This document shows, piece by piece, positions 1 to 64,000 of a stretch of 64,000 nucleotides of DNA (within the stretch, counting starts at the first letter, position 1; each line of letters begins with the position of its first letter). The DNA lies in contig JAHJIY010000066.1 of NCBI GenBank assembly GCA_018823175.1, positions 92,570-156,569 of the forward strand. The letters are read 5' to 3'. Below the pieces are notes generated by a model. It did no database searches. It had not been told where the DNA came from and saw nothing but the letters and a program-made list of their open reading frames with translations. The translations under genes and the position numbers were made by a program. This stretch comes from Pseudomonadota bacterium. GTDB taxonomy: Bacteria > Desulfobacterota > Desulfobulbia > Desulfobulbales > JAHJIY01.

Positions 1-1175
1 ATCTTGGCAGCAAGATGGATGATGTTGCAGGTCTGGGCAGGATTGCCGCTCAATCGGCCAAGCAGGTCATTATTCAGAAGATGAAGGATGCGGAGAGTGA
101 TGTCATCTACGAAATGTACAAGGATCGACAGGGTGAAATTCTAAGTGGTATTGTGCAGAGATTTGAGCGGGGTAATATTATTGTTAATCTCGGACGGACC
201 GATGCTATTCTGCCTGCAAATCAGCAGATGAGTAGAAGATCATACCGACAGGGAGATCGAATCAGGGCTTATCTGCTTGAGGTAAGGAAGTCTTCACGTG
301 ATCCTCAGTTGGTTTTGAGCAGGACGGATAATCAGTTTCTTGCTAATCTTTTTGCGGCGGAAGTTCCTGAGATTGCCGAGGGCATCGTTAAAATTATGGG
401 TGTATGCCGCGAGCCTGGTTCTCGAGCCAAAATAGCAGTTAGTTCAAGTGAAGCTGATGTCGATCCGGTTGGCGCTTGTGTTGGCATGAAGGGCTCCCGG
501 GTGCAGAATGTTGTGCAGGAATTGCAGGGTGAAAAAATTGATATTGTTCCGTGGAGTCCGGATCCGGCCCGCTTTGTTTCAAATGCCTTGGCTCCGGCCC
601 AGATATCCATGGTTGTAGTTGATGAAGACAAAAAAACCTTGTTGGTCGTGGCCCCGGAAGATCAGCTTTCTCTCGCCATTGGTCGCCAGGGTCAGAACGT
701 CAGGCTTGCCTCCACATTATTAGGTTGGCGGATTGACGTCAAAGGTGAAAAGAAATACGGAAGGTCGCTGGAAGAAGGTTATCGCTCACTGGTTGGTTTG
801 AATGGTGTTGATGATAAAATTGCCGATTTTCTATACGAGGCAGGAATTACCTCGGCGGTCGAACTTGCTAAGGTTGAGTCTGATATATTTACCAAACTGG
901 AATCTGTGAACGAAGAGAGAGCCCTGAAGATAATTGCTGCTGCTCAGGCCTTTGTTGCGGCCGGCGGCACGGTTGGCAAGAAAGACTCTGCCGGAGATGC
1001 AGATATTAAAGAGGACGAAGTTGGGCTTGCAGCGGTAGAAGATGCCGGTAACGATAAACCGGCGACCATCAAGGATTTAAAAGAGGCATTGACCGCCCTT
1101 GGTGTTAAGGCCCCGGTTAAAGCTCTTAAGAAAGATCTGGAGAAGCTTTTGGATGAGGCGCAGTCTGATTTGTAA
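1..1175 (+). CDS. nusA: Transcription termination/antitermination factor NusA. The 5' end is truncated by the window edge.
   Basis: S1 domain (GEILSGIVQRFERGNIIVNLG), two KH domains (GACVGMKGSRVQNV, AIGRQGQNVRLAS) and a C-terminal acidic HhH-like tail. The first visible residues align to about residue 100 of typical NusA, so the start lies upstream of the window. It is followed by ylxR and infB, as in the canonical operon. Confidence 0.95.
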   Translation, partial: LGSKMDDVAGLGRIAAQSAKQVIIQKMKDAESDVIYEMYKDRQGEILSGIVQRFERGNIIVNLGRTDAILPANQQMSRRSYRQGDRIRAYLLEVRKSSRDPQLVLSRTDNQFLANLFAAEVPEIAEGIVKIMGVCREPGSRAKIAVSSSEADVDPVGACVGMKGSRVQNVVQELQGEKIDIVPWSPDPARFVSNALAPAQISMVVVDEDKKTLLVVAPEDQLSLAIGRQGQNVRLASTLLGWRIDVKGEKKYGRSLEEGYRSLVGLNGVDDKIADFLYEAGITSAVELAKVESDIFTKLESVNEERALKIIAAAQAFVAAGGTVGKKDSAGDADIKEDEVGLAAVEDAGNDKPATIKDLKEALTALGVKAPVKALKKDLEKLLDEAQSDL

Positions 1176-1182
1176 GGAGGAA

Positions 1183-1515
1183 GTGTTCCCTGGAGAAAAT
1201 AATGTCATCGTTGGCCGACCAATTCGGACATGTCTTGGTTGCGGGGCGGAAAAAAATAAAAAAAATCTTTGGCGTTTAACGCTAAATAAAGATGATGGCG
1301 TAATTACTTGGGATACAAAGAACCTTCTTGGTGGACGCGGAGTTTACTGCTGTCCTGATCGGGTTTGCGTGCATCGATTGCTGAAAAATAAAAAAAGACT
1401 GACCAGGGCATTTCGTGTACAAGTAGCCGGGTGGAGTGAAGCATCGGTGCTCTTATCCCCTGAGTTAACGGGAATAAAAGAGAGTTTATCTTATTCGGGA
1501 GTTGATAATGGGTAA
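1183..1515 (+). CDS. YlxR/RnpM-like DUF448 RNA-binding protein
   Basis: Motifs RTCLGCG...GRGVYCC...RAFR are typical of YlxR. A GTG at 1183 lies 3 nt after a perfect AGGAGG (1175-1180) and just after the nusA stop. The position between nusA and infB is canonical. Confidence 0.85.
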   Translation: MFPGENNVIVGRPIRTCLGCGAEKNKKNLWRLTLNKDDGVITWDTKNLLGGRGVYCCPDRVCVHRLLKNKKRLTRAFRVQVAGWSEASVLLSPELTGIKESLSYSGVDNG

Positions 1516-4231
1516 AGTTAGAGTTTATGAGTTGGCAAAAGAAGCCGAGATGGAGAGTAAGGATTTTACGGCCAAACTCATTGAAATGGGATATAGCGTC
1601 AAGTCCCATAGTTCTTCGATTGACGAGGAAATGGCCGAAGAGATTCGTCAAAAGCTTGATCTGGTGGAAACAACCACTGAAAGGAAGAGAATTCAGGCGA
1701 AAGGAAAGACCACGATAATACGGAGACGAACCAAGGTGGTACGTCGGGAAGAGACGATTCCTGTTGAGCTGGAAGATGAGGCAACGGAAGAGGAATTGTT
1801 GGCAGATGAAGTTTCGGTTGCTCCTGTTGAGGAAAAACAAATCACTCCGGTTGCGGAAAAGATTGAGCAAGGGGCCGCGGTTGTCGCTGAAGAGAAGGCG
1901 GTTGTAATCGAAGATAAAACCGTTGTGGAACCGGCCAAGGAAGAAGAAGTTTTGTCGCCTCCCGGTGAAAGGATTGTGGCAGAAGAAAATCCTCCAACCG
2001 AAGAATCAGAAGCAGTTATGGAGGAAGAATTAGAGGAAGTGTTGGCCCCGAAGAGAAAGGGGTTTGCGAGGGTTATTAAAAAAGCAGCCATAATTTTGCC
2101 CAAGGAGCAGGAAGCGGTTAAGCCTCGAAAGCAAGAAAAACCCAAAGGCAAAGTAGTCAAAGGTAAGCCTACCGGGACCCCTGTCGAAAGAGGCAAGGCC
2201 GGCCAATTTGAGCCGGGAAAACAGGATGACGATAGTAATCGTCCTAAAGGCAAGAAGGGAAAGCGGTTTGTTAAATTTCATACCGAGCCTGTCAGTCGTG
2301 ATCGTTTCAAGAAAGGGCCCGTCGGCAAGAGAACTGCCCGAGTGGAAGTTGAAATGGAGGATGTGGACGCAATTGGCGGCCGTTTACCCTCTGGTGTCAG
2401 GTTGGGTCGTGGTCAGCGCGGCGGCGGCAAAAAAAATAAACATGGTGATGGCCTCGAGGTTCAGGAAACCAAAGCTATAAAGAAACGGATCAAGGTCCTC
2501 GAAACTATTTCGGTTGGCGATCTGGCTCATCGGATGGGGGTTAAGGCAAGTGAAATCATCGCCAATCTGATGGGGCTTGGCATAATGGCTACCTTGAATC
2601 AATCGCTTGATGTTGATACCGCTACCTTGCTGGCGACTGATTTTGGTTACGAAGTAGAACAGGGCGTTACCGAGGAGCAAAGCGTCTTGAATCTGGAAGA
2701 TACCGAAGCCGGCGGGGAAGAGGTGTCCCGTCCTCCGGTGATCACGGTTATGGGGCATGTTGACCATGGCAAGACCTCGATTCTTGACGCTATCCGCAAG
2801 ACTGATGTCGCATCAGGTGAAGCTGGCGGTATTACTCAGCATATTGGCGCTCATTATGTCCGGTCCGGTAAGGGTGATCTGGTATTTCTTGACACTCCCG
2901 GCCATGCGGCTTTTACCGAGATGCGTTCTCGTGGCGCCAAGGTGACTGATATAGTTGTGCTGGTTGTTGCTGCTGATGACGGGGTGATGGATCAAACCAG
3001 AGAGGCAATTAATCATGCCAGGGCAGCCGATGTGCCGATTGTGGTTGCGATCAATAAAATTGATAAGCCGAACGCCGATCCCCTGCGGATAAAAACGGCG
3101 TTGGCTGAATATGATCTTTCGCCGGAAGAGTGGGGTGGAGAGACGATCTATTGTGAGACTTCAGCCAAGGAAAAGATCGGCATTGAAGAGTTGCTGGAGC
3201 AGATCTTGCTCCAGGCGGAGATGTTGGAACTCAAGGCTGATCCCAAAAGAAAGGCCCGGGGCTGGGTGGTTGAAGCGCAGCTCCATAAAGGGCGCGGTGC
3301 AGTGGCCACGATCCTGGTCCAACAGGGAACGCTGCGGGTGGGTGATGCCTTCGTGGTTGGTGAAAATTATGGCAAAGTGCGATCCATGCACAACGATAAA
3401 GGGACGGTTATCGATGAAGCCGGGCCGGCAACACCGGTTGAGGTTCATGGTTTAAGTGGAGTGCCACGGGCCGGTGATGAATTTATTGTGGTGTCTGATG
3501 AAAAGATGGCCAAGAGTGTCAGCGCCCAGCGTCAGCTCAAGAGCCGTGAATCGGAACTGGCTGTTTCGACGAAAATTTCCCTTGATAACCTCTTTGAGCA
3601 TCTTAAAGATAATGAGGTAAAGGAATTACGTGTTCTGTTGCGGGCCGATGTTCAAGGGACCCTTGAGGCATTTCGGTCGGCCATTGAAAAGCTTAGTACT
3701 GATGAAATAAGGGTCAAGATTCTGCATCAGGGTACTGGCGCCATTATCGAATCTGACGTACTTTTGGCCTCCGCTTCAGATGCTTTTATCTTTGGGTTTA
3801 ACGTCAGGCCAAGTACCAAAGTTCAGGAACAGGCAGATAATGAGCATGTGGACATCAGATATTATGATGTTATTTATCATGCCCTGGATGATATAACGAA
3901 AGCGATGACCGGTATGCTGGACTCGACTTTTGTCGAGAAGGTAATTGGCTCGGTGGAGGTCCGGGATATTTTCCATCATCCCAAGGCCGGGACTATTGCC
4001 GGATGTTATGTCGTTGACGGCATGGTGGACAGACATGCCAAAGTCCGTTTATTACGGGACGGGGTTGTGGTTTATACCGGCAAGATCTCCTCTTTACGCA
4101 GGTTTAAGGATGATGTCAAAGAGGTACTGACCGGGTTTGAATGTGGTATTGGCCTTGAAAATTTCAATGATGTTAAGGTCGGCGATGTTTTAGAAATCTT
4201 CCGGGTGGAAGAGGTGGCCGGGGTCCTGTAG
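1502..4231 (+). CDS. infB: Translation initiation factor IF-2
   Basis: A 909-aa ORF with a GTPase domain ([20 protein letters not shown]), a charged N-terminal region and a C-terminal IF2 domain. The true start is probably the ATG at 1508 ([12 protein letters not shown]). Confidence 0.97.
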
Positions 4232-4234
4232 AGA

Positions 4235-4630
4235 ATGGCTTTAAAAAAATCAAAGTCCAGGTTTGCTTTGCCTGAATTGGGGAAATCCCCCGGGCGGCGA
4301 CCGGTGAGAGTAGCTGATAATATAAAAATCGAAATTGCGACCCTTCTGTTACGCAAAATCAAGGATCCCAGAGTCTATCTGGTGACGATCACAGAGGTTA
4401 TGGTGACCGACGATCTCAGGCAGGCCAGGGTTTATTTCAGTTGTGGTGAGGGCGAGGAGAAAAATGTGGAGGGTGGATTGAACAGCGCAAAAGGGTTCAT
4501 CCGCAAGCATCTGGCCAAAGAGCTTGGCATGAGGTATGTGCCGGAGCTAACCTTCGTCCATGATTTGTCATTGGCGAAGAAGGCCGAAATGGAAACAATC
4601 TTCAGGGAAATCGCCAGCGAAAATGAGTGA
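4235..4630 (+). CDS. rbfA: Ribosome-binding factor A
   Basis: RVADNIKIEIATLL...VTITEVMVTDDLRQARVYFS is the RbfA KH-like signature. It lies immediately after infB. Confidence 0.93.
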   Translation: MALKKSKSRFALPELGKSPGRRPVRVADNIKIEIATLLLRKIKDPRVYLVTITEVMVTDDLRQARVYFSCGEGEEKNVEGGLNSAKGFIRKHLAKELGMRYVPELTFVHDLSLAKKAEMETIFREIASENE

Positions 4631-5588
4631 AGTACCCAGCCAGATAGTCCAAAAGTTACGCAATGCCAGTAATATTCTGGTGCTTACCCATGTCTATCCC
4701 GATGGTGATGCACTGGGCTCGCAACTGGCGTTTGGGGAGATACTCTCGGCTCTGGGTAAGAAGTTCTTTTTATTCGGCGAAGAGAAGGTTTCTTATATTT
4801 ATGATTTTTTACCGGGCTGTGAAGTTCTTGGTGCAGATTTGCCTGATTTGGCCGAGTTTGACTGCGTGGTTGCACTAGATTGCGGAGATTGTCATCGCCT
4901 GGGGCGGAAGATGGCGGAGGTTCTTGCGGTTACGCCCTTCATCATGATTGATCATCATGCCGGGAATAAGTTGTTTGGCGACATGCATTGGGTTGATTCC
5001 AAAAGAGCATCTACCGGCGAAATGGTCTATGACCTGGCGATTGCTCTGGGCGCGGAAATTTCATACGCCGCTGCCTTTTGTCTGTATACGGCGATTGTTT
5101 CCGATACCGGGTCTTTTAAGTATTCTTCCACCACGGCTGGTACTTTCCGGGTGGCTGGAGAGTTGGTTGCCCGTGGCGTGATGCCCTCGGAAGTGGCGGG
5201 GAAGCTATTTGACAATTTTACCGTTAACCGGTTACGGCTGTTGCGGATGGTTCTCGACTCTCTGGAACTCCATGATAAGGCGCGAATTGCTTTTATCTCG
5301 GTAACGGCTGAAATGTTCAATGAAACCGGGGCAACACAGGCGGATACCGAGTCATTTATAAATTATCCAAGATCGCTCAGTAGCGTAAATGTGGCGGTAT
5401 TTTTTAAAGAAAGCGCCAATAATATTATTTCGGTAAGTCTTCGTTCCAAGGGAACGGAATGTGATGTCGCGGAAATTGCCGCCGGGTTTGGTGGAGGCGG
5501 TCATCGTAATGCCGCCGGCTTTAAAATGCCGGGCGCAAAAATTGCTGAAGTTAAAACCAGACTTTTGAAGGTGTTGCTGACCGACTGA
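4623..5588 (+). CDS. DHH/DHHA1 phosphoesterase (NrnA-like oligoribonuclease/pAp phosphatase)
   Basis: Motifs DGDALGS, MIDHHAG and GGGGHRNAAG. The ATG at 4623 avoids the long overlap with rbfA that the 4560 ORF start implies. Confidence 0.85.
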   Translation: MSEVPSQIVQKLRNASNILVLTHVYPDGDALGSQLAFGEILSALGKKFFLFGEEKVSYIYDFLPGCEVLGADLPDLAEFDCVVALDCGDCHRLGRKMAEVLAVTPFIMIDHHAGNKLFGDMHWVDSKRASTGEMVYDLAIALGAEISYAAAFCLYTAIVSDTGSFKYSSTTAGTFRVAGELVARGVMPSEVAGKLFDNFTVNRLRLLRMVLDSLELHDKARIAFISVTAEMFNETGATQADTESFINYPRSLSSVNVAVFFKESANNIISVSLRSKGTECDVAEIAAGFGGGGHRNAAGFKMPGAKIAEVKTRLLKVLLTD

Positions 5589-6388
5589 TGGTCGAGGCAT
5601 ACTTTCGTGGTTTTATAATGGTTGAAAAAACAGGTTCGGTCCAAGCAGACTTATCGGTAACTGGGAGTAATGAGTTCCAGGCCGGGATTTTTTTGATTGA
5701 TAAGCCTGTCGGTCCCACTTCTTTCAGGGTGGTCCAACAAGTTAGGCGTGCTCTGGGCATAAAAAAAGTGGGCCATGCCGGCACCCTTGATCCATGTGCT
5801 TCAGGACTTTTGGTGGTTTGTGTCGGGAGATCGGCAACCAGGATAATTTCCAGCTTGGTGGCGGGCGAAAAAGAATACGAAGCTACCTTGAAGCTTGGGG
5901 TGACAACCGATACCCTTGATATGGAAGGCAAGATAGTCGAGCAAAGACCGGTCGGTTCAATGGAGCGGGCAAAAATCGAGATCTGCCTGGCTGGTTTTGT
6001 CGGTGAGCAGCAACAGGTTCCGCCTCAATTTTCAGCCGTCAAGCATAAGGGTAAGCCTCTTTATCATTATGCCAGAAAGGGCATAGAAATTGTTAAGGAA
6101 CCAAGAAGGATCGAGATCACGAAGATCGATTGTCTTGAAGTCGGGGATGATGCCACGGTTACCTTTAGAGTCGCTTGTAGTAAGGGAACATATATAAGGG
6201 TTTTGGCCGCGGATATTGGCGAGTCCCTTGGTTGCGGTGCACACCTGATTGCCCTTCGGCGCTTGAGGAGCGGTCCTTTCCGGGTGGAAGATGCTTTGCC
6301 CGGTTTGGGATTGTTGGATAAGGATCCGGCCCGTGCTTTGTTGTTGGAGCATCTGCTGACGGTAGAAGATGTTCTGGGTAGTATTTAG
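5588..6388 (+). CDS. truB: tRNA pseudouridine(55) synthase TruB
   Basis: GIFLIDKPVGPTSF...VGHAGTLDPCASGLLVV is the TruB catalytic Asp motif. The ATG overlaps the preceding stop (TGATG). Confidence 0.93.
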   Translation: MVEAYFRGFIMVEKTGSVQADLSVTGSNEFQAGIFLIDKPVGPTSFRVVQQVRRALGIKKVGHAGTLDPCASGLLVVCVGRSATRIISSLVAGEKEYEATLKLGVTTDTLDMEGKIVEQRPVGSMERAKIEICLAGFVGEQQQVPPQFSAVKHKGKPLYHYARKGIEIVKEPRRIEITKIDCLEVGDDATVTFRVACSKGTYIRVLAADIGESLGCGAHLIALRRLRSGPFRVEDALPGLGLLDKDPARALLLEHLLTVEDVLGSI

Positions 6389-6573
6389 GTTATTGTTCAA
6401 AACTATTGTTCTTTAGTTAATTTGTTTTGGGCATTTTAGAGTTTAATGAATTTCCAGCTGTGCTGGATAAGATTGCCGGCGAAAATATTTCTTTTCAAGG
6501 CGGTCTACAGTAGGAGTCAATGGTTATGCAAATGACTATGATGTCCTGAATTTTAAATGTATAGGAGGTTATT

Positions 6574-6843
6574 GTGACACTTAAAGCTGATCAGAAACAA
6601 GAAATTATGGGTAAGTTCGCGAAACATGAAAAAGATACCGGTTCGCCGGAAGTACAGATCGCTTTGCTCAGTGGGCGGATTACATATCTGACCGAGCATT
6701 TCAAAGCCCATAAGAAGGACCATCATTCCAGACGTGGTTTACTTAAACTGGTAGGTCAAAGAAGGCGGTTGTTGAGCTATCTCAAAGATAAGGATCTTGA
6801 CTGCTATCGTAATGTTATCAAGGAGTTGGGTATCAGAAAATAA
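6574..6843 (+). CDS. rpsO: 30S ribosomal protein S15
   Basis: An 89-aa ORF with [36 protein letters not shown]. It has a GTG start preceded by AGGAGG and lies upstream of pnp. Confidence 0.97.
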
Positions 6844-6876
6844 GATACCATCTGCCCCTGTTCCGGAATTTCATGG

Positions 6877-6950
6877 CAATGTCACTGGAGGATTTCTCAA
6901 GTGACATTGTCCAATTGAGGGGGCTAAAATTACTGACAGGCAGCTGTCAG
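6877..6950 (+). promoter_or_regulatory. Two stem-loops in the rpsO-pnp intergenic leader
   Basis: CAATGTCACT (6877-6886) pairs with AGTGACATTG (6900-6909). CTGACAG (6933-6939) pairs with CTGTCAG (6944-6950), directly abutting the pnp RBS AGGAG (6951-6955). Confidence 0.5.
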
Positions 6951-6960
6951 AGGAGAATGC

Positions 6961-9051
6961 ATGAATAAAAAAGTAGAAGTTGATATTGGCGGGCGAATGC
7001 TTTCCATTGAGACCGGTCGACTGGCCAAACAGGCCGGTGGTGCAGTCCTGGTCACTTATGGCGAAACAGTGGTGCTGGTTACGGCTACTGCGGCCAAGGA
7101 TGCCCGTGAAGAAGTAGATTTTCTGCCCCTTACTGTCGAGTATCAGGAGAGGTTTTATGCGGTCGGTAAAATTCCGGGCAGCTTTTTCCGGCGTGAAATA
7201 GGGCGGCCGACTGAAAAGGAAACATTGACTTGTCGATTTATTGACCGTCCGCTCAGGCCATTGTTTGCTGAGGGCTACCAAAATGAGACCCAGGTTATTG
7301 CTACTGTTTTGTCAGCCGACAAGCAGAATGATCCTAATATGTTGGCGATGATTGGTGCCTCCTGTTCGCTGGGTATTTCAAATATCCCCTTTCTTGGCCC
7401 GATTGCCGGGGTGAGGGTTGGCTTTATTGATGGCGAGTATGTCTTGAATCCCACCTATGACCAGCAGGAGAAATCACGGCTGGATTTGATTGTGGCCGGG
7501 ACCAGGAAAGCGGTGGTGATGGTTGAAGGTGGTGCCGATTCACTTTCCGAGGAAGAGATCCTTGGTGGTATTTTCTTCGGGCATGAGTCTTTACAGCCTA
7601 TTCTTGATATCCAGGAAGAAATGAAGGCCGCGGTCGGCAAAACTAAAATGGTCGTTGTGCCGAAACCGGTCAACGAGGAGCTGCAGAAGAAGGTGGCGGA
7701 AATCGCGACTGGCGAGATGCTGAAGGTGATCAGCACCCTCGACAAGATGGAACGCAGTGAGGCCTCCCAGGAACTGCAGAAAAAAGTTGTGCTTGAGGTG
7801 GGAGAGACTTTCCCCGATTCGGTCAATGAAATCAAGGCCTCTTTTAAAGAGCTCAACAAGAGGATGATGCGTGACCGGATTGTGAAAGATAATGCCCGGA
7901 TTGATGGCCGCAAGATGGACGAGATCCGGCCGATCAGTTGTGAGGTCGGCACTCTGCCCAGAGTTCATGGCTCGGCCCTTTTTACTCGCGGCGAGACCCA
8001 GGCCATTGTCACCGCTACCTTGGGCAGTTCAGAGGATGAGCAGCGGGTAGAGTCTTTGTATGGCATGGATTTTAATCCTTTCATGCTTCATTATAATTTT
8101 CCTCCCTACTGTGTTGGCGAGGTTAGGTTCATGCGCGGCCCGAGTCGTCGTGATATCGGCCATGGCGCCTTGGCGACCAGAGCGATTCAGGCGGTATTGC
8201 CGGACCGCGACAAATTTCCATATACCTTGCGGATTGTTTCCGAGATTACCGAATCAAACGGGTCATCTTCAATGGCGACCGTCTGTGGCGGCAGCATGGC
8301 CTTAATGGACGCCGGCGTACCGATTAAAAAACCGGTGGCCGGAGTCGCCATGGGCTTGATTAAAGAGGATGACAAGGTAATCGTTCTTTCTGATATCCTC
8401 GGTGATGAAGATCATCTGGGTGATATGGATTTCAAGGTTACAGGAACCGATGAAGGAATTACCGCCCTGCAGATGGATATCAAGATCGAGGGCGTTTCCC
8501 GAGAGATTATGACCAAGGCGCTGGATCAGGCCAAGGCCGGCCGGGTTCATATTCTGGGTGAGATGCAGAAGGGGATTGCTGCCCATCGGCCTGAGTTGCC
8601 GGAGCATGCGCCAAAAATATTCTCCCTGCAGATCAATCCGGACAAGATCCGTGATCTGATTGGCCCGGGTGGCAAGATCATCAAGGGGCTGAGCGCTGAT
8701 TACGGTGTGAAGATCGACGTTGAGGATTCAGGTAAAGTCAGCATTTTTGCACCGGACGGTCAGGTTGGTGCGAAAGTGACCGAGGCGATCAAGGCGATCA
8801 CCGAAGAGGCCGAAATTGGTAAAATCTACAAAGGTATCGTTCAGAAGATTGTTGATTTCGGAGCGTTTGTTGAGATTATGCCGGGGACCGATGGTCTGAT
8901 TCATATCTCTGAACTTGATAACAAACGGGTTGAGAATGTGACCGATGTGCTGAAAGAAGGAGACGAAGTAATGGTCAAGGTGTTAAATGTTGACCAGCGT
9001 GGCAAGATTCGTCTTAGTCGCAAGGCCGTGTTAAACGAATCCGATTCTTGA
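6961..9051 (+). CDS. pnp: Polyribonucleotide nucleotidyltransferase (PNPase)
   Basis: A 696-aa ORF with two RNase PH domains, a KH domain (IGPGGKIIKGL) and a C-terminal S1 domain (GIVQKIVDFGAFVEI). Confidence 0.98.
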   Translation: MNKKVEVDIGGRMLSIETGRLAKQAGGAVLVTYGETVVLVTATAAKDAREEVDFLPLTVEYQERFYAVGKIPGSFFRREIGRPTEKETLTCRFIDRPLRPLFAEGYQNETQVIATVLSADKQNDPNMLAMIGASCSLGISNIPFLGPIAGVRVGFIDGEYVLNPTYDQQEKSRLDLIVAGTRKAVVMVEGGADSLSEEEILGGIFFGHESLQPILDIQEEMKAAVGKTKMVVVPKPVNEELQKKVAEIATGEMLKVISTLDKMERSEASQELQKKVVLEVGETFPDSVNEIKASFKELNKRMMRDRIVKDNARIDGRKMDEIRPISCEVGTLPRVHGSALFTRGETQAIVTATLGSSEDEQRVESLYGMDFNPFMLHYNFPPYCVGEVRFMRGPSRRDIGHGALATRAIQAVLPDRDKFPYTLRIVSEITESNGSSSMATVCGGSMALMDAGVPIKKPVAGVAMGLIKEDDKVIVLSDILGDEDHLGDMDFKVTGTDEGITALQMDIKIEGVSREIMTKALDQAKAGRVHILGEMQKGIAAHRPELPEHAPKIFSLQINPDKIRDLIGPGGKIIKGLSADYGVKIDVEDSGKVSIFAPDGQVGAKVTEAIKAITEEAEIGKIYKGIVQKIVDFGAFVEIMPGTDGLIHISELDNKRVENVTDVLKEGDEVMVKVLNVDQRGKIRLSRKAVLNESDS

Positions 9052-9121
9052 TATCTTTCCTGGCCAGATGAAAGGCTTGCTGCATAATTTGATTTTTACG
9101 AAGCCGGCACTCTTTGTGGTG

Positions 9122-9150
9122 TTTGAGGTCCAGTTTTTTTGGACCTCAAA
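9122..9150 (+). terminator. Hairpin downstream of pnp, a possible terminator
   Basis: TTTGAGGTCC (9122-9131) pairs with GGACCTCAAA (9141-9150) around a T-rich loop. There is no strong 3' T-tract, so it is an atypical terminator. Confidence 0.4.
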
Positions 9151-9291
9151 GGTTGTCGGTTTCGTGAAAAGTCCTTTCAAACGACCGGTAGAGCCATTAA
9201 TCTTTAAGATTTAACCTCGGATCAATTGGTTGATTCTTTTCTTGTACGAAGCCTTAAATCTTGGCTGAATCCTTCAAATCCATTCTTTTTA

Positions 9292-10548
9292 ATGTGCCAA
9301 AAAACAGTTTTTGAAAACGGTGTTCGGATTATTACCGAGAAGATTCCATCCCGGACTGCCGCAGTCGGCATTTGGGTGGATACCGGCTCCCGCGATGAGA
9401 ATGAGCTCAATAACGGTTGCGCTCATTTTGTCGAGCACATGCTTTTCAAGGGGACCAAGCTCCGTTCCGCCCAGCAGATCGCCCAGGAACTCGATGTTCT
9501 CGGCGGCATGTCCAACGCTTTTACTTCCCAGGAAAATACCTGTTTTTACGCTACCGTCCTGGACACTCATCTGTCTGAAATATCCGAGCTTCTGACTGAT
9601 CTTTTTCTTGATTCCGTTTTTGATCAGGTCGAAGTTGAGCGGGAGCGGCAGGTGATTCTGCAGGAAATCAGCATGGTGGAGGATAATCCAGATGAGCTGA
9701 TCCATGATATTTTCCCCTCCCTGATTTTTGGCAAGCATCCTTTGGGCAATACCGTGCTCGGTTCCCGTGAGGTCGTTTCTGCCCTGGACTCCGCAAAACT
9801 AGCGGATTACGTGAGCCGTTATTATACCCCGGATCGGATTGTGATTACCGGGGCCGGCAATGTCGATCATCAGCAGTTTGTTAATTTGTGGCGGGATAGA
9901 TTCGGCGCTGTGCACGATAATACGGGTATCGGGTTATTACGGCAGAAGCCTGCGTCCCAGTCAGGGCAACGTCTGGTTATCAATAAGGCCCTTGAGCAAG
10001 CGCATATTCTGATGGGGGTTTCCGGCCTGCCGATTCCTTCGGATGATCGATATGCTTTGCTGTTGCTTAATATTATTCTGGGCGGCAATATGAGTTCCCG
10101 ACTTTTCCAGGAAGTGCGTGAGAAAAAGGGTCTGGCCTATTCGGTTTATTCATATATCTCTTCATATCTGGATTGCGGTTCGGTCGGAATTTATCTCGGG
10201 GTTGAGCCTTCTTCGGTTAATGAGGCGCTGTCTTTGGTGATGCGGGAACTTGAATTGTTGCGCACCAGGGAGATGAGTAGCAAGGAATTAACCAATGCCA
10301 AGGAGTATGCCAAGGCCGGGATGTTTCTGTCATCTGAAAATATGGAGTCCCGGATGAATAGATTGGCCAGAAATGAAATCTATTTCAACCGGTTTATTCC
10401 GATCGAAGAAGTGGTGGTGGCCATTGATGCAGTAACCACTTCCGATCTGATGATGATGGCGGCCCGTCTTTTTGGGGTCACTGCCATGCCGATTGCAGCT
10501 TTAGGGCCGCTCACCGAGGAAGATATCGACTGGAGCCTGCTGAGATGA
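9292..10548 (+). CDS. M16 family zinc metallopeptidase (insulinase-like)
   Basis: Inverted zinc motif [10 protein letters not shown]. The start is taken as the ATG at 9292 ([16 protein letters not shown]), which matches typical M16 N-termini. Confidence 0.9.
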
Positions 10549-11030
10549 CCAGGGAGCAAATAAATAATAATTCAGGTTTTGAAGTTGAAGTTGAGTTCTG
10601 CTGGCTGGTTCCGGAGCAGAGTACTGATTTGCCATTGCCTCATTATCATTCAAAGCTGGCGGCTGGCATGGACGTGGCAGCGGCGCTGATTGATCCGTTG
10701 GTTATTCCGCCGGGGACGATTGCGATGATTCCGACCGGTTTTGCTGTTGCTATTCCGGCCGGGTTTGAAATACAGGTCAGGCCACGTAGCGGTCTGGCGA
10801 TCAAACACGGGATTACGGTGGTTAATGCCCCTGGCACCATTGATGCCGATTATCGTGGCGAGGTCAAGATCGGGCTGATAAATCTGGGGCGGGAACCTTT
10901 CACGATCAACCGGGGTGACCGGGTTGCCCAGTTGGTTCTGGCCCCGGTATGCAAGGCTTCCCTCAAGATCGTCGCTGAGTTGTCCAAGACCGCGCGACAG
11001 GATGGCGGGTTTGGCCATACCGGCATCTAG
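10545..11030 (+). CDS. dut: dUTP diphosphatase
   Basis: [28 protein letters not shown] and [10 protein letters not shown] are dUTPase motifs 1-5. Confidence 0.95.
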
Positions 11031-11229
11031 CTTGCTCTTTTTTATGATGATTATCTAGGCCGTTGTTCTACCAGAAGGTGGCACGCCCAAGACAAGCCTT
11101 GTATCTCTCTCCCTTCCGCATTTAAAATAAATCCAAGCAGTTATCTGTGCCAAATTATCGATTTTGCAGTAGATTAATTTCTTTGGCCGATAGGTCCTGG
11201 AATTGATTATTCATTTATAGAGTCAAGAG

Positions 11230-12042
11230 ATGCGGTTTTGTGTTTTAGGCAGCGGTAGTAAAGGAAATGCCACCTATGTTGAGTCCGGCGACACCCGGAT
11301 TCTGATTGATGCCGGTTTTTCCGGCATCGAGGTGGAGCGGCGGCTGGCGGTCATTGGGGTTGATCTCTCTTCTATCAGCGCCATTCTGGTGACTCATGAG
11401 CATAGTGATCATATCAAAGGCGTTTCCATTCTTTCCAGACGCTATAAGCTGCCGGTCCTGACCAACAAGGAAACGTTGAGCGGGGCTGGTAAGAATCTGT
11501 CCCAGCTTTACGCCTGGCAGGAGATTGCCACCGGTACTTCTTTTCACTTTCAGGATTTGGAAATTCATCCTTTTTCCATTTCACACGATGCGGCTGACCC
11601 GGTTGGCTATGTGATTGGTGACGGCTGTAGTATTTTAGGATATTGCACTGATACCGGTATCACTTCCCGACTGATGAAGCACCGGTTGACCGGATGCCAT
11701 GGCCTGGTGTTGGAGTTTAATCACGACCCGGAGTTATTGCGCAACGGTCCCTATCCGCCGCATCTTCAACAGCGGGTCAGGTCCAAGTCGGGCCATTTGG
11801 CCAACGGCGAGGCGGCAGAATTTCTTGCAGAGCTAATGCACGAAGGTCTTGAGCATGTGGTGCTGGCCCATATCAGTGAAGCCAATAATCATCACGAGGT
11901 GATTAATCGGGCAGTGGCTCGGTGCAGAGTTGGGGTTGACGGGGGATGTCGGGCTATGCGGATATCCATCGCCCGGCAGGACCAGGTTGGAGAAGTTATA
12001 ATGTTGTCGGGCGGCGCATTTTCGGTCGCGGAAGGTTTATAG
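11230..12042 (+). CDS. MBL-fold metallo-hydrolase (YycJ/PhnP-like)
   Basis: N-terminal MRFCVLGSGSKGNATYV and the HxHxDH motif VTHEHSDHIKG. Confidence 0.85.
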   Translation: MRFCVLGSGSKGNATYVESGDTRILIDAGFSGIEVERRLAVIGVDLSSISAILVTHEHSDHIKGVSILSRRYKLPVLTNKETLSGAGKNLSQLYAWQEIATGTSFHFQDLEIHPFSISHDAADPVGYVIGDGCSILGYCTDTGITSRLMKHRLTGCHGLVLEFNHDPELLRNGPYPPHLQQRVRSKSGHLANGEAAEFLAELMHEGLEHVVLAHISEANNHHEVINRAVARCRVGVDGGCRAMRISIARQDQVGEVIMLSGGAFSVAEGL

Positions 12043-12045
12043 ATT

Positions 12046-13644
12046 ATGGATAGTGAAAAACTGATTATCGAGCTTAATTATAAAAATCAGATTGTCGATG
12101 AAAGCAGGCAGCCTGAGCCGTTTAGCAGCCACAAGATGTTTGATCTGCTGCCCGAAACAGTTGCCGGCAAGCGCACTCTCCAGATTTTGGAGATTCATGA
12201 GCTTTTTAAGGCGATTAATTATACTCGCACTTCGGTGGGTGCAGCACGGCTGTTTCATTCCCTGGTCAATCCGCCTGAGTCAATTGAACTAATTCATGCC
12301 AAACAGGATTCCTTCTGTGAGGTTGAAAGTAACGACCAGCTTAAAAAAGCTATTGCTCAATATCTTGAGGTGTTCCGGGCCGGGGAAAATGACTTGTTCC
12401 GATTGATCAACGCTCATCTTGTCCCGATTGCCCCTTATCGTGCCTTTAATAACGCGATGAAATCAATAAGGAAGATGTTGAAGGCGGCGGAAATGATTCC
12501 CCGGCCCGAGACGGTTTATCTTGATTCACTGGTCCAGAGTATTTTGAGTTTTACCAGCTCATCGGTTAATGATCTGGCCTCTGGTTCAAGGTATCGGACT
12601 TTCAGCGGGATTAAATCAGGCAAGAGCGCGAAGTTCTGGCAGGCAAAACTTAAATTCAGGTCGGGCCGGATAAGCGGCGGCGTGATCTGGCCTTCTTTGC
12701 CCTGTCTTTACTTCGGATCGGGCTGGCTTTTTGGTTTTCTTGATCCGGGGGTGGCGGAAGCTTTTTTTCTGATTACCAGTTGGATTGGCGTTCTTGGTAT
12801 TATGTATGGCGGGTTGGTTAAACCTATTTTTGATTATGAGACCGCGATTTTGCCGATCCGCAAGAAGATTGTCAGTTCAAATCGTTTTGCTTCGGCCATT
12901 GAGGCGGTTGCCGGTTTGGACGAGCTCCTGTCTTTTGTCGGTTACAGTAAAGCGGTGCCCCATCCGACGGTTATTCCTGAAATATTAAATGACGATACAC
13001 ATTTCTTTGTGGCCCGGGATTTACGAAATCCGATCTTGGCGGTCCGGGAAGAAAATTTCGTCGGTAATGATGTAAGTCTGGAGGGGGTACGGGCTACCTT
13101 TGTCACCGGTCCTAATAGTGGCGGGAAAACAACCTACTGCAAGACCATTGTTCAGAGTCAGATTCTAGGTCAGATCGGGGCGCCGGTGGTGGCGAGTTAT
13201 GCCCGGATGAATATGGCCGACCGGATAACCTATCAGGCCCCGGCCTTTGATTCCTTGAACGATCCGGAAGGAAGGTTCGGTACGGAACTGAAGGTGACCC
13301 GGGATATTTTTTACTCGGTTACCCCCAAAAGTCTGACCGTGCTCGACGAGATCGCCGAGGGTACAACCACCCACGAAAAGATGAGTCTTTCGGTGGAGAT
13401 CATGAATGGTTTTTATGCGAGTGGCGGGAATACCCTTCTTGTTACCCATAGCCATGAGCTGGTCGAGGAGTTCAGGGTGCAGAACAAGGGGCAGTATCTG
13501 CAGGTGGAGTTTCAGGATGAATTGCCGACTCATAAACTAAAAGAAGGGATCTCCTGTGAGAGTCACGCCCTTCGAGTGGCCCAGAAAATCGGTTTTTCAC
13601 CGGAAGATATGCAGCGCCATCTTAAAGAGAGAGGGTATGTTTGA
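12046..13644 (+). CDS. MutS-related ATPase. It has MutS domain V only, plus predicted transmembrane segments.
   Basis: Walker A GPNSGGKTT, Walker B LTVLDEIAEGTT and the LVTHSHEL motif are typical of the MutS ABC-ATPase domain. No mismatch-binding N-terminal domain is recognisable. There are hydrophobic stretches in the middle of the protein (GVIWPSLPCLYFGSGWLFGF, FFLITSWIGVLGIMYGGLV). Confidence 0.75.
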   Translation: MDSEKLIIELNYKNQIVDESRQPEPFSSHKMFDLLPETVAGKRTLQILEIHELFKAINYTRTSVGAARLFHSLVNPPESIELIHAKQDSFCEVESNDQLKKAIAQYLEVFRAGENDLFRLINAHLVPIAPYRAFNNAMKSIRKMLKAAEMIPRPETVYLDSLVQSILSFTSSSVNDLASGSRYRTFSGIKSGKSAKFWQAKLKFRSGRISGGVIWPSLPCLYFGSGWLFGFLDPGVAEAFFLITSWIGVLGIMYGGLVKPIFDYETAILPIRKKIVSSNRFASAIEAVAGLDELLSFVGYSKAVPHPTVIPEILNDDTHFFVARDLRNPILAVREENFVGNDVSLEGVRATFVTGPNSGGKTTYCKTIVQSQILGQIGAPVVASYARMNMADRITYQAPAFDSLNDPEGRFGTELKVTRDIFYSVTPKSLTVLDEIAEGTTTHEKMSLSVEIMNGFYASGGNTLLVTHSHELVEEFRVQNKGQYLQVEFQDELPTHKLKEGISCESHALRVAQKIGFSPEDMQRHLKERGYV

Positions 13645-13650
13645 TCTAGA

Positions 13651-15174
13651 TTAATCTTTCAATTCCGGTGGCTCCGGACTTGGGTCTGGTTGAGTAATAT
13701 TTTGTCGGGACACAATTTTTTTATTAGTCAAGGTTGCTCGGATTGCTTTTAAGACATCAACTGCCGGGTTGTTATTCGGTAGTTGAGAAGTGTTTCCCCC
13801 AAGAATGAGTTCGCCGATCTCAACGGAGCTCAAGTTCTCTAAAGGGGCGGCGGGCACGTATCCTTTATCCTGGTCTTTTACCTGTCTTAATATGCCTGAT
13901 CTGGTCAGGTCAGTCAGTACTCCTTTAATGTAGGCGTCTGGTTGTTTGAGCGTCCGCATCAGGTTGTCGCGGGTGGTGATTTTGTTTTCCTGGTAATCAG
14001 CGGCAATATGAGCGACGATTTCGAAGGCGAGCCCCAGGCGGTTGATCGGGGTCAGGGTCAGTTTTTTCCAGAGGTAGCGCGGCCAGATCTGGACCGCAAA
14101 TGATATCTCGGCCCCGCCCAGGAAGATCATCCAGCCGACATAGATCCAGATCAGGAAAAGGGGAAAGGTTGCGAAGGAGCCATACATCGCGTTATAACGG
14201 GCTACGCCGATTTGCATTTTGAAATAGAGGGCCTGAGACAGAATCCAGATAATGCCGCCGAAGAAGCCGCCGGTCAGCGCCGCACTTATTTTCACTTTGG
14301 TGTTTGGCAGGAAGCTGTACAGTATGGTGAAAGTCGCGACCAGGGCCAGGATTGGGATTAGATTCAGATGCTGCGGGCCGATCCAGGGCAGTTTGCTTTG
14401 GAGCCAGGCAAGCAGAGCCGGGCTCTTCAGGGTAGCCATGGTTGCCACTCCAAGATTAATGGTAATCGGCAGTAGCAGCATCAGGGCCAGATAGTCCATC
14501 AGCTTGCGCCCGTGGGATCTGCCGCTTCTGGTTTGCCAGATGGCATTCATCGCCTGTTCAATACTGTACAAAACGGAAAATACCGCAATTAACAGGGCCA
14601 GGATGCCGAAAATCCCCAGTGCCGCGAAGTTGGTGCGGTCCACATAGTCAAATACCATGTCGACTGCTATTTTCAGGTGGGTGGTTAGGGTGGCGGAAAG
14701 CTCTTTTTTGTCTTGGGCTGATTCGACAGATGTCGGTTCAGTTAATTCTGGGTTTTCGGCAGACTGGTCGGCGGTCTCAGCCGGTTGCTCCAGCAGGAGA
14801 ATGACCTCCCTTTGGCTGGTGGTTAGCTCCAACTGTTCAATGAAGGTGTGGGCGGCCTGCCGCATTTGGCCCCCGGCTCCCAAGCCTTTTAATACTGCGG
14901 TGCCAAGAGCCAGTACCGGCACCATGGAGAGGATGACGGTAAACGTCAGGGCGCTGGCCCTTAGGGGGATCCGGTCAGCGAGGAATTCCTGGTAGACAAT
15001 AAGGTGGATTCGCAAGACGGCCCGGATGAAGTTTAGAAACTTATGTTCGCCGGCGGTTGGGGTGGCCCATATCCATTTTGCCAGTTGTTCACGACGTGTG
15101 GGTTGGGGCGGGTAATCTTGATGAATCGGAGGTTCTTCTTCCGGCACGGAGGTGTCGTTTCTTATCTCGTCCAT
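13651..15174 (-). CDS. YihY/BrkB (virulence factor BrkB) family inner-membrane protein with a C-terminal soluble extension
   Basis: RASALTFTVILSMVPVLAL followed by multiple TM helices. The start is taken as MDEIRNDT (15174). The C-terminal ~130 aa looks like a small helical, winged-helix-like domain. Confidence 0.8.
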   Translation of the reverse strand: MDEIRNDTSVPEEEPPIHQDYPPQPTRREQLAKWIWATPTAGEHKFLNFIRAVLRIHLIVYQEFLADRIPLRASALTFTVILSMVPVLALGTAVLKGLGAGGQMRQAAHTFIEQLELTTSQREVILLLEQPAETADQSAENPELTEPTSVESAQDKKELSATLTTHLKIAVDMVFDYVDRTNFAALGIFGILALLIAVFSVLYSIEQAMNAIWQTRSGRSHGRKLMDYLALMLLLPITINLGVATMATLKSPALLAWLQSKLPWIGPQHLNLIPILALVATFTILYSFLPNTKVKISAALTGGFFGGIIWILSQALYFKMQIGVARYNAMYGSFATFPLFLIWIYVGWMIFLGGAEISFAVQIWPRYLWKKLTLTPINRLGLAFEIVAHIAADYQENKITTRDNLMRTLKQPDAYIKGVLTDLTRSGILRQVKDQDKGYVPAAPLENLSSVEIGELILGGNTSQLPNNNPAVDVLKAIRATLTNKKIVSRQNITQPDPSPEPPELKD

Positions 15175-15368
15175 AATGAATGATCTTTGCCTGCTTGGTT
15201 GTCTGGTGAAAAAACTCTTTGCCCCGTTATTGCAAATGATGCGAAACAATTATGTTCTTGATCAAGGCAACCAAGGAAAAATCGCTTTATTGCAATAAAA
15301 AAAATTCCTTAAAGATAAGCGACGCCGGAGATATCGGTGACGTAATATGAGTTTATTCAACGGACTGT

Positions 15369-16958
15369 CTAGTTGTTGAGTACCCCTTGCATAATTTCGT
15401 TGCCGAGATCTTGGTATATTTGCTCCTCTTTGCTGCCGCTCTTGGTGTTGCTCTTGATTATTTTGTTTAATTCATCAAATGCCTTTTCTTCAGCGGACTT
15501 TTTGAGCTGATTTTCTAGTTCTGCGCTGTTTAATGTTATTTTCGGTTCGTTGATGGAGCCTGTCACTTGCAGGGCCAGAGTCGTCTGGCCTTCTTCGTCG
15601 GCTAGATATTTTGTGGCATCAATGTTTTTGCCAAGCATGGTACTGAGCTTAGGGGATAATTTGATTTCCAGCGGCAGGTTAAGGGTGCCGTTTAAATCAG
15701 CGGTGCCAATGGTTCTTGCGGTCAGGTCATCGCTGGTCAGGGAACTGTTTAATTCGATTTTGCCGTCAGTTATCTGTACCTTGCCTGACAAGTCCTGGAA
15801 TTTAAGATCGTTTATTTCTTTGATCTCAAGTAAGGTCGCTATCTCTCTGGTCAGGGGCAGGTCGTTTGCCCGGCCTTCGGTCAAGGCAAATTCTCCTTTG
15901 CCGTTTAGCTGGTCACCCAGTTGGGGCCATGTTGTCCCTTGGCCGTTAAAGGTCAGGTAGGTATAAAGTTTGCCGGACAGAAGGGAGGCCGGCTCGAAAC
16001 GGATACCGGTGAGGATATCTGCTAATTCGATTCTATCCAATTCAACACTGCCACTGTAAGGTGGGACGTTTTGCCCAAGGTCTGCCTTGGCGTTGGCAGC
16101 GATGTTGCCACCTGCCAACAGGGCGGTAATACTTTCTATGTTGAGTTGATTATCGGTCATGTTGTAATGAATTGAAAAATTGTCGATCACCAGGTCTTTG
16201 TACAGTAACTTGGTAATGAATATTTTCCCCGACACCGTAGGGGCGGTGGTTACCGGTTTTTCTTTTGTCTCTTCTCCGATGGTGGCGGCAGGTTTGGCTG
16301 GCAAAGAGTCGGCAAGTCCGGCCAGGTACTCCAGGTCAAGTTGTTCACTTGTCAGGTCAATTTGCATGGAAGGATTTTTCAGGTAGTCGTTGATCATGGC
16401 GTCGATTTTAACCGTTGCCTGGTCAAGAGATGTGTCTGCCAAGATATGTAATTCATCCTGAGTGAAGTCGCAGGAGCCGGTAACCTTGGCTTTAAGAGCA
16501 TCATAAATAAGGTCGCTGGTCAGATCAAGGCGGCCATGGAAAATGGGGGCCGCAGTTGTTGTTTTCCCGAGGTCAACCGTTAAATTGATATTTGCTTCGC
16601 TTTCTATGGTCGGCAGTTGTCCTGATGAGTCCTTAACTTGCAATTTCTGGGTATTGATTTGTAGTTTGGCATTCCTGGTCAGCAAGGGCAACAGACTGTA
16701 TCTCAGGGTGAATTCCGTTCCCTTGATCGAGATGTTGGGCTGGTTGTTGGCGATTAAAGAGAAATCTTTCAGGAAAACACCTTTAAAGAGGGAAACATCG
16801 ATCATCCCGATATTGAGCTTGCAGTTCAGGCTTTTCTCGGCCATCGGGATAATCGTGGTTCTGATTCGTTCATCGGACAGGTAAAAATAGACAAATATTT
16901 TTAGCCCAACGAGGATTAGTACAAATAGAACAACGAAGAGAAGTAGTAATTTTTTCAT
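15369..16958 (-). CDS. AsmA-family outer-membrane biogenesis protein
   Basis: N-terminal signal anchor MKKLLLLFVVLFVLILVGL followed by a repetitive beta-rich sequence of the AsmA/TamB type. The start ATG at 16958 was chosen over the longer ORF. Confidence 0.7.
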   Translation of the reverse strand: MKKLLLLFVVLFVLILVGLKIFVYFYLSDERIRTTIIPMAEKSLNCKLNIGMIDVSLFKGVFLKDFSLIANNQPNISIKGTEFTLRYSLLPLLTRNAKLQINTQKLQVKDSSGQLPTIESEANINLTVDLGKTTTAAPIFHGRLDLTSDLIYDALKAKVTGSCDFTQDELHILADTSLDQATVKIDAMINDYLKNPSMQIDLTSEQLDLEYLAGLADSLPAKPAATIGEETKEKPVTTAPTVSGKIFITKLLYKDLVIDNFSIHYNMTDNQLNIESITALLAGGNIAANAKADLGQNVPPYSGSVELDRIELADILTGIRFEPASLLSGKLYTYLTFNGQGTTWPQLGDQLNGKGEFALTEGRANDLPLTREIATLLEIKEINDLKFQDLSGKVQITDGKIELNSSLTSDDLTARTIGTADLNGTLNLPLEIKLSPKLSTMLGKNIDATKYLADEEGQTTLALQVTGSINEPKITLNSAELENQLKKSAEEKAFDELNKIIKSNTKSGSKEEQIYQDLGNEIMQGVLNN

Positions 16959-17073
16959 ATGAAAAATTCCGTGGAAAAAGTTGATTATATATCCTGTTTG
17001 TTTGTTATAGCAGGAATGGATGGTAAAAGGCAAGAATAGTGGTGAGGAGTTTGGCAGGAAATGTGGATTGAAT

Positions 17074-17117
17074 TAAAAAAAACCGCTTTTTCCGGTTGCA
17101 GGGAAAAGCGGTTTTTT
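17074..17117 (-). terminator. Rho-independent terminator downstream of glnA, bidirectional in form
   Basis: A-tract, then CCGCTTTTTCC, a loop, GGGAAAAGCGG, then a T-tract. Read on the minus strand it follows the glnA stop at 17207. Confidence 0.7.
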
Positions 17118-17206
17118 AGTTAAGAATGTTATCGCGGGGTTGACTCGCACCCCGAAGGAGGTAAGAGTGCCTGCGACACTCCGGGTGGGGATATGGCAAG
17201 AATTCC

Positions 17207-18535
17207 TTAGTAGACATCCAGGTAGTTTTTCAGCTCCCAGTCGGTGACTGCTATTCTGAATTTATCCCATTCTATTTCTTTGTTAATCAGATATTTTTCA
17301 AAAATATGATCTCCTAAAGTCTCTCTGGCCAGCTTGTTCTTTTTGAGTTCAACGAGTGCCTCCATAAGAGATCCTGGCATACTGGCGATTTTGGCCCTTT
17401 TCATCTGGTTGGGGGTCATTTTGAAGATATTGACATCGGTTGATTTGGGCGGGGTCAGTTTGTTTTTAACGCCATCGAGTCCGGAGTTAAGCATCATGGC
17501 GAAAGCTAGATACGGATTGCAGGCAGGATCCGGACAGCGGACCTCGACTCTGGTTCCTAATCCCCGGGAAGCGGGGATTCTGATCAGGGCGCTACGGTTG
17601 GAAGCGGACCAGGCCACGTAAACCGGAGCCTCGTAACCTGGGACCAGACGTTTGTATGAGTTGACCAGCGGATTGGTGATCGCGGCAAAGCCGCGAGCGT
17701 TTTTGGTGATCCCGGCAATATACTGCCGGGCTACTTCGCTTAGCTGCATGGGGGCTTTGGGGTCGAAGAAGGCATTGCTGCCATCGAGGTTAAAGAGAGA
17801 CTGGTTGGTGTGCATGCCGCTGCCGTTGATCCCGAAAACCGGTTTAGGCATGAAGGTGGCATGCAGGCCGTATTTTTTGGCAATGGTTTTGACTACCCAC
17901 TTGAAGGTTACGGTGTTGTCGGCGCAGGTCAGGGCATCGGCATATTTGAAGTTGACTTCATGTTGGCCCTCGGCAACCTCATGATGGGACGCCTCGATCT
18001 CAAAACCCATCTTCTCAAGGGTCTCGATGATTTCCCGACGACAGTCGATGCCGGTATCATCTGGATCAACGCTGAAGTAGCCGGCGGTGTCGTTGGTGAC
18101 GGTGGTCGAATTTCCTTTTTCATCAGTATTGAACAGGAAAAATTCTGCCTCGGTGCCAACATTCATGGTGTAGCCCATTTTTTTGGCTTTTGCCAGGACG
18201 CGCTTGAGGTTAATCCGCGGACAGCCGCTAAAAGGAGAGCCGTCGGATTTGTGGATGTCGCAGATAATGCGGGCGGCGCCTACGCCGTCTTTTTTCCGCC
18301 AGGGCAGAACGACAAAGGTATCGAAGTCGGGTTTAAGATACATGTCGGATTCGTTGATCCGGGCAAAGCCATCGATTGACGATCCGTCAAACATCATCTG
18401 CCCGTCCAGGGCTTTTTCGATCTGGCTGCGCGGGATTGCGATGTTTTTTGTGAAACCCTTGATGTCAACGAACTGCAGACGAAAAAAATGAATATTTTCT
18501 TTCTCTATGATCTTCATGATTTCTGTTCTGGTCAT
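17207..18535 (-). CDS. glnA: Glutamine synthetase, type I
   Basis: A 442-aa ORF with FDGSSI, GSGMHTNQSLF and NRSALIRIP motifs. Confidence 0.97.
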   Translation of the reverse strand: MTRTEIMKIIEKENIHFFRLQFVDIKGFTKNIAIPRSQIEKALDGQMMFDGSSIDGFARINESDMYLKPDFDTFVVLPWRKKDGVGAARIICDIHKSDGSPFSGCPRINLKRVLAKAKKMGYTMNVGTEAEFFLFNTDEKGNSTTVTNDTAGYFSVDPDDTGIDCRREIIETLEKMGFEIEASHHEVAEGQHEVNFKYADALTCADNTVTFKWVVKTIAKKYGLHATFMPKPVFGINGSGMHTNQSLFNLDGSNAFFDPKAPMQLSEVARQYIAGITKNARGFAAITNPLVNSYKRLVPGYEAPVYVAWSASNRSALIRIPASRGLGTRVEVRCPDPACNPYLAFAMMLNSGLDGVKNKLTPPKSTDVNIFKMTPNQMKRAKIASMPGSLMEALVELKKNKLARETLGDHIFEKYLINKEIEWDKFRIAVTDWELKNYLDVY

Positions 18536-18709
18536 GTTCTCGCTCCTTATTAAATGAGGGGTAGGTACGTGGTGAAAGGTCTAAATGTCAAATTTCCATT
18601 ATCGGGGCCATGCAGCTTTGTGCGGAAAAAATGTTGTCGATCCAAGAATTATCCACATATCTTGTTTGCCATTTATTTTTGTTGCACGATTTTGTAAGGT
18701 GGTGGCCCC

Positions 18710-21226
18710 TCAGTTCTCGATCCCGCTGGATGTGGCGAAAAACAAGGCTTGTCTGATTTCTTCCTGGTAGTTTTTTTCGGTTATTTTTTCTCCGTTGTCC
18801 TGGACGTAAAATACATCGACCATCTGTTCGTGACGGGTGGAGATCATGGCTCGGCAGATGTTTATCCCGAAGTCGGCAATGCTCCTGGTTATATTGTAAA
18901 GCAGGGCGGATTGGTCTCTGGCGTAAACCTCGATTACCGTGCAGTGCTCTGAAATATTGTTGTCGAATAATACTTTTGGTGTTGAATGGCGGTGTTCCGG
19001 GCCTGGTTCTGATTTTTTTGATTTTCGCTTGGCTGCCAGGCGATGGGCCAGACTGAGACGATTAAGTAAGGCCAGGTTAAGGTCCCGACTTACTTGCTGC
19101 CAGTCCTGGGTTTGGAATTCGGTCTCAAATAGTGGGCGCACTTCCAGTACATCGACTACCGTGCCGTCTTGCCAGGTGTGAATATGGGCCCCCAGGACAT
19201 CAAGATTGTGCAGGGCGAGAGTGCCGCAAATTTTGGAAAGCAGGCCGGTCTGGTCGTGGCTGATGATTAATAACGACCAATGGCCTTCCTTTTCCGTCGC
19301 CTTGATAAGGGCCGGATGCTCGGGATTTAAATATCTAAGGGAATCAATGTGGCTCGTGATCTCATCTGGAGAGAAGTTCAGCAGGTAGTCATCAGGCAGA
19401 TTTTCTACGTTAAAATTTCCCCCTGCCTTTTGAGTGATTTGTGTTCTCATCCAGTCTGCGGCTTTTGAATGATCCGGACCGGTAAGATCGGCGTGATCAA
19501 GGGTGTTGGCTATTTTCAGATAAAGTTCCTGGAGCAGGGCCGCCTTCCAGTCGTTCCAGGCCGCCGGGCCGGTGGCCCGACTGTCGGCGATGGACAGCAG
19601 ATAAAGCATGTTCAGGTTGTCGATATCTTTAATCTGTTCCGCGCACTGGATAATGAATTTTTCATCCTCCAGATCACGGCGCATGGCCATGTGGCAGAGA
19701 AAAAGATGATGGCGGACCAGAAAAATCAGTTTTTCAAGCTCCTGTTTCGGTAGACCCAATCTGGCGCCGATGATTTTGACCATCTCAGCCCCTCGCTTTT
19801 CGTGGTCAAGTCCCTGGCCTTTGCCGATGTCGTGAAAAATTGTGGCCAGGTAAAGGACATGGGGGTGTTTGATGGCCGTAAATATACTTTCCTGCTCCTG
19901 GATTATTGATTGGAGTTCTGCCACACTTCTTAACAGGTGCCGGTCAACGGTAAGCGTGTGATAAACATCATGTTGGGCCAATGATTCGATGTGTTTGAAT
20001 TCCGGGATGTAGGCGGTAAGCAGCCCTGTTTCCAGGAGAGAAGTCAGGGTGGTCATGGGGTTTACGGTACCCTGCAAAGCTTCTATAAAATATTTTGCCA
20101 TGTGGCGCGAACTTCTTGTTTTTTCATCAATCAGTCCCAGGTTGGCATAAATTGCTTTGCGTGTCCGGTAGTGGATGGGCAGTCCGGTTTTTGCGGATTG
20201 CGCAAAAATCTGCATACTTTTGACTGGTCGTTTTTGCAGATTTTTCAGGTCGATAAGGTGAATGCGGTCATGGCGTATTTCAAGGTTTTCATCCAGTGCT
20301 TTGTTGAGCCTGGGAAAGATGGATCTGTTCGTTGTTTCATCGACATGTTCAAAAAATAGTTCGTTGATTATTGATACATTATGTAAATGGGTATATAGCT
20401 CTTTCATGAAATATTCGACCCCGAGTATATTTTTACTTGCGGTGAATCCCATGGCCCGGGCTATTTCTTCCTGGTGCTCAAAGTAAAGAGTATCGTTTTT
20501 TCGGCCGCTGATATAGTGCAGGCGGTTTCGTATTTTGATCAGATAATCCTGGGCGGTTTCCAGTTTCAGGAGTTCCTTGGAGGTGAAAAGGCCGGCCTGT
20601 TCCATGCTGTCCGGATTTTTTAGCCCAAACATGATCTGAGCGGTCCATTGCATGGTCTGGATGTCCCGAAATCCTCCGCGGCATTCTTTGATATTTGGTT
20701 CCAGTAGATGTCCGTCCAGTCCGTAATTTTTGTATCTTTCGCTCCTTGAAGAAGTCACTTCCCGCAGGTATTTTTGGCGGTTGCCCTTGATGAATTTTTC
20801 TCGGAATAACTCGTTCATTTCTTCAAATAGATCCCTGGATCCCGCAATCAATCTGGCATCAAGCATTGCCGACTGGAGAAAGAAATCTTTTTTACTGTCG
20901 GTGATGCAGTCCTTTGGGGATCGCACTCCGTGACCCACTTCAAATCCGGCATCCCACAGGGGATACAATGTGGTTTCGACCGCAGCGGCGAGTATCTCCT
21001 TTTTTAATTTCGGCTCATGCAGCAGCATGATATCTATGTCTGAAAAAGGAAACAATTCGCTACGGCCATAACCACCCAAGGCCACCAGGGCCAAACCTCG
21101 GCCCTGGTCAGAACATTTTGCCAGGCAGTCGGTCAGGCAGGCGTCGATAAAACCGGTATGGTGCCTAAGAAGTTCGCGGCCGCTAAGCCCCTTGCGCCAC
21201 ATATTCTGTAAGGCGGTTCGGCGCAT
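18710..21226 (-). CDS. glnD: Bifunctional [protein-PII] uridylyltransferase/uridylyl-removing enzyme GlnD
   Basis: Nucleotidyltransferase domain (GGYGRSELFPFSDIDI), HD domain (FHDIGKG) and two C-terminal ACT domains. The start is uncertain. The ORF runs to 21460, but that part overlaps glnB. An ATG at 21226 or a TTG at 21307 are the non-overlapping options. Confidence 0.9.
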   Translation of the reverse strand: MRRTALQNMWRKGLSGRELLRHHTGFIDACLTDCLAKCSDQGRGLALVALGGYGRSELFPFSDIDIMLLHEPKLKKEILAAAVETTLYPLWDAGFEVGHGVRSPKDCITDSKKDFFLQSAMLDARLIAGSRDLFEEMNELFREKFIKGNRQKYLREVTSSRSERYKNYGLDGHLLEPNIKECRGGFRDIQTMQWTAQIMFGLKNPDSMEQAGLFTSKELLKLETAQDYLIKIRNRLHYISGRKNDTLYFEHQEEIARAMGFTASKNILGVEYFMKELYTHLHNVSIINELFFEHVDETTNRSIFPRLNKALDENLEIRHDRIHLIDLKNLQKRPVKSMQIFAQSAKTGLPIHYRTRKAIYANLGLIDEKTRSSRHMAKYFIEALQGTVNPMTTLTSLLETGLLTAYIPEFKHIESLAQHDVYHTLTVDRHLLRSVAELQSIIQEQESIFTAIKHPHVLYLATIFHDIGKGQGLDHEKRGAEMVKIIGARLGLPKQELEKLIFLVRHHLFLCHMAMRRDLEDEKFIIQCAEQIKDIDNLNMLYLLSIADSRATGPAAWNDWKAALLQELYLKIANTLDHADLTGPDHSKAADWMRTQITQKAGGNFNVENLPDDYLLNFSPDEITSHIDSLRYLNPEHPALIKATEKEGHWSLLIISHDQTGLLSKICGTLALHNLDVLGAHIHTWQDGTVVDVLEVRPLFETEFQTQDWQQVSRDLNLALLNRLSLAHRLAAKRKSKKSEPGPEHRHSTPKVLFDNNISEHCTVIEVYARDQSALLYNITRSIADFGINICRAMISTRHEQMVDVFYVQDNGEKITEKNYQEEIRQALFFATSSGIEN

Positions 21227-21308
21227 TTTCAGAATATCTTTTGTCGTCCTGATGGTCCTTGGTGGTTTTTGGGCGACTGACTTTAATTTGAGGTTTTCAG
21301 CGGGCAAA

Positions 21309-22906
<1,598 letters not shown>

Positions 22907-22930
22907 GATTAACTCCTTACATTGTTAAGG

Positions 22931-24160
22931 CTAATTGTTGTAGGCGGCCTCACTGTGTTCCGCCTGGTCAAGGCCAAGGTTTTCATGATCCTTTGATAGG
23001 CGTAGACCCATCAGGACATCGATTACCTTGAATAAAATCCAGCTTATAATAAATGCGTAACCCCCGACAATCATTATGCCGAAAAGTTGGGTGGTCAGGA
23101 ATGAAACATTGCCGGTCAGAAGACCGTCAGCGCCGCCGGGGTTGATGGCTTTGGAGGCAAAGATGCCGAGGCAGATCGTGCCGAGCAGGCCGCCGAGACC
23201 GTGAATCCCGATGACATCAAGACTGTCATCAAAGCCGGCTTTGTTCTTGAAGGAGACGGCAAGATAACAGCAAATTCCAGCCACCAGACCGATGATGATC
23301 GCCGAGTTGGGGCTGACAAAACCGGCGGCCGGGGTAATGGTGGCCAGACCGGCGATTGCGCCCGAGGCAGCGCCAAGGGTGGTGGGCTTGCCGCTGTTGA
23401 GCCATTCCATTGCCGCCCACATTGCCATCCCGGCCATGCCACCAAGATGGGTTGCAACAAAGGCGGTCGCGGCGATGCCGTTGGCCGCCAGGGCGCTGCC
23501 GCCGTTAAATCCGAACCAGCCGAACCATAAGAGACCGGTACCGATCATCGTCATCGGCAGGTTGTGTGGCATGAAGTTGGTCTTGCCGAAATTCTGGCGG
23601 GGACCGATCACCAGAACCCCGGCCAGAGCGGCCATCCCGCAGGTCAGGTGGACCACCAGCCCCCCGGCGAAGTCTAAAACGCCGCGGGCAGCCAGCCAAC
23701 CGCCGGAGCCCCAGATCCAATGACAGACCGGATTGTAGACCAGGATTGCCCAAAATACGCTGAACACCAGAAAGGGCGCGAATCTGACCCTTTCTGCAAA
23801 AGCGCCGGTAATCAGGGCCGGAGTAATGATCGCGAACATGCACTGGTAAATCATAAAAACGGTCTGTGGTATGGTTGTCGCGTAGTCAGCGCTGGGCGCC
23901 GAGGTCACGCTGTTTAAGGCGAACCATGAAAGGTCGCCGGTCAGGCCGCTGACATCCGGCCCAAAAGACATCGAATATCCGATATAGACCCATTCGATTG
24001 AAATCAGTGAGATCATGATAAAGCTTTGCAGGATGGTTCCCAGTACATTCTTGCTGCGAACCATGCCGCCGTAAAATAAAGCCAGACCCGGTGTCATTAA
24101 CAACACCAGCCCGGCCGCCGCCAAAATAAAAGCAGTGTCTCCGGTGTTAATCATTTTCAA
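22931..24160 (-). CDS. amt: Ammonium transporter (Amt family), copy 1
   Basis: A 409-aa ORF, colinear and clearly paralogous to the downstream copy (DFAGGLVVHLTCG, FGFNGGSAL). Confidence 0.97.
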   Translation of the reverse strand: MKMINTGDTAFILAAAGLVLLMTPGLALFYGGMVRSKNVLGTILQSFIMISLISIEWVYIGYSMSFGPDVSGLTGDLSWFALNSVTSAPSADYATTIPQTVFMIYQCMFAIITPALITGAFAERVRFAPFLVFSVFWAILVYNPVCHWIWGSGGWLAARGVLDFAGGLVVHLTCGMAALAGVLVIGPRQNFGKTNFMPHNLPMTMIGTGLLWFGWFGFNGGSALAANGIAATAFVATHLGGMAGMAMWAAMEWLNSGKPTTLGAASGAIAGLATITPAAGFVSPNSAIIIGLVAGICCYLAVSFKNKAGFDDSLDVIGIHGLGGLLGTICLGIFASKAINPGGADGLLTGNVSFLTTQLFGIMIVGGYAFIISWILFKVIDVLMGLRLSKDHENLGLDQAEHSEAAYNN

Positions 24161-24236
24161 CCCCTTCCCAAAGGTTTTATGGTTTGTGTCTTCCGGAAAA
24201 AATTAGATTCCGGAAAACGCTATCCGGGATCTAATA

Positions 24237-24252
24237 AGCAAATGATGTGCCA
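24237..24252 (-). promoter_or_regulatory. sigma54 (-24/-12) promoter upstream of the amt-amt-glnB-glnD operon
   Basis: The minus strand reads TGGCACATCATTTGCT. GG and GC are at consensus spacing (TGGCAC-N5-TTGC), about 77 nt upstream of the amt ATG. Confidence 0.75.
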
Positions 24253-24421
24253 TTTGCTGTTCTTTTTGGTAACGTACTGATAATGTTTGGTTTATTTTAG
24301 GAAAATAGCGGGCAGGGAATGTGGGGTGGTTGCAGAATTGTAATATGGAGAGGGTGGATGTTACGTAATTGTTATTTTTGTGGGGGGGAGGAGGTTGTGA
24401 AATGGTGAGCTGCGCTGAAGT

Positions 24422-25258
24422 TCAGGAAACCTGATATCGGTTGAAGACGATGGTTTCCAGGTCTCCGGTCGGCCACTGTTTTCGGATCCAGTCCCGCAGC
24501 TTGTTGTTCATCTCGCCGCGGGCCAATGAATACCTGCGAAGTTCATACAGGGTACGATTTGAATAAAACTGGTAGATCAGATCCCGGAGGAAAATTTGTT
24601 TTTTCTCTTCGATGGTCTCGTCTTTATCCAGCAGGATAATGAGGGTCAGGTCGGCGGAGACAAATAATTGTTCATCACTTTTTTTCTCTTTGGTTACCGG
24701 GATGAAAAAATCCGGAAAAGACCATTTGGTTCTCTCCTTCTCCGGGGTGGCGGTCAAGGGCGAGGGAGCCTCTGCCGTCGGAATCTGATTTAAATCCAGA
24801 ACAATGTTTGTCGTGGGTTGCTTCGGGGTCAGCAGGGTGATGAAAACAATAATCCCCAGAAAGACGAGGATCGGAATAGTGCAGGTCAGGATGCGTTGAT
24901 AAAGAGACAGGCCCAGAAATTGATTTTTTAATTGATCGGATAGTGATGCTAGTTGGCGAATAATCTGCTTTATGCTGACGATCGGAGTTGCGGCTGATTC
25001 TGTCGTGGGGGTTGTGGCGATAATGGTGGTGTCATCCGGTGGGGCAGTTTTGGTCCCGGATGCTTGTTTTGCTATGCCGACACTTAATCTTTCTTCCAGA
25101 TCTTCCAGCGGGAAGTCTGTGATGCTGGCTTTGCCGGAGAACAGATCGTCTTCGGCCTGGAACGCGGCATCCCAATCCTCTCCCCAGTCAGTGCCTGAAC
25201 CTTGGGGTGAGAGATCTTCGTCAGCGGATTGGTTATTTGGGTTTTTTTCCTCAGTCAT
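24422..25258 (-). CDS. Hypothetical single-pass membrane protein with a distant FliL-like C-terminal region
   Basis: A 278-aa ORF with an acidic N-terminus and one TM helix (ILTCTIPILVFLGIIVFITLL). The C-terminal region (SADLTLIILLD...LRDLIYQFY...ETIVFNRYQVS) is arranged like the FliL C-terminus. It lies directly downstream of cheY. Confidence 0.5.
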   Translation of the reverse strand: MTEEKNPNNQSADEDLSPQGSGTDWGEDWDAAFQAEDDLFSGKASITDFPLEDLEERLSVGIAKQASGTKTAPPDDTTIIATTPTTESAATPIVSIKQIIRQLASLSDQLKNQFLGLSLYQRILTCTIPILVFLGIIVFITLLTPKQPTTNIVLDLNQIPTAEAPSPLTATPEKERTKWSFPDFFIPVTKEKKSDEQLFVSADLTLIILLDKDETIEEKKQIFLRDLIYQFYSNRTLYELRRYSLARGEMNNKLRDWIRKQWPTGDLETIVFNRYQVS

Positions 25259-25327
25259 CGATTAAAGGAGATGGTGTTTCTCTGGCGGTTGGGACCGGGA
25301 AATATACAATATTATTTTATTCCTCGG

Positions 25328-25708
25328 TCAGCCGCCAAAGACTTTGTCGATTTTTTCACCGAGAGTGTCAGCGGTAAATGGTTTAACCACGTATTGACTC
25401 ACTTTGGCCTTAACTGCAAGAATAATGTTGTCCTGTTGGGCCTCGGCGGTAACCATTATAAAAGGCAGATCCTTCATGGCGGCATCTGCCCGGACGGCTT
25501 TTAGTAGTTCCAGCCCAGTCATTTTGGGCATGTTCCAATCTGATATTATCATGTCGACTTTTTCATGCTTCAGGAGTTCAAGTGCCGTGGTCCCATCGTC
25601 AGCCTCGATTATGTTTTTGTAACCAAGCTGGGTCAGGATATTCTTCACGATTCGCCGCATCGTGGCAAAATCATCAACAATCAAGACTTTCATGTTGGTA
25701 TTAGCCAT
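25328..25708 (-). CDS. cheY: Chemotaxis response regulator CheY
   Basis: A 126-aa single REC domain with DDFATMRR, ISDWNMPKMTG and KPF, the classical CheY pattern. Confidence 0.9.
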   Translation of the reverse strand: MANTNMKVLIVDDFATMRRIVKNILTQLGYKNIIEADDGTTALELLKHEKVDMIISDWNMPKMTGLELLKAVRADAAMKDLPFIMVTAEAQQDNIILAVKAKVSQYVVKPFTADTLGEKIDKVFGG

Positions 25709-25970
25709 AATTCCCTCGCTAAATGGTGTGCAATTCTAAAGTTATTTTGAACCACGCCTCGGCGAGGCTCAAAACAAAACTTATGCCCTTGCGGTATAAA
25801 AGCAGATAGATGTTTTTAAAGTGTGAGTACTGCCCGAAACGATTATTCGATTCCAGACTATATCTATTTATAATACTATTTTGTCTGCTCAGGTAAAGTA
25901 AAGGTTTTTTAGTAAAATTGTTAAATTCCTAATCCCGGGTAGATATAACGTTTGCGATTATCAGGTATTT

Positions 25971-26756
25971 TTATAAATAAACCAAGGCTTTATGTAGCTT
26001 GATTCTGAGTCGCAACATCGACTTGCTGTGCATTTGCGAGATGCGTGATTCGGTGTAGCCCATGATTTCGCCGATTTCTCGCATGGTCAGTTCTTCGTAG
26101 TAATAAAGGGTAATCGCCAGTTTTTCCTTTTCCGGCAGTTCCGAGATGCTCTTAGCTAATATGTTGCGGATTTCAGCCAGGCTGATGGTGGTGAAGGGGT
26201 CCAGGTCCGGCATGGCAAGGGCGTCGACAATGCTGCTGCCGATCGCGGTGGTTGTTCGTTGTCTTAATTGCTCGATATCCATGAAGGAAACGGATTTTGT
26301 GTCGTTCAATAACTGATAGAATTCGTCCAGTTCGATGTTCAATGCCTTGGCTGTTTCTTCATCGGTGGCTGGACGGCCTAAGGCTTTTTCCAGTTGGGAG
26401 TAGGTCTTTTCAAGATCGGTAACTTTGCGTCTGATTGATCTGGGCATCCAGTCCAGTGATCGAAGCTCGTCAAGCATTGCCCCTTTGATCCGGAATTCGG
26501 CATAGGTTTTAAACTGGACGTTCTTGCTGATATCGAACTTGTCAATCGCGTCAATAAGACCGATGATGCCGCAACTTATTAAATCGTCAAGGGCGACATG
26601 CGCGGGCAGTCTGGAGGCAAGACGTAAGGCGATATATTTGATCAACGGAGTGCAGCTGATAATGAGCTCATCACGTTTATCCGTATCCAGCTTACCTGAC
26701 TGGCTGAAATATGTCCGGGTATAGTCCTTAAATTTAGGGGCTGGTTGTTTGTGCAT
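25971..26756 (-). CDS. fliA: Flagellar sigma factor FliA (sigma28)
   Basis: Sigma70 regions 2, 3 and 4 (DLISCGIIGLIDAIDKFD, LTMREIGEIMGYTESRISQ). It lies downstream of flhF-flhG. Confidence 0.92.
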   Translation of the reverse strand: MHKQPAPKFKDYTRTYFSQSGKLDTDKRDELIISCTPLIKYIALRLASRLPAHVALDDLISCGIIGLIDAIDKFDISKNVQFKTYAEFRIKGAMLDELRSLDWMPRSIRRKVTDLEKTYSQLEKALGRPATDEETAKALNIELDEFYQLLNDTKSVSFMDIEQLRQRTTTAIGSSIVDALAMPDLDPFTTISLAEIRNILAKSISELPEKEKLAITLYYYEELTMREIGEIMGYTESRISQMHSKSMLRLRIKLHKALVYL

Positions 26757-26767
26757 ATATCCAGGTC

Positions 26768-26808
26768 AAAATCCGGCAAACATAATTAAATTTATGGTTG
26801 CCGGATTT
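26768..26808 (-). terminator. Hairpin between flhG and fliA, a possible attenuator or partial terminator
   Basis: AAATCCGGCAA pairs with TTGCCGGATTT, an 11-bp perfect stem with an AT-rich loop. The T-run on the minus strand is short. Confidence 0.4.
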
Positions 26809-26893
26809 GCGTCCTTATATTGTGTTTTGCTGCCTATTTAACAAAGTTAAGGTCAGTAGCAGTAAATTTTAAAGGGGCGACACAATAATCATA

Positions 26894-27820
26894 TTACAGA
26901 TCAAACATTCCTTTCCACAAAAATTTAATATTACCGTCCATTAGGTTTTCCGGCTCTTCTTCGATCAGTTGTTCGGAGAGTTTAAAAAAGGTCTTGCTGG
27001 CAGGTGAGGTGGGATATAATTCGGTGACCAGTTTCTGGCGGCGAACGGCCAGAGGGAGGTTGTTGTCTAAAGGAATCTGTCCGATGTAATCAAGAGAGAT
27101 GGTATCTAGAAAACGGTCAGCCACCGAACTTAGCTTGCGAAATACGGTTAAAGCTTCCTTGCTTGATTGGGCCAGATTGACGAGAATGCGAAATTTTTTT
27201 ACGTCGTGGCGGGTGGAAAGTACTTTGATCAGGGCATAGGCATCGGTAAGGGAGGTCGGCTCCGGGGAGAGGATAATGAATCTTTCCTGGGCCGCCAGGT
27301 TAAAATAGACCACATTATTGTTGATGCCGGCGGCCGTGTCAATGAGCAGGAAGTCTATGGCCTGGTCAATGGTTTCCATTTCCGACATGAAATAAAGTTT
27401 CTGTTTTTCGGTCAGGTCGGCAAGTTCCATGATGCCTGAACTGGCGGGCAGGATCATCATGCCGCCTGGTCCGGTAATCATAACTTCGGCCAGGGTTTTT
27501 TCTCCGGCCAGGACATGATTGATATTGTACTTCGGGGTCAGGCCCAGTAGGACATCGATGTTCGCCAGGTTGAGATCCGCGTCCAGGATCATGACCTTTT
27601 TACCATTTTTGCAAAGAGAAAAGGCAAGATTGGTCGTGATGTTTGTTTTGCCGACGCCGCCTTTGCCGCTGGTGATGCAAATTACTCTGGGCGAAGGACC
27701 GCTAGGACCGGAGGTCCCGGGGTGCTTATTGCCGTTGCTCGCTGTTTGCCTGGCCGACATGATCTTTTCAAGGGTTTCTGCTTGGGTCATTTTGTATCCT
27801 GGGTTGGTTATTGTTGCCAC
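26894..27820 (-). CDS. flhG: Flagellar number regulator FlhG (MinD/ParA-type ATPase; FleN/YlxH)
   Basis: Deviant Walker A SGKGGVGKT. It overlaps the flhF stop. Confidence 0.9.
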   Translation of the reverse strand: MATITNPGYKMTQAETLEKIMSARQTASNGNKHPGTSGPSGPSPRVICITSGKGGVGKTNITTNLAFSLCKNGKKVMILDADLNLANIDVLLGLTPKYNINHVLAGEKTLAEVMITGPGGMMILPASSGIMELADLTEKQKLYFMSEMETIDQAIDFLLIDTAAGINNNVVYFNLAAQERFIILSPEPTSLTDAYALIKVLSTRHDVKKFRILVNLAQSSKEALTVFRKLSSVADRFLDTISLDYIGQIPLDNNLPLAVRRQKLVTELYPTSPASKTFFKLSEQLIEEEPENLMDGNIKFLWKGMFDL

Positions 27821-28923
27821 TGATAGGTTGCGTTGGCTTCAAGTCCGGTGGTTGCGGCATCCCAGCCCTGGGCGAACAGTCGGCCGATAAAATTTTCAGA
27901 GGCCATCATGAAATCCTCCGGCACCCGTTGGCCGGTGCACAAACAGGAAACCGGCAGGCCGCTATCGACGAGTTGCTGGCACAAGGTGGCATAGGCTCTG
28001 GTTTCGTCAAGCTTGGAGATGATCAGGCCGGCCGGGTTCAATGGTTTGTAGCTCTCGATGATATTGGCCAGGTCTTCTTTCTTGGAAGTTGCGCTGACCA
28101 CCAGATAAGGATCAATAGGCCCGCAGGTCGAAAACCATTCGTTCAATTCTTTAATATGTTTCCGGTCGTAAGGATTTTTGCCGGCGGTATCGATGATGAT
28201 CAGGTCACTGTTCTGATGTCGATTGATCGCCTGGGCCAGATCATTTTTTCTTAGGGCTATCTCGCAGGGAATGTGCATGATCCGGGCATAGGTCCGGAGT
28301 TGGTCGGTGGCGCCGATCCGGTAGCAGTCCATGGACTGCAGGCTTACCCGCCGATTTTCCTTAATGCTGAACCAGGCGGCAAGTTTGGCTGCGGTTGTGG
28401 TCTTGCCGACCCCGGTGGCTCCGACCAGCGCAATAATGGTCGGACCTTTTTTTTCTTTTAAGGCGAGAGGCTTTATTTTGAGTTGTGCGATAAGCTGGCT
28501 GCGCCATCTGGCAACATCTTCAGGATTTGGTCGTGGGGGGCGCGACCGGGTTTGTCTGCCGGGCGCCGAAATTTCTTGGTAGTCCGGGCTTTTGTCCTTG
28601 AGCAGGCTGGCAAAACGTCTCTGCAGATCATGGATCTCGGAATGGATTGGAAGGTTCGGCCTTCCGCCGGCAAAGCTTGCCGGTGGTTTGCCGGAGGAAA
28701 AGGTGCGGGGGGCGGCGGTGTCGTTTTGCAGGGCGGTTAATTTCTCAAGGTCGAAATCCATTGCGGCGACCACTTCCGTCAATGGTTTACCGCCAAATCC
28801 CGGGCCCGGCGTTATACTTTTGGTGGCCAGGATCACGGCATTTTCACCCATTTCCTTTTTTACCATGGCCAGGGCGGTCTTGGTATCTGCTGCTTCGAAT
28901 CTTTTAATTCTCATGGTTTGCAT
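27808..28923 (-). CDS. flhF: Flagellar biosynthesis GTPase FlhF (SRP-type)
   Basis: GATGVGKTTTAAKLA, DTAG and an SRP-GTPase-like C-terminal half. It lies downstream of flhA. Confidence 0.9.
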   Translation of the reverse strand: MQTMRIKRFEAADTKTALAMVKKEMGENAVILATKSITPGPGFGGKPLTEVVAAMDFDLEKLTALQNDTAAPRTFSSGKPPASFAGGRPNLPIHSEIHDLQRRFASLLKDKSPDYQEISAPGRQTRSRPPRPNPEDVARWRSQLIAQLKIKPLALKEKKGPTIIALVGATGVGKTTTAAKLAAWFSIKENRRVSLQSMDCYRIGATDQLRTYARIMHIPCEIALRKNDLAQAINRHQNSDLIIIDTAGKNPYDRKHIKELNEWFSTCGPIDPYLVVSATSKKEDLANIIESYKPLNPAGLIISKLDETRAYATLCQQLVDSGLPVSCLCTGQRVPEDFMMASENFIGRLFAQGWDAATTGLEANATYQWQQ

Positions 28924-28932
28924 CCGTATCCA

Positions 28933-31053
28933 TTATTTGGTTTTCTTGGGATTTATTTCGATGGTTCCCAATGAAGTTATTTTTGTTTTGGTGGTCATTT
29001 CATTATGTGAAATTATCATGATTTGCGGCATGAATCGTTCAACCAGGCGCCGTAGATGGCGGCGGATGATTGGTGAGCAGACAATAATCGGATGGTATCC
29101 TTCAGCCGAGATTTTTTCCACTGATTCCTCAATTGATTCGAGGATTCTTTGGGCAATGTGCGGTTCAAGGGAGAGGAATGTGCCATGATCCGATTGTTGG
29201 ATTGACTCTCTGATCATGTCCTCGATCTGGGTTGACAGGGTCAAAACTGATAGAGTGCCTTCGTTATCGGTGTGTGAACTGATAATTGATCTGGCCAGTT
29301 TCTGGCGGACGAATTCGGTCAGAATTTCCGGGTCTCTGATTGTCCCGGCATGATCGGCCAGGGTCTCGCAGATCGTCAACAGATCCCTGATTGAGATGCG
29401 TTCCCGCAGAAGATTCTGCAATACTTTCTGGACTCCGCCCAGGGTGAGTTGGCCCGGAACCAGCTCCTCAACCACTTTCGGGTTGGTCTTGCTCAGGTTG
29501 TCGAGCAGTTTCTGGGTGTCTTGCCTGCCGAGCAGTTCATCAGCATGACTCTTTAATACTTCGGTCAAATGGGTGGCGACCACGGTTGAAGGATCAACCA
29601 CGGTATAGCCGGAGACCTGGGCCTCATCTTTCTTATCCTCGGTGATCCAGATGGCTGGCAGGTTAAAGGCCGGTTCCTTGGTCGGAATTCCTTCGATTTC
29701 ACGTTTGGCGGTGCCGGAATCCATGGCCAGCAGATAGTCCATCATTAATTCGCCCTGGGCGATTTCCACTCCTTTGAGCATCAGGAGATATTCGTCGGGC
29801 TTAAGTTGCAGATTGTCTCTGACATGCAGCGGCGGAATGATCAACCCCATATCAATGGCGAATTGTCGGCGGATGGCCCTGATCCTTTCGAGTAAATCGC
29901 CCTTCTGACTTTCATCAACCAGAGGGATCAGGCCATAGCCTACCTCAAGTTCGAGAATGTCGAGCGGCAGCAGGGCCTCAACGGTTTCCGGTGATCCGGA
30001 TACCGGTTGCGCGGATTTTTTAAGTTGTTCTTCTTCCGCTGCGGTAGCCTCTTTTTCCTGGGCGTTCTGATTGGAGGCCAGGACGGCAAGGATGCCCATG
30101 CCGATTCCCAAAATCAGAAAAGGGATATGGGGCAGGCCGGGAATCAGGCCAAAAAGAATAATAATGCCGGAAGATACGGCCAGGGCCTGGGGCTGGCTGC
30201 TGAATTGCTTGATGAACTCTTTGCCCATACTGACATCCGAGGCGGCCCGACTGACAATAATACCGGCGGAGGTGGAGATGATCAGGGCCGGAATCTGGGA
30301 AACCAGGCCATCGCCGATGGTCAGCAGGGTATAGGTGATAATGGCCCCTCCGATATCCATGCCCTGGAGAATTACCCCGATAAACAGGCCGCCGATAATG
30401 TTGATTGACATGATCACCAGACTGGCAATGGCCTCGCCACGGACAAATTTACTGGCACCGTCCATCGCCCCATAAAATTCCGATTGGCGGGAGATGTCGG
30501 AACGTCGTTTTTTGGCCTCCTCTTCGTTGACCAGTCCGGCGTTTAAGTCGGCGTCAATGGCCATCTGTTTACCCGGCATGGCATCCAGGGTAAAGCGGGC
30601 CGCAACTTCTGCGATCCGGCCGGAACCTTTAGTGATAACAATAAAGTTAATCAGGACCATAATCAGGAAGATGATCAGACCTACCGCGTAGCTGCCGCCG
30701 ACCACAAAGGTGCCGAAAGATTTGATCACCTGGCCGACCGCCCCTGGTCCCTCATGCCCATGCAACAAGATGAGCCTGGTTGAGGCGACGTTGAGCGAGA
30801 GCCTGAACAGGGTGGTGATCAGTAGCAGGGAGGGAAATGACGAGAAGTCAAGCGGGCGGGTGTTGTACATCGACATCAGCAGGATCAGTAGTCCTATCGT
30901 AATGTTAAGTGAAAGGAGCAGATCAAGCACGATAGTCGGCAACGGGATGATCATCACCATCAGAATGCCGACTACGCCAATCGCCACCAGAAAACTCGAG
31001 GTTTCCAGGTTGAAGCTATTTAATCCGCTGATCGCTTCTGTTTTTTCCGCCAT
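28933..31053 (-). CDS. flhA: Flagellar export apparatus protein FlhA
   Basis: A 706-aa ORF with the conserved FHIPEP region (VITKGSGRIAEVAARFTLDAMPGKQMAIDADL). Confidence 0.98.
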   Translation of the reverse strand: MAEKTEAISGLNSFNLETSSFLVAIGVVGILMVMIIPLPTIVLDLLLSLNITIGLLILLMSMYNTRPLDFSSFPSLLLITTLFRLSLNVASTRLILLHGHEGPGAVGQVIKSFGTFVVGGSYAVGLIIFLIMVLINFIVITKGSGRIAEVAARFTLDAMPGKQMAIDADLNAGLVNEEEAKKRRSDISRQSEFYGAMDGASKFVRGEAIASLVIMSINIIGGLFIGVILQGMDIGGAIITYTLLTIGDGLVSQIPALIISTSAGIIVSRAASDVSMGKEFIKQFSSQPQALAVSSGIIILFGLIPGLPHIPFLILGIGMGILAVLASNQNAQEKEATAAEEEQLKKSAQPVSGSPETVEALLPLDILELEVGYGLIPLVDESQKGDLLERIRAIRRQFAIDMGLIIPPLHVRDNLQLKPDEYLLMLKGVEIAQGELMMDYLLAMDSGTAKREIEGIPTKEPAFNLPAIWITEDKKDEAQVSGYTVVDPSTVVATHLTEVLKSHADELLGRQDTQKLLDNLSKTNPKVVEELVPGQLTLGGVQKVLQNLLRERISIRDLLTICETLADHAGTIRDPEILTEFVRQKLARSIISSHTDNEGTLSVLTLSTQIEDMIRESIQQSDHGTFLSLEPHIAQRILESIEESVEKISAEGYHPIIVCSPIIRRHLRRLVERFMPQIMIISHNEMTTKTKITSLGTIEINPKKTK

Positions 31054-31063
31054 GTTATGCTCG

Positions 31064-31173
31064 GGTTATCAGGGTTAAGGGTTAAGGGTTAAGGTTGAAG
31101 GTTGAAGGTTTAAGGGTTAAGGTTGAAGGCTAAAGGGTTAAGGTTGAAGGTCTAAGGTTTAAGGCTAAAGGTT
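31064..31173. repeat. Tandem heptanucleotide repeat of about 15 units with consensus GKTNAAG (GGTTAAG/GTTGAAG), filling the flhB-flhA spacer
   Basis: Read directly: GGGTTAAG GGTTAAG GGTTAAG GTTGAAG GTTGAAG GTTTAAG GGTTAAG GTTGAAG GCTAAAG GGTTAAG GTTGAAG GTCTAAG GTTTAAG GCTAAAG. It is almost C-free on the plus strand. Confidence 0.9.
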
Positions 31174-31178
31174 GTTCC

Positions 31179-32249
31179 TTAGCCGGTTTTTTTCCGCAGG
31201 CTGTAAACATAGGCCAGAACCTCGGCTACGGCCTGAAACAGCTCTTCGGGGATTGAGTCATTTAGCTCGACGGTCCGATACAGGGCTTGGGCCAGCGGCT
31301 TGTCTTCCAGGATCGGCACGTTGTTTTCCTGGGCGATTTCTTTTATCCGCTGCGCGATGATGCCTGCCCCCTTGGCCACCACCAGCGGCGCGATCATCAT
31401 GGATGGGGCATAACGCAGGGCCACCGCGAAATGGGTCGGGTTGGTGATTACCACGTCGGCCTTAGGGACCTCTTCCATCATTCTTCGACGGGCCATTTCC
31501 ATCTGGATCGACCTGATCCGTCCTTTGACGTGGGGGTCCCCCTCGGTTTGCTTGGCCTCTTCTTTTACTTCCTGCTTGGTCATTCTCATTTTTTCCATGA
31601 ATTGCCAGCGTTGGAAGGCGTAATCGGCGGCGGCCAGCAGTGCCAGGGTCAGGGCGCATTTCAAAAAGATCCAGAATGCGGTGTTGCCCACGAATTGCAA
31701 TATCGGGTAGGCCTCCTGGTCCATGAGGGGCAAAATACCGGCCCTGACTTTATTAATCTCATAATAGGCAATGTAGCCGATGATCATAAGTTTGAGGATC
31801 GACTTGATGGTCTGGGCCAGGGTCTGTTTTGAAAAAAGGTTTTTCAACCCCTGGATCGGATCTATTTTGGAGAGTTTCGGGGTTATCTTCTCGGTGGTGA
31901 ACAGAAAGCCGATCTGGGCGTAATTGGACAACAGGGCGACCACGACAATCACCGCCATCAGCGGACCGGCGATCATGATCGAAAAGAACATGGACTCTTG
32001 GGTCATCTGGTTAATGTTGGCCGGTATTATTTTGATCATGTGTAAATTTCCCAGATAATAGCGCAAAGGATTTAGGAACCCCTGGAGCATGTAATCGCCG
32101 AGGATATACAGGGTCATCAGGCTGGCCAGCAGGACCGCCGCTGACGGCACCTCCATGCTTTTTGCCACATCGCCTTTTTTCCGGGCATCCGCTAATCGTC
32201 GCGGGGTCGGATCTTCGGTTTTTTCCTGGCCGGAGGATTCTTCCGCCAT
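31179..32249 (-). CDS. flhB: Flagellar export apparatus protein FlhB
   Basis: N-terminal EKTEDPTPRRLADARKKG and the autocleavage motif NPTHFAVAL. Confidence 0.97.
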   Translation of the reverse strand: MAEESSGQEKTEDPTPRRLADARKKGDVAKSMEVPSAAVLLASLMTLYILGDYMLQGFLNPLRYYLGNLHMIKIIPANINQMTQESMFFSIMIAGPLMAVIVVVALLSNYAQIGFLFTTEKITPKLSKIDPIQGLKNLFSKQTLAQTIKSILKLMIIGYIAYYEINKVRAGILPLMDQEAYPILQFVGNTAFWIFLKCALTLALLAAADYAFQRWQFMEKMRMTKQEVKEEAKQTEGDPHVKGRIRSIQMEMARRRMMEEVPKADVVITNPTHFAVALRYAPSMMIAPLVVAKGAGIIAQRIKEIAQENNVPILEDKPLAQALYRTVELNDSIPEELFQAVAEVLAYVYSLRKKTG

Positions 32250-32252
32250 CTT

Positions 32253-33044
32253 TTATCCTCCCATCCCGATCACCAGTTTTGGCAGGAGCCGGCCCAGCAT
32301 ATCGAAATTCTGGATCAAGAGGGGCATCATGTATGACAAGGATAATCCGGCAAAAATAAGGCCGATTGCGATATTCAACGGCAGGCCGACGATCAGGATC
32401 GGAATCTGGGGCACAGTCTTGGCTAAAATGCCCATCGCCACATGGGAAAAGAAAAGGGCGGCGCCGGCCGGGGCCATTATTTTGATGGCCAGCAGAAACA
32501 TATGGCTGGCCCCCTGCATGATGCCGGTGTAAGTTGCTGTGGTTAGATGCAGGCCGCCCGGCTTGATCCAGGCAAAGCTTTCGACCAGAGTTTTAAAAAA
32601 GATATGGTGGCCGTTGATGCTTAAAAATAAAAGGATGGCAAAGATATTCCAGAAGTAACCGACCAGCGATACCTGGGTCCCGAATTGGGGATCCATGGTG
32701 CCCGCCATTCCCATGCCCATCTGAATACTGATCATCTGGCCGGCCGTTTCCAGGGCCGCAAAGACCATTCTGGCAAATAACGATAAAATAGCGCTTAGCA
32801 GTATTTCCTTGCCGACCAGCACAAAGAAGCCAATTCCGGAAGTCGGAATGTCGGCCGGCGCTATGTTGATCACCGGCACCAGGACCAGGGCGGTCATCAA
32901 CGACAAGAGGACCTTGATCTGGACCGGCACGCTGCGCGAGCCGGTGACCGGCATAAAAAAGATCAGCGGGCCGACCCTGGTCAGAATGATGATCAGGTTC
33001 AGAAAATGACTCAGGGTCCAGTTTAGCAGGGCGGTTTCAACCAT
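32253..33044 (-). CDS. fliR: Flagellar export apparatus protein FliR
   Basis: A 263-aa polytopic membrane protein between fliQ and flhB with FliR-like sequence. Confidence 0.93.
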   Translation of the reverse strand: MVETALLNWTLSHFLNLIIILTRVGPLIFFMPVTGSRSVPVQIKVLLSLMTALVLVPVINIAPADIPTSGIGFFVLVGKEILLSAILSLFARMVFAALETAGQMISIQMGMGMAGTMDPQFGTQVSLVGYFWNIFAILLFLSINGHHIFFKTLVESFAWIKPGGLHLTTATYTGIMQGASHMFLLAIKIMAPAGAALFFSHVAMGILAKTVPQIPILIVGLPLNIAIGLIFAGLSLSYMMPLLIQNFDMLGRLLPKLVIGMGG

Positions 33045-33049
33045 AACTC

Positions 33050-33319
33050 TTACCGGATGATCAAAGGGATGCTGACGATTAGCTCTTCGGTATAGTCGAC
33101 GAGTTTGGTCATCATCCAGGAGGCGAAGAAAAGAAGGGTCACCATGACGGCAAAAATTTTCGGGACAAAGGTCAGGGTCATTTCCTGGATCTGGGTGGTC
33201 GCCTGAAAAAGGGCGATTAAAATACCAACGACCATGCCGACCAAGAGCAGCGGGCCGGCCAGGACCAGGGCCATCATGACCGCATTTTCAGCCAGGGTAA
33301 CAACTTCGCTAGGGTTCAT
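33050..33319 (-). CDS. fliQ: Flagellar export apparatus protein FliQ
   Basis: An 89-aa ORF with two TM helices and QATTQIQEMTLTFVPK, the FliQ signature. Confidence 0.95.
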   Translation of the reverse strand: MNPSEVVTLAENAVMMALVLAGPLLLVGMVVGILIALFQATTQIQEMTLTFVPKIFAVMVTLLFFASWMMTKLVDYTEELIVSIPLIIR

Positions 33320-33325
33320 GGTCTT

Positions 33326-34129
33326 TTAAACTCCGAAACTTTTAACAAGAGAGCCGACAATCAGATACCAGCCGTCCACCAGGACGAAAAGAAGCAGCTT
33401 GAATGGTAATGAAACCATAATCGGCGGCAGCATCATCATACCCATCGACAGCAGAATACTGGCCACGACCATGTCAATGACCAGAAATGGCATGAACAGA
33501 ATGAAGCCGATCTGGAAGGCGGTTTTGAGTTCACTGATCATAAAGGCCGGGATCAGCGTTGAAATCGGGACATCATCCTTGTTCTGGGGTTTTTCCATTT
33601 TGGCGATGCTCATAAACAGCGCCAGGTCCTTTTCCCTGGTCTGGGAAAACATGAAACCTCTTAAAGGTTTGACGCTCTCAACCAGGGCCTGCTCGGCATT
33701 GATTTCCTCCGCCAGATATGGCTGAATCGCGGTTTTGTTCATCTGGGTGAAAACCGGCGTCATGATAAAAAAAGTAAGAAAAATGGCCAGCCCGATCATT
33801 ACCTGATTGGGCGGCATCTGCTGGGTACCCATGGCATGGCGCAAAAACGAAAAAGTAACGACGATCCGAATGAAACAGGTGGTCATCAGCAGGATGGCCG
33901 GGGCCACCGAAAGTATGGTGAACAGGAGCAGGATTTCGATTAGGACGGAAACCTGTTTCGGATCTTTCGCCTCTTCCAGGCCGATCTGAATGGTCGGCAG
34001 GGTAATGGCCCGACTGATGGCCGGGACAAGGACTACCGCCGCCATGATCAGGACCATGGCCAGCCAGGGCGGTCTGGTTTCAGGTTGCCTGATTTGGCGG
34101 GAGATGTCGGGGGGTATTGATCTCATCAT
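33326..34129 (-). CDS. fliP: Flagellar export apparatus protein FliP
   Basis: Conserved LLMTTCFIRIVVTFSFLRHAMGTQQMPPNQV and MMLPPIMVSLPFKLLLFVLVDGW. Confidence 0.96.
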   Translation of the reverse strand: MMRSIPPDISRQIRQPETRPPWLAMVLIMAAVVLVPAISRAITLPTIQIGLEEAKDPKQVSVLIEILLLFTILSVAPAILLMTTCFIRIVVTFSFLRHAMGTQQMPPNQVMIGLAIFLTFFIMTPVFTQMNKTAIQPYLAEEINAEQALVESVKPLRGFMFSQTREKDLALFMSIAKMEKPQNKDDVPISTLIPAFMISELKTAFQIGFILFMPFLVIDMVVASILLSMGMMMLPPIMVSLPFKLLLFVLVDGWYLIVGSLVKSFGV

Positions 34130-34650
34130 CTTGTTTTTAAATGTTTGGCTGCCCGGTCAAGCAGGCCGGAAAAAGAGGCGGTTTTGGCCCCGGTCTTTTC
34201 TGCTGGTTTTTCCGGCAGAGTGATCTTGTCTAGTTTGCTCAACAGGTTGATATTCTGGTCGGTAATGCCGACCACCACGAATTCACCGGCTATATCCAGT
34301 ACGGCCACGTATTTTTTGGGCGCGATCATCCTGGTGTCCAGGATACTGATCAGTGAGCCGTGCTGGCTTGAACCCTGGCCCAGGCCGGCTTTTTTGATCA
34401 GCCAGATGACCAGCATCATGAGGCCGACTACGATGGCAAGGGCGCCGGTTACCTTCATAATTGCGCCGAACAGGCTGGCGGTTTCCCGGACCTGTGAGGT
34501 CAGAAGCCCGCCTGACGCCAGGTTTTCTTCCGCGGCGCTGATCAGCTCGGGGAAAAACAGCGGGCCGGCCAGCAAGGTGAGCGCCAAAAAAACCAGAAGC
34601 CTGGTTTCCTGACGGCGGGAGAATAAGGGGTTAGAGCGGTCCGTGTTCAT
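34126..34650 (-). CDS. fliO: Flagellar protein FliO/FliZ
   Basis: A 174-aa ORF with one central TM helix, positioned between fliN and fliP with overlapping stop and start codons. This family is weakly conserved, so the call rests mostly on position. Confidence 0.7.
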   Translation of the reverse strand: MNTDRSNPLFSRRQETRLLVFLALTLLAGPLFFPELISAAEENLASGGLLTSQVRETASLFGAIMKVTGALAIVVGLMMLVIWLIKKAGLGQGSSQHGSLISILDTRMIAPKKYVAVLDIAGEFVVVGITDQNINLLSKLDKITLPEKPAEKTGAKTASFSGLLDRAAKHLKTR

Positions 34651-35051
34651 CCCATGCTCTTGATGCGGTCGCTCGGGCTGATAATCTCGGTGATCCTGAC
34701 GCCGAAGCGATCATTGATGACGATAACCTCGCCTTTGCCCAGCAGTTTGTTGTTAACAAAAATTTCTACCGGTTCCCCCGCCGCTTTGTCCAGCTCGACT
34801 ACTGATCCTTGCGTGAGCTGCAGCATCTTGTTGATGATCATTGAGGTCTGCCCCATCTGGACGGTCACTTTCAGGGGGATGTCCAGAAGGAAATCAAGAT
34901 TCTGGTTGCCGGACTGGTTGGTCTCGCCGTCACCGAGCTCGGCGAAGTTGGCCGGGCGGGATGAGGTTTTTGGGGCGGTTGGTTCTTGGCCGGCCAGGGC
35001 GGAGGCCCAGTCGTCGCCACCGTTGCTTTTATCCAAAGGTTCGTTTGCCAT
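34647..35051 (-). CDS. fliN: Flagellar motor switch protein FliN
   Basis: C-terminal SpoA domain (LDIPLKVTVQMGQTSMIINKMLQLTQGSVVELDKAAGEPVEIFVNNKLLGKGEVIVI). Confidence 0.93.
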   Translation of the reverse strand: MANEPLDKSNGGDDWASALAGQEPTAPKTSSRPANFAELGDGETNQSGNQNLDFLLDIPLKVTVQMGQTSMIINKMLQLTQGSVVELDKAAGEPVEIFVNNKLLGKGEVIVINDRFGVRITEIISPSDRIKSMG

Positions 35052-35065
35052 GATAATCTCCTGTT

Positions 35066-36055
35066 TTATTCTTTGTCCAGATCCATGACCTGGTGTTTGA
35101 TCAGCAGGGCCAGATTTCCTCGGTGCACGCCCGGAGTTCCCATAAATTTTTTCTTGCCGGCGATATAGGCGGGTAAAAGATCGTCCTTGCGGCGGTCAAG
35201 CTGCAGGATATCGCCTTTTTCAAGTCCCATCACGTCTCCGGCCGGCAGGGAGAGTGAACCCAGTTCGACTTTAAAGTCGACCACGACGTTTTTGATATTC
35301 TGCCTTAGGACCTGCTGGATGATCATGTCTTCTTCGCTTTGTTCCCGTTGAAAAGTGCTCATCAGTTTGTTTTTCACCGATTCCAGGTTGGCCAGCGGAA
35401 TGCAGGTGGTTATGCTGCCGATGGCCCGGTCCATATCAACCTCATAGCGGTTGATCAGGACGATGTCTTCGGGCTGGCAGATTTTGGCAAACTGCGGATT
35501 AATCTCGCTCCTGGAGTATTGGATTTTCAAGGGATGCAGGGAATACCATGCTTTTTCCAGATCATTGAGCAGCAGGTTGACCACCCGCCGAATCAGTCGT
35601 TGTTCAATGGGGGTGAAATCGCGACCTTCGATCCGCACATTGCGGCTGCCTGAGCCCCCGAGAAAGTTTTCGACAAAGGCGAAAACAAGTTTTGGTTCCA
35701 AGACAAGCAGGGCGCTGCCCCGGAAAGGGTCCATCTTGAAAATCTGCAGACTGCTGGGCACCGGCAGGGTTCGGACAAAGGCGCCGAATCTTTCAAGTTC
35801 CATCGGTACGGCGGTGATGTCGATAATGCGGCGCAGGGCGGTGGAGAGGGAGTTTCTGATTGCACGAAGGAAGGTGTCGTTGATCACCTCCAGGGCCGGC
35901 ATCCTGACCTGGACAATCCTTTCCTGGCGCGAGAAATCGTAGGGCGTATAGCCCAACGCCTCGGAATCTATCGGTTCTTCCGGCTCCTCAATATCTCCGC
36001 CCGAAATACCTTTTAATAACGCGTCTACTTCGTCCTGACTTAGAATCTGTTCCAT
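35066..36055 (-). CDS. fliM: Flagellar motor switch protein FliM
   Basis: N-terminal CheY-P binding motif LSQDEVDALL, followed by the FliM middle domain and a SpoA-like C-terminus. Confidence 0.95.
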   Translation of the reverse strand: MEQILSQDEVDALLKGISGGDIEEPEEPIDSEALGYTPYDFSRQERIVQVRMPALEVINDTFLRAIRNSLSTALRRIIDITAVPMELERFGAFVRTLPVPSSLQIFKMDPFRGSALLVLEPKLVFAFVENFLGGSGSRNVRIEGRDFTPIEQRLIRRVVNLLLNDLEKAWYSLHPLKIQYSRSEINPQFAKICQPEDIVLINRYEVDMDRAIGSITTCIPLANLESVKNKLMSTFQREQSEEDMIIQQVLRQNIKNVVVDFKVELGSLSLPAGDVMGLEKGDILQLDRRKDDLLPAYIAGKKKFMGTPGVHRGNLALLIKHQVMDLDKE

Positions 36056-36195
36056 TTAAATCCAGCTTGAAGTTTTAATTTGTCCCTCGTTGCCCGTGCC
36101 CTTTGAGGTGTAAGATCAGCGCCTGTTGTTATTGCAGCATTTGGTCATCTTTAAAATGGCTCTTTACTTTTGCGTGAGATCTTGCCGGCAGCGGT

Positions 36196-36702
36196 TTACT
36201 GCACGACAAACTCGGTAAAATATATATTCTTGACCTTGGTCGGCCGCATTATCTGGTTGAAGCGGGCCAGCAGTTCGTCCCTGATCCGGATTTTGCCTTC
36301 CGGCGTCATCACATCCTCAAAGGAAAGACTGGTCAGCATCATGATCACCATATCCCTGAGTTTGGGGTCGGCTTTTTGCGCCAGCGCAACCGCTTCCACG
36401 GACTCCATTTCAATTTCGACCTTGAGTTTCAGGTACCGTTTGCCCGTGGGGTCGGAGAGGTTTACGGTAAACGGCGCCATGGCGTATATCTCGCCAATGA
36501 CCTCGCTGTCCTTTTTCGGGACGACTTCGCCGCTCTTTTCGGTTTCAGCCACCGGCTTGGGGGCCATGAGTTTGGTGTATGCGAAAAATCCTCCTCCTCC
36601 CAGCAGCAGAACTAAGACGCCGATAATCACCAAAAGCATGGTTTTTGATTTTTTCGGGCCGGCGCTCTCTTCCGGAGTTGCGGCTTCCTGTTCCTTGGCC
36701 AT
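36196..36702 (-). CDS. fliL: Flagellar basal-body-associated protein FliL
   Basis: A 168-aa ORF with one TM helix and a C-terminus ...RIRDELLARFNQIM...IYFTEFVVQ typical of FliL. Confidence 0.9.
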   Translation of the reverse strand: MAKEQEAATPEESAGPKKSKTMLLVIIGVLVLLLGGGGFFAYTKLMAPKPVAETEKSGEVVPKKDSEVIGEIYAMAPFTVNLSDPTGKRYLKLKVEIEMESVEAVALAQKADPKLRDMVIMMLTSLSFEDVMTPEGKIRIRDELLARFNQIMRPTKVKNIYFTEFVVQ

Positions 36703-36758
36703 GGTCAGACTCTCCTCTATTGATCTATGATAAAGATATTTCGCTCAAAAGGTTTATT

Positions 36759-36774
36759 AGCAATCATTATGCCA
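36759..36774 (-). promoter_or_regulatory. sigma54-type (-24/-12) promoter upstream of fliL
   Basis: The minus strand reads TGGCATAATGATTGCT, with GG and GC at consensus spacing, about 57 nt upstream of the fliL ATG. Confidence 0.7.
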
Positions 36775-37465
36775 CAAGACTTTCCGGTTTGTAAAATGGG
36801 CGCTGGATTTACGGGTATTTTAGATATTTGAGAGCAATAAGGCTTGTTCCCCGGTGATTATTCGGGCGAGTGGGATGAGTTTCTCTGGGTTAACTAATTG
36901 ATTTAATGAGTGATATTGTTGATGTGCGCGCGTGGGTGATTTGGCTGGGGGGTGGCCCGGCATTTTTGGCAGGAGGCACAAGATAAAAGGTATGGTGAAA
37001 ATTTCAGGCCATGATTTTCAGGCCATATTTTTGACGACCTGGGAGGAGAGCGTCAAAAATACGGCGGCACTTTATTTAAAAAGTGTTACCTGATCTTCCG
37101 GGGAAAGTGTGAAAAGCAACTGCGGGAAAAGGTGAGGAGTGGCCTGTGAGGTTTTAACAAGTCTGTTTTTAATGTGTAACAATGCACGTTGTAAATCATG
37201 GCCTTTTTATGATGTGTTGAGGGTATCTTAAATTTCGCCAATCTTTTCTCTAGTATCAACCGAAATAACATGCTAGGAATATCACATTGGTTAACCGGTT
37301 CTTGAGGTCAGGTTCCTGAGATGATTTGAACATGCAAAGTGAAACGTATTCCCTGTAGCTCGAAGTCTGATACTTTTTGCTATCTGTTGCGGGGTTAGTG
37401 AGCGAATTAAATCATGTGGTGTATCCAGTTTTCTGGATATCATACAAATTGTGATGATATCCGGT

Positions 37466-37518
37466 TAGTAACAATGCTGAATGGCGTGAATTTGGGTGCC
37501 AACCCAATCGTGTTAGGG
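37466..37518 (+). mobile_element. Candidate degenerate attC-like imperfect palindrome at the left edge of the cassette island
   Basis: TAGTAACAATGC...TTTGGGTGCCAACCCAAT...GTGTTAGGG. TAACA pairs with TGTTA and TTGGGT with ACCCAA, with about 15 unpaired nt in the left arm. It ends in GTTAGGG (GTTRRR). It is shorter and less symmetric than typical attC sites. Confidence 0.3.
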
Positions 37519-37560
37519 TAGATATCAGGAAACCGGATAATAACTTGTTATCTGTAAAAG

Positions 37561-38241
37561 GTGAATATGCATTGGACTGAACATTTAGGCCACCTATCAA
37601 AATCGTTACTGGCCCAGATTTCCCGGATACGCAACGCTTCAGACCACGGCACAACGATTGGTAATTGTGTTGAGCATGTGCTCCGACGTACAATCTCAAA
37701 TTATATTCCTCGATATTTTGAGGTCGGAACTGGCCAAGTATGCAATATTAATAATAAATTAAGTCCCCAACTCGACATTTTAATACATGACCGTTCTTGT
37801 TTCCCCCCTCTAGCAGTTAACGAAGATGATTCGGTCATTGTTTGCGCTGAGCCTACGAAATCTGTTGTGGAATGCAAAACCGAATGGGACCACAAAACCG
37901 TAGAAAAACACTTTATGCGGTTTACAGAAGTTCAAAATGTTCGCGGTGAACATTTTAAAAACCCAGATAATTCTGCTGGGTACTTAGTTTTTTTAGTGGG
38001 TAGTTGTCCCGCGACAATTCCCGACACTCTTAGTGACCACACAAGATTTGTGGGGATCTATTCTCTAAGCAAAGGTAAAGCTCAACGTAGCCCTATTCAA
38101 ACAGATACATTTGAAATGGAGGCTGGAAATGCTCTTGAAATGTTTCTCCGAGACTTGTTGTTTGATTGCATGAAGAAAGGGCAGACTGAAGCTGGATCAT
38201 TTGAATTGTCGTACGAAACCTTTCAACTATACATGAAATGA
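37561..38241 (+). CDS. PD-(D/E)xK nuclease-fold protein (DUF6602-like)
   Basis: A 226-aa ORF. The motif order is G-N-x-V-E38 (helix), S-P-Q-L-D72-ILIHD, then VV-E104-C-K106, which matches the E...D...ExK restriction-endonuclease-like core and my recollection of the DUF6602 pattern. The start is GTG 37561 or ATG 37567 (AAAGGTG RBS). Confidence 0.6.
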   Translation: MNMHWTEHLGHLSKSLLAQISRIRNASDHGTTIGNCVEHVLRRTISNYIPRYFEVGTGQVCNINNKLSPQLDILIHDRSCFPPLAVNEDDSVIVCAEPTKSVVECKTEWDHKTVEKHFMRFTEVQNVRGEHFKNPDNSAGYLVFLVGSCPATIPDTLSDHTRFVGIYSLSKGKAQRSPIQTDTFEMEAGNALEMFLRDLLFDCMKKGQTEAGSFELSYETFQLYMK

Positions 38242-38273
38242 TAACTATAAAAATTAGATAACGTCTGTGATCA

Positions 38274-39875
38274 ATGATTCTAGATAATTCACTCACGAGC
38301 AAGAGCAGGCAAATCGACAGAGCGACTGTAGCGCAGCTTTTTGATATTCCACTCGGTATCGCTGACGGTCAATATCTGGTATTACGTTGCTATACATCGT
38401 CTCGGCCCGAACGGTTTTTCAACCGAAGCGTGCAAGCAGCCTTCGCAGAATGGCTTGAGGATCTTCATCAAAAAGAAACACAAGCGCTTCGCGAATATTT
38501 AAGAGATCACTTGTCTGAAATCGACAGGGCATTGCTGTTCTTGCATGAGATTAACGTTGAAGATTGGCATGATCAGAAATTTGACAGCTCACAAGACTGG
38601 GAATTTCTGAGGTTTATAGACCGGCGTATTCATAGAACCTATCTGCGTCTCGTGGAAGGTGTACTAACACCCCTTGCTCGTTTACCGGCGCATTTTTCCC
38701 GTCGGGTACGGGGTGCCGGAACGGAAGGGCTGGACATTTATGCCATTAGCGAAGAACTCGCGAATAGTCCCCTTGAAGAGATCACATCTTCTTACCGTCA
38801 TACGATTCGTAACGGGATTGGCCATGGTGGTATTACATATGGACAATTCGAAATTACCTACTGTGATAAGCGCGGCAACGAGGAAACTCTTAGCACGAAC
38901 GAGATCGTGAAGCTTTGTGATGATCTTGTAGATGACTGCAACGGCTTGGTGGCCGCGCTTGCTGTCTTTTACGTGCGCCATCGAGGGGAAGGTTATCCCA
39001 TTCCTGAGGAATTATTGCTCCAAGAATTGCGCGAAGAAACCGTTACTCCATGGTGGGCTATCGACGGTACAATCCGCTCGCGTGTTCCAGCAGGTGATCA
39101 ACTGCTCGTATATGCGCGAACTAGCAGCGCGGACTTTCCAACGATACAGTTCTCGGCTATTCAGACCGGCATTTTAACTGAAGCCTTTGCTCCTGGTTAT
39201 GAACGGTACTTCGTTTCAATCCGTGGAGGTTCCATGGGTAGGGGGTGGGCAGCATTTTATGGAGAACGCCTACGGATTCATCGCGCCGCTGCGGACGACT
39301 TAACGAAATACACAGACGTTTTAGAATCCATCGCGTACCTTCCGTTTAAAAACCGTCCTCAATGGATGCGTCGCATTTGGAATATGTATCAGGCGGTTAA
39401 AATTAATTGGCCTTGCGCCCGTCGTGATTGGTATACCGCACGTGGGATTCCAGAGATCGTCCCCAGAGTTGCGACTGTCCATCGAAACGGTTGGCGTTCT
39501 GTTCTGAAGGGTTCTGTTATTATGCCATGCCTTTCTCCACCACAGATTAGGAGATTTCGGCGCAGGATCATTGACGCCGCGTTAGGCTTCGCTACAGCCA
39601 ATACTCCTTTGGCCCGGCACCTCCCGCTTGGATTCGCGCAGATCTCAGTGTTTTGCCTGGACTATCGTGCTCGGCGGCTAGATAACTTTGGCTTAGGGCC
39701 TGATCTGGTATGTACGGTGCGCTATCAAACAATCAGCCGAATTCAGAGTCCTGATATCATGGGCTCGACAGTCGAAGGTGCTGGCGCTTGGCGAATCGCC
39801 TGGAATCGCGCGTGGCTTGAACGTGAAGGTGTCGCACTGAATATCTCTTCGCCTTGGCGGGTGCTGCGTGCATGA
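38274..39875 (+). CDS. Hypothetical 533-aa protein with no recognisable family and a central RNGIGH (Rx4H, HEPN-like) motif
   Basis: A long uninterrupted ORF 32 bp downstream of the nuclease gene on the same strand. The only motif I can name is R179-N-G-I-G-H184 (nt 38808-38825). There is no P-loop, no TM helix and no signal peptide. Confidence 0.7.
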   Translation: MILDNSLTSKSRQIDRATVAQLFDIPLGIADGQYLVLRCYTSSRPERFFNRSVQAAFAEWLEDLHQKETQALREYLRDHLSEIDRALLFLHEINVEDWHDQKFDSSQDWEFLRFIDRRIHRTYLRLVEGVLTPLARLPAHFSRRVRGAGTEGLDIYAISEELANSPLEEITSSYRHTIRNGIGHGGITYGQFEITYCDKRGNEETLSTNEIVKLCDDLVDDCNGLVAALAVFYVRHRGEGYPIPEELLLQELREETVTPWWAIDGTIRSRVPAGDQLLVYARTSSADFPTIQFSAIQTGILTEAFAPGYERYFVSIRGGSMGRGWAAFYGERLRIHRAAADDLTKYTDVLESIAYLPFKNRPQWMRRIWNMYQAVKINWPCARRDWYTARGIPEIVPRVATVHRNGWRSVLKGSVIMPCLSPPQIRRFRRRIIDAALGFATANTPLARHLPLGFAQISVFCLDYRARRLDNFGLGPDLVCTVRYQTISRIQSPDIMGSTVEGAGAWRIAWNRAWLEREGVALNISSPWRVLRA

Positions 39876-40096
39876 GTAGTCTAATAGTATCTGGGGTCAG
39901 GCTCGCCCCCCCAAGTTAATATAACAAAAACAGGTGCTTTTTGGGCTTAGAAGGCTCTTTTTACCGCCAAAATGAGAACTGTAAGACAAAGCCGGTTATC
40001 TTAGAATGGCTTTTTTGCAATGAAAAAGTGCCCTCTAATCCAGATATAGACGGATTTAAAAGTGTTTTATTGCTCGCTCGGCGCATGCTAAATGCC

Positions 40097-40156
40097 GCCT
40101 AGCAATTCATTTAAGCCGAATCAGCTTCGCGGCTCGGCTTGATTTAGACGTTAGAA
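40097..40156 (+). mobile_element. Integron attC (59-base element) recombination site, aadA-type
   Basis: GCCTAGCAATTCATTTAAGCCGAATCAGCTTCGCGGCTCGGCTTGATTTAGACGTTAGAA. It aligns without gaps over 60 nt to the aadA1 attC as I recall it (GTCTAACAATTCGTTCAAGCCGACGCCGCTTCGCGGCGCGGCTTAACTCAAGCGTTAGAT), with about three quarters of positions identical. It has an R''-like box GCCTAGC, an internal imperfect palindrome AAGCCGA/TCGGCTT and an R' box GTTAGAA. Confidence 0.75.
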
Positions 40157-40178
40157 ATTAAATGGAATTCATTAACCA

Positions 40179-40916
40179 ATGGAAAACTTAAATAAACTAG
40201 CAGTTCTTATCGATGCTGACAATGCTCAACCAAGCATTGTTGATGGTTTGCTTTCCGAGATTGCTAATTACGGAACAGCCAGTGTCAAACGGATTTATGG
40301 AGATTGGACATCACCTGGCTTAAAGGGTTGGAAAGATGTTCTTCTTCAATACTCAATTCAACCTATGCAACAATTCGCTTATACTAAAGGGAAAAACGCA
40401 ACTGACAGTGCAATGATTATTGATGCTATGGATTTATTATACTCAGGTAATTTCAATGGGTTTTGTATAGTATCAAGTGACAGCGATTTCACAAAACTAG
40501 CATCGAGGATTAGAGAGGCAGGGCTTACTGTATATGGGTTTGGCGAGCAGAAAACACCACCAGCTTTTGTGTCGGCATGTGATAAATTTATTTATACTGA
40601 AGTCCTTCGCGCAAAATCTAATGAAAATGAAGCGATACACAAAAAATCAAGCAACGAGCTGAAACAAGATACAAAATTAGTAAATCTATTACGAAATGCA
40701 GTAGAATCATCATCCGATGAAAGTGGCTGGGCGCATCTTGCTCCTGTGGGTAGCAATATTGCCAAACAAGCTCCCGACTTCGATCCGCGTAATTATGGTT
40801 ATGCGAAACTCGGTGAACTTGTATTAGCGACTACTCTTTTTGATGTTGAATCGAGACAGATTGGAGATTCGAAGTCAAAAGTACTTTGTGTCCGTGTTAA
40901 AAAGAAGAATAAATAG
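40179..40916 (+). CDS. NYN-domain (LabA/PIN-like) ribonuclease with a C-terminal OST-HTH/LOTUS domain
   Basis: LAVLIDADNA, NATDSAMIIDAMD and CIVSSDSDFTKLASRIREAGLTVYGFG form the NYN Asp triad. The C-terminal part (GWAHLAPVGSNIAKQAPDFDPRNYGYAKLGELV) is OST-HTH-like. Confidence 0.9.
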   Translation: MENLNKLAVLIDADNAQPSIVDGLLSEIANYGTASVKRIYGDWTSPGLKGWKDVLLQYSIQPMQQFAYTKGKNATDSAMIIDAMDLLYSGNFNGFCIVSSDSDFTKLASRIREAGLTVYGFGEQKTPPAFVSACDKFIYTEVLRAKSNENEAIHKKSSNELKQDTKLVNLLRNAVESSSDESGWAHLAPVGSNIAKQAPDFDPRNYGYAKLGELVLATTLFDVESRQIGDSKSKVLCVRVKKKNK

Positions 40917-40921
40917 AAAAT

Positions 40922-40969
40922 TTTTAACAATCGATTCAACCTGACCCGAAAAGGTTCGGGTTGTTAAAA
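40922..40969 (+). mobile_element. Candidate short attC-like site or terminator-like palindrome after the NYN cassette
   Basis: TTTTAACAA (40922-40930) is the perfect inverse of TTGTTAAAA (40961-40969). There is an inner stem ACCCGAA/TTCGGGT and a 13-nt unpaired segment in the left arm. The R' position reads GTTAAAA. Confidence 0.35.
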
Positions 40970-41020
40970 TCTGGAAATACGGTGGCGGACAGGTTCCGCA
41001 AGACGTTGGCTCATAATTCC

Positions 41021-41052
41021 GGGGACATCATGGATGTCCCCAAATCTTTTTT
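41021..41052 (+). terminator. Rho-independent terminator at the right edge of the island
   Basis: GGGGACATC, loop ATG, GATGTCCCC, followed by AAATCTTTTTT. Confidence 0.7.
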
Positions 41053-41246
41053 CAAACGGCTGAAGCGAATCGTCCGGCGGTGAAAATATTGACGAATAAA
41101 CAAATTGATAAGATTCAAGATGCTCTATAGGATTATTAAAAGGTGTAAATTAAAGATGGATGGCGGGATCCTTATCGGTTCACAGGCAACATTCTTTGGG
41201 AAGTAAGTTTTTGCCTGATCCATTCAGTAATAAAGGCCATTTGCTT

Positions 41247-41831
41247 ATGCTAACCTATTTTTCTCTTGAGATTTTATTAACCGGGATAGCGGTTTTTTTG
41301 GCCCGGATTGTAGATGTAAGCCTTGGTACATTCCGAACCATCAGTATTGTTAAAGGCAGGATGTGGACGGCTTTTTGGATCGGGATTATAGAAATAAGTA
41401 TTTGGCTTGTCGTCATGTCGACTGTTATCCTCAGGATCAAGGAAGTACCAGTACTCGGTATTTTCTTTGTTTTTGGCTTTGCCTTTGGCAATGTAGTGGG
41501 GATTATGATTGAAAAAAGACTCTTAATTGGCGATATAGTTCTCCGAGTCATCAGCCGTGAGCAACCCCTGCTCATGACAGAAGCCCTCCGGCAAGCAGGT
41601 TATAGAGTAACAACTTTTCAGGGAGAAGGTAGGAGCGGACCGGTTGTTGAACTCTATATGATTTGTCGGCGCAGGGAGCGAAAAGTAATTATTGACCTTG
41701 TCCATAAATTTGAGCCGGATGCCTTCTATATTAGTTCTCAAGCCGGACATGCCAGCAAACCATACGATCCTACCGTGCGATCTACAATGTTGTCTTTTGG
41801 TGGTTGGCGCAATATTCTGAAAAAAAAGTAG
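41247..41831 (+). CDS. UPF0316/DUF2179 family membrane protein
   Basis: N-terminal TM helices (FLARIVDVSLGTFRTISIVKG) and a C-terminal DUF2179-like soluble domain (GYRVTTFQGEGRSGP). The start is taken as MLTYF (41247). Confidence 0.8.
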   Translation: MLTYFSLEILLTGIAVFLARIVDVSLGTFRTISIVKGRMWTAFWIGIIEISIWLVVMSTVILRIKEVPVLGIFFVFGFAFGNVVGIMIEKRLLIGDIVLRVISREQPLLMTEALRQAGYRVTTFQGEGRSGPVVELYMICRRRERKVIIDLVHKFEPDAFYISSQAGHASKPYDPTVRSTMLSFGGWRNILKKK

Positions 41832-41963
41832 GTGTTATTCGTTCTGATTTAACTATTTTCAATTGTCAGACTGATTATGGGTCAGCTCATAACCTGGCCG
41901 CTTGAGTTTGGATTTTTATAATAATAACCGGCGGGAAGTCTGCCGTGTACATTGTCTTTCCAG

Positions 41964-42539
41964 CTATATAATCCCTGCTTTTTTCTTGATACTCTCTATA
42001 TCCAGATCCCTAATCCAATCCGGCAGATTGACCCAGATGGTATGGAAGCCGAAATCGCCTTGGGTCATTTCCTTGATCGCCTCTTCCTTTGACCAGTTCT
42101 GGACCACGACCCGGTAGATTGCCGACATGGTCCCGGTCCGGTCGGCCCCGTGCTGGCAGTGCACAAGAATCGGAGCCCGTTTCGGGTTGGTCACAATCTG
42201 GAGAAAGCGGATGACGTCTTCTTCTTCCGGGTGCCAGGTCTTCATGTAAATGTGTTCATAGGCCAAGCCGGTTTCCCCGATCTCCGAGCGATCGGAATTA
42301 AATGAGCGGAGGTTAATCACCGTCTCAATCCCCATTTTTTTAAGGGCTTTCATGCCCTCGGCGCTCGGCTGGGCGCTTCGATATAGGGTATCGGAAATTT
42401 TATGGAGATTGGGGACCCCGTCAAGGGTGATCGGTTCCGCCCAATTGGCGGGTCGGGAAGTGAGTTCATCGCCGGCAAAGGTGGAGGTCGCCATCAACAG
42501 GATAAAGATGGTTAAGGACCAGGTGAAAATTAATTTCAT
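41964..42539 (-). CDS. Secreted protein-tyrosine / dual-specificity phosphatase-like protein
   Basis: Signal peptide MKLIFTWSLTIFILLMATSTFA and the CX5R active-site loop VHCQHGADRTG. Confidence 0.8.
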   Translation of the reverse strand: MKLIFTWSLTIFILLMATSTFAGDELTSRPANWAEPITLDGVPNLHKISDTLYRSAQPSAEGMKALKKMGIETVINLRSFNSDRSEIGETGLAYEHIYMKTWHPEEEDVIRFLQIVTNPKRAPILVHCQHGADRTGTMSAIYRVVVQNWSKEEAIKEMTQGDFGFHTIWVNLPDWIRDLDIESIKKKAGII

Positions 42540-42589
42540 CGGAAATATTCCTTTGGATTAATGGTTTGTCAGGGTCAGGCCGATCATGG

Positions 42590-43327
42590 TTACATCTTTT
42601 TATGCAATAAAATCGGCGCTATTTGTTTTTTGCGCAACCGCAGATTCAGCATTTCGACCGAAACTGAAAAAATCATCGCAAAATAAATATAGCCTTTGGG
42701 GACGTGAACATCAAAGCCTTCCGCGATCAGGGTGAAGCCGACCATGATCAAAAATGACAGGGCCAGCATTTTGATGGTTGGATGGCTGTCGACAAAGTCT
42801 CCGATGGATTTTGCGGCAAACAGCATGATCATTACCGAAATAACGATGGCGATGGCCATGATTGAAATGTGCCGGGCCAGGCCGACCGCCGTGATCACGG
42901 AATCAAGCGAAAAAATTATATCTAGGACTGCAATCTGAAAGAGGACGGCGCTCAGATTCATGGTGGCCTGGAGCAGTTCTTTTTCCTCCGGCCCTTCGAG
43001 GCTCATGTGTATTTCGTGGGTGGCTTTGGCGATCAGGAAAAGGCCGCCGCCCAGCATGATGATGTCTTTGCCGGAGATAGGTTGTGAAAAGATCGAAAAC
43101 CAGGGGTCTTGCAGAGTGACCACCCAGGTCACCGAGAAAAGGAGTAGTAAACGGGTGGCCATGGCCAGCAGCAGGCCGACCCGTCGGGCATTATCCCGTT
43201 GATTTTCCGGTAAGCGGCCAACCAGGAGGGAGATAAAGATGATGTTATCTACCCCCAGCACGATCTCCAGGGTGGTTAAGGTCAGAAGGGCCAGCCAGGC
43301 CTCGGGGCTAAATATCCATGCAAACAT
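42590..43327 (-). CDS. TerC family integral membrane protein
   Basis: A 245-aa polytopic ORF with the paired motifs LGVDNIIFISL and FSLDSVITAVG typical of TerC/Alx. Confidence 0.9.
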   Translation of the reverse strand: MFAWIFSPEAWLALLTLTTLEIVLGVDNIIFISLLVGRLPENQRDNARRVGLLLAMATRLLLLFSVTWVVTLQDPWFSIFSQPISGKDIIMLGGGLFLIAKATHEIHMSLEGPEEKELLQATMNLSAVLFQIAVLDIIFSLDSVITAVGLARHISIMAIAIVISVMIMLFAAKSIGDFVDSHPTIKMLALSFLIMVGFTLIAEGFDVHVPKGYIYFAMIFSVSVEMLNLRLRKKQIAPILLHKKM

Positions 43328-43675
43328 TTGCTGCTCCTAAAGTATTAAGCGAAATTGCTAAACCTTGCGATCAGGTCTGCTCTACGGGCCATGGTCTTTG
43401 CCGAGACAACGCAGTTATTAAAAGGAGGATGTACCTGATAAGCTGGAAATATTCAAGACACTCTATCTCTGCTGCGGAAAACGCGTTCCGTTTTGCAAGA
43501 GGTTGTTTGGGGTATAAAGTGTGTTTCTGCAGCAGTCAGGGTTGGCATGGCGCAGAAAAAAATGCGAAAAAAGGTGGTGGCGGTTGATCGCGCAAGATCG
43601 AGAAAAGTGTTTGCTCTTCGTGATGGTAAATTCATATACTTTGAATAGGAGATCTTGAAATAACAGGAGGAGCAC

Positions 43676-44083
43676 ATGAAAAAAATATTGATAAGTCTGG
43701 CCTTGGCGTTGGCTTTTGGTTTGATCAATTCGGTCGTATTCGCCCAGGAGGAACTGCATTTTGGTCAGATTGTTGATCGGCAGGAACCGGTGGCCTGCCT
43801 CGTGTGTCATGAAGGGATCAAGGCCAGTGAGGCGCGGTTTTGTAAGTCAAATTGTAATATCACCGCCTCGCACCCTGCCTTTAAAAAATATCCACCGGCG
43901 GGAAAAGATCATGAGTTTAACCCGGTGGAAAAATTGACTGCCGCCGGGATCGACTTGCGGGATGGGGAGATTACCTGCGTCAGTTGCCATGATCTGGGAC
44001 TTGCGACTCAATATTTTTTGGTCATTTCTCGGGAAAATGGGCAGTTATGTAAAACCTGTCACCTGAAATTCTGGGAGCGGTAA
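43676..44083 (+). CDS. Small periplasmic multiheme (triheme) c-type cytochrome
   Basis: Signal peptide MKKILISLALALAFGLINSVVFA and three CXXCH motifs (CLVCH, CVSCH, CKTCH). It is preceded by AGGAGG. Confidence 0.8.
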   Translation: MKKILISLALALAFGLINSVVFAQEELHFGQIVDRQEPVACLVCHEGIKASEARFCKSNCNITASHPAFKKYPPAGKDHEFNPVEKLTAAGIDLRDGEITCVSCHDLGLATQYFLVISRENGQLCKTCHLKFWER

Positions 44084-44118
44084 TTTCTGCAAAAGCCGGG
44101 GATGGAGGGTGCTATTTT

Positions 44119-46203
44119 TTACGACAGCGGCAGGCTCAGGGTGATGGTGCATCCTGGGCCTTTGTTGTTTGTAGCTTTTACCGTGCCGCCCATGGCGGTG
44201 ATGAACTTTTTCACCAGGGCCAGGCCGATGCCGGTGCCTTTGGTCTTACGGGTCAGTGAATTGTCCACCCGGTAAAAATCGTTGAATATTTTTTTCAGGG
44301 ATTCTTCCGGAATGCCGGGCCCGGTATCGGAAACCGCGATCTCCGTTTTGTTTCTTTTCTCTTTGAGTGAGATGGATATTTCTTTTGGTTGGTGCTCCCG
44401 ACCGAACTTGATACTGTTTTCAAGCAGGTTGATCAGGATCTGGACCATTACTTCGTGGTCATAGACAAAGGGGGCAATCGCGTCTTTTTCGATTTTTAAG
44501 GTAAAGCCGTCCTGGCGGATTTTTTCGGTCATGATATCGGTTACTTCTTTGATCACGCTGGCAAAATCGCCCTGTTGCGGGGCGATTTTGCGTTGGTGGC
44601 GCTCAAGCTTGGAAAACTCCAGAACATTATTGATCAGTCGGGAGAGGCGCGAGGTCTCGGAATCCAGAATCCGATAGTATTCCTGTTCCCGATTGTGATC
44701 GGCGGCGATGCCTTGTTCGAGCATCTCGATATACATCCGGATATTGGTCAGCGGAGTTTTGAGCTCATGGGTGACCGAGGCGACGAAACCAGATTTTCTT
44801 TCCGACAGATCAACCACCACCCTGACACTCTGGTAGATGGCGATCAGTCCTAAAAGCATGATGCTGCCAAGAACTCCAAGCATGATGAGCAGGGTTTGTC
44901 GGCCGGTTGTCCGGGGAATGTTCTGGCAAGATAAGGTCGCCTGCAGGAAGGAAAAGGGGCGCGGAAAGGTCCGGGTCAGGGCAAAGACCGGCGCCGGGAC
45001 GGTTATGCCGCCGGCAAGGGTGGCGGTTTCCTGCTCGGCTGAAAAAACAGAGAGTTTCAAGTTGGTGAAGCCGGCCATCGGCTGGTTTATGAAAAAGGAG
45101 TCGCGCAGATATTCCAGAAAGGGGTTGATCGTAATGACGAAACCTTGTCGGTATATCTGGTTGTTCAATTCGATGCGTCTGAAGATAAAGATATGTTCCT
45201 GGTCGATCGGTATTGATTGCAGGGGCGCCACTTCAACCTTGATCTTACGGGCTGCACTTTGTGCTGCTTGCGGCGGTAAGGAGGAGGGTTCTTCTGGGTA
45301 ACTTCCCCACTCAGCTGCTTTCTGTCTTCGGGCGCTGAAGGTGTCACCATCAAGTCTGGCGCTGCTTTCCAGTAATGAATCGCTAGAGATCCGGGTCGAT
45401 TCCGCAACCTGTCTCCCGAGAGATATCTCTTTGTCTTTTGTGCTGTGACGGTCAAGAAGAACAGTATCGTCCTGGTTTGTTTTGTTTCCTGCCGGGACCG
45501 GGGCCATGGCGCCGGCGGTAGTGCTTTCTGTCTTTTTCTCAGGATATGGAGTGGTTAACCCGGTCGGACTGCTTTGGTCACCCGTAATATTTCGGGCCTG
45601 GGCCGGGGTGATCTCCTCGTATCGTTTTTGTTCCTGGCCGAGGCTTGATTTTTGGGTCTGGGGCCGGGCCGCCAGGTATTTGCCGGCAAGGTCCAGTTTT
45701 TGTTTTTTCTCGGGCCGGATCTTTTCGGAACTAATGTTTTCTTTGGCTTCTCTGCTTTCATTTATCGGAGCTGGTGCGGCAGTTAAAATCCGGTTGAGCT
45801 CGGTCAGCTGATCGGTGGTTTTGGCCGGGTCATTCGCCTTTGCCGTAAGGTCGGCGCTTGGTAGCGGGGTCTGAAATGAGCCGTCCGGACTGTTCTGGAA
45901 ATAGCCCAGGATATATTTCTCCGGTGGCGGATTAACTAAGGATGAGGCGGTGGCCCTTCCTTGGTCGGCGTCAAGTTCAGGCAGGGCCAGGGGGGAATAT
46001 TCCTCAACTGAGCGGTTTTCCTCCCTGATTACCAGGTTGGTCAGTTCTTCCTCCATGTCGTCAAAAAGGGTCTGGGCAAAGAAGTTCAGCTCGGCGATCT
46101 CTTCCTGTTCAAGGCCGTGCAGGGTCCTGATCACAAAATAGGAAAGTGGGGCGGCCAGGGCCAGACAGAAGATAACGATCAGGATTTTAAATCGTTTCAT
46201 CAA
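44119..46203 (-). CDS. Sensor histidine kinase with a large low-complexity periplasmic region
   Basis: N-terminal TM helix, about 400 aa between the two TM helices that is rich in P/S/T/A/K/E, H-box SVTHELKTPLTNI, and HATPase_c blocks (GPGIPEE, GTGIGLALV). Confidence 0.9.
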   Translation of the reverse strand: MMKRFKILIVIFCLALAAPLSYFVIRTLHGLEQEEIAELNFFAQTLFDDMEEELTNLVIREENRSVEEYSPLALPELDADQGRATASSLVNPPPEKYILGYFQNSPDGSFQTPLPSADLTAKANDPAKTTDQLTELNRILTAAPAPINESREAKENISSEKIRPEKKQKLDLAGKYLAARPQTQKSSLGQEQKRYEEITPAQARNITGDQSSPTGLTTPYPEKKTESTTAGAMAPVPAGNKTNQDDTVLLDRHSTKDKEISLGRQVAESTRISSDSLLESSARLDGDTFSARRQKAAEWGSYPEEPSSLPPQAAQSAARKIKVEVAPLQSIPIDQEHIFIFRRIELNNQIYRQGFVITINPFLEYLRDSFFINQPMAGFTNLKLSVFSAEQETATLAGGITVPAPVFALTRTFPRPFSFLQATLSCQNIPRTTGRQTLLIMLGVLGSIMLLGLIAIYQSVRVVVDLSERKSGFVASVTHELKTPLTNIRMYIEMLEQGIAADHNREQEYYRILDSETSRLSRLINNVLEFSKLERHQRKIAPQQGDFASVIKEVTDIMTEKIRQDGFTLKIEKDAIAPFVYDHEVMVQILINLLENSIKFGREHQPKEISISLKEKRNKTEIAVSDTGPGIPEESLKKIFNDFYRVDNSLTRKTKGTGIGLALVKKFITAMGGTVKATNNKGPGCTITLSLPLS

Positions 46204-46894
46204 GGGCCTCCAGCCGATAACCCTCGCCTCGAACCGTGACGATAAAAGGGCGGTCGCCGATGAGCGAATCTATTTTCTTGCGTAGTTTCAGGATGTGGAT
46301 GTCAACGGTGCGGGTTTCGATATCGCTTACTGCGTAATGCCAGACCTCGGTCAGCAGTTCCTGCTTGGAGATGATCCGGTCCGGATTTCGGCGCAGGTAG
46401 GAAATGATATCGATCTCCCGTCTGGTCAACTCGATCCCTTTGCCATCGCAGGAGACTTTCAGTCTGATCGGATCAAAGGCGAGAGGGCCGATTGTGAAAT
46501 TGTCATCTCCGGCGGCTTTGCCGACCCGTCTGAGCAGTGCTTCCACCCGGACCATCAGTTCCCGTAAAGAGAAAGGCTTGCTGACATAATCATCGGCTCC
46601 GGCGCTGAAACCATCGACAATATCGTCCTCTGCCCCCTTGGCGGTGAGCATCATGATCGCCTGCGCCGGTTTTTCCTGGCGGATCGCCCGGCAGATGGCA
46701 AACCCGTCCATGGTTGGCAGCATCACATCGAGCATGATCAGGTCGAATCTTTCCGCCCGGCCTTTCGCCAGTCCCTCGCCGCCATCCTCAATCCCGACCA
46801 CATCGTAGCCGTTAAATACGAAGACATCGAGCAGGCCGCGCCGGATGGCGGGGTCGTCTTCAACAATGAGGATTCTGGCTTTCGGGTTGTTCAT
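46187..46894 (-). CDS. OmpR/PhoB-family response regulator
   Basis: REC domain (ILIVEDD, MLDVMLP, SKPF) plus a winged-helix trans_reg_C domain (VWHYAVSDIETRTVDIHILKLRKKI, TVRGEGYRL). It overlaps the kinase start. Confidence 0.93.
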   Translation of the reverse strand: MNNPKARILIVEDDPAIRRGLLDVFVFNGYDVVGIEDGGEGLAKGRAERFDLIMLDVMLPTMDGFAICRAIRQEKPAQAIMMLTAKGAEDDIVDGFSAGADDYVSKPFSLRELMVRVEALLRRVGKAAGDDNFTIGPLAFDPIRLKVSCDGKGIELTRREIDIISYLRRNPDRIISKQELLTEVWHYAVSDIETRTVDIHILKLRKKIDSLIGDRPFIVTVRGEGYRLEALDETI

Positions 46895-47212
46895 CGTAAT
46901 AATGGTTCCGCCTGTTTCATATGATCGGGCTCAAGGTGTCATTGCGAACAAAGTGAAGCAATCTCATTCATTTTGTTCGCTTTTCCCCGGCGCATTAAGG
47001 CCGTTTATCTTCCGCCATTATACCCTGCTTCCGGCAATCCAAATGTAAAAGTTTTGTAAAAAAAACAACAGGATATTTTGCATTTCTTTGAATTGTGAGT
47101 TGGCCTCTTCTCCCTTACCCTGAAGCTAAAGGAGGTATCTGAAATCTGCTTTTTAGAAATACCTCTTGCTTGCACAATCAACCATCATTTTTACAGAAAG
47201 GAGGCAACAACC

Positions 47213-48631
47213 ATGAACAAAAGAAGAATTAACGCATTGGTTTTGATCGGGCTACTCATTGCCCTGACCTGCTCGGCCATGGCCTATTCAAAGAGTCATG
47301 TTGTCGGTAGTACTGGAATTGGCGTGATCAATCCAGGCGGCGGGGTGGTTTCGGTCAGCGGCCAGCTTACCCAGGATAAGGTTTTTTATCAAGGCGATGG
47401 CACCGTCTCATTGGCCCTGACTCTGCAGGCCAATGAACTGGAGTCGCAGGTTATCGTGAATGAGAAAAACGTCGACATGGTCGTGGTCCTTGATCGCAGC
47501 GGCTCGATGCAAGGAAATAAAATCGATGACGCAAAACAGGCGGTTCTTGATCTGATCGGCAATCTGTCTCCCCATGATCGCTTTGCGCTGGTTTCCTATG
47601 CTAATGAAGTTACCGTCCATACCCAACTTATGTCTGCCAAAGATGGAAACAAGGAATATTTTGCCTCGGCGGTCAGAAATATTTATGCCGGGGGCGGCAC
47701 TAATCTAGGCGGAGGTTTACAGCTGGGGATTGATCTGATGATCCAGGCCGGGACCAGCTGCAATGCCGGTCGGGTCATCCTTATTTCCGACGGGTTGGCC
47801 AATGTCGGGGTTACTGATCCGGTTAAGTTAGGGGAGATGGCTCGGGCGGCGGTATCTAAAGAGATCGTGGTCTCTACGGTTGGCATCGGAAATGATTTTA
47901 ACGAGGTTTTAATGACCTCGCTCGCCGACCATGGCACCGGCAATTACTATTATCTGGATGAGCCGGGCCGGTTTGCCGAGGTTTTTATGCGGGAATTTCA
48001 GCGGAGTAGGACGGCTGCCGCTACGGCAGTGGAAGTGCGGGTCCCGCTGGCTGATGGTGTTTCGCTGATCAATGCGGCCGGCTTTCCGATTGAAACCAGG
48101 AGCAATGTCGCTGTTTTCCGGCCTGGTAATTTACTGCCCGGCCAGAGCCGCAAGATATTTCTAACCTTTAATCTGCCGACTAACCGGGAGCAGACTTTTG
48201 CCCTTGGAAATATCGCGGTCGGATATCGCCATCAGGGAAGAAATCAGCTTGCCAGACTTGATGATATTTTCACGATTGCCTGTGTGCGTAATCAGGCTGA
48301 GGTGTTTGCTTCTATCGATAAATCAGAGTGGGAAGAAAAGGTGGTGCAGGAGGATTTCAACCAGCTTCGGGAGGAAGTGGCCGACGCGGTCAAGAGCGGC
48401 AAAAAGGATGAGGCCCTGACCCGGATTAGACAATACAAGGCCGAGAAGAAGGAGTTGAATTCAATTGTCGGTTCGGCCAAGGTCGCGGCCAATCTGGAGC
48501 AGGACCTTGGTCAATTAAGCGATTCGGTTAATCAGACCTTTGCCGGGGCGCCAAGTGCGGTGATCATCAAACAGAAAGAGGTCGCCAAGGAGATGCAGTA
48601 TAAAAGTTATGAATCCAGGCGAAATAAATAA
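47213..48631 (+). CDS. Exported von Willebrand factor A (vWA) domain protein
   Basis: Signal/anchor sequence ALVLIGLLIALTCSAMA, MIDAS motif VVVLDRSGSM and vWA core (GGTNLGGGL, ILISDGLAN). It has a C-terminal helical region. Confidence 0.85.
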   Translation: MNKRRINALVLIGLLIALTCSAMAYSKSHVVGSTGIGVINPGGGVVSVSGQLTQDKVFYQGDGTVSLALTLQANELESQVIVNEKNVDMVVVLDRSGSMQGNKIDDAKQAVLDLIGNLSPHDRFALVSYANEVTVHTQLMSAKDGNKEYFASAVRNIYAGGGTNLGGGLQLGIDLMIQAGTSCNAGRVILISDGLANVGVTDPVKLGEMARAAVSKEIVVSTVGIGNDFNEVLMTSLADHGTGNYYYLDEPGRFAEVFMREFQRSRTAAATAVEVRVPLADGVSLINAAGFPIETRSNVAVFRPGNLLPGQSRKIFLTFNLPTNREQTFALGNIAVGYRHQGRNQLARLDDIFTIACVRNQAEVFASIDKSEWEEKVVQEDFNQLREEVADAVKSGKKDEALTRIRQYKAEKKELNSIVGSAKVAANLEQDLGQLSDSVNQTFAGAPSAVIIKQKEVAKEMQYKSYESRRNK

Positions 48632-48643
48632 AGGAGATATCAG

Positions 48644-49219
48644 ATGGCGATCATGACCAGATTTATCAGAATATGGCGCGCCGACGTTAACGGCGTTATG
48701 GACCAGTTCGAGGACAAGGAACTGCTGTTAAGGCAGAGTTTGCGGGAGATGGCAGAGGAACTGCACCGTAAAGAAGATCGATTACAGCAGCTTGAAGCTA
48801 TTGGCGAGAAAACTCGGCGCGACCAGGAAGGATATAGGGCTGAGGAGTTGAAATTGGAGGAAGACCTGGAAGTGGCCTTAAACAAAGAAAAGGATGATAT
48901 TGCCCGGATGTTGATCCGGAAAATAAAAATTATGCAAAGCCAGCGTGCCATTCTTGCCAAACAAGGGATCGAACTTGCGCATGAACAGATGGAAATCAGG
49001 AAGGCACTGGCCGGGCAGCGGGCCCATTACGAAAATTTGCAGGTGCAGGCAAAAGTATATCTGCAGAAGAAAGCACAGCATGAGGACGATCTTTTGCTTT
49101 CGGGGTTGCGGAGTGATTACGGGTGGCAGCAGGTCGAACCTGCCGCCGAGGAGATTGAGCTTGAGCTGCTAAAAAGAAAAGAGCTCAAAGAACGGAGCAA
49201 GGGGAGGGTAAAAGAATGA
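48644..49219 (+). CDS. PspA/IM30 family protein
   Basis: N-terminus MAIMTRFIRIWRADVNGVMDQFEDKELLLRQSLREM is the typical PspA/LiaH opening, and the rest is coiled-coil rich. At 191 aa it is on the short side for the family. Confidence 0.75.
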   Translation: MAIMTRFIRIWRADVNGVMDQFEDKELLLRQSLREMAEELHRKEDRLQQLEAIGEKTRRDQEGYRAEELKLEEDLEVALNKEKDDIARMLIRKIKIMQSQRAILAKQGIELAHEQMEIRKALAGQRAHYENLQVQAKVYLQKKAQHEDDLLLSGLRSDYGWQQVEPAAEEIELELLKRKELKERSKGRVKE

Positions 49220-49773
49220 AATGCGGATGCCGACCGGTCAGGACCACGATAATTTACGGTTTGTTATGCGGGTTGTTTTTTGTGCCACTGGTGACCATTC
49301 TGCGGCCTTTTTTTCCATGGAGTGGCGCTGTTTCTTTTGTTCTTTGGCTGGCTCTGGCCGGATACGGAATAATTTTAGCCGGTTGGGGCGGGAAAAATAA
49401 ATTAGCGGTATTTTTCCCGCTGGTGGTGCTGCTTGTTTTTTCGTTCTGGCACAATTCGGTTGGCGTCTTTGCTGGATCCGGGATGGTGATTCTAAGCTGG
49501 GTGCGCAGCGGCATCTGTTTTACCGACAAGATGGGCAAAAGAATTACGGCGGAACTTGTGATCTGCGCCGGCGGTGGTTTACTGGTGACCGGGTTTGTGC
49601 CGCAATCGCCGGTTATGCTTGCCCTTGGCCTCTGGATGTTTTTTCTGGTGCAGAGCCTTTACTTTGTGGTGCTTGATGATCTGCCCGGTGAATCGTCAAG
49701 TCAAATAGAGGCCGACCCGTTTGATCAGGCCAGGAGAGAGGCGGAAAAATTATTGTCTAATGTCGAAAGTTGA
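49216..49773 (+). CDS. Hypothetical polytopic membrane protein translationally coupled to the PspA-like gene
   Basis: An ATGA start/stop overlap with the upstream gene. It has 4-5 predicted TM helices and an acidic C-terminal tail. No family was recognised. Confidence 0.6.
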   Translation: MKCGCRPVRTTIIYGLLCGLFFVPLVTILRPFFPWSGAVSFVLWLALAGYGIILAGWGGKNKLAVFFPLVVLLVFSFWHNSVGVFAGSGMVILSWVRSGICFTDKMGKRITAELVICAGGGLLVTGFVPQSPVMLALGLWMFFLVQSLYFVVLDDLPGESSSQIEADPFDQARREAEKLLSNVES

Positions 49774-49849
49774 TCTGATGCACTGGCGAGGCACTCCTGG
49801 TAAGGACAAGAGTGCCTCGCTTAATTTATTGATGGAACAGTTGGGTAAA

Positions 49850-50257
49850 CTAGGAAACTCCTTTTGACTTGAGGAAAGGAGCGTATTGTTTGTCCGTACC
49901 TAGAATATGTTTGTCGAGCCAGTTTTTAAGGAAGTTCATGACTTCAAGAGTGATAGTGCCCTTGCCGGTTTTTACTTCGTTTTGCAGGGCAAGCACTTTG
50001 GCGGTCATTTTTTCATGTTTCTCCCTGTGTTCCTGGTAAGCAGGATAATCATTGGTCCTCATGATTCTTTCTTCAGTGCTGAAATGAGATACGGTATAAT
50101 TTGCCAGTTTGGCCAGGATATCATTTAACACATCTTTGCCACGTCTTTCGCTCATGGCCTCATGCAACTCGTTGATCATATCGATCAATTTTTTGTGCTG
50201 AGTATCAATTTCTTTGATATTGACACTGTAGTCATCTTTCCAGACAAAAAGTCCCAT
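49850..50257 (-). CDS. Bacteriohemerythrin
   Basis: WKDDYSVNIKEIDTQHKKLIDMINEL, HFSTEE and H-x3-H spacing typical of hemerythrin iron ligands. Confidence 0.9.
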   Translation of the reverse strand: MGLFVWKDDYSVNIKEIDTQHKKLIDMINELHEAMSERRGKDVLNDILAKLANYTVSHFSTEERIMRTNDYPAYQEHREKHEKMTAKVLALQNEVKTGKGTITLEVMNFLKNWLDKHILGTDKQYAPFLKSKGVS

Positions 50258-50293
50258 ATTCTCCTCCTATAACTGATTTATATATTTTTAATA

Positions 50294-51613
50294 TCAGGCC
50301 GTTACGGTGGCGAGATGTTTTTTGATTTCCTTTCTTTTTGCTTCTTTTTCATTTTTGATCGCAAAGGTCAGACAAGCGCCGGTCAGGAGCAGAATGCCCG
50401 CGGTTTGGAAGGCGGTGGCAAAGGTGTTGGTTTGGGTCATGATCACCTGGGAGGCCTTGCTCATCACAAACCCGCCGATTCCCCAGGCGGTAAAGAGGAG
50501 TCCGTAATTTACGCCAAAGTTTTTAATCCCCCAGAGATCCTTGGCGAAGGAGGGGAAAAGGGCCAGATTGGCTCCGTAATTAAAGCCGATCAGGGTGGCG
50601 AGAATAACCAGAATGACGGCATCGGCCCCGCCCGCTTTGGTAATCGGGATCGCCAGGAACATGAGCGCGGCCTGAAAAACAAAAATTCCGGCCAGGGTTT
50701 TGGCCCGGCCGATTTTATCTGATAATGATCCAGCCACCACGCGCCCGGCGGCGTTACCGATAGCCAGAATGGCCACGGCGATGAAGGCATTGGTTCCCAG
50801 GCTGCTCTTGGCCATCCCGGCCACACTGCCGATGACCATCAAGCCGGCGCCGGCCCCGATAAAGTACAAAAACCACAACAGCCAGAAGGCAGGGGTTTTG
50901 ATCATTTCCTGAGGCGGCACCTCTTTTTCAATAAATTCTACCCGGGCCTTCTGATGGGCATCTGTCGTACGACGGCGGCAGACAAAACCTGCCGGTTTAT
51001 AGCCGGCCGGCGGGTTAATCAGCAAAAGTGCCAGAGAACTGACCACAACCATAAAGGCTATCCCGAAAAAGAGCATCGCGCTCTGCAGGCCCCAGGTGTC
51101 GAGCAGATATGTGGCCAGCGGTGCGATATAGACCGAAGCCAGGCCAAAACCGGAAACAACAATGCCGGCGATCAGTCCTGTTTTATTAGGTGCGAACCAT
51201 TTCATCGCCGGAGGCGTGGCTGAGGAATAGCCAAAGGCAATACCGATGCCGACCAAGACACCAAAACCAAGGACCCAGCTGAGGTAGGCGGTGCTTTGTG
51301 AGATCCAGATAAATCCAAGTCCGACAAACAGGCCGCCAATAATTGCCGTAATCCGCGGGCCGTAGATGTCCTGGCATTTACCGGCTGCGATCATACTTAA
51401 GGCGAAAACCAGACAGCAGACGGCGTAAGGATCGTTCAAGGATGCCATTTCCCAGTTGAAGGCGCCGGAGCCGCCGGTCTCAATTGATTGCCGGATCGCG
51501 CCTTTAAAGATGCTCCAGGTGTATAAAACCCCGAGCGCCAGATTTATACCAGTCCCGGCCATAGTGACAACTACTCCTCTGGATTTGGTTTTTGTTGCCA
51601 TGGCACCCTCCAT
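50294..51613 (-). CDS. MFS transporter (oxalate/formate antiporter-like family)
   Basis: A 439-aa ORF with about 12 TM helices and an OFA-like N-terminus (VVTMAGTGINLALGVLYTWSIF). Confidence 0.88.
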   Translation of the reverse strand: MEGAMATKTKSRGVVVTMAGTGINLALGVLYTWSIFKGAIRQSIETGGSGAFNWEMASLNDPYAVCCLVFALSMIAAGKCQDIYGPRITAIIGGLFVGLGFIWISQSTAYLSWVLGFGVLVGIGIAFGYSSATPPAMKWFAPNKTGLIAGIVVSGFGLASVYIAPLATYLLDTWGLQSAMLFFGIAFMVVVSSLALLLINPPAGYKPAGFVCRRRTTDAHQKARVEFIEKEVPPQEMIKTPAFWLLWFLYFIGAGAGLMVIGSVAGMAKSSLGTNAFIAVAILAIGNAAGRVVAGSLSDKIGRAKTLAGIFVFQAALMFLAIPITKAGGADAVILVILATLIGFNYGANLALFPSFAKDLWGIKNFGVNYGLLFTAWGIGGFVMSKASQVIMTQTNTFATAFQTAGILLLTGACLTFAIKNEKEAKRKEIKKHLATVTA

Positions 51614-51702
51614 TTATCGCGATAATTTTTTGTTCAATAGTTAATTTTTCAATTCCACATAAAGATTACACCTCCCCGGTTTGTTCGTTGTCAAGAAATA
51701 TA

Positions 51703-51749
51703 ATAGGAGCCTGTGATTTTCCATATAATTGGAAATCGCAGGCTCCTAT
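51703..51749. promoter_or_regulatory. 47-bp near-perfect palindrome in the divergent MFS / cyd control region
   Basis: ATAGGAGCCTGTGATTTTCCA (51703-51723) is inverted against TGGAAATCGCAGGCTCCTAT (51730-51749). Confidence 0.6.
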
Positions 51750-51800
51750 ATATTTAAATTGATATACGAATCAACTTTTGCCTAAACTGGAATTATGCAG

Positions 51801-51827
51801 TTGACAGCAAATAAATTTTAGTATAAT
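51801..51827 (+). promoter_or_regulatory. sigma70-type promoter candidate for the DUF4492-cydAB operon
   Basis: TTGACA (51801-51806) and TATAAT (51822-51827) are both perfect hexamers, but the spacer is only 15 nt. Confidence 0.5.
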
Positions 51828-51859
51828 GGTAACTATTACTGTTTAGAAAGAGGGAAATA

Positions 51860-52132
51860 ATGAATATGTCTAACCCACAAAAATTCTATACCCTTTACCG
51901 GGATGGCTTCAGGTCGATGGTCCTTGGGCGTACCCTGTGGAAGATAATTATCATAAAACTGTTGATAATTTTCGGGGTATTGAAACTGTTTTTTTTCCCG
52001 GATTTTCTGACAGAAAATTTTGATAATGATCAAGAGAAGGCAGACTATGTTCTGGAGGCGATTACCGCGCAAGGGAAAAGTGATTTTTGGAATGTGAAAC
52101 AGATGGATAAAGTAAAAAGGAGGGAGAAATGA
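51860..52132 (+). CDS. DUF4492-like small membrane protein preceding cydA
   Basis: A 90-aa ORF, FYTLYRDGFRSMVLGRTLWKIIIIKLLIIFGVLKLFFF, whose stop overlaps the cydA start. Confidence 0.7.
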   Translation: MNMSNPQKFYTLYRDGFRSMVLGRTLWKIIIIKLLIIFGVLKLFFFPDFLTENFDNDQEKADYVLEAITAQGKSDFWNVKQMDKVKRREK

Positions 52133-53664
52133 TCGAACAATTTGATGTTTCAATGGTTAATTGGGCCCGGGCGCAATTTGCGATGACGGCCATGTACCAC
52201 TGGATTTTTGTGCCACTGACTCTGGGTTTGTCGTTTCTGGTCGCTTTTTTTGAGACCTTTTACGTCAAAACCGGTAACGAGCAATGGAAACGGCTGACAA
52301 AATTCTGGATGACTCTGTTTGGGATTAACTTTGCTATCGGGATGGCAACTGGCATCATCCTGGAATTTGAGTTCGGCACTAACTGGTCAAATTACTCATG
52401 GATGGTCGGCGATATATTCGGGGCACCGCTGGCGGTGGAAGGAATTTTCGCCTTTTTTATTGAAGCGACTTTCTTTGCGGTAATGTTTTTTGGCTGGGAC
52501 CGGGTCTCGAAAAAGATGCATTTGTTCTCCACCTGGATGGTGGCAATCGGCTCCAATCTTTCTGCTTTGTGGATTCTGGTGGCCAACGGCTGGATGCAGT
52601 ATCCGGTGGGGATGGAGTTTAATCCTGATACGGCTCGTTTTGAGATGCATAATTTCTGGGATATCTTGTTTTCGCCGGTGGCAATCGGTAAATTTACCCA
52701 TGCGACCAGTTCCGGGTTCTTGCTGGGCTCTCTTTTCGTGGTTGCGGTTTCTTCGTGGTTTTTGCTCAAGGGGCGCCATCTTGAAATGGCCAAAAAAAGT
52801 ATTCTGGTGGCCTCGGTCTTCGGCATATTGTCGTCCGTGTTCGTCGGTTTTACCGGTGACGAGGCGGCTTATAATGTGGCCCAGGTTCAGCCTATGAAGC
52901 TGGCCACTTTTGAAGGGCTGTATGACGGACAGCGTAATGCCGGCCTGGTCGCCATGGGCGTAATGAATAACTACAAAAAGCCCGGCGACAGTTTTGATCC
53001 CTTCCTGTTTAAGTTTGAGGTGCCTGGCCTCTTGTCCTTGCTCGCGAATCGTCAGTCCGGTAGTTTTGTGCCCGGGATTAACGACCTATTGTACGGCAAT
53101 GAGCAGGAAAATATTCTTGGGGTCGATAAAAAAATGGAGCGCGGCAAAATTGCGGTCGAACAGTTGGGTCTTTATAAAAATGCCAAGAAGCAGGGGAACG
53201 ATCAGTTGGCGAAAAATGCGCTTGGAAAATTCAATCAACATAAAGAATATCTTGGCTACGGCCACTTGAAGAGTGTGGAAGAGGCGGCTCCGCCGGCACC
53301 GATTAACTTCTACAGTTTCCATTTGATGGTTGTCCTGGGCACCTTGTTCCCGATCATCTTCCTGCTCTTTTTGTTCTATACCTATAAAGATACGATCAGT
53401 GAGCAAAAATGGCTGCTCAATGTTGGCGTGGTCGCGGTATTTCTGGGCTGGGTGGCCCAGGAATGTGGCTGGATTGTGGCCGAGGTCGGTCGTCAGCCCT
53501 GGGCGATCCAGGGGTTGCTGCCGGTATCGGTGGCACGTTCTAATCTGACGCCCGGTACGGTGCAGACCACATTCTTCATGTTCTTGATCCTGTTTACGGT
53601 CCTGCTGATCGCAGAGATTCGGATCATGCTTACCCAAATTAAAATCGGCCCGGAGGAAGTATAA
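52129..53664 (+). CDS. cydA: Cytochrome bd ubiquinol oxidase subunit I
   Basis: A 511-aa ORF with RAQFAMTAMYHWIFVPLTLG, a Q-loop region and GWIVAEVGRQPW. Confidence 0.97.
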   Translation: MIEQFDVSMVNWARAQFAMTAMYHWIFVPLTLGLSFLVAFFETFYVKTGNEQWKRLTKFWMTLFGINFAIGMATGIILEFEFGTNWSNYSWMVGDIFGAPLAVEGIFAFFIEATFFAVMFFGWDRVSKKMHLFSTWMVAIGSNLSALWILVANGWMQYPVGMEFNPDTARFEMHNFWDILFSPVAIGKFTHATSSGFLLGSLFVVAVSSWFLLKGRHLEMAKKSILVASVFGILSSVFVGFTGDEAAYNVAQVQPMKLATFEGLYDGQRNAGLVAMGVMNNYKKPGDSFDPFLFKFEVPGLLSLLANRQSGSFVPGINDLLYGNEQENILGVDKKMERGKIAVEQLGLYKNAKKQGNDQLAKNALGKFNQHKEYLGYGHLKSVEEAAPPAPINFYSFHLMVVLGTLFPIIFLLFLFYTYKDTISEQKWLLNVGVVAVFLGWVAQECGWIVAEVGRQPWAIQGLLPVSVARSNLTPGTVQTTFFMFLILFTVLLIAEIRIMLTQIKIGPEEV

Positions 53665-54801
53665 ATGATCGGCAATCTTGATACTGCGACCTTGCAGCAA
53701 TTATGGTGGATTCTTTGTTCTGTGGTTGGTTCCCTTTTCCTTTTCCTGACTTTTGTTCAGGGTGGGCAGACCCTGCTGTTTACAACAGCCCGGAATGACG
53801 AGGAGAAAAATTTGATGGTCAATTCTCTGGGCCGGAAATGGGAGCTTACCTTTACGACCCTGGTTTTGTTCGGTGGCGCTTTATTTGCCTCCTTTCCTCT
53901 TTTTTATGCCACCAGTTTCGGGGGGGCATACTGGGTGTGGATTCTTATTCTTTTTACTTTTATCATTCAGGCGGTCAGCTATGAATATCGCCGGAAGCCG
54001 GATAATTTTCTGGGGCAGACCACTTATGATATTTTCCTTTTGATCAACGGCAGCGTCGGGATTTTATTAATTGGCGCGGCGGTGGGCACGTTTTTTACCG
54101 GCTCAAATTTTACGCTCAATGATTACAATCAGGTGATGTGGCAACATCCCTGGCGCGGACTGGAAGCGGCGACCAGCGGTTTTAATCTTTCCCTTGGTTT
54201 GTTCCTGGTTTTTCTGGCCCGGGTGCTGGGCGCCATGTATCTGACCAATAATATCGACTATCCTGACCTGAATCGGCGTCTGGCGAAAGCGACTTTGATT
54301 AACTTCATAATTGCATTGCCCTTTCTGCTCTATGTTCTGATTAGTCTGCTGGTTATGGATGGATTTGGCGTTGATCCGGCTACCGGTGTAGTGTCGATGG
54401 TTAAAGGTAAATATCTGCAAAACCTTTTGTCTTCCCCTTTAAATCCGATTTTGCTGTTGGCTGGGTTAGTGGCGGTGATTTGGGGAGTGGTGTCAAATAG
54501 CTTTATGGGCAAGCGATGCGGGATCTGGTCGGCCGGGATGGGAACGGTCCTGGTCGGTCTGGCGATTTTTTCACTGGCCGCGTTCAATAATACCGCCTTT
54601 TACCCGTCGGTATCGGATTTGCAATCCAGTTTGACCATCTATAATGCATCAAGCAGTCATTTTACTCTGACTGCCATGACTTACGTGGCTATCGCTATTC
54701 CGTTTGTCTTGGCCTATATCTTCTATTTCTGGTGGAAGATGGATGCTCAAAATCTTACGCTGGCAGATCTGAGTAGTGCTGACGCCAAGGAAATATACTA
54801 G
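53665..54801 (+). CDS. cydB: Cytochrome bd ubiquinol oxidase subunit II
   Basis: A 378-aa polytopic ORF that starts immediately at the cydA stop. Its N-terminus is CydB-like (LQQLWWILCSVVGSLFLFLTFVQGG). Confidence 0.95.
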   Translation: MIGNLDTATLQQLWWILCSVVGSLFLFLTFVQGGQTLLFTTARNDEEKNLMVNSLGRKWELTFTTLVLFGGALFASFPLFYATSFGGAYWVWILILFTFIIQAVSYEYRRKPDNFLGQTTYDIFLLINGSVGILLIGAAVGTFFTGSNFTLNDYNQVMWQHPWRGLEAATSGFNLSLGLFLVFLARVLGAMYLTNNIDYPDLNRRLAKATLINFIIALPFLLYVLISLLVMDGFGVDPATGVVSMVKGKYLQNLLSSPLNPILLLAGLVAVIWGVVSNSFMGKRCGIWSAGMGTVLVGLAIFSLAAFNNTAFYPSVSDLQSSLTIYNASSSHFTLTAMTYVAIAIPFVLAYIFYFWWKMDAQNLTLADLSSADAKEIY

Positions 54802-54941
54802 ACCTTTTGGGACTAAAAATTGGTGCGAAAATGTTGATGAGATGAGGGGCAAAAAATCCTTAGAATAGGGTTTATATTAAAAGGATTTAGTCCCCGAAGA
54901 GTATAACGAGCCGGCTTTGCCGGCGTAAGGAGAAATAAGAG

Positions 54942-55037
54942 ATGATAGCTTTCTTGTTGATAAGTTGGGTTGTGTTGCTGGTTGTCTCCCTGAAGGGGGC
55001 GGAAATAGTCCTGAAAAAGGCCGGCAAGTTTGAATAG
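54942..55037 (+). CDS. Candidate 31-aa single-TM small protein between cydB and the peroxiredoxin gene
   Basis: ATG at 54942 preceded by AAGGAG (54927-54932). It translates to MIAFLLISWVVLLVVSLKGAEIVLKKAGKFE. It is below the ORF-track size cutoff and has no recognisable similarity to CydX. Confidence 0.35.
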   Translation: MIAFLLISWVVLLVVSLKGAEIVLKKAGKFE

Positions 55038-55104
55038 ATGGTTTTTGTCCGGATGGAACAATCTGGAAAATTGAGCAATTATAAAATTAATAAGGAGATC
55101 AGCT

Positions 55105-55692
55105 GTGTGTAATTTAGTAACCAAAGAAGCGCCGGATTTTACCGCCCAGGCGGTGATGCCGAATAATACGATTGCCGATCTTTCCCTTTCTTCGTACCGC
55201 GGGAAATATGTGGTCCTGTTTTTTTATCCGTTGGATTTTACCTTTGTCTGCCCTTCGGAGATTCTAGCTTTCAATAAGGCGGTCAGCCGTTTTGCTGAAA
55301 AAAATTGCCAGCTACTCGGGGTGTCGGTTGATTCACAATTTACCCATCTTGCCTGGAAGAATACCGCAATTAATGATGGCGGAATCGGCAAGATTGATTT
55401 TCCCCTGGTGGCCGACCTGAACAAGGCGATCTCCCAGGCCTATGGAGTACTGCTTAGCGGCGGTGTTGCCTTACGGGGTTTGTTCCTGATCGATAAGGCC
55501 GGGATTATCCGCCATTCGGTGGTCAACGATTTACCTCTGGGGCGTAACGTGGATGAGGCCTTGCGGATGGTTGAAGCTTTGCAGTTTTTTGAGACCTGCG
55601 GCGAGGTGTGCCCGGCTAACTGGCGGCCCGGCGAAGATGGCATGAAGCCTACGGCCGCGGGCGTGGCCGAGTATCTGAGCAAGCACGCCTAG
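55105..55692 (+). CDS. Typical 2-Cys peroxiredoxin (AhpC/Tsa family)
   Basis: Peroxidatic Cys motif DFTFVCPSE and resolving Cys VCPANW. It has a GTG start 7 nt after AAGGAG. Confidence 0.95.
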   Translation: MCNLVTKEAPDFTAQAVMPNNTIADLSLSSYRGKYVVLFFYPLDFTFVCPSEILAFNKAVSRFAEKNCQLLGVSVDSQFTHLAWKNTAINDGGIGKIDFPLVADLNKAISQAYGVLLSGGVALRGLFLIDKAGIIRHSVVNDLPLGRNVDEALRMVEALQFFETCGEVCPANWRPGEDGMKPTAAGVAEYLSKHA

Positions 55693-55782
55693 TTCGTTAC
55701 TTTTATATTAAACTTAAGAAAGGCCGTCGGGATCTTATTCCGGCGGCCTTTCTTTGTAATGGTGACAAATTAATCAAGGAGA

Positions 55783-56808
55783 TTAAAGGGTCTTCTGGTT
55801 GGTTGAGATCGGGGAAATTTTTTGTTTCAACAGGCAGCAGGAGATGCGGTGTTGCGGGTGGCCGGAGTCGTCATAGGTGATGTTGCCTGGTTGCAGCAGT
55901 TTGTTCATCACGCAGCCTTCCGGGATCTCTAAAGTGAACAGTTTGTCCTCGGTTAGTCCCTCGTTGGTCAGGAGTTGGTTGTTCTCTATTCGCATGGAAT
56001 TTAGCGGATAATCTTCGCACAGGGGACAACGGTAGACCCGACCATTTGGAAAGATAAAATAATTGTCCGCGACATTGCCGGCACATTCAAACTTCTCATC
56101 TTTATCCAGGAAGACCTTGGGAAAAGTTACATCAATACCTAATGCGGCCGCATTTTCAGCGGTTTGGGGGATGGCTGTTAACCATTCCTCCGGCGTTAGT
56201 TGTAGATTGTTGCCGTGCTGAACTGATTTGCCGCGTAATCCGATGACCTGAATGAAAAAGCGCTCTACCTTGAGTTTGGCCAGCAGTTTGGGCATCTGTG
56301 CCAGTTGTTCCAGATTCATTTTGCTGACCGTGTAAATAAGACTGATCGAAAACCCCATCGCGGCGGCTTTTTTAATGTTCTCGGTGCAGGTGGCAAATAC
56401 TCCTTCTCCCCGGATCGGATCATTGACTTCGGCACTGGGGCCGTCAAGACTGAAGCTTAAGACTGCGTCATCAGGACTGATCCGGCTCAGCAGGTCGTGG
56501 AACAGAAAGCCATTGGTGTCAACGGTAATTGATTGATAACCCAGCGCCCTGGCTGTTTTTATGCCATGGGCCAGATCCGGGTGCATGGTCGGTTCACCGC
56601 CCAGAAAGATGACGTTGCTCTCTTTGTCCGGATCATGAAACAGACGGAGCCAGTCATCCATGGTCTGACGGGAAACCATGGTGGTGCCGTGCTGGGCCGG
56701 ATTGATATAGCAATGTCGACAGGATAGATTGCAGGCGGTCAGAATATGAAAAAAGATATTGCGTTCGTTGGGCTTGAAACCAACGGTCTTGAGTTGGGTG
56801 GTACTCAA
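55783..56808 (-). CDS. Radical SAM protein with a Cys-rich (SPASM/twitch-like) C-terminal region
   Basis: CNLSCRHCY (CX3CX2C) near the N-terminus, GGEP, and C-terminal cysteines (ECAGN, RCPLCED, EGC, SCC). Confidence 0.85.
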   Translation of the reverse strand: MSTTQLKTVGFKPNERNIFFHILTACNLSCRHCYINPAQHGTTMVSRQTMDDWLRLFHDPDKESNVIFLGGEPTMHPDLAHGIKTARALGYQSITVDTNGFLFHDLLSRISPDDAVLSFSLDGPSAEVNDPIRGEGVFATCTENIKKAAAMGFSISLIYTVSKMNLEQLAQMPKLLAKLKVERFFIQVIGLRGKSVQHGNNLQLTPEEWLTAIPQTAENAAALGIDVTFPKVFLDKDEKFECAGNVADNYFIFPNGRVYRCPLCEDYPLNSMRIENNQLLTNEGLTEDKLFTLEIPEGCVMNKLLQPGNITYDDSGHPQHRISCCLLKQKISPISTNQKTL

Positions 56809-56840
56809 AGTCGTTCCTTTTTATTTGGTAAAGAGAATAA

Positions 56841-56880
56841 AGGTTTAAGGTGTAAGGTTTAAGGCTAAACAGCTAAACAG
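56841..56880. repeat. Short tandem repeat related to the flhB-flhA heptamer array
   Basis: AGGTTTAAG GTGTAAG GTTTAAG GCTAAAC AGCTAAAC AG. It has the same GKTNAAG units, in the same orientation, in the spacer between two co-directional minus-strand genes. Confidence 0.6.
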
Positions 56881-56885
56881 CTTAA

Positions 56886-57395
56886 TCAATCCTGACTTAA
56901 GGTGTATTCGGAAAGCAGACTGTCTCGCCAGTAATCGTTGGCCTGATTGGTGAAGAAGTTTTTGAATAAGCGCAGGCTTTCTTCCCGCATTACATCGGGA
57001 ATGATTTCAACCCGTATATCGCGATAAAGAGGGGTCAGACGGTTCAGGTCAAGATTGGTGCCGCCGCCCATCGCATCCTCATAGGCAAAGACCACTCGGG
57101 TTATATTGTTGAGCAGCAGAGCCGCAAAGCACATCAGGCAAGGTTCCATGGTGGAGTAGACCGTAACTGTACGGCGGTTAAGTTCCGGGTGGTTGGTGAA
57201 CAGGTCCCGCAGGGCAGTCATTTCGGCGTGGTCCATTTCGTTGGCTTTGCCGCTTCGGCTGTTGCTCCGGCGACCGCGGGCGACTACCTTGTTATTGGCC
57301 ACCATGATGCAACCCACCGGGAACTCGCCGGCCATCAGGGCGGTCTCCGCTTCCTGTAAGGCGATGTTCATGAATTTTTCGTGCTGTGCGCGCAT
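56886..57395 (-). CDS. CMP/dCMP-type zinc deaminase (TadA / guanine deaminase-like nucleoside deaminase)
   Basis: HAEMTAL ... PCLMCFAAL (H-A-E and PC-x2-C zinc and catalytic motifs). Confidence 0.85.
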   Translation of the reverse strand: MRAQHEKFMNIALQEAETALMAGEFPVGCIMVANNKVVARGRRSNSRSGKANEMDHAEMTALRDLFTNHPELNRRTVTVYSTMEPCLMCFAALLLNNITRVVFAYEDAMGGGTNLDLNRLTPLYRDIRVEIIPDVMREESLRLFKNFFTNQANDYWRDSLLSEYTLSQD

Positions 57396-57587
57396 TTTTT
57401 TATACCGGTCAATATTTGCCTGGAGATCCTTTAAGTAATTCTGAACTCATAAACGAAATCAGGATATTATTAATAAATAGCGGCGTCAAGCGGCTAAATT
57501 TGTCCTTTCTTGAAAAGGTGATGGAAATAGGGTAGTTTGCGCACCGGTTAGATAATAATTTTATGATCTTGCGGACGGGCGAAATTC

Positions 57588-58643
57588 ATGAATGTCAGGA
57601 TAGAGATTGAGGAAAGGGAAAAGGCTTATTTGTCTCCTTACGCCTGTCTTAGCGCCCAGAGCCGGGGCCGGATCCGGCCGGAAGAGGAGTGTTCTTTACG
57701 AAGCGCCTTTCAACGGGATCGTGACCGGATCGTCTATTCTAAGTCTTTTCGTCGTCTCAAGCATAAGACCCAGGTTTTTTTAACCCCGACTAAAGATCAC
57801 AGCCGGACCAGGTTGACCCATACGCTGGAGGTCTCGGAAATTGGCCGGACCATTGGCCGGGCCATGCGACTGAATGAAGATCTGGTCGAAGCGATAAGCC
57901 TGGGTCATGATCTTGGCCATACCCCTTTCGGTCATGCCGGCGAGAGTGTGCTCAATGAATTGATGAGTGGTGGGTTTTCCCATTATCGGCAAAGCCTGCG
58001 GGTGGTGGACGTTCTGGAAAATGATGGGCAGGGTCTTAATCTTACCTATGAAGTCAGGGATGGCATCGCCAAGCATTCCAAGGGCTACGGCGAGGTGATC
58101 CCGCAGGACCGGCATGGATTGCCGGAATCGGCCGAGGGTTGCGTGGTCAGATATGCCGATATTATTGCCTATCTAAGCCATGACCTGGATGATGCGATCA
58201 GCAGCGATATTATCCGGGAGGATGATGTGCCGGATAAATGTCATAAGGTGATGGGAGTCACTCATTCCCAGAGGATCATGACTATGGTCGAAGGGGTGCT
58301 TGCCGCCTCAGTCCCGGTGGCGCAAGATGGCGAAGATGACCTCCGCCTGCGTTTTGGGGTTGATCCCTTGGTGGGCGAGGCCATGCAGTTGTTGCGTGAT
58401 TTTCTTTTTCATAACGTTTATCGGGCCCCGCAGGTCCATAATGAGTTTTTAAAGGCCAGCAAGATGCTGACTGAGATTTTCAGATATTGTATGGAAAATC
58501 AGGATTTTGTTGAAGAGGAGATGGGTGGTTTTGCCAGTAGTATCTCGCACGAACGGCGGGTCTGTGATTTTATCGCCAGTATGACCGATCGCTATGCCCA
58601 GAACCTGTATCAAAGATTATTCATGCCCGATAAACTGGGCTGA
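57588..58643 (+). CDS. dGTPase-like HD-domain triphosphohydrolase (Dgt family)
   Basis: FQRDRDRIVYSKSFRRLKHKTQVF, TRLTHTLEVSEIGRTIG and GHDLGHTPFGH. Confidence 0.9.
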   Translation: MNVRIEIEEREKAYLSPYACLSAQSRGRIRPEEECSLRSAFQRDRDRIVYSKSFRRLKHKTQVFLTPTKDHSRTRLTHTLEVSEIGRTIGRAMRLNEDLVEAISLGHDLGHTPFGHAGESVLNELMSGGFSHYRQSLRVVDVLENDGQGLNLTYEVRDGIAKHSKGYGEVIPQDRHGLPESAEGCVVRYADIIAYLSHDLDDAISSDIIREDDVPDKCHKVMGVTHSQRIMTMVEGVLAASVPVAQDGEDDLRLRFGVDPLVGEAMQLLRDFLFHNVYRAPQVHNEFLKASKMLTEIFRYCMENQDFVEEEMGGFASSISHERRVCDFIASMTDRYAQNLYQRLFMPDKLG

Positions 58644-58673
58644 GACTTTATTTAAATTTATTGGAGAACAGAG

Positions 58674-58946
58674 ATGAGTGATGAGGTGGAGTTTCTGCCC
58701 TATGAAGTGGCGCAAAAGATCGTCGGCGCGGTCAACGAGGAAGAGCACCTGCGGGAATTAGACCGCCGGGTGTTGACGGTTTATGCTAAAAACGGCAAGG
58801 AGTTATGCTGGTTTGACGCCGAGGATATCCTCAAGGATATCGGCGCGGTTGATTCCAAAAAGGATGAGACCAAGGAAAAGGCGGTTGAATATGTCCTGCA
58901 TCATATCCCGACCTGGGTGATTGAGGGTCTTGATATCGCTGAGTAG
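58674..58946 (+). CDS. Hypothetical 90-aa acidic protein
   Basis: An ORF preceded by GGAGAA and 30 nt downstream of the dgt-like gene. No family was recognised. Confidence 0.5.
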   Translation: MSDEVEFLPYEVAQKIVGAVNEEEHLRELDRRVLTVYAKNGKELCWFDAEDILKDIGAVDSKKDETKEKAVEYVLHHIPTWVIEGLDIAE

Positions 58947-59588
58947 AGCCGCTAGACGACTCAAACGAAACTTATGTGCCGCGAAGCAGATAAGCGCTGA
59001 CTTCGAATGCCCTTGGGGTGCCCTTGTGGTATAAATAGTTGTTGTCGGTTGCGGTGATTCCGGAGTTTGGTGTTGGTTCGAAACATTATCAAGCAAAGGA
59101 CCATTTGCTACTTTCTAAAAGCCAGGGCGGTTTTTTGTTATCTTTGATCATGATTACCGGTATCGCGGGCACTGAAGGTAGGACGTTTTCTTGATCGGGA
59201 CTTCTTCTGTAATCCTGGCTGTTCAGCGAGTGAAGCAGGTTTTTCGTGATCGTTCTGAAATGAAAACACGTCTGGATGCTGCGTTAAATAACTAAATCAA
59301 GGATGTCCCCTGTTCCTACGGTTCCTTCTTCAGAATTGTTTATTTAAATGAGCTTTTCTCTACTGCAGAAAAGGTATCAAGCTTGACAAGTGGGTGTTTT
59401 GTCAGGCAAGAATGCCCAATAGTCAAAAATGCCCCCGCATGGATGAACCCTTATTTATTACTGCGGTCAGGTGACAGTTGATGTTCAATAAAAGCCAATA
59501 ACAGATTTGATGCCCCTTTCTCTCTGTTTATTGACGTTCGGGAGAAAAGCCCAAAGCGACTCCTTTTTCATAGATTATTTGGTGAAAT

Positions 59589-61652
59589 ATGCCTAAACAT
59601 AACGTAAGGGAAAAGGTTCTGATCCCACTTAGCTTGACCTTTGGCGTCTTAATCGTAGCATTTGTCTGGGCCGGTTACGGGATTCGCCGGGCCGATGAAC
59701 ATCTGCTATTACAACAACACTTCCAGGGTACGCAGAGTGTGCTGACCGGATTGTTGAAGGAAGAGGTGGCAGTTTTGACCTCGACGGTTGAATTCATCTC
59801 CAACCGGCCAGCCTTGCAACAGGCCATGGTGGATCATGATTTAAAGAGACTGAGCACCGAAAGCGGTCTTCTCTACGAACGCATTTCAAGTCAACTGAAT
59901 ATCACCCATTTTTATTATCATGATCCGCAGGGCCGACTTTTGCTCCGGGTCTATTTCCCTGAGGATGTCAGCACCCCGGCCCTGCGGCGAAAAACCATGC
60001 AACTGGCCATGCACAGCGGCCAGCCCCAGACCGGCCTGGAAATTGGCCGACACGGCACATTTGCTCATCGACTGGTATTCCCGTGGTATATGGCAGGGGA
60101 ACTGATCGGCTATATTGAACTGGGCAAGGATCTCAAACCAACCCTTGATAAGATCAAAGAAATTACCCAAATTGATTTGACTGTTGTCATCGACAAGAAT
60201 AATCTTAACCGCGAGAATTGGGAATCTTATGCAGTAAAGCAACAGCATCCTTTCCCCTGGGACTTTATGGCCGAAAAAGTGGTCAGTTATACGACCATCA
60301 ACCTCACCAGAAAAATGGCTGACCAGATATTCAAAGACTCTAAATACGGCATCATTGATGGCCATATTGACTTTGGCCAACGATCTTTTCGGGGGGCGTT
60401 GCTACCGGTGGCCGACACCCAGGATCAGCGGGTCGGTGATATGGTCATGCTGGCCGACGTAACCGGGCAAGAAATGGCTTTTTATGGATTTTTGATTTTG
60501 GTGGTCGGTTTTGGGCTCTTGCTATGTGGCGCATTGTTCGTTTTTTCTTACGGAGTTCTTGGCCGGGTGGGGCGGCAGTTGACCGCCGGTGCAGATCTTT
60601 TACGGCGAGAAAGTGCCAGTCTCTCCGAAGTTAATTTCCAGTTGCAGAAAGAAATTGATATTCGTAAACAGGCCGAAGAGCGGTTGCGCAATCTCAACCT
60701 TACCCTTGAAGGACGAGTGTCAGAACGGACCGGTGAGCTGGAGCAACAGAACGTCATCTTGGAGCAAAATCGTCGGGCGTTAGAAAAGGCCTACGAAGAA
60801 CTGCAGGAAAAACAGGCCGCCATTTTGCATCAGGACAAGATGGCCTGTATTGGCCAATTGGCGGCCGGTGTGGCCCATGACATCAACAACCCTGTCGGTT
60901 TTATCAGTCACAATCTGACCCTGTTCAGCCGCTACTTTCAGCGGCTGCAACAACTTTTCGCTTTACAGAAACAATTAATTATGGCGCGGGCCTCCCTCGA
61001 TATTAAGATGGCTTGCGAAAAAGACTGGCGGGATTTAAAAGTCGACGAAGTTTTTGCAGAAGTTCCGGTCATGTTGCAAGAGTGCCAGGTTGGCACCACG
61101 CGTATCACTCAGATTGTCCAGAGTCTGCGCACCTTTATTCGCAGCGAAACGCCTAAATACGAATTGACCAATCTGCAGCAGTGCCTTGATAGCACCCTGA
61201 CCTTGTTGCGCCATGAACTGGGCACCCGTATCCGGGTGGTGAAAGAATACCGGCCTATCCCCCTCTTCCCTGCATACACCCAGCAAATGAACCAGTTGTT
61301 CATGAACCTTCTGCTCAATGCCTGTCAGTCAATCGAAGGGCGCGGTGAGATTGTAATTCGCACCTGGGCCACTGACCAGCAGATCTCCATTGTCATTAGC
61401 GATAGCGGTTGCGGCATTCCCCCAGAGCTGTGCGAAAGGATCTACGAACCATTTTTTACAACCAAGCCGATCGGGGCCGGCACCGGTCTCGGGTTGAGTA
61501 TTGTCTACGAGGCGGTGACCCGGCATCAGGGCAGTCTGAAGGTTCAGAGCGAGGTTGGTCGCGGCACCACCTTTACCCTGTGCTTCCCTTTTAACAATCA
61601 AAAGACGGGGCCCGTTGATGCCCCGACCAGAGCAGGAGATTTCCATGGCTGA
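59589..61652 (+). CDS. Sensor histidine kinase with a periplasmic sensing domain
   Basis: Two TM helices flanking a ~280-aa extracytoplasmic domain, a coiled-coil linker, H-box AAGVAHDINNPV, and HATPase_c blocks (DSGCGIP, GTGLGLSIV). Confidence 0.9.
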   Translation: MPKHNVREKVLIPLSLTFGVLIVAFVWAGYGIRRADEHLLLQQHFQGTQSVLTGLLKEEVAVLTSTVEFISNRPALQQAMVDHDLKRLSTESGLLYERISSQLNITHFYYHDPQGRLLLRVYFPEDVSTPALRRKTMQLAMHSGQPQTGLEIGRHGTFAHRLVFPWYMAGELIGYIELGKDLKPTLDKIKEITQIDLTVVIDKNNLNRENWESYAVKQQHPFPWDFMAEKVVSYTTINLTRKMADQIFKDSKYGIIDGHIDFGQRSFRGALLPVADTQDQRVGDMVMLADVTGQEMAFYGFLILVVGFGLLLCGALFVFSYGVLGRVGRQLTAGADLLRRESASLSEVNFQLQKEIDIRKQAEERLRNLNLTLEGRVSERTGELEQQNVILEQNRRALEKAYEELQEKQAAILHQDKMACIGQLAAGVAHDINNPVGFISHNLTLFSRYFQRLQQLFALQKQLIMARASLDIKMACEKDWRDLKVDEVFAEVPVMLQECQVGTTRITQIVQSLRTFIRSETPKYELTNLQQCLDSTLTLLRHELGTRIRVVKEYRPIPLFPAYTQQMNQLFMNLLLNACQSIEGRGEIVIRTWATDQQISIVISDSGCGIPPELCERIYEPFFTTKPIGAGTGLGLSIVYEAVTRHQGSLKVQSEVGRGTTFTLCFPFNNQKTGPVDAPTRAGDFHG

Positions 61653-63009
61653 GCAAAAAACCCGCATTCTTTATGTTGACGACGAGTTGACCTGGCGGCG
61701 GATTTTCATCCGTGAGCTGCGCGATGATCCGCGCTTTACCATTCAAACTGCGGAAAACGGGGACGAGGCCCTGCGGGTTCTGGTGGATTTTCGAGCCGAA
61801 ATCGTCCTGACCGATCTTTCGATGCCAAAGATGGACGGCATCGCCCTGCTGCAGGAAATTCATGCCCGCTATCCGGATATTTTTGTTCTGATTCTGACCG
61901 GGGTCGACTCGACCAGAGAAGCGGTGCGTGCCATGAAGGCTGGGGCTTACGATTATATTCTAAAACCTTTCGATGCCACCTCCCTGCAGATGCAACTGGA
62001 AAAAATTATCCGCCATCGAAAGTTGCTCAACGGCGGCGGCCCCGATGGTGGCGCGGGAGAGGCACAATTTGAAAACCTGGTCGGCCAGGAACCCGCCATG
62101 TACGAACTTTTTGAATTCATCCGGCGGATTGCGGCAACCGACGCCACCGTCTTGATTCGGGGCGAAAGCGGCAGCGGCAAGGAACTGATTGCGGCAGCTA
62201 TTCACAACCGCAGCAATCGGCGCGATAAAGTCTTCATCCCGGTAAACTGCGCCGCTTTAACCGAAACTCTGATCGGCAGCGCCCTGTTCGGCCATGAAAA
62301 AGGAGCTTTTACCGGAGCAACGGCGCAGCAAATCGGTTTTTTTGAACGAGCTGACGGCGGCACGATCTTTCTCGATGAAATTGGCGACATTCCCATGCCG
62401 ACTCAGATCGCGCTCTTGCGGGTGTTCGAATTAGGCACTTTTCAACGGGTGGGGAGCACCGAAACCCGGCGGGTTGATACCCGGATAATCTGCGCCACCA
62501 ACCGGAACCTCGAGGCTGCCATCGGCGCCAAGACCTTTCGCGAAGATCTCTACTATCGCCTTAATGTGGTAACGCTGCGGGCTCCTCCGCTACGCGAACG
62601 GCTGGCCGATGTGCCCCTGCTGGTCCAGTATTTTCTGCGCAAGTTCAGTCGCGAATATGGCAAACCGGTTACCGCTATCAGCTCAGCCGCCCTGGCCCTG
62701 CTTAATGCCAATCCCTGGCCGGGCAACGTCCGAGAGCTGGCCCATGTGATTGAGCGGGCGGTGGTTTTTTGCCACGGTGCCGAGTTGAGGCCCGAGGACT
62801 TTCCAGCCGAAATGCGCCTGGCCAAGCCGGGCAATGACTTCAACCTGACTCTGAAATCGAGCGCCCTCCCCGAGATCGAAGCCGAAGTCATTCGCAAGGT
62901 GCTCGCAGCCAAGCAGTGGAACCTGTCTCGAGCCGCTGAAGCCCTGGGGATCGCCCGCGGCACCCTGTACAGCAAGATCAAAATTTACGGTATCGAAAAA
63001 TCCTCCTGA
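61645..63009 (+). CDS. sigma54-dependent response regulator (NtrC family enhancer-binding protein)
   Basis: REC domain (ILYVDDE, TDLSMPKMDG), AAA+ domain (GESGSGKE, GAFTGA, ESELFGHEKG-like FGHEKGAFTGA) and a C-terminal Fis-type HTH (AAEALGIARGTLYSKIK). The ATG at 61645 overlaps the kinase stop. Confidence 0.95.
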   Translation: MAEQKTRILYVDDELTWRRIFIRELRDDPRFTIQTAENGDEALRVLVDFRAEIVLTDLSMPKMDGIALLQEIHARYPDIFVLILTGVDSTREAVRAMKAGAYDYILKPFDATSLQMQLEKIIRHRKLLNGGGPDGGAGEAQFENLVGQEPAMYELFEFIRRIAATDATVLIRGESGSGKELIAAAIHNRSNRRDKVFIPVNCAALTETLIGSALFGHEKGAFTGATAQQIGFFERADGGTIFLDEIGDIPMPTQIALLRVFELGTFQRVGSTETRRVDTRIICATNRNLEAAIGAKTFREDLYYRLNVVTLRAPPLRERLADVPLLVQYFLRKFSREYGKPVTAISSAALALLNANPWPGNVRELAHVIERAVVFCHGAELRPEDFPAEMRLAKPGNDFNLTLKSSALPEIEAEVIRKVLAAKQWNLSRAAEALGIARGTLYSKIKIYGIEKSS

Positions 63010-63032
63010 CCTTCTCTCATTTTAATCCTGTT

Positions 63033-63208
63033 GAAAATTGAACAATCTCTTATTCGGCCTTTAAGGTACTCTTGGTAGGCTGTGAAGCGGCGCGCCCCGC
63101 GCATGTTTTCATGTTGCCGAAAATTGAACAACGCAGGAATCTTGAAAATTCCTCGGAAAAACGGCGAGTTGTAACGCTGCTGGTCTGCTGCTGTCCATAA
63201 TTGAACAG
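63033..63208 (+). promoter_or_regulatory. Three direct repeats (GAAAATTGAACAA x2 and a CATAATTGAACAG variant), candidate enhancer (UAS) sites
   Basis: Identical 13-mers at 63033-63045 and 63119-63131, and a related copy at 63196-63208. The last copy is about 100 bp upstream of the sigma54 promoter. Confidence 0.55.
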
Positions 63209-63297
63209 TCTGGCGAGATCAACAGCTGGCTGATCAGGTGCCTCAAAAACATCGCAACAGCTTTAAATCATTACTTAAATAATGGAAAAATCCATCT

Positions 63298-63313
63298 TGG
63301 TGCAAATTTTGCA
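63298..63313 (+). promoter_or_regulatory. sigma54 (-24/-12) promoter
   Basis: TGGTGCAAATTTTGCA, with GG at 63299-63300 and GC at 63311-63312, which is consensus spacing. It lies directly downstream of the EBP gene. Confidence 0.7.
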
Positions 63314-63516
63314 TTACATAGTTGGGATACAATCTGTGCAGGGACACAGGACGTCTTCGGGTCAAACAATTTAGGGCGGGCTCATAAGGGCGCGACAGCT
63401 GTGCTGAGGCCTGCTGCTGAGATCTCGGATGGTCAGCCTTTGTTTCCTGACAACGGGAAAAATCCTCTACTTTAAGGTGGGGGTAGTTTATTTAACTTAA
63501 TCAGTTAGGAGAAAAA

Positions 63517-64000
63517 ATGGGTAAATTTAGGGTTTTAAAATGGGGGGTGTTGTTGGTAGCGTTAACGCTGCTGGTAGCTCTCGTCGGCTGCAGCGGCGAC
63601 GACGGGAGTGTTGGGGCAACTGGTGCTGTCGGTCCAACTGGCCCTGATGGTGCAGATGGACAGGATGCTGTCGGTCTTACAGCCTTCGCTGCCCAACCTT
63701 TAGCAATCAGCGGCCTGGTTTTTGGGGCCAATGCTGACGGGTTCATTATTGCTACTTTTGATGCTGCCTCTGGCACGACACCGGTCACCGGCATGACCGA
63801 GTCGGTCACGAGTATTTCTTTCACCGGCTTGCTCCCAGGTACTGATGGAGCATCCGACGAGTGGACCTATTGGGGCGCCGCCACGGATGCCTTGGTTGAA
63901 AACTCCACGGGCAACTATACCCTCACCACCGACAAAAAAGTTGCCGACGCCCCTGCCGGCACAACAACCCAGCGTGCTCTGATCCAGTTCAACAATGGTG
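63517..64000 (+). CDS. Lipoprotein with a short collagen-like G-X-Y tract. The 3' end is truncated by the window edge.
   Basis: My own translation, since the ORF is open to the window end and is therefore absent from the ORF track: MGKFRVLKWGVLLVALTLLVALVGCSGDDGSVGATGAVGPTGPDGADGQDAVG... It has an AGGAG RBS at 63507-63511, a lipobox LVGC, and six consecutive GXY triplets. Confidence 0.75.
   Translation, partial: MGKFRVLKWGVLLVALTLLVALVGCSGDDGSVGATGAVGPTGPDGADGQDAVGLTAFAAQPLAISGLVFGANADGFIIATFDAASGTTPVTGMTESVTSISFTGLLPGTDGASDEWTYWGAATDALVENSTGNYTLTTDKKVADAPAGTTTQRALIQFNNG

What the first reader, a model, noticed from the sequence alone, without database searches (positions are those of the whole stretch)
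31064..31173. About 15 tandem copies of a heptanucleotide (GKTNAAG) fill the entire flhB-flhA spacer.
- The 125-bp gap between the flhB stop and the flhA start is almost wholly a 7-bp periodic array (GGTTAAG, GTTGAAG, GTTTAAG, GCTAAAG).
- On the transcribed (minus) strand it reads CUUAACC/CUUCAAC. That is a nearly G-free C/U/A tract ending about 10 nt before a weak flhA ribosome-binding region.
- Within-operon microsatellites of this kind are unusual in a highly conserved flagellar export operon.
- Possible roles, all inference: an unstructured standby or S1-binding platform for flhA translation, a length-variable (slippage-prone) spacer, or a protein or sRNA binding array.
- The complementary plus strand is G-rich with GG/GGG runs every 7 nt.
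Basis: seen in the sequence. Interest (0 to 1): 0.55.

Follow-up and report, generated by a model that had tools for sequence, protein, structure and literature searches.

The report
Heptanucleotide simple-sequence repeat between flhB and flhA
A real, lineage-specific array of 14-15 seven-base repeats fills the gap between two flagellar export genes; it belongs to a known class of bacterial heptamer repeats and most likely acts only as a structure-free linker in the mRNA.

Summary
Window 31071-31173 (a degenerate unit extends it to 31064) holds 14.7 tandem heptamers. They read NNNAAGG on the + strand and CCUU+NNN on the transcribed minus strand. They occupy about 100 of the 125 nt between the flhB stop (31179) and the flhA ATG (31053), far above chance.

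The source is a single Desulfobulbales-like MAG contig. Its closest relatives (FlhA 75-80% identical, same gene order) have 38-143 nt spacers with no array, so the array is a recent lineage-specific expansion. A four-unit sister array at 56840-56864 lies between two unrelated genes in the same orientation and shares an exact 17-mer.

In the mRNA the tract is predicted unpaired. It has no start codon, no Shine-Dalgarno-like motif, and stops in all three frames. In silico it leaves the flhA start region more open than a deletion, an inversion or 60 random inserts.

It matches the known class of prokaryotic heptameric long simple-sequence repeats: between co-directional ORFs, G-rich strand on the non-coding strand just upstream of a gene.

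Best reading: a slippage-generated repeat tolerated as a passive unstructured linker. Sequence-specific binding or G-quadruplex roles are not excluded. Copy-number polymorphism could not be tested. Interest is low to moderate.

The parts
31071..31173 (-). Heptanucleotide tandem array. It has 14 full units reading CCUU+NNN on the mRNA strand (NNN = UAG, AAA, AGA, CAA, AAC). A degenerate unit extends it to 31064. A higher-order 21-nt periodicity is present, and the three flhA-proximal units are identical (CUUAACC x3).
   Evidence: TRF period 7 x14.7 and period 21 x4.8; register layout; 15 pattern hits against 0.01 expected.
31054..31178 (-). Complete flhB-flhA intergenic spacer (125 nt). On the sense strand it is 6% G, has no ATG/GTG/TTG, has no AAGG/AGGA/GGAG, and has stop codons in all three frames.
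31179..32249 (-). flhB (356 aa), upstream gene of the junction.
   Evidence: TIGR00328 FlhB, 425 bits against a cutoff of 349
28933..31053 (-). flhA (706 aa), downstream gene whose initiation region follows the array.
   Evidence: TIGR01398 FlhA, 930 bits against a cutoff of 772
31163..31184 (-). Only predicted hairpin in the spacer. GGCUAAGG (which includes the flhB UAA stop) pairs with the first repeat unit CUUUAGCC across a 6-nt loop. No U-tail follows, so it is not terminator-like.
31060..31062 (-). GAG, the only Shine-Dalgarno-like element, 6 nt upstream of the flhA AUG (a weak ribosome-binding site).
31063..31088 (+). Single canonical G-quadruplex motif (G3 N1-7)x4 on the G-rich strand. 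This strand is the template, not the mRNA strand. The motif lies 10-35 nt upstream of the flhA start.
   Evidence: Regex and ViennaRNA gquad fold
56840..56864 (-). Sister mini-array (AAGGTTT AAGGTGT AAGGTTT AAGGCTA on the + strand). It lies between a cytidine-deaminase-fold gene (56886-57395) and a radical SAM gene (55783-56808), both on the minus strand. Its orientation is the same as the main array. It shares the exact 17-mer TTTAGCCTTAAACCTTA (sense) with the main array.

Best explanation
The feature is a lineage-specific long simple-sequence repeat with a 7-nt unit.

Origin (inferred):
- It arose by slipped-strand expansion, in single units and in 21-nt triple units.
- It expanded inside what is ancestrally a roughly 40-nt, G-poor, Shine-Dalgarno-less linker between flhB and flhA.
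- The likely seed is a CTTTAGCC motif near the flhB stop.

Transcription (inferred from operon organisation):
- It is co-transcribed inside the fliL...fliR-flhB-flhA-flhF-flhG operon.

Properties in the transcribed orientation (shown by computation):
- The roughly 100-nt CCUUNNN tract cannot base-pair.
- It has no start codon and no Shine-Dalgarno-like sequence.
- It stops all three frames.

Proposed role (inferred):
- It behaves as a passive, structure-free insulator or standby tract.
- It separates the flhA initiation region from flhB coding sequence and keeps that region accessible.
- The opposite orientation would put 14 AAGG motifs and stable structure into the mRNA.
- The array is therefore tolerated, perhaps mildly favoured, but not required.
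- Copy-number slippage could tune spacer length, but it cannot switch a reading frame.
For: The array is real and well above chance.

Absence from relatives:
- All 7 closest relatives share the gene order and have no heptamer array. Their spacers are 38, 40, 41, 48, 87 and 143 nt.
- Those spacers are mostly A/C-rich, G-poor and without a Shine-Dalgarno sequence.
- The differing lineage-specific insertions show that this junction is plastic.

Signs of ongoing slippage and block duplication:
- Degenerate units lie at the flhB end and three identical units at the flhA end.
- A 21-nt super-period is present.

Evidence that the motif is not flagellum-specific:
- A second, short array with an identical 17-mer head sits in an unrelated operon in the same orientation.

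RNA behaviour:
- The sense RNA has no pairs across the array. Mean pairing probability is 0.21 in the array against 0.57-0.59 in the flanking coding RNA.
- Opening energy of the flhA region (-20 to +14) is 5.07 kcal/mol for the native sequence.
- It is 11.24 with the array cut to one unit and 14.22 with the array inverted.
- It is 8.43 +/- 2.08 for 60 random genomic inserts, none of which is as low as native.

Negative scans:
- No Rfam family, sigma-70-like promoter or terminator lies in the region.

Literature:
- Heptamers are the commonest long simple-sequence-repeat unit in prokaryotes and are attributed to polymerase slippage (Mrazek 2007, as summarised in PMC4679880).
- G-rich heptamers in Xanthomonas and Nostoc sit between aligned ORFs, with the G-rich strand on the non-coding strand within 50 bp upstream of an ORF (PMC4692102). 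This array has that geometry.
Against: - Relatives have flhA opening energies of 5.9-13.9 kcal/mol with no array. The accessibility gain is therefore not needed, and the effect may be nil.
- All variation among units sits in 3 of the 7 positions, with CCUU/AAGG invariant in 14 of 14 units. That could reflect selection on a motif rather than neutral slippage. Because units were copied in blocks, only about 6 independent changes are implied, so the pattern is only marginally non-random.
- The shared 17-mer head of the two arrays hints at copying between loci rather than independent slippage.
- No read, strain or transcript data were available. Slippage, co-transcription and any expression effect are all inferred.
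Confidence: 0.6

Rival explanations
1. The array is a sequence-specific binding platform in the mRNA. Each CCUUNNN unit would be bound by a single-strand RNA-binding protein such as ribosomal protein S1, a cold-shock protein that covers about 7 nt, or an unknown factor. The array would then actively recruit ribosomes to flhA or repress it. This could help set the high FlhA:FlhB ratio the export gate needs (about 9:1, from established structural knowledge).
For: - The CCUU core is invariant in 14 of 14 units while NNN varies.
- The sister array conserves the same core and orientation.
- The tract is single-stranded, so it is accessible.
- flhA lacks a real Shine-Dalgarno sequence.
- A similar proposal exists for TAACTGA heptamers directly upstream of start codons in Beggiatoaceae (PMC4679880).
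Against: - The array is not conserved in any relative.
- Only two arrays were found in about 70 kb of this genome.
- AAGGNTN arrays in other metagenome contigs occur in both orientations relative to genes. Among co-directional pairs, 15 have AAGG on the coding strand and 9 on the non-coding strand.
- No candidate protein was identified.
- CsrA-type binding is excluded, because there is no GGA in the array on the sense strand.
Confidence: 0.12
2. The array acts at the DNA level through non-B structure. The G-rich template strand would fold into a G-quadruplex (and the C-rich strand into an i-motif), modulating RNA polymerase passage into flhA or replication. This is the role proposed for G-rich heptamer repeats in Xanthomonas and Nostoc.
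For: - One canonical (G3 N1-7)x4 motif lies at 31063-31088, and there are 19 overlapping two-tetrad motifs on the + strand. ViennaRNA with the G-quadruplex option places a three-layer quadruplex there.
- The position and strand match the preference reported in PMC4692102.
Against: - Only 6 GGG runs occur in the spacer; most units carry GG only.
- The one canonical motif needs a GGG from outside the regular array.
- Two-tetrad quadruplexes are weak.
- Function was not established even in the organisms where the class was described (PMC4692102).
- The sister array has GG runs only.
Confidence: 0.1
3. The array is a phase-variable 'volume control' of the Haemophilus influenzae hmw type. A transcribed pyrimidine-rich heptamer repeat would pair with a G-rich partner into a long hairpin processed by RNase III, and repeat number would set expression.
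For: - It has the same unit length and similar copy number (14), and it is G-poor on the transcribed strand upstream of a start codon.
- hmw expression is inversely proportional to (ATCTTTC)n length (PMC12721329).
Against: - No G-rich partner exists. In 165-nt and 625-nt folds the array stays unpaired apart from one 8-bp hairpin.
- The gene is an internal operon gene of a core flagellar export apparatus, not a surface antigen.
- No strain series is available to show variation.
Confidence: 0.04
4. The array is an assembly artefact of a short-read metagenome assembly.
For: - The source is a MAG contig (GCA_018812655.1, JAHJDI010000031.1) with no independent assembly in the collections.
Against: - The units are imperfect and the longest internal exact repeat is 20 nt, so the path is unique for k above 20.
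- The whole 103-nt array fits inside a single 150-nt read.
- Both flanks are intact conserved gene ends.
- Comparable arrays are common in independent metagenome contigs.
Confidence: 0.03

Closest known systems
G-rich heptameric intergenic simple-sequence repeats of Xanthomonas (GGGAATC) and Nostoc (GGGGAYT), Rehm et al. 2015, PMC4692102
   Same: - The unit is 7 nt with a G-run in each unit.
- Units are variable and imperfect, and copy numbers reach the tens.
- Location is between co-directional ORFs.
- The G-rich strand is on the non-coding strand within 50 bp upstream of the next ORF.
- Neighbouring genes have no common function.
- The repeats vary between close relatives.
   Different: - The unit sequence differs (GGTTAAG/GTTGAAG).
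- Most units carry GG rather than GGG, so quadruplex potential is weak.
- Genome-wide abundance is unknown here.
- The host is a Desulfobulbales-like MAG.
TAACTGA direct repeats upstream of start codons in marine Beggiatoaceae, cyanobacteria and Bacteroidetes, MacGregor 2015, PMC4679880
   Same: - Heptamer direct repeats lie in the transcribed orientation just upstream of start codons that lack canonical ribosome-binding sites.
- Each unit carries stop codons, so all frames are closed.
- A translational role (S1, Csp) has been proposed but not demonstrated.
   Different: - The unit is different.
- Those sets are mostly 2-6 copies and abut or overlap the ribosome-binding site; here 14 copies end about 20 nt before the AUG.
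- Those genomes have 169 sets; only 2 are seen here in about 70 kb.
Long simple-sequence repeats of prokaryotes, 5-11 nt class (Mrazek et al. 2007, as summarised in PMC4679880 and PMC4692102); cyanobacterial STRR heptamers (own knowledge)
   Same: - Tandem head-to-tail heptamers are longer than chance and intergenic.
- They are sporadically distributed among lineages.
- They are attributed to polymerase slippage.
   Different: None in kind. This is one more instance, in a phylum and an operon position not specifically reported.
Haemophilus influenzae hmw1A/hmw2A 5'-UTR (ATCTTTC)n repeat, PMC12721329
   Same: - A transcribed, G-poor heptamer repeat of about 14 units lies upstream of a coding sequence.
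- It is the one experimentally dissected heptamer repeat that controls expression.
   Different: - The hmw repeat forms a long hairpin with a G-rich arm cleaved by RNase III; this array is predicted unpaired.
- hmw is a phase-variable adhesin with a promoter directly upstream; flhA is an internal operon gene.

Membership tests
Prokaryotic long simple-sequence repeat, 5-11 nt unit class | Head-to-tail tandem copies of a 5-11 nt unit | tested here: met
   TRF period 7, 14.7 copies, 81% matches, no indels
Prokaryotic long simple-sequence repeat, 5-11 nt unit class | Tract longer than expected by chance in its own sequence background | tested here: met
   15 pattern matches against 0.01 expected in 100 dinucleotide shuffles. 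It is the only array with more than 4 copies in 64 kb.
Prokaryotic long simple-sequence repeat, 5-11 nt unit class | Copy-number instability between strains or reads (slippage) | not testable with these tools
   No second genome or contig of this species exists in the collections. The best FlhA relative is 80% identical, and exact FlhB and FliQ occur only on this contig.
G-quadruplex-forming G-rich heptamer repeats (Rehm 2015) | Located between aligned ORFs, with the G-rich strand on the non-coding strand within 50 bp upstream of an ORF | tested here: met
   flhB and flhA are both on the minus strand, the G-rich strand is +, and the array ends about 20 nt from the flhA ATG.
G-quadruplex-forming G-rich heptamer repeats (Rehm 2015) | At least four consecutive G3 tracts, one per unit | tested here: inconclusive
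   One (G3 N1-7)x4 match lies at 31063-31088, but it uses a flanking GGG. Only 6 GGG runs occur in the spacer and the other units have GG.
G-quadruplex-forming G-rich heptamer repeats (Rehm 2015) | Many copies spread over the genome | tested here: inconclusive
   Two arrays were found in the window plus 5.7 kb of extra contig.
TAACTGA start-codon-proximal repeats (MacGregor 2015) | Unit TAACTGA | tested here: not met
   Units are CUUAACC, CUUCAAC, CUUAAAC, CUUUAGC and CUUAGAC.
TAACTGA start-codon-proximal repeats (MacGregor 2015) | Forward orientation immediately upstream of a start codon that lacks a canonical ribosome-binding site | tested here: met
   The array is on the sense strand. The last unit ends 20 nt before the AUG, and only GAG stands as a Shine-Dalgarno element.
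hmw-type phase-variable 5'-UTR heptamer repeat | Repeat pairs with a G-rich arm into a long RNase III hairpin | tested here: not met
   The array is unpaired in the 165-nt fold. In the 625-nt fold its mean pairing probability is 0.21 against 0.57-0.59 in the flanks.
hmw-type phase-variable 5'-UTR heptamer repeat | Expression inversely related to repeat number | not testable with these tools
   No strains, reads or expression data are available.
Rfam RNA families / CsrA-binding leader | Match to a curated covariance model; GGA motifs on the transcript | tested here: not met
   There are no Rfam matches at E<=1 in 30500-31700. The only GGA on the sense spacer lies directly after the stop codon, outside the array.

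The most novel reading that the evidence does not exclude
CCUUNNN heptamer arrays may be a dispersed, copied element family in this uncultured Desulfobulbales lineage, as suggested by the shared 17-mer head and the same orientation at two unrelated operon junctions. In this reading they act as operon-internal translation insulators or ribosome-recruiting platforms recognised through the invariant CCUU core. At flhB-flhA they would raise FlhA output relative to FlhB. That would give the long-unexplained prokaryotic heptamer repeats a concrete post-transcriptional function.
Probability: 0.12. Interest if true: 0.6.

Novelty: new member of a known kind. Interest (0 to 1): 0.3.

Why it matters
Heptameric repeats are the most common long simple-sequence repeats in prokaryotes, yet the papers that describe them still call their function unresolved (PMC4692102, PMC4679880).

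This instance is cleanly bounded. It lies between two essential, well-understood genes whose products are needed in very different amounts. Close relatives preserve the ancestral repeat-free linker. That makes it a convenient natural test case for whether such arrays merely persist where an unstructured, start-codon-free spacer is harmless, or whether they tune translation of the downstream gene.

On present evidence it is an ordinary member of the class, not a new mechanism.

Tried and rejected
Copy-number polymorphism:
- The nearest FlhA is 80% identical.
- Exact FlhB and FliQ occur only on the same NCBI contig. No comparison was possible.

Extending the genome:
- A NusA fragment look-up failed because the gene is cut by the window edge.
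- An RbfA look-up added 5.7 kb with no further array.

Scans of the region:
- No Rfam match at E<=1.
- No sigma-70-like promoter or intrinsic terminator.
- By eye, CTGATAAC before flhA resembles a sigma-28 -10 element, but the -35 match is poor. This was not pursued.

Motif-based ideas rejected:
- CsrA or Hfq (ARN)n binding: there is no GGA in the array on the sense strand and no triplet periodicity.
- An hmw-like hairpin: not formed.
- A small ORF through the array: stops occur in all frames on the sense strand. TTAA also puts TAA in every + strand unit.

Searches for related copies:
- The 17-mer head has 5 exact hits in viral contigs. None lies in a repeat array, and the number is about what chance predicts by my estimate.
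- The metagenome scan for AAGGNTN x4 returned more than 120 contigs. The set is heterogeneous. It includes telomere-like TTTAGGG arrays at contig ends (L103, L157).
- Array orientation relative to genes is mixed in that set, so it gives no rule that explains this array.

Full report
OBSERVATION

The array is real.
- Tandem Repeats Finder reports a period-7 array of 14.7 copies at 31071-31173 (81% matches, no indels, score 108). The same tract also scores as a period-21 array of 4.8 copies (score 123).
- Read on the transcribed minus strand, the 125-nt spacer is GGAACAAC, then 14 heptamers, then CUGAUAACCCGAGCAUAAC, then AUG.
- The 14 heptamers are CUUUAGC, CUUAAAC, CUUAGAC, CUUCAAC, CUUAACC, CUUUAGC, CUUCAAC, CUUAACC, CUUAAAC, CUUCAAC, CUUCAAC and CUUAACC x3.
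- CCUU (AAGG on the + strand) is invariant in every unit. All variation lies in the other three positions.
- The sense array has 4 G in 110 nt.
- A three-unit pattern with up to one mismatch occurs 15 times in the window against 0.01 expected from shuffles. Thirteen of those hits are here and two are at 56840-56864.
- The flanking genes are flhB (31179-32249) and flhA (28933-31053). fliR lies upstream and flhF and a MinD-like flhG lie downstream. All are on the minus strand and all score above the NCBIfam equivalog cut-offs where such cut-offs apply.
- The longest exact internal repeat is 20 nt, so the array is not an ambiguous assembly path.

SOURCE AND RELATIVES

- The window is positions 92570-156569 of NCBI contig JAHJDI010000031.1 (158,764 bp, assembly GCA_018812655.1), a metagenome-assembled genome.
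- The nearest FlhA proteins among 5.8 billion clusters are only 73-80% identical. They come from Desulfobulbaceae and Desulfurivibrionaceae MAGs, Thiovibrio and Desulfurivibrio. A species-level genome scan gave 75% at best.
- Exact FlhB and FliQ are found only on this contig. Strain-level copy-number comparison is therefore impossible with the data at hand.
- Seven relatives keep the same gene order (fliL-M-N-O-P-Q-R-flhB-flhA-flhF-flhG-fliA-cheY...amt-glnB-glnD).
- Their flhB-flhA spacers are 38 nt (L204/L205), 40 nt (L202), 41 nt (L001), 48 nt (L203), 87 nt (L208) and 143 nt (L207, Thiovibrio).
- None contains a heptamer array. No period-7 array occurs anywhere in about 130 kb of their flanks.
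- The short spacers are A/C-rich and G-poor (10-19% G), and most lack a Shine-Dalgarno sequence.
- The two longer spacers carry their own unrelated insertions. In Thiovibrio I read it as an inverted repeat.
- Across 74 more distant flhB-flhA junctions, 64 have an estimated gap under 100 nt, and many overlap.
- The junction is therefore normally short but evolutionarily plastic, and this lineage's insertion is the heptamer array.
- L001 shares the 9-mer CTTTAGCCT with the first unit of the array. That is a possible ancestral seed. The match is weak and was noticed post hoc.

ANATOMY AND HISTORY (INFERENCE)

- Units are degenerate at the flhB end and identical (CUUAACC x3) at the flhA end.
- The triplet CAA-AAC-X recurs three times, which gives the 21-nt super-period.
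- This is the pattern expected from repeated slippage of single units and three-unit blocks, with point mutation in between.

A SISTER ARRAY

- At 56840-56864 four units (AAGGTTT AAGGTGT AAGGTTT AAGGCTA on the + strand) lie between a cytidine/deoxycytidylate-deaminase-fold gene and a radical SAM gene, both on the minus strand.
- The orientation relative to transcription is the same as in the main array.
- It starts 12 nt after the upstream TAA; the main array starts 8 nt after its TAA.
- The two arrays share the exact sense 17-mer TTTAGCCTTAAACCTTA.
- The motif is therefore not flagellum-specific, and the two arrays may be related by copying.
- An extra 5.7 kb of the contig held no further array.

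WHAT THE TRANSCRIPT LOOKS LIKE

- No sigma-70-like promoter, no intrinsic terminator and no Rfam family lies in or around the spacer. Co-transcription with flhB is therefore the default, by inference.
- The sense RNA is predicted unpaired across the whole array. The only helix is an 8-bp hairpin pairing GGCUAAGG (which includes the flhB stop) with the first unit.
- In a 625-nt context the mean pairing probability is 0.21 in the array against 0.57-0.59 in the adjacent coding RNA.
- The sense spacer has no AUG/GUG/UUG and no AAGG/AGGA/GGAG. It has stops in all three frames, and GAG 6 nt before the AUG is the only Shine-Dalgarno-like element.
- The energy needed to open the flhA initiation region (-20 to +14) is 5.07 kcal/mol for the native sequence.
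- It is 11.24 kcal/mol if the array is cut to one unit and 14.22 if the array is inverted.
- It is 8.43 +/- 2.08 kcal/mol for 60 random 98-mers from the window, none as low as native.
- Relatives range from 5.85 to 13.85 kcal/mol.
- The array therefore gives a very open start site but is clearly not required for one.
- FlhA is needed in about nine copies per export gate and FlhB in one (established structural knowledge). An independent, open initiation site for flhA is thus plausible biology. It is not shown here.

THE OTHER STRAND

- The + strand is the template strand and carries GG or GGG every 7 nt.
- One canonical (G3 N1-7)x4 motif lies at 31063-31088, using a GGG just outside the regular array. 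Nineteen overlapping two-tetrad motifs also occur. ViennaRNA with the G-quadruplex option places a three-layer quadruplex there.
- Folded as an ordinary strand, the + strand is less structured than its shuffles (z = +2.8).

COMPARISON WITH WHAT IS KNOWN

- Heptanucleotides are reported as the most abundant unit among long simple-sequence repeats in many prokaryotic genomes, attributed to polymerase slippage (Mrazek et al. 2007, as summarised in PMC4679880 and PMC4692102).
- Rehm et al. (PMC4692102) describe G-rich heptamers (GGGAATC, GGGGAYT) in Xanthomonas and Nostoc.
  - They are over-represented between aligned ORFs.
  - They vary between close relatives, are not tied to any gene class, and have unresolved function.
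  - The present array has exactly that geometry, but most of its units carry GG rather than GGG.
- MacGregor (PMC4679880) describes 169 sets of TAACTGA repeats in a Beggiatoaceae genome. Most lie in forward orientation directly upstream of start codons lacking ribosome-binding sites, with S1, Csp or CsrA-like proteins proposed as binders.
- Geobacter metallireducens has families of four or five tandem heptamers (PMC2700814).
- The one dissected case is the H. influenzae hmw (ATCTTTC)n 5'-UTR repeat. It works through a long hairpin with a G-rich arm cleaved by RNase III (PMC12721329). That defining feature is absent here.
  - Many arrays fill the whole gap between co-directional ORFs, for example L099, L092 and L123.
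  - Some use the very units seen here: GGGTTAA in L138, CTTTAGC in L094 and CCTTCAA in L092/L123.
  - Orientation relative to genes is mixed: co-directional with AAGG on the coding strand 15, co-directional with AAGG on the non-coding strand 9, convergent 8, divergent 5. Gene calls were crude ORF-based calls.
  - Some hits are eukaryote-type telomere repeats at contig ends (L103, L157).

VERDICT

- The thing is a heptanucleotide long simple-sequence repeat: a new member of a known, functionally unresolved class, at an unusual place inside a core flagellar operon.
- Most likely (about 0.6) it arose by slippage and persists because, in this orientation, it preserves what the ancestral linker already was: G-poor, unstructured, and free of start codons and Shine-Dalgarno-like sequences. 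Its effect is at most a passive, mild gain in flhA start-site accessibility.
- Sequence-specific RNA binding (about 0.12) and template-strand G-quadruplex effects (about 0.10) remain open.
- An hmw-type hairpin switch (about 0.04) and an assembly artefact (about 0.03) are unlikely.
- Interest is low to moderate.

Noticed in passing
window 56840-56882: A second, four-unit AAGG-heptamer array is directly followed by 2.4 copies of an 8-mer (GCTAAACA). It lies between a deaminase-fold gene and a radical SAM gene on the minus strand. It shares an exact 17-mer with the flhB-flhA array.
   Followed up: partly
L019 5430-5580 (uncultured deltaproteobacterium MAG, contig CAWBSC010000023.1): The flhB-flhA gap is estimated at about 548 nt. 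It holds a degenerate CAGGGTT heptamer array (8.6 copies) and, about 70 nt later, its reverse complement (GAACCCC/CCCTGAA units). Together these form a potential long hairpin. This is an independent case of heptamer repeats at the same operon junction.
   Followed up: partly
L207 9807-9950 (Thiovibrio sp. JS02 chromosome): The flhB-flhA spacer is about 143 nt and appears to carry an imperfect inverted repeat (GCAGAATGAAAAC ... TTTTTCATTCATG). The flhA start region has the highest predicted opening energy of the set (13.85 kcal/mol).
   Followed up: no
L099 2135-2229; L092 354-441; L123 2498-2557; L086 4928-5010: Metagenome contigs in which AAGGTTC/AAGGTTG/AAGGCTG heptamer arrays of 8-13 units fill the entire gap between co-directional ORFs, leaving flanks of 10 nt or less. 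In L086 the array is followed by an inverted copy, forming a hairpin.
   Followed up: partly
window 37561-40916 (= L081 1334-4683): Directly upstream of fliL lie three genes: DUF6602, a 533-aa protein with no Pfam hit, and an NYN/OST-HTH protein. The relatives have DUF362, SDR and (in some) aconitase genes there instead. This may be an inserted island.
   Followed up: no
L103 939-1075; L157 893-1029; L148 899-1119: Long TTTAGGG-type and AAGGTTT arrays (20-32 units) lie at the ends of short metagenome contigs. They look like eukaryotic (plant or algal type) telomere or satellite repeats rather than bacterial intergenic arrays.
   Followed up: no

What the first reader, a model, noticed from the sequence alone, without database searches (positions are those of the whole stretch)
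59589..64000. A self-contained sigma54 circuit: kinase, NtrC-type activator, three repeated upstream sites, a -24/-12 promoter, and a collagen-like lipoprotein.
- The kinase and EBP genes overlap (ATGGCTGA).
- Directly downstream lie two identical 13-mers, GAAAATTGAACAA, 86 bp apart, and a third variant 77 bp further on.
- These are followed about 100 bp later by TGGTGCAAATTTTGCA, which has correct GG/GC spacing.
- The target gene encodes a lipobox protein (LVGC) whose mature N-terminus starts with six G-X-Y triplets (GAT GAV GPT GPD GAD GQD).
- The target ORF is not in the ORF track because it runs off the window.
- Collagen-like tracts on bacterial lipoproteins are uncommon. No heme-binding motif is visible in the 161 aa available.
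Basis: partly seen in the sequence, partly recalled or inferred. Interest (0 to 1): 0.6.

Follow-up and report, generated by a model that had tools for sequence, protein, structure and literature searches.

The report
Sigma-54 switch for a surface cytochrome

Summary
Comparison with other loci shows the features are functional, not chance.

**The target gene.** The window ends inside it. On the source contig (GCA_018812655.1) it is a 736-aa protein with a lipobox and ten CXXCH motifs. It scores above the NCBIfam cutoff for the OmcA/MtrC decaheme family.

**The "collagen-like" tract.** This is the family's usual N-terminal tether: 43 of 47 relatives have at least 4 in-phase G-x-y triplets. It fails the Pfam Collagen cutoff.

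**The enhancer and promoter.**
- Seven loci carry the same kinase–activator–cytochrome module, including the cultured Desulfuromonas soudanensis WTL.
- In each, the intergenic region has exactly three co-oriented TTGAACA sites. The site 2–3 spacing is 76–84 bp.
- A GG-N10-GC promoter follows site 3 at 93–97 bp (69 bp in one locus).
- More distant orthologues of the kinase and activator keep the sites and promoter but drive other outer-surface multiheme cytochromes or putative porin–cytochrome operons.

**Verdict.** This is an uncharacterised, apparently portable two-component, sigma-54 module dedicated to extracellular-electron-transfer cytochromes. It is a new member of a known kind. The sensed signal is unknown.

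The parts
59589..61652 (+). Sensor histidine kinase, 687 aa. Layout: TM, periplasmic dCache_3 (aa 50-292), TM, coiled coil, H-box (AHDINNP, His430), HATPase_c.
   Evidence: Pfam gives dCache_3 at 9e-18 and HATPase_c at 2e-25. Orthologues of 42-75% identity sit in the same gene order in L002, L003, L012, L014 and L009.
61645..63009 (+). NtrC-family enhancer-binding response regulator, 454 aa. Domains: REC (Asp57), AAA+ with Walker A GESGSGKE and GAFTGA, and a C-terminal Fis-type HTH. It overlaps the kinase stop by 8 nt.
   Evidence: Pfam gives Response_reg at 5e-25, Sigma54_activat at 1e-68, AAA_lid_14 and HTH_8 at 4e-12. The best solved relatives are Aquifex NtrC4 and NtrC1. No NCBIfam equivalog reaches its cutoff.
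63029..63044 (+). Enhancer site 1, TGTTGAAAATTGAACA (TGT-N10-ACA), 20 bp after the activator's stop codon.
   Evidence: It is conserved at the same place in L002, L012, L014, L015 and L032.
63090..63112 (+). GC-rich hairpin plus T-run (GCGCGCCCCGCGC ATGTTTTCAT). It is the likely terminator of the kinase-activator operon and lies between sites 1 and 2.
   Evidence: Found by the terminator-like scan. GC-rich hairpins occupy the same interval in L014 and L015, read by eye from the sequences printed.
63115..63130 (+). Enhancer site 2, TGCCGAAAATTGAACA.
63192..63207 (+). Enhancer site 3, TGTCCATAATTGAACA (TGT-N10-ACA). Its centre lies about 124 bp upstream of the predicted start.
   Evidence: A site-3-specific form, GTCCATAATTGAACAGT, recurs in L002, L003, L012 and L015.
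63298..63313 (+). Sigma-54 type -24/-12 promoter, TGGTGCAAATTTTGCA. The predicted start is about 63324.
   Evidence: A GG-N10-GC element lies 93-97 bp after site 3 in six of the seven loci with this cytochrome (69 bp in L009), 92 bp in L032 and 69-70 bp in the sub-type B loci.
63324..63516 (+). Predicted 5' leader of about 193 nt. It contains a terminator-like hairpin at 63464-63483 followed by TAGTTTATTT, then AGGAG.
   Evidence: One search found the hairpin. There is no Rfam match, no consensus fold, and the single-sequence fold has z = -1.3.
63517..64000 (+). [quoted passage not shown] It includes the signal peptide with lipobox LVGC (Cys25 at 63589-63591) and the G-x-y tether (aa 24-50, 63586-63666).
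   Evidence: The full gene is on L001 at 11873-14083. Family scores are TIGR03507 301.7 bits (cutoff 209.3) and PF22113 at 6e-34. The best PDB and fold matches are MtrC and OmcA.

Best explanation
This is a dedicated two-component, sigma-54 switch for one extracellular-electron-transfer cytochrome.

**Shown by sequence and comparison**
- The kinase has a periplasmic dCache_3 sensor.
- Its partner is an NtrC-type activator with a complete receiver, GAFTGA ATPase and HTH.
- Three co-oriented 16-bp sites (TGT/C-N10-ACA with an invariant TTGAACA half) sit about 124, 201 and 287 bp upstream of the predicted start.
- A GG-N10-GC promoter follows.
- The target is a single gene for a lipobox-bearing, ten-heme OmcA/MtrC-family protein, followed by a terminator.

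**Inferred**
1. An unknown periplasmic signal makes the kinase phosphorylate Asp57 of the activator.
2. Activator dimers on the three sites assemble into the active ring.
3. The ring contacts sigma-54 holoenzyme held in a closed complex at -24/-12, by looping across an AT-rich spacer.
4. ATP hydrolysis opens the promoter.
5. The product is exported, loaded with haem, lipidated at Cys25 and placed on the cell surface.
6. The G-x-y stretch serves as a flexible tether of variable length, and the protein acts as a terminal reductase, as OmcA or UndA do.
For: **Domains and motifs:** and direct reading of the sequence.

**Target identity**
- 736 aa with ten CXXCH.
- TIGR03507 above its cutoff.
- PF22113 at 6e-34.
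- MtrC is the best PDB sequence hit.
- MtrC and OmcA are the top eight fold hits.

**Enhancer**
- Each of 7 loci with the orthologous kinase-activator pair upstream of this cytochrome has exactly three TTGAACA, all on the coding strand and none on the other. The site 2-3 gap is 76-84 bp. Flanking columns carry about 0 bits of information.
- In 1.05 Mb of fetched DNA, every same-strand cluster of at least 3 TTGAACA within 300 bp lies right after an orthologous activator gene.
- The sites are absent from loci where the same cytochrome clade sits beside other regulators.
- The activator's recognition helix differs (SKIK versus SKME) between the two clades that have different left half-sites.

**Promoter**
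- The GG-N10-GC element keeps a fixed distance from site 3 in 11 loci.
- Canonical -24/-12 matches also precede an ammonium transporter gene and fliL in this window, both classical sigma-54 targets.

**Function of the module:** more distant orthologues (kinase about 40% identical, activator 58-70%) keep the sites and promoter. They drive a different decaheme MtrC-like gene, a 12-haem cytochrome, or operons encoding a putative (below-cutoff) beta-barrel protein plus small multihaem cytochromes.
Against: - Nothing here is experimental. There is no TSS, no binding data, and rpoN itself was not seen because only one contig is available.
- The sites are only partly palindromic (7 of 9 pairs in site 1). 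In one clade the left half, CGCCGG, is not symmetric to TTGAACA, so the binding mode is unclear.
- Sites about 80 bp apart are wider than the closely paired sites of classical NtrC enhancers.
- No IHF consensus was found in the spacer.
- The loci are related by descent, so the counts are not independent events.
- The sensed signal is unknown. The sensor domain has no solved or characterised relative.
- No mtrAB-like porin genes lie next to the cytochrome, so its electron donor is unknown.
- The structure model is poor (mean pLDDT 52.9).
Confidence: 0.8

Rival explanations
1. The TTGAACA repeats are bound by some other protein, such as a repressor, a nucleoid protein or a second regulator. The adjacent activator would then use a different, unrecognised site, or act elsewhere.
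For: - The sites are asymmetric, and in one clade they are not palindromic.
- Site 1 overlaps the 3' end region of the activator operon, before its terminator.
- Spacing of about 80 bp is atypical for cooperative enhancer-binding protein sites.
Against: - The sites co-occur strictly with the orthologous activator gene and appear nowhere else in 1.05 Mb.
- They are absent upstream of the same cytochrome clade when a different regulator is adjacent.
- The left half-site changes together with the activator's recognition helix.
- The distance to the -24 element is fixed.
Confidence: 0.1
2. The -24/-12 match is fortuitous. The cytochrome gene would be read from a sigma-70 promoter, possibly one close to the gene in the conserved TTTATTTAAC region. 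The kinase-activator pair would merely be a neighbour.
For: - The loose -24/-12 pattern is not enriched in the window: 9 hits against 6.4 expected.
- The -24 half is TGGTGC rather than TGGCAC.
- A conserved AT-rich block lies about 25 nt before the ATG.
Against: - GG-N10-GC is kept at a fixed distance from site 3 in 11 diverged loci.
- The same cytochrome clade with a different adjacent sigma-54 activator also has a strong element, TGGCTTGGGTTTTGCA, 140 nt before the ATG.
- The sigma-70 scan found no promoter-like site on the + strand between 63010 and 63516.
Confidence: 0.07
3. The G-x-y tract is a true collagen triple helix. It would trimerise the cytochrome and hold it on a rigid stalk, so the protein is functionally a bacterial collagen-like surface fibre carrying haem domains.
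For: - The tract is strictly in phase from the lipobox Gly.
- It is conserved as a feature yet very variable in length (2-23 triplets, median 10), as in BclA- and Scl-type collagen-like proteins.
- Many relatives carry a precomputed Pfam Collagen hit.
Against: - In this protein the tract is only 9 triplets long.
- It scores 17.3 bits against the Collagen cutoff of 27.2.
- It has little proline.
- It is modelled as unstructured, with pLDDT below 50.
- Shewanella MtrC and OmcA, which have similar short tracts, were solved without any collagen-like trimer (from my own knowledge of those structures).
Confidence: 0.1

Closest known systems
BccR and the cbcBA operon of Geobacter sulfurreducens (bioRxiv 10.1101/2021.04.15.440034)
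   Same: A receiver, sigma-54 AAA+ and HTH response regulator encoded next to a respiratory cytochrome operon that has a -24/-12 promoter. It is required to induce that operon during metal reduction.
   Different: - BccR is transcribed divergently and has no cognate kinase beside it.
- Its target is an inner-membrane bc-type quinol oxidoreductase, not a surface decahaem lipoprotein.
- No three-site enhancer of this type is described for it.
- Orthology was not tested here.
OmcA, MtrC and UndA of Shewanella
   Same: - Same protein family (TIGR03507, PF22113).
- Ten haems and a lipobox.
- A short G-x-y stretch after the lipid-anchored Cys.
- Like omcA and undA, the gene is not part of a porin operon (PMC11492766).
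   Different: - Sequence identity is only about 18-21%.
- Shewanella omcA and mtrC are activated by cAMP-CRP, which binds upstream of their mapped start sites, not by an enhancer-binding protein (PMC4417206).
- No mtrAB genes are adjacent here.
NtrB/NtrC at glnAp2 and other two-component sigma-54 systems (ZraSR, AtoSC, Aquifex NtrC1 and NtrC4)
   Same: Same domain architecture of kinase and activator, the same promoter class, and upstream activator sites about 100-300 bp from the start.
   Different: - All NCBIfam equivalogs are below their cutoffs: AtoC scores 415 against 714, and NtrC 401 against 559.
- The sensor is a periplasmic dCache_3.
- The sites are three single co-oriented elements 76-94 bp apart, rather than closely paired dyads.
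NifA upstream activator sequence, TGT-N10-ACA
   Same: Sites 1 and 3 fit TGT-N10-ACA, and site 2 fits TGC-N10-ACA.
   Different: The activator has a receiver domain, not a GAF domain. TIGR01817 (NifA) is below its cutoff. The resemblance lies only in dyad geometry.

Membership tests
[quoted passage not shown] | Ten CXXCH haem-binding motifs | tested here: met
   Ten CXXCH in the 736-aa product.
[quoted passage not shown] | Score above the curated family model cutoff | tested here: met
   TIGR03507 scores 301.7 bits against a cutoff of 209.3. PF22113 MtrC/MtrF domains II/IV scores 117.5 bits against a cutoff of 30, in two stretches.
[quoted passage not shown] | Four-domain layout: beta-barrel, pentahaem, beta-barrel, pentahaem | tested here: inconclusive
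   The model has confident beta domains at 60-181 and 366-530, alternating with the two CXXCH-rich regions. The top eight PDB fold hits are MtrC or OmcA. However, mean pLDDT is 52.9 and TM-scores are about 0.2.
[quoted passage not shown] | N-terminal lipoprotein signal with lipidated Cys | tested here: met
   LVGC lipobox with Cys25 and Ser at +2. A lipobox was found in 38 of 47 relatives. Lipidation itself is not testable here.
[quoted passage not shown] | Cell-surface location and extracellular reductase activity | not testable with these tools
   Needs fractionation, protease accessibility and reduction assays.
MtrCAB-type porin-cytochrome conduit | Adjacent mtrA-like periplasmic decahaem gene and mtrB-like porin gene | tested here: not met
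   The gene is monocistronic. It is followed by a terminator and a transposase remnant. Downstream genes differ in every orthologous locus.
NtrC-family bacterial enhancer-binding response regulator | Receiver domain with phospho-acceptor Asp, AAA+ domain with GAFTGA, Walker A and B motifs, and a C-terminal HTH | tested here: met
   Pfam REC, Sigma54_activat (1e-68) and HTH_8. DD12-13, D57, GESGSGKE, GAFTGA and FLDEIGD were read in the sequence.
NtrC-family bacterial enhancer-binding response regulator | ATP-dependent activation of sigma-54 holoenzyme | not testable with these tools
   Needs in vitro transcription or genetics.
Sigma-54 dependent promoter | GG and GC doublets exactly 10 nt apart, within TGGCAC-N5-TTGCW-like hexamers | tested here: met
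   TGGTGCAAATTTTGCA matches 9 of 12 consensus positions.
Sigma-54 dependent promoter | Conservation of the element in orthologous regions | tested here: met
   Present at a fixed distance from site 3 in 11 loci.
Sigma-54 dependent promoter | rpoN present, and a mapped start about 12 nt downstream of GC | not tested
   Only one contig is available. Indirect support comes from canonical elements upstream of an ammonium transporter gene and fliL in the window.
Bacterial collagen-like (triple-helix) protein | Collagen repeat region above the Pfam cutoff and long enough for a stable triple helix | tested here: not met
   PF01391 scores 17.3 bits (15.5 for the full protein) against a cutoff of 27.2. 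The tract has only 9 triplets and is modelled as disordered.

The most novel reading that the evidence does not exclude
The dCache_3 kinase and activator pair, together with its three-site enhancer, is a portable 'plug-in' sensor cassette. It travels with whatever outer-surface multihaem cytochrome it controls, across Desulfobulbales, Desulfuromonadales and other Desulfobacterota. Its periplasmic domain directly senses an extracellular electron acceptor or a product of its reduction, such as a metal ion. That would make it the first dedicated acceptor sensor for extracellular electron transfer. In addition, the G-x-y tether, whose length varies from 9 to 23 triplets among close relatives, would tune how far the haem domains reach from the membrane.
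Probability: 0.2. Interest if true: 0.65.

Novelty: new member of a known kind. Interest (0 to 1): 0.42.

Why it matters
Regulation of outer-surface cytochromes is known mainly from Shewanella (cAMP-CRP) and a few Geobacter regulators. What tells a cell that an extracellular acceptor is available remains largely open.

This module offers a concrete, testable handle on that question:
- a periplasm-facing sensor;
- a predicted binding motif (cTGTyGAwAATTGAACA);
- a fixed enhancer-promoter geometry;
- targets that are outer-surface multihaem cytochromes in every locus long enough to read, across two orders.

The same module is present in the cultured, electrode-respiring D. soudanensis WTL. Deletions, promoter fusions and ligand screens are therefore feasible there. 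The motif can also be used to annotate the regulon in metagenome-assembled genomes.

Tried and rejected
1. **Homologue search with the 161-aa in-window fragment.** It found nothing. This was solved by looking up the activator's exact sequence, which gave the source contig and the full gene.
2. **Riboswitch or known RNA in the roughly 193-nt leader.** There was no Rfam match even at E = 10. The single-sequence fold is not unusual, with z = -1.3. RNAalifold predicts no shared structure over seven loci. The leaders differ in length (96-219 nt from the -24 element to the ATG) and align only among the closest relatives.
3. **IHF site between site 3 and the promoter.** No WATCAANNNNTTR match with up to 1 mismatch exists in the window's spacer, and hits elsewhere are sporadic. 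Only an AT-rich promoter-proximal stretch is shared.
4. **A fourth site upstream of the kinase gene** (59482-59497, minus strand). It fits TG-N7-TTGAACA but is absent from all orthologous loci, so I treat it as chance. The match at 14555-14570 lies inside a coding region.
5. **Sensor-domain relatives.**
   - The word-indexed search returned only three remote hits.
   - The PDB profile search returned nothing meaningful.
   - The metagenome scan worked, but relatives below about 35% identity lack an adjacent activator. The module is therefore limited to the closer clade.
6. **Structure model of the cytochrome.** Confidence is low in the haem domains, as expected without haem. I used it only as weak support.
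7. **Literature.** I found no paper describing this two-component system, the TTGAACA motif with sigma-54, or the collagen-like tether of OmcA/MtrC proteins.

Full report
**1. Observation**

The region was read directly and its ORFs listed.

- The kinase ORF runs 59589-61652 and the activator ORF 61645-63009.
- GAAAATTGAACAA occurs exactly twice in the 64-kb window, at 63033 and 63119. The variant CATAATTGAACAG is at 63196.
- An independent repeat finder returns one three-copy family at 63020, 63106 and 63183, with spacings 86 and 77.
- TGGTGCAAATTTTGCA lies at 63298-63313.
- The target ORF begins at 63517 behind AGGAG.

The loose versions of both motifs are no more frequent in the window than in shuffles. 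Within the window, the evidence is therefore the exact duplication and three same-strand TTGAACA in 0.5 kb. The background is 0.14 per kb per strand.

**2. What the target is**

The 161-aa fragment had no detectable homologues. I looked up the activator's exact sequence and found the source: contig JAHJDI010000031.1 of GCA_018812655.1, a metagenome-assembled genome labelled only as a Proteobacteria bacterium.

- There the ORF continues to 736 aa with ten CXXCH motifs.
- It ends before a GC-rich hairpin followed by a run of T. After that come a short transposase-like remnant and the contig end.
- It passes the curated model for the OmcA/MtrC decaheme family: TIGR03507 scores 301.7 bits against a cutoff of 209.3.
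- It carries two MtrC/MtrF domain II/IV matches (PF22113, 6e-34).
- Its best solved relative by sequence is Shewanella MtrC domains I-II (9eov, 6e-9).
- A low-confidence AlphaFold model (mean pLDDT 52.9) shows two confident beta domains alternating with the two haem regions. All eight top PDB fold hits are MtrC or OmcA.
- No mtrA- or mtrB-like genes are adjacent, so it is a stand-alone member, like omcA and undA.

A recent survey already noted a large group of MtrC/OmcA-like cytochromes in Desulfuromonadia that are not in porin operons (PMC11492766).

**3. The 'collagen-like' tract**

- The G-x-y phase starts at the lipobox glycine: GCS GDD GSV GAT GAV GPT GPD GAD GQD, nine triplets.
- Of the 47 family proteins found, 43 have at least four in-phase triplets near the N-terminus. 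The median is 10 and the maximum is 23.
- Close orthologues (72-77% identical) carry 12, 16 or 23 triplets.
- HMMER aligns the tract with GSDGNNGNDGSDG of Shewanella MtrC.
- The Pfam Collagen score, 17.3 bits, is below the cutoff of 27.2. The tract is modelled without structure.

I read it as the family's usual flexible, length-variable tether between the lipid anchor and domain I. It is not an unusual collagen domain. A true triple helix is not excluded for long-tract relatives.

**4. The regulators**

- The kinase has two transmembrane segments flanking a dCache_3 domain, then a coiled coil, an H-box and an ATPase domain.
- The activator has a complete receiver, a sigma-54 AAA+ domain with GAFTGA, and a Fis-type HTH (and the sequence).
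- Its closest solved relatives are Aquifex NtrC4 and NtrC1.
- No curated equivalog (AtoC, NtrC, ZraR and others) reaches its cutoff.
- The sensor domain has no solved relative.

**5. Comparative test of the enhancer and promoter**

Loci were gathered in three ways. Exact-sequence look-ups of cytochrome homologues gave. One scan of GTDB genomes used the cytochrome alignment. One scan of metagenomes used the sensor domain.

Seven loci carry the orthologous kinase-activator pair directly upstream of this cytochrome:
- the window;
- L002 and L003;
- L012, a Desulfurivibrionaceae genome;
- L015;
- L014, which is D. soudanensis WTL, a cultured isolate with a complete genome;
- L009, a Desulfuromonadales genome.

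Findings across these seven loci:
- Every intergenic region has exactly three TTGAACA on the coding strand and none on the other strand.
- The site 1-2 gap is 82-90 bp, with two exceptions (345 bp in L003, 155 bp in L009). The site 2-3 gap is 76-84 bp.
- The distance from site 3 to the GG-N10-GC element is 93-97 bp, or 69 bp in L009.
- Columns outside the roughly 19-bp consensus cTGtyGAwAATTGAACAayc carry about no information, so this is a footprint rather than general similarity.

More distant orthologues have kinases about 40% identical and activators 58-70% identical. They keep the arrangement with other targets:

| Locus | Sites | Distance to promoter | Promoter | Target |
|---|---|---|---|---|
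| L032 | three | 92 bp | TGGCACTAAAATTGCT | 12-haem cytochrome with an MtrC-type domain |
| L025, L028 | three TCGCCGGATATTGAACA | 70 bp | CGGCACAGAAGGTGCT in L028 (CGGCACGGAAGGTGCT in L025) | in L028, an operon for a beta-barrel-like outer-membrane protein (Pfam match below cutoff) plus 5-haem and 3-haem cytochromes; the L025 contig ends before the genes could be read |
| L029 | two | 69 bp | GGGCACAGTGGTTGCT | a half-MtrC pentahaem lipoprotein plus a similar operon |
| L021-L023 | one recognisable site | 161 bp | TGGCACAGGCGTTGCT | a different decahaem OmcA/MtrC-like protein |

Further support:
- Over all 1.05 Mb fetched, every same-strand cluster of at least three TTGAACA within 300 bp lies just after an orthologous activator gene.
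- The two site sub-types, with left halves CTGTYGA and CGCCGGA, go with two versions of the recognition helix, SKIK and SKME. This is consistent with the activator being the binding protein. It amounts to only two clades.

**6. Sigma-54 dependence of this cytochrome clade beyond one activator**

- In L004/L007, L006 and L008 the same cytochrome clade (69-75% identity) has a different HAMP kinase and sigma-54 activator pair. That pair is encoded downstream on the other strand.
- L004 has at most one weak TTGAACC, and L008 has no TTGAACA site at all.
- L004 and L008 share a sharply conserved block. It starts with the palindromic TGCCAAACTGGCAAACTTGTGCCAAATTGGCAA and runs through a strong TGGCTTGGGTTTTGCA element 140 nt before the ATG.
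- One locus, L016, has an OmpR-type system instead.

So sigma-54 control recurs with at least two activator types but is not universal.

**7. Is sigma-54 used in this genome?**

I did not see rpoN, because only this contig is available. The two best -24/-12 matches elsewhere in the window are both intergenic. TGGCACATCATTTGCT at 24237 lies just upstream of an ammonium transporter gene. TGGCATAATGATTGCT at 36759 lies just upstream of fliL. Both are classical sigma-54 targets.

**8. Mechanism**

Shown: the parts list, their order, and their conservation.

Inferred from the established mechanism of NtrC-family activators:
1. A periplasmic signal leads to kinase autophosphorylation and transfer to Asp57.
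2. Activator dimers at the three sites, centred near -124, -201 and -287, assemble into the active ring.
3. The ring loops to the closed sigma-54 complex.
4. ATP hydrolysis opens the promoter.

Open points:
- Three dimer sites would supply exactly one hexamer.
- No IHF consensus was found. The promoter-proximal spacer is AT-rich and may bend intrinsically.
- A hairpin with a T-run between sites 1 and 2 probably terminates the regulator operon.
- The signal is unknown.
- Surface export and reductase activity are inferred from family membership and from what is known of Shewanella lipoprotein cytochromes (PMC6929479).

**9. Comparison with known systems**

- The nearest functional precedent is BccR, a sigma-54 response regulator needed to induce the cbcBA cytochrome operon in Geobacter (bioRxiv 10.1101/2021.04.15.440034).
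- Cytochromes also appear in the Geobacter RpoN regulon (PMC2725144).
- Shewanella omcA and mtrC are instead activated by cAMP-CRP (PMC4417206).
- Sites 1 and 3 fit the TGT-N10-ACA geometry known from NifA sites, but the activator is not NifA.
- The D. soudanensis genome paper mentions an MtrC-family decahaem gene in a horizontally acquired, prophage-like region (PMC4914508). I could not confirm that it is the same gene.
- The module sits in unrelated surroundings in each genome, twice beside transposase genes or remnants. This fits transfer as a unit.

**10. Verdict**

- This is an uncharacterised but conventional type of system: a new member of a known kind.
- Its value is practical. It gives a defined motif, a fixed architecture, a consistent class of targets, and a cultured host in which to find the signal.
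- Interest score: 0.42.

Noticed in passing
window 24237-24252 (-) and 36759-36774 (-): Two near-consensus -24/-12 elements, TGGCACATCATTTGCT and TGGCATAATGATTGCT, lie in intergenic DNA. They sit just upstream of an ammonium transporter gene (22931-24160, PF00909) and of fliL (36196-36702, PF03748). Both are likely sigma-54 promoters.
   Followed up: partly
window 63464-63493: A terminator-like hairpin, CCTCTACTTTAAGGTGGGGG, followed by TAGTTTATTT sits in the leader about 25 nt before the ribosome-binding site. The TTTATTTAAC block recurs in L012, L015 and L009. No shared fold was predicted and there is no Rfam match. It could be an attenuator or a translational element.
   Followed up: partly
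window 59482-59497 (-): A fourth match to TG-N7-TTGAACA lies about 100 bp upstream of the kinase start, in the opposite orientation. It is not present in any orthologous locus, so it is probably chance rather than autoregulation.
   Followed up: yes
L001 14100-14551 (beyond the window end): After the cytochrome gene come two hairpins, the second followed by TTTTTT. Next is a short ORF starting MARAKRHYIPGQMWYITHRCHKRDF that resembles a truncated IS200/REP-type transposase, and then the contig end. L003 has transposase genes upstream of the kinase. The three-gene module may therefore be mobile.
   Followed up: partly
L004 5780-5880 and L008 6555-6655: The same cytochrome clade is paired with a different HAMP kinase and sigma-54 activator. 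These are encoded convergently downstream. Their putative enhancer is different and palindromic (TGCCAAACTGGCAAACTTGTGCCAAATTGGCAA), about 80 bp before TGGCTTGGGTTTTGCA.
   Followed up: partly
P0001-P0047 N-termini; window 63586-63666: The length of the in-phase G-x-y tether varies widely even among close orthologues: 9, 12, 16 and 23 triplets at 72-77% identity. This suggests rapid expansion and contraction of the repeat.
   Followed up: partly
window 59589-61652 (kinase, aa 383-667): The best NCBIfam hit of the kinase transmitter half is NF038348 'T2SS_HK', at 258.7 bits and below its cutoff of 450. I did not examine what that family is associated with. Type II secretion exports Shewanella surface cytochromes, so a link may be worth checking.
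   Followed up: no
window about 51860-55700 (L001 222-4048): Upstream of the module lie a cytochrome bd oxidase operon (DUF4492, CydA, CydB) and a peroxiredoxin gene. These are oxygen-defence functions in what is otherwise an anaerobe-type gene set.
   Followed up: no
window 62995-63005, 63144-63154, 63457-63467: GAAAAATCCTC occurs three times, once with one mismatch: at the activator stop, between sites 2 and 3, and at the leader hairpin. Its meaning is unknown and it may be chance.
   Followed up: no
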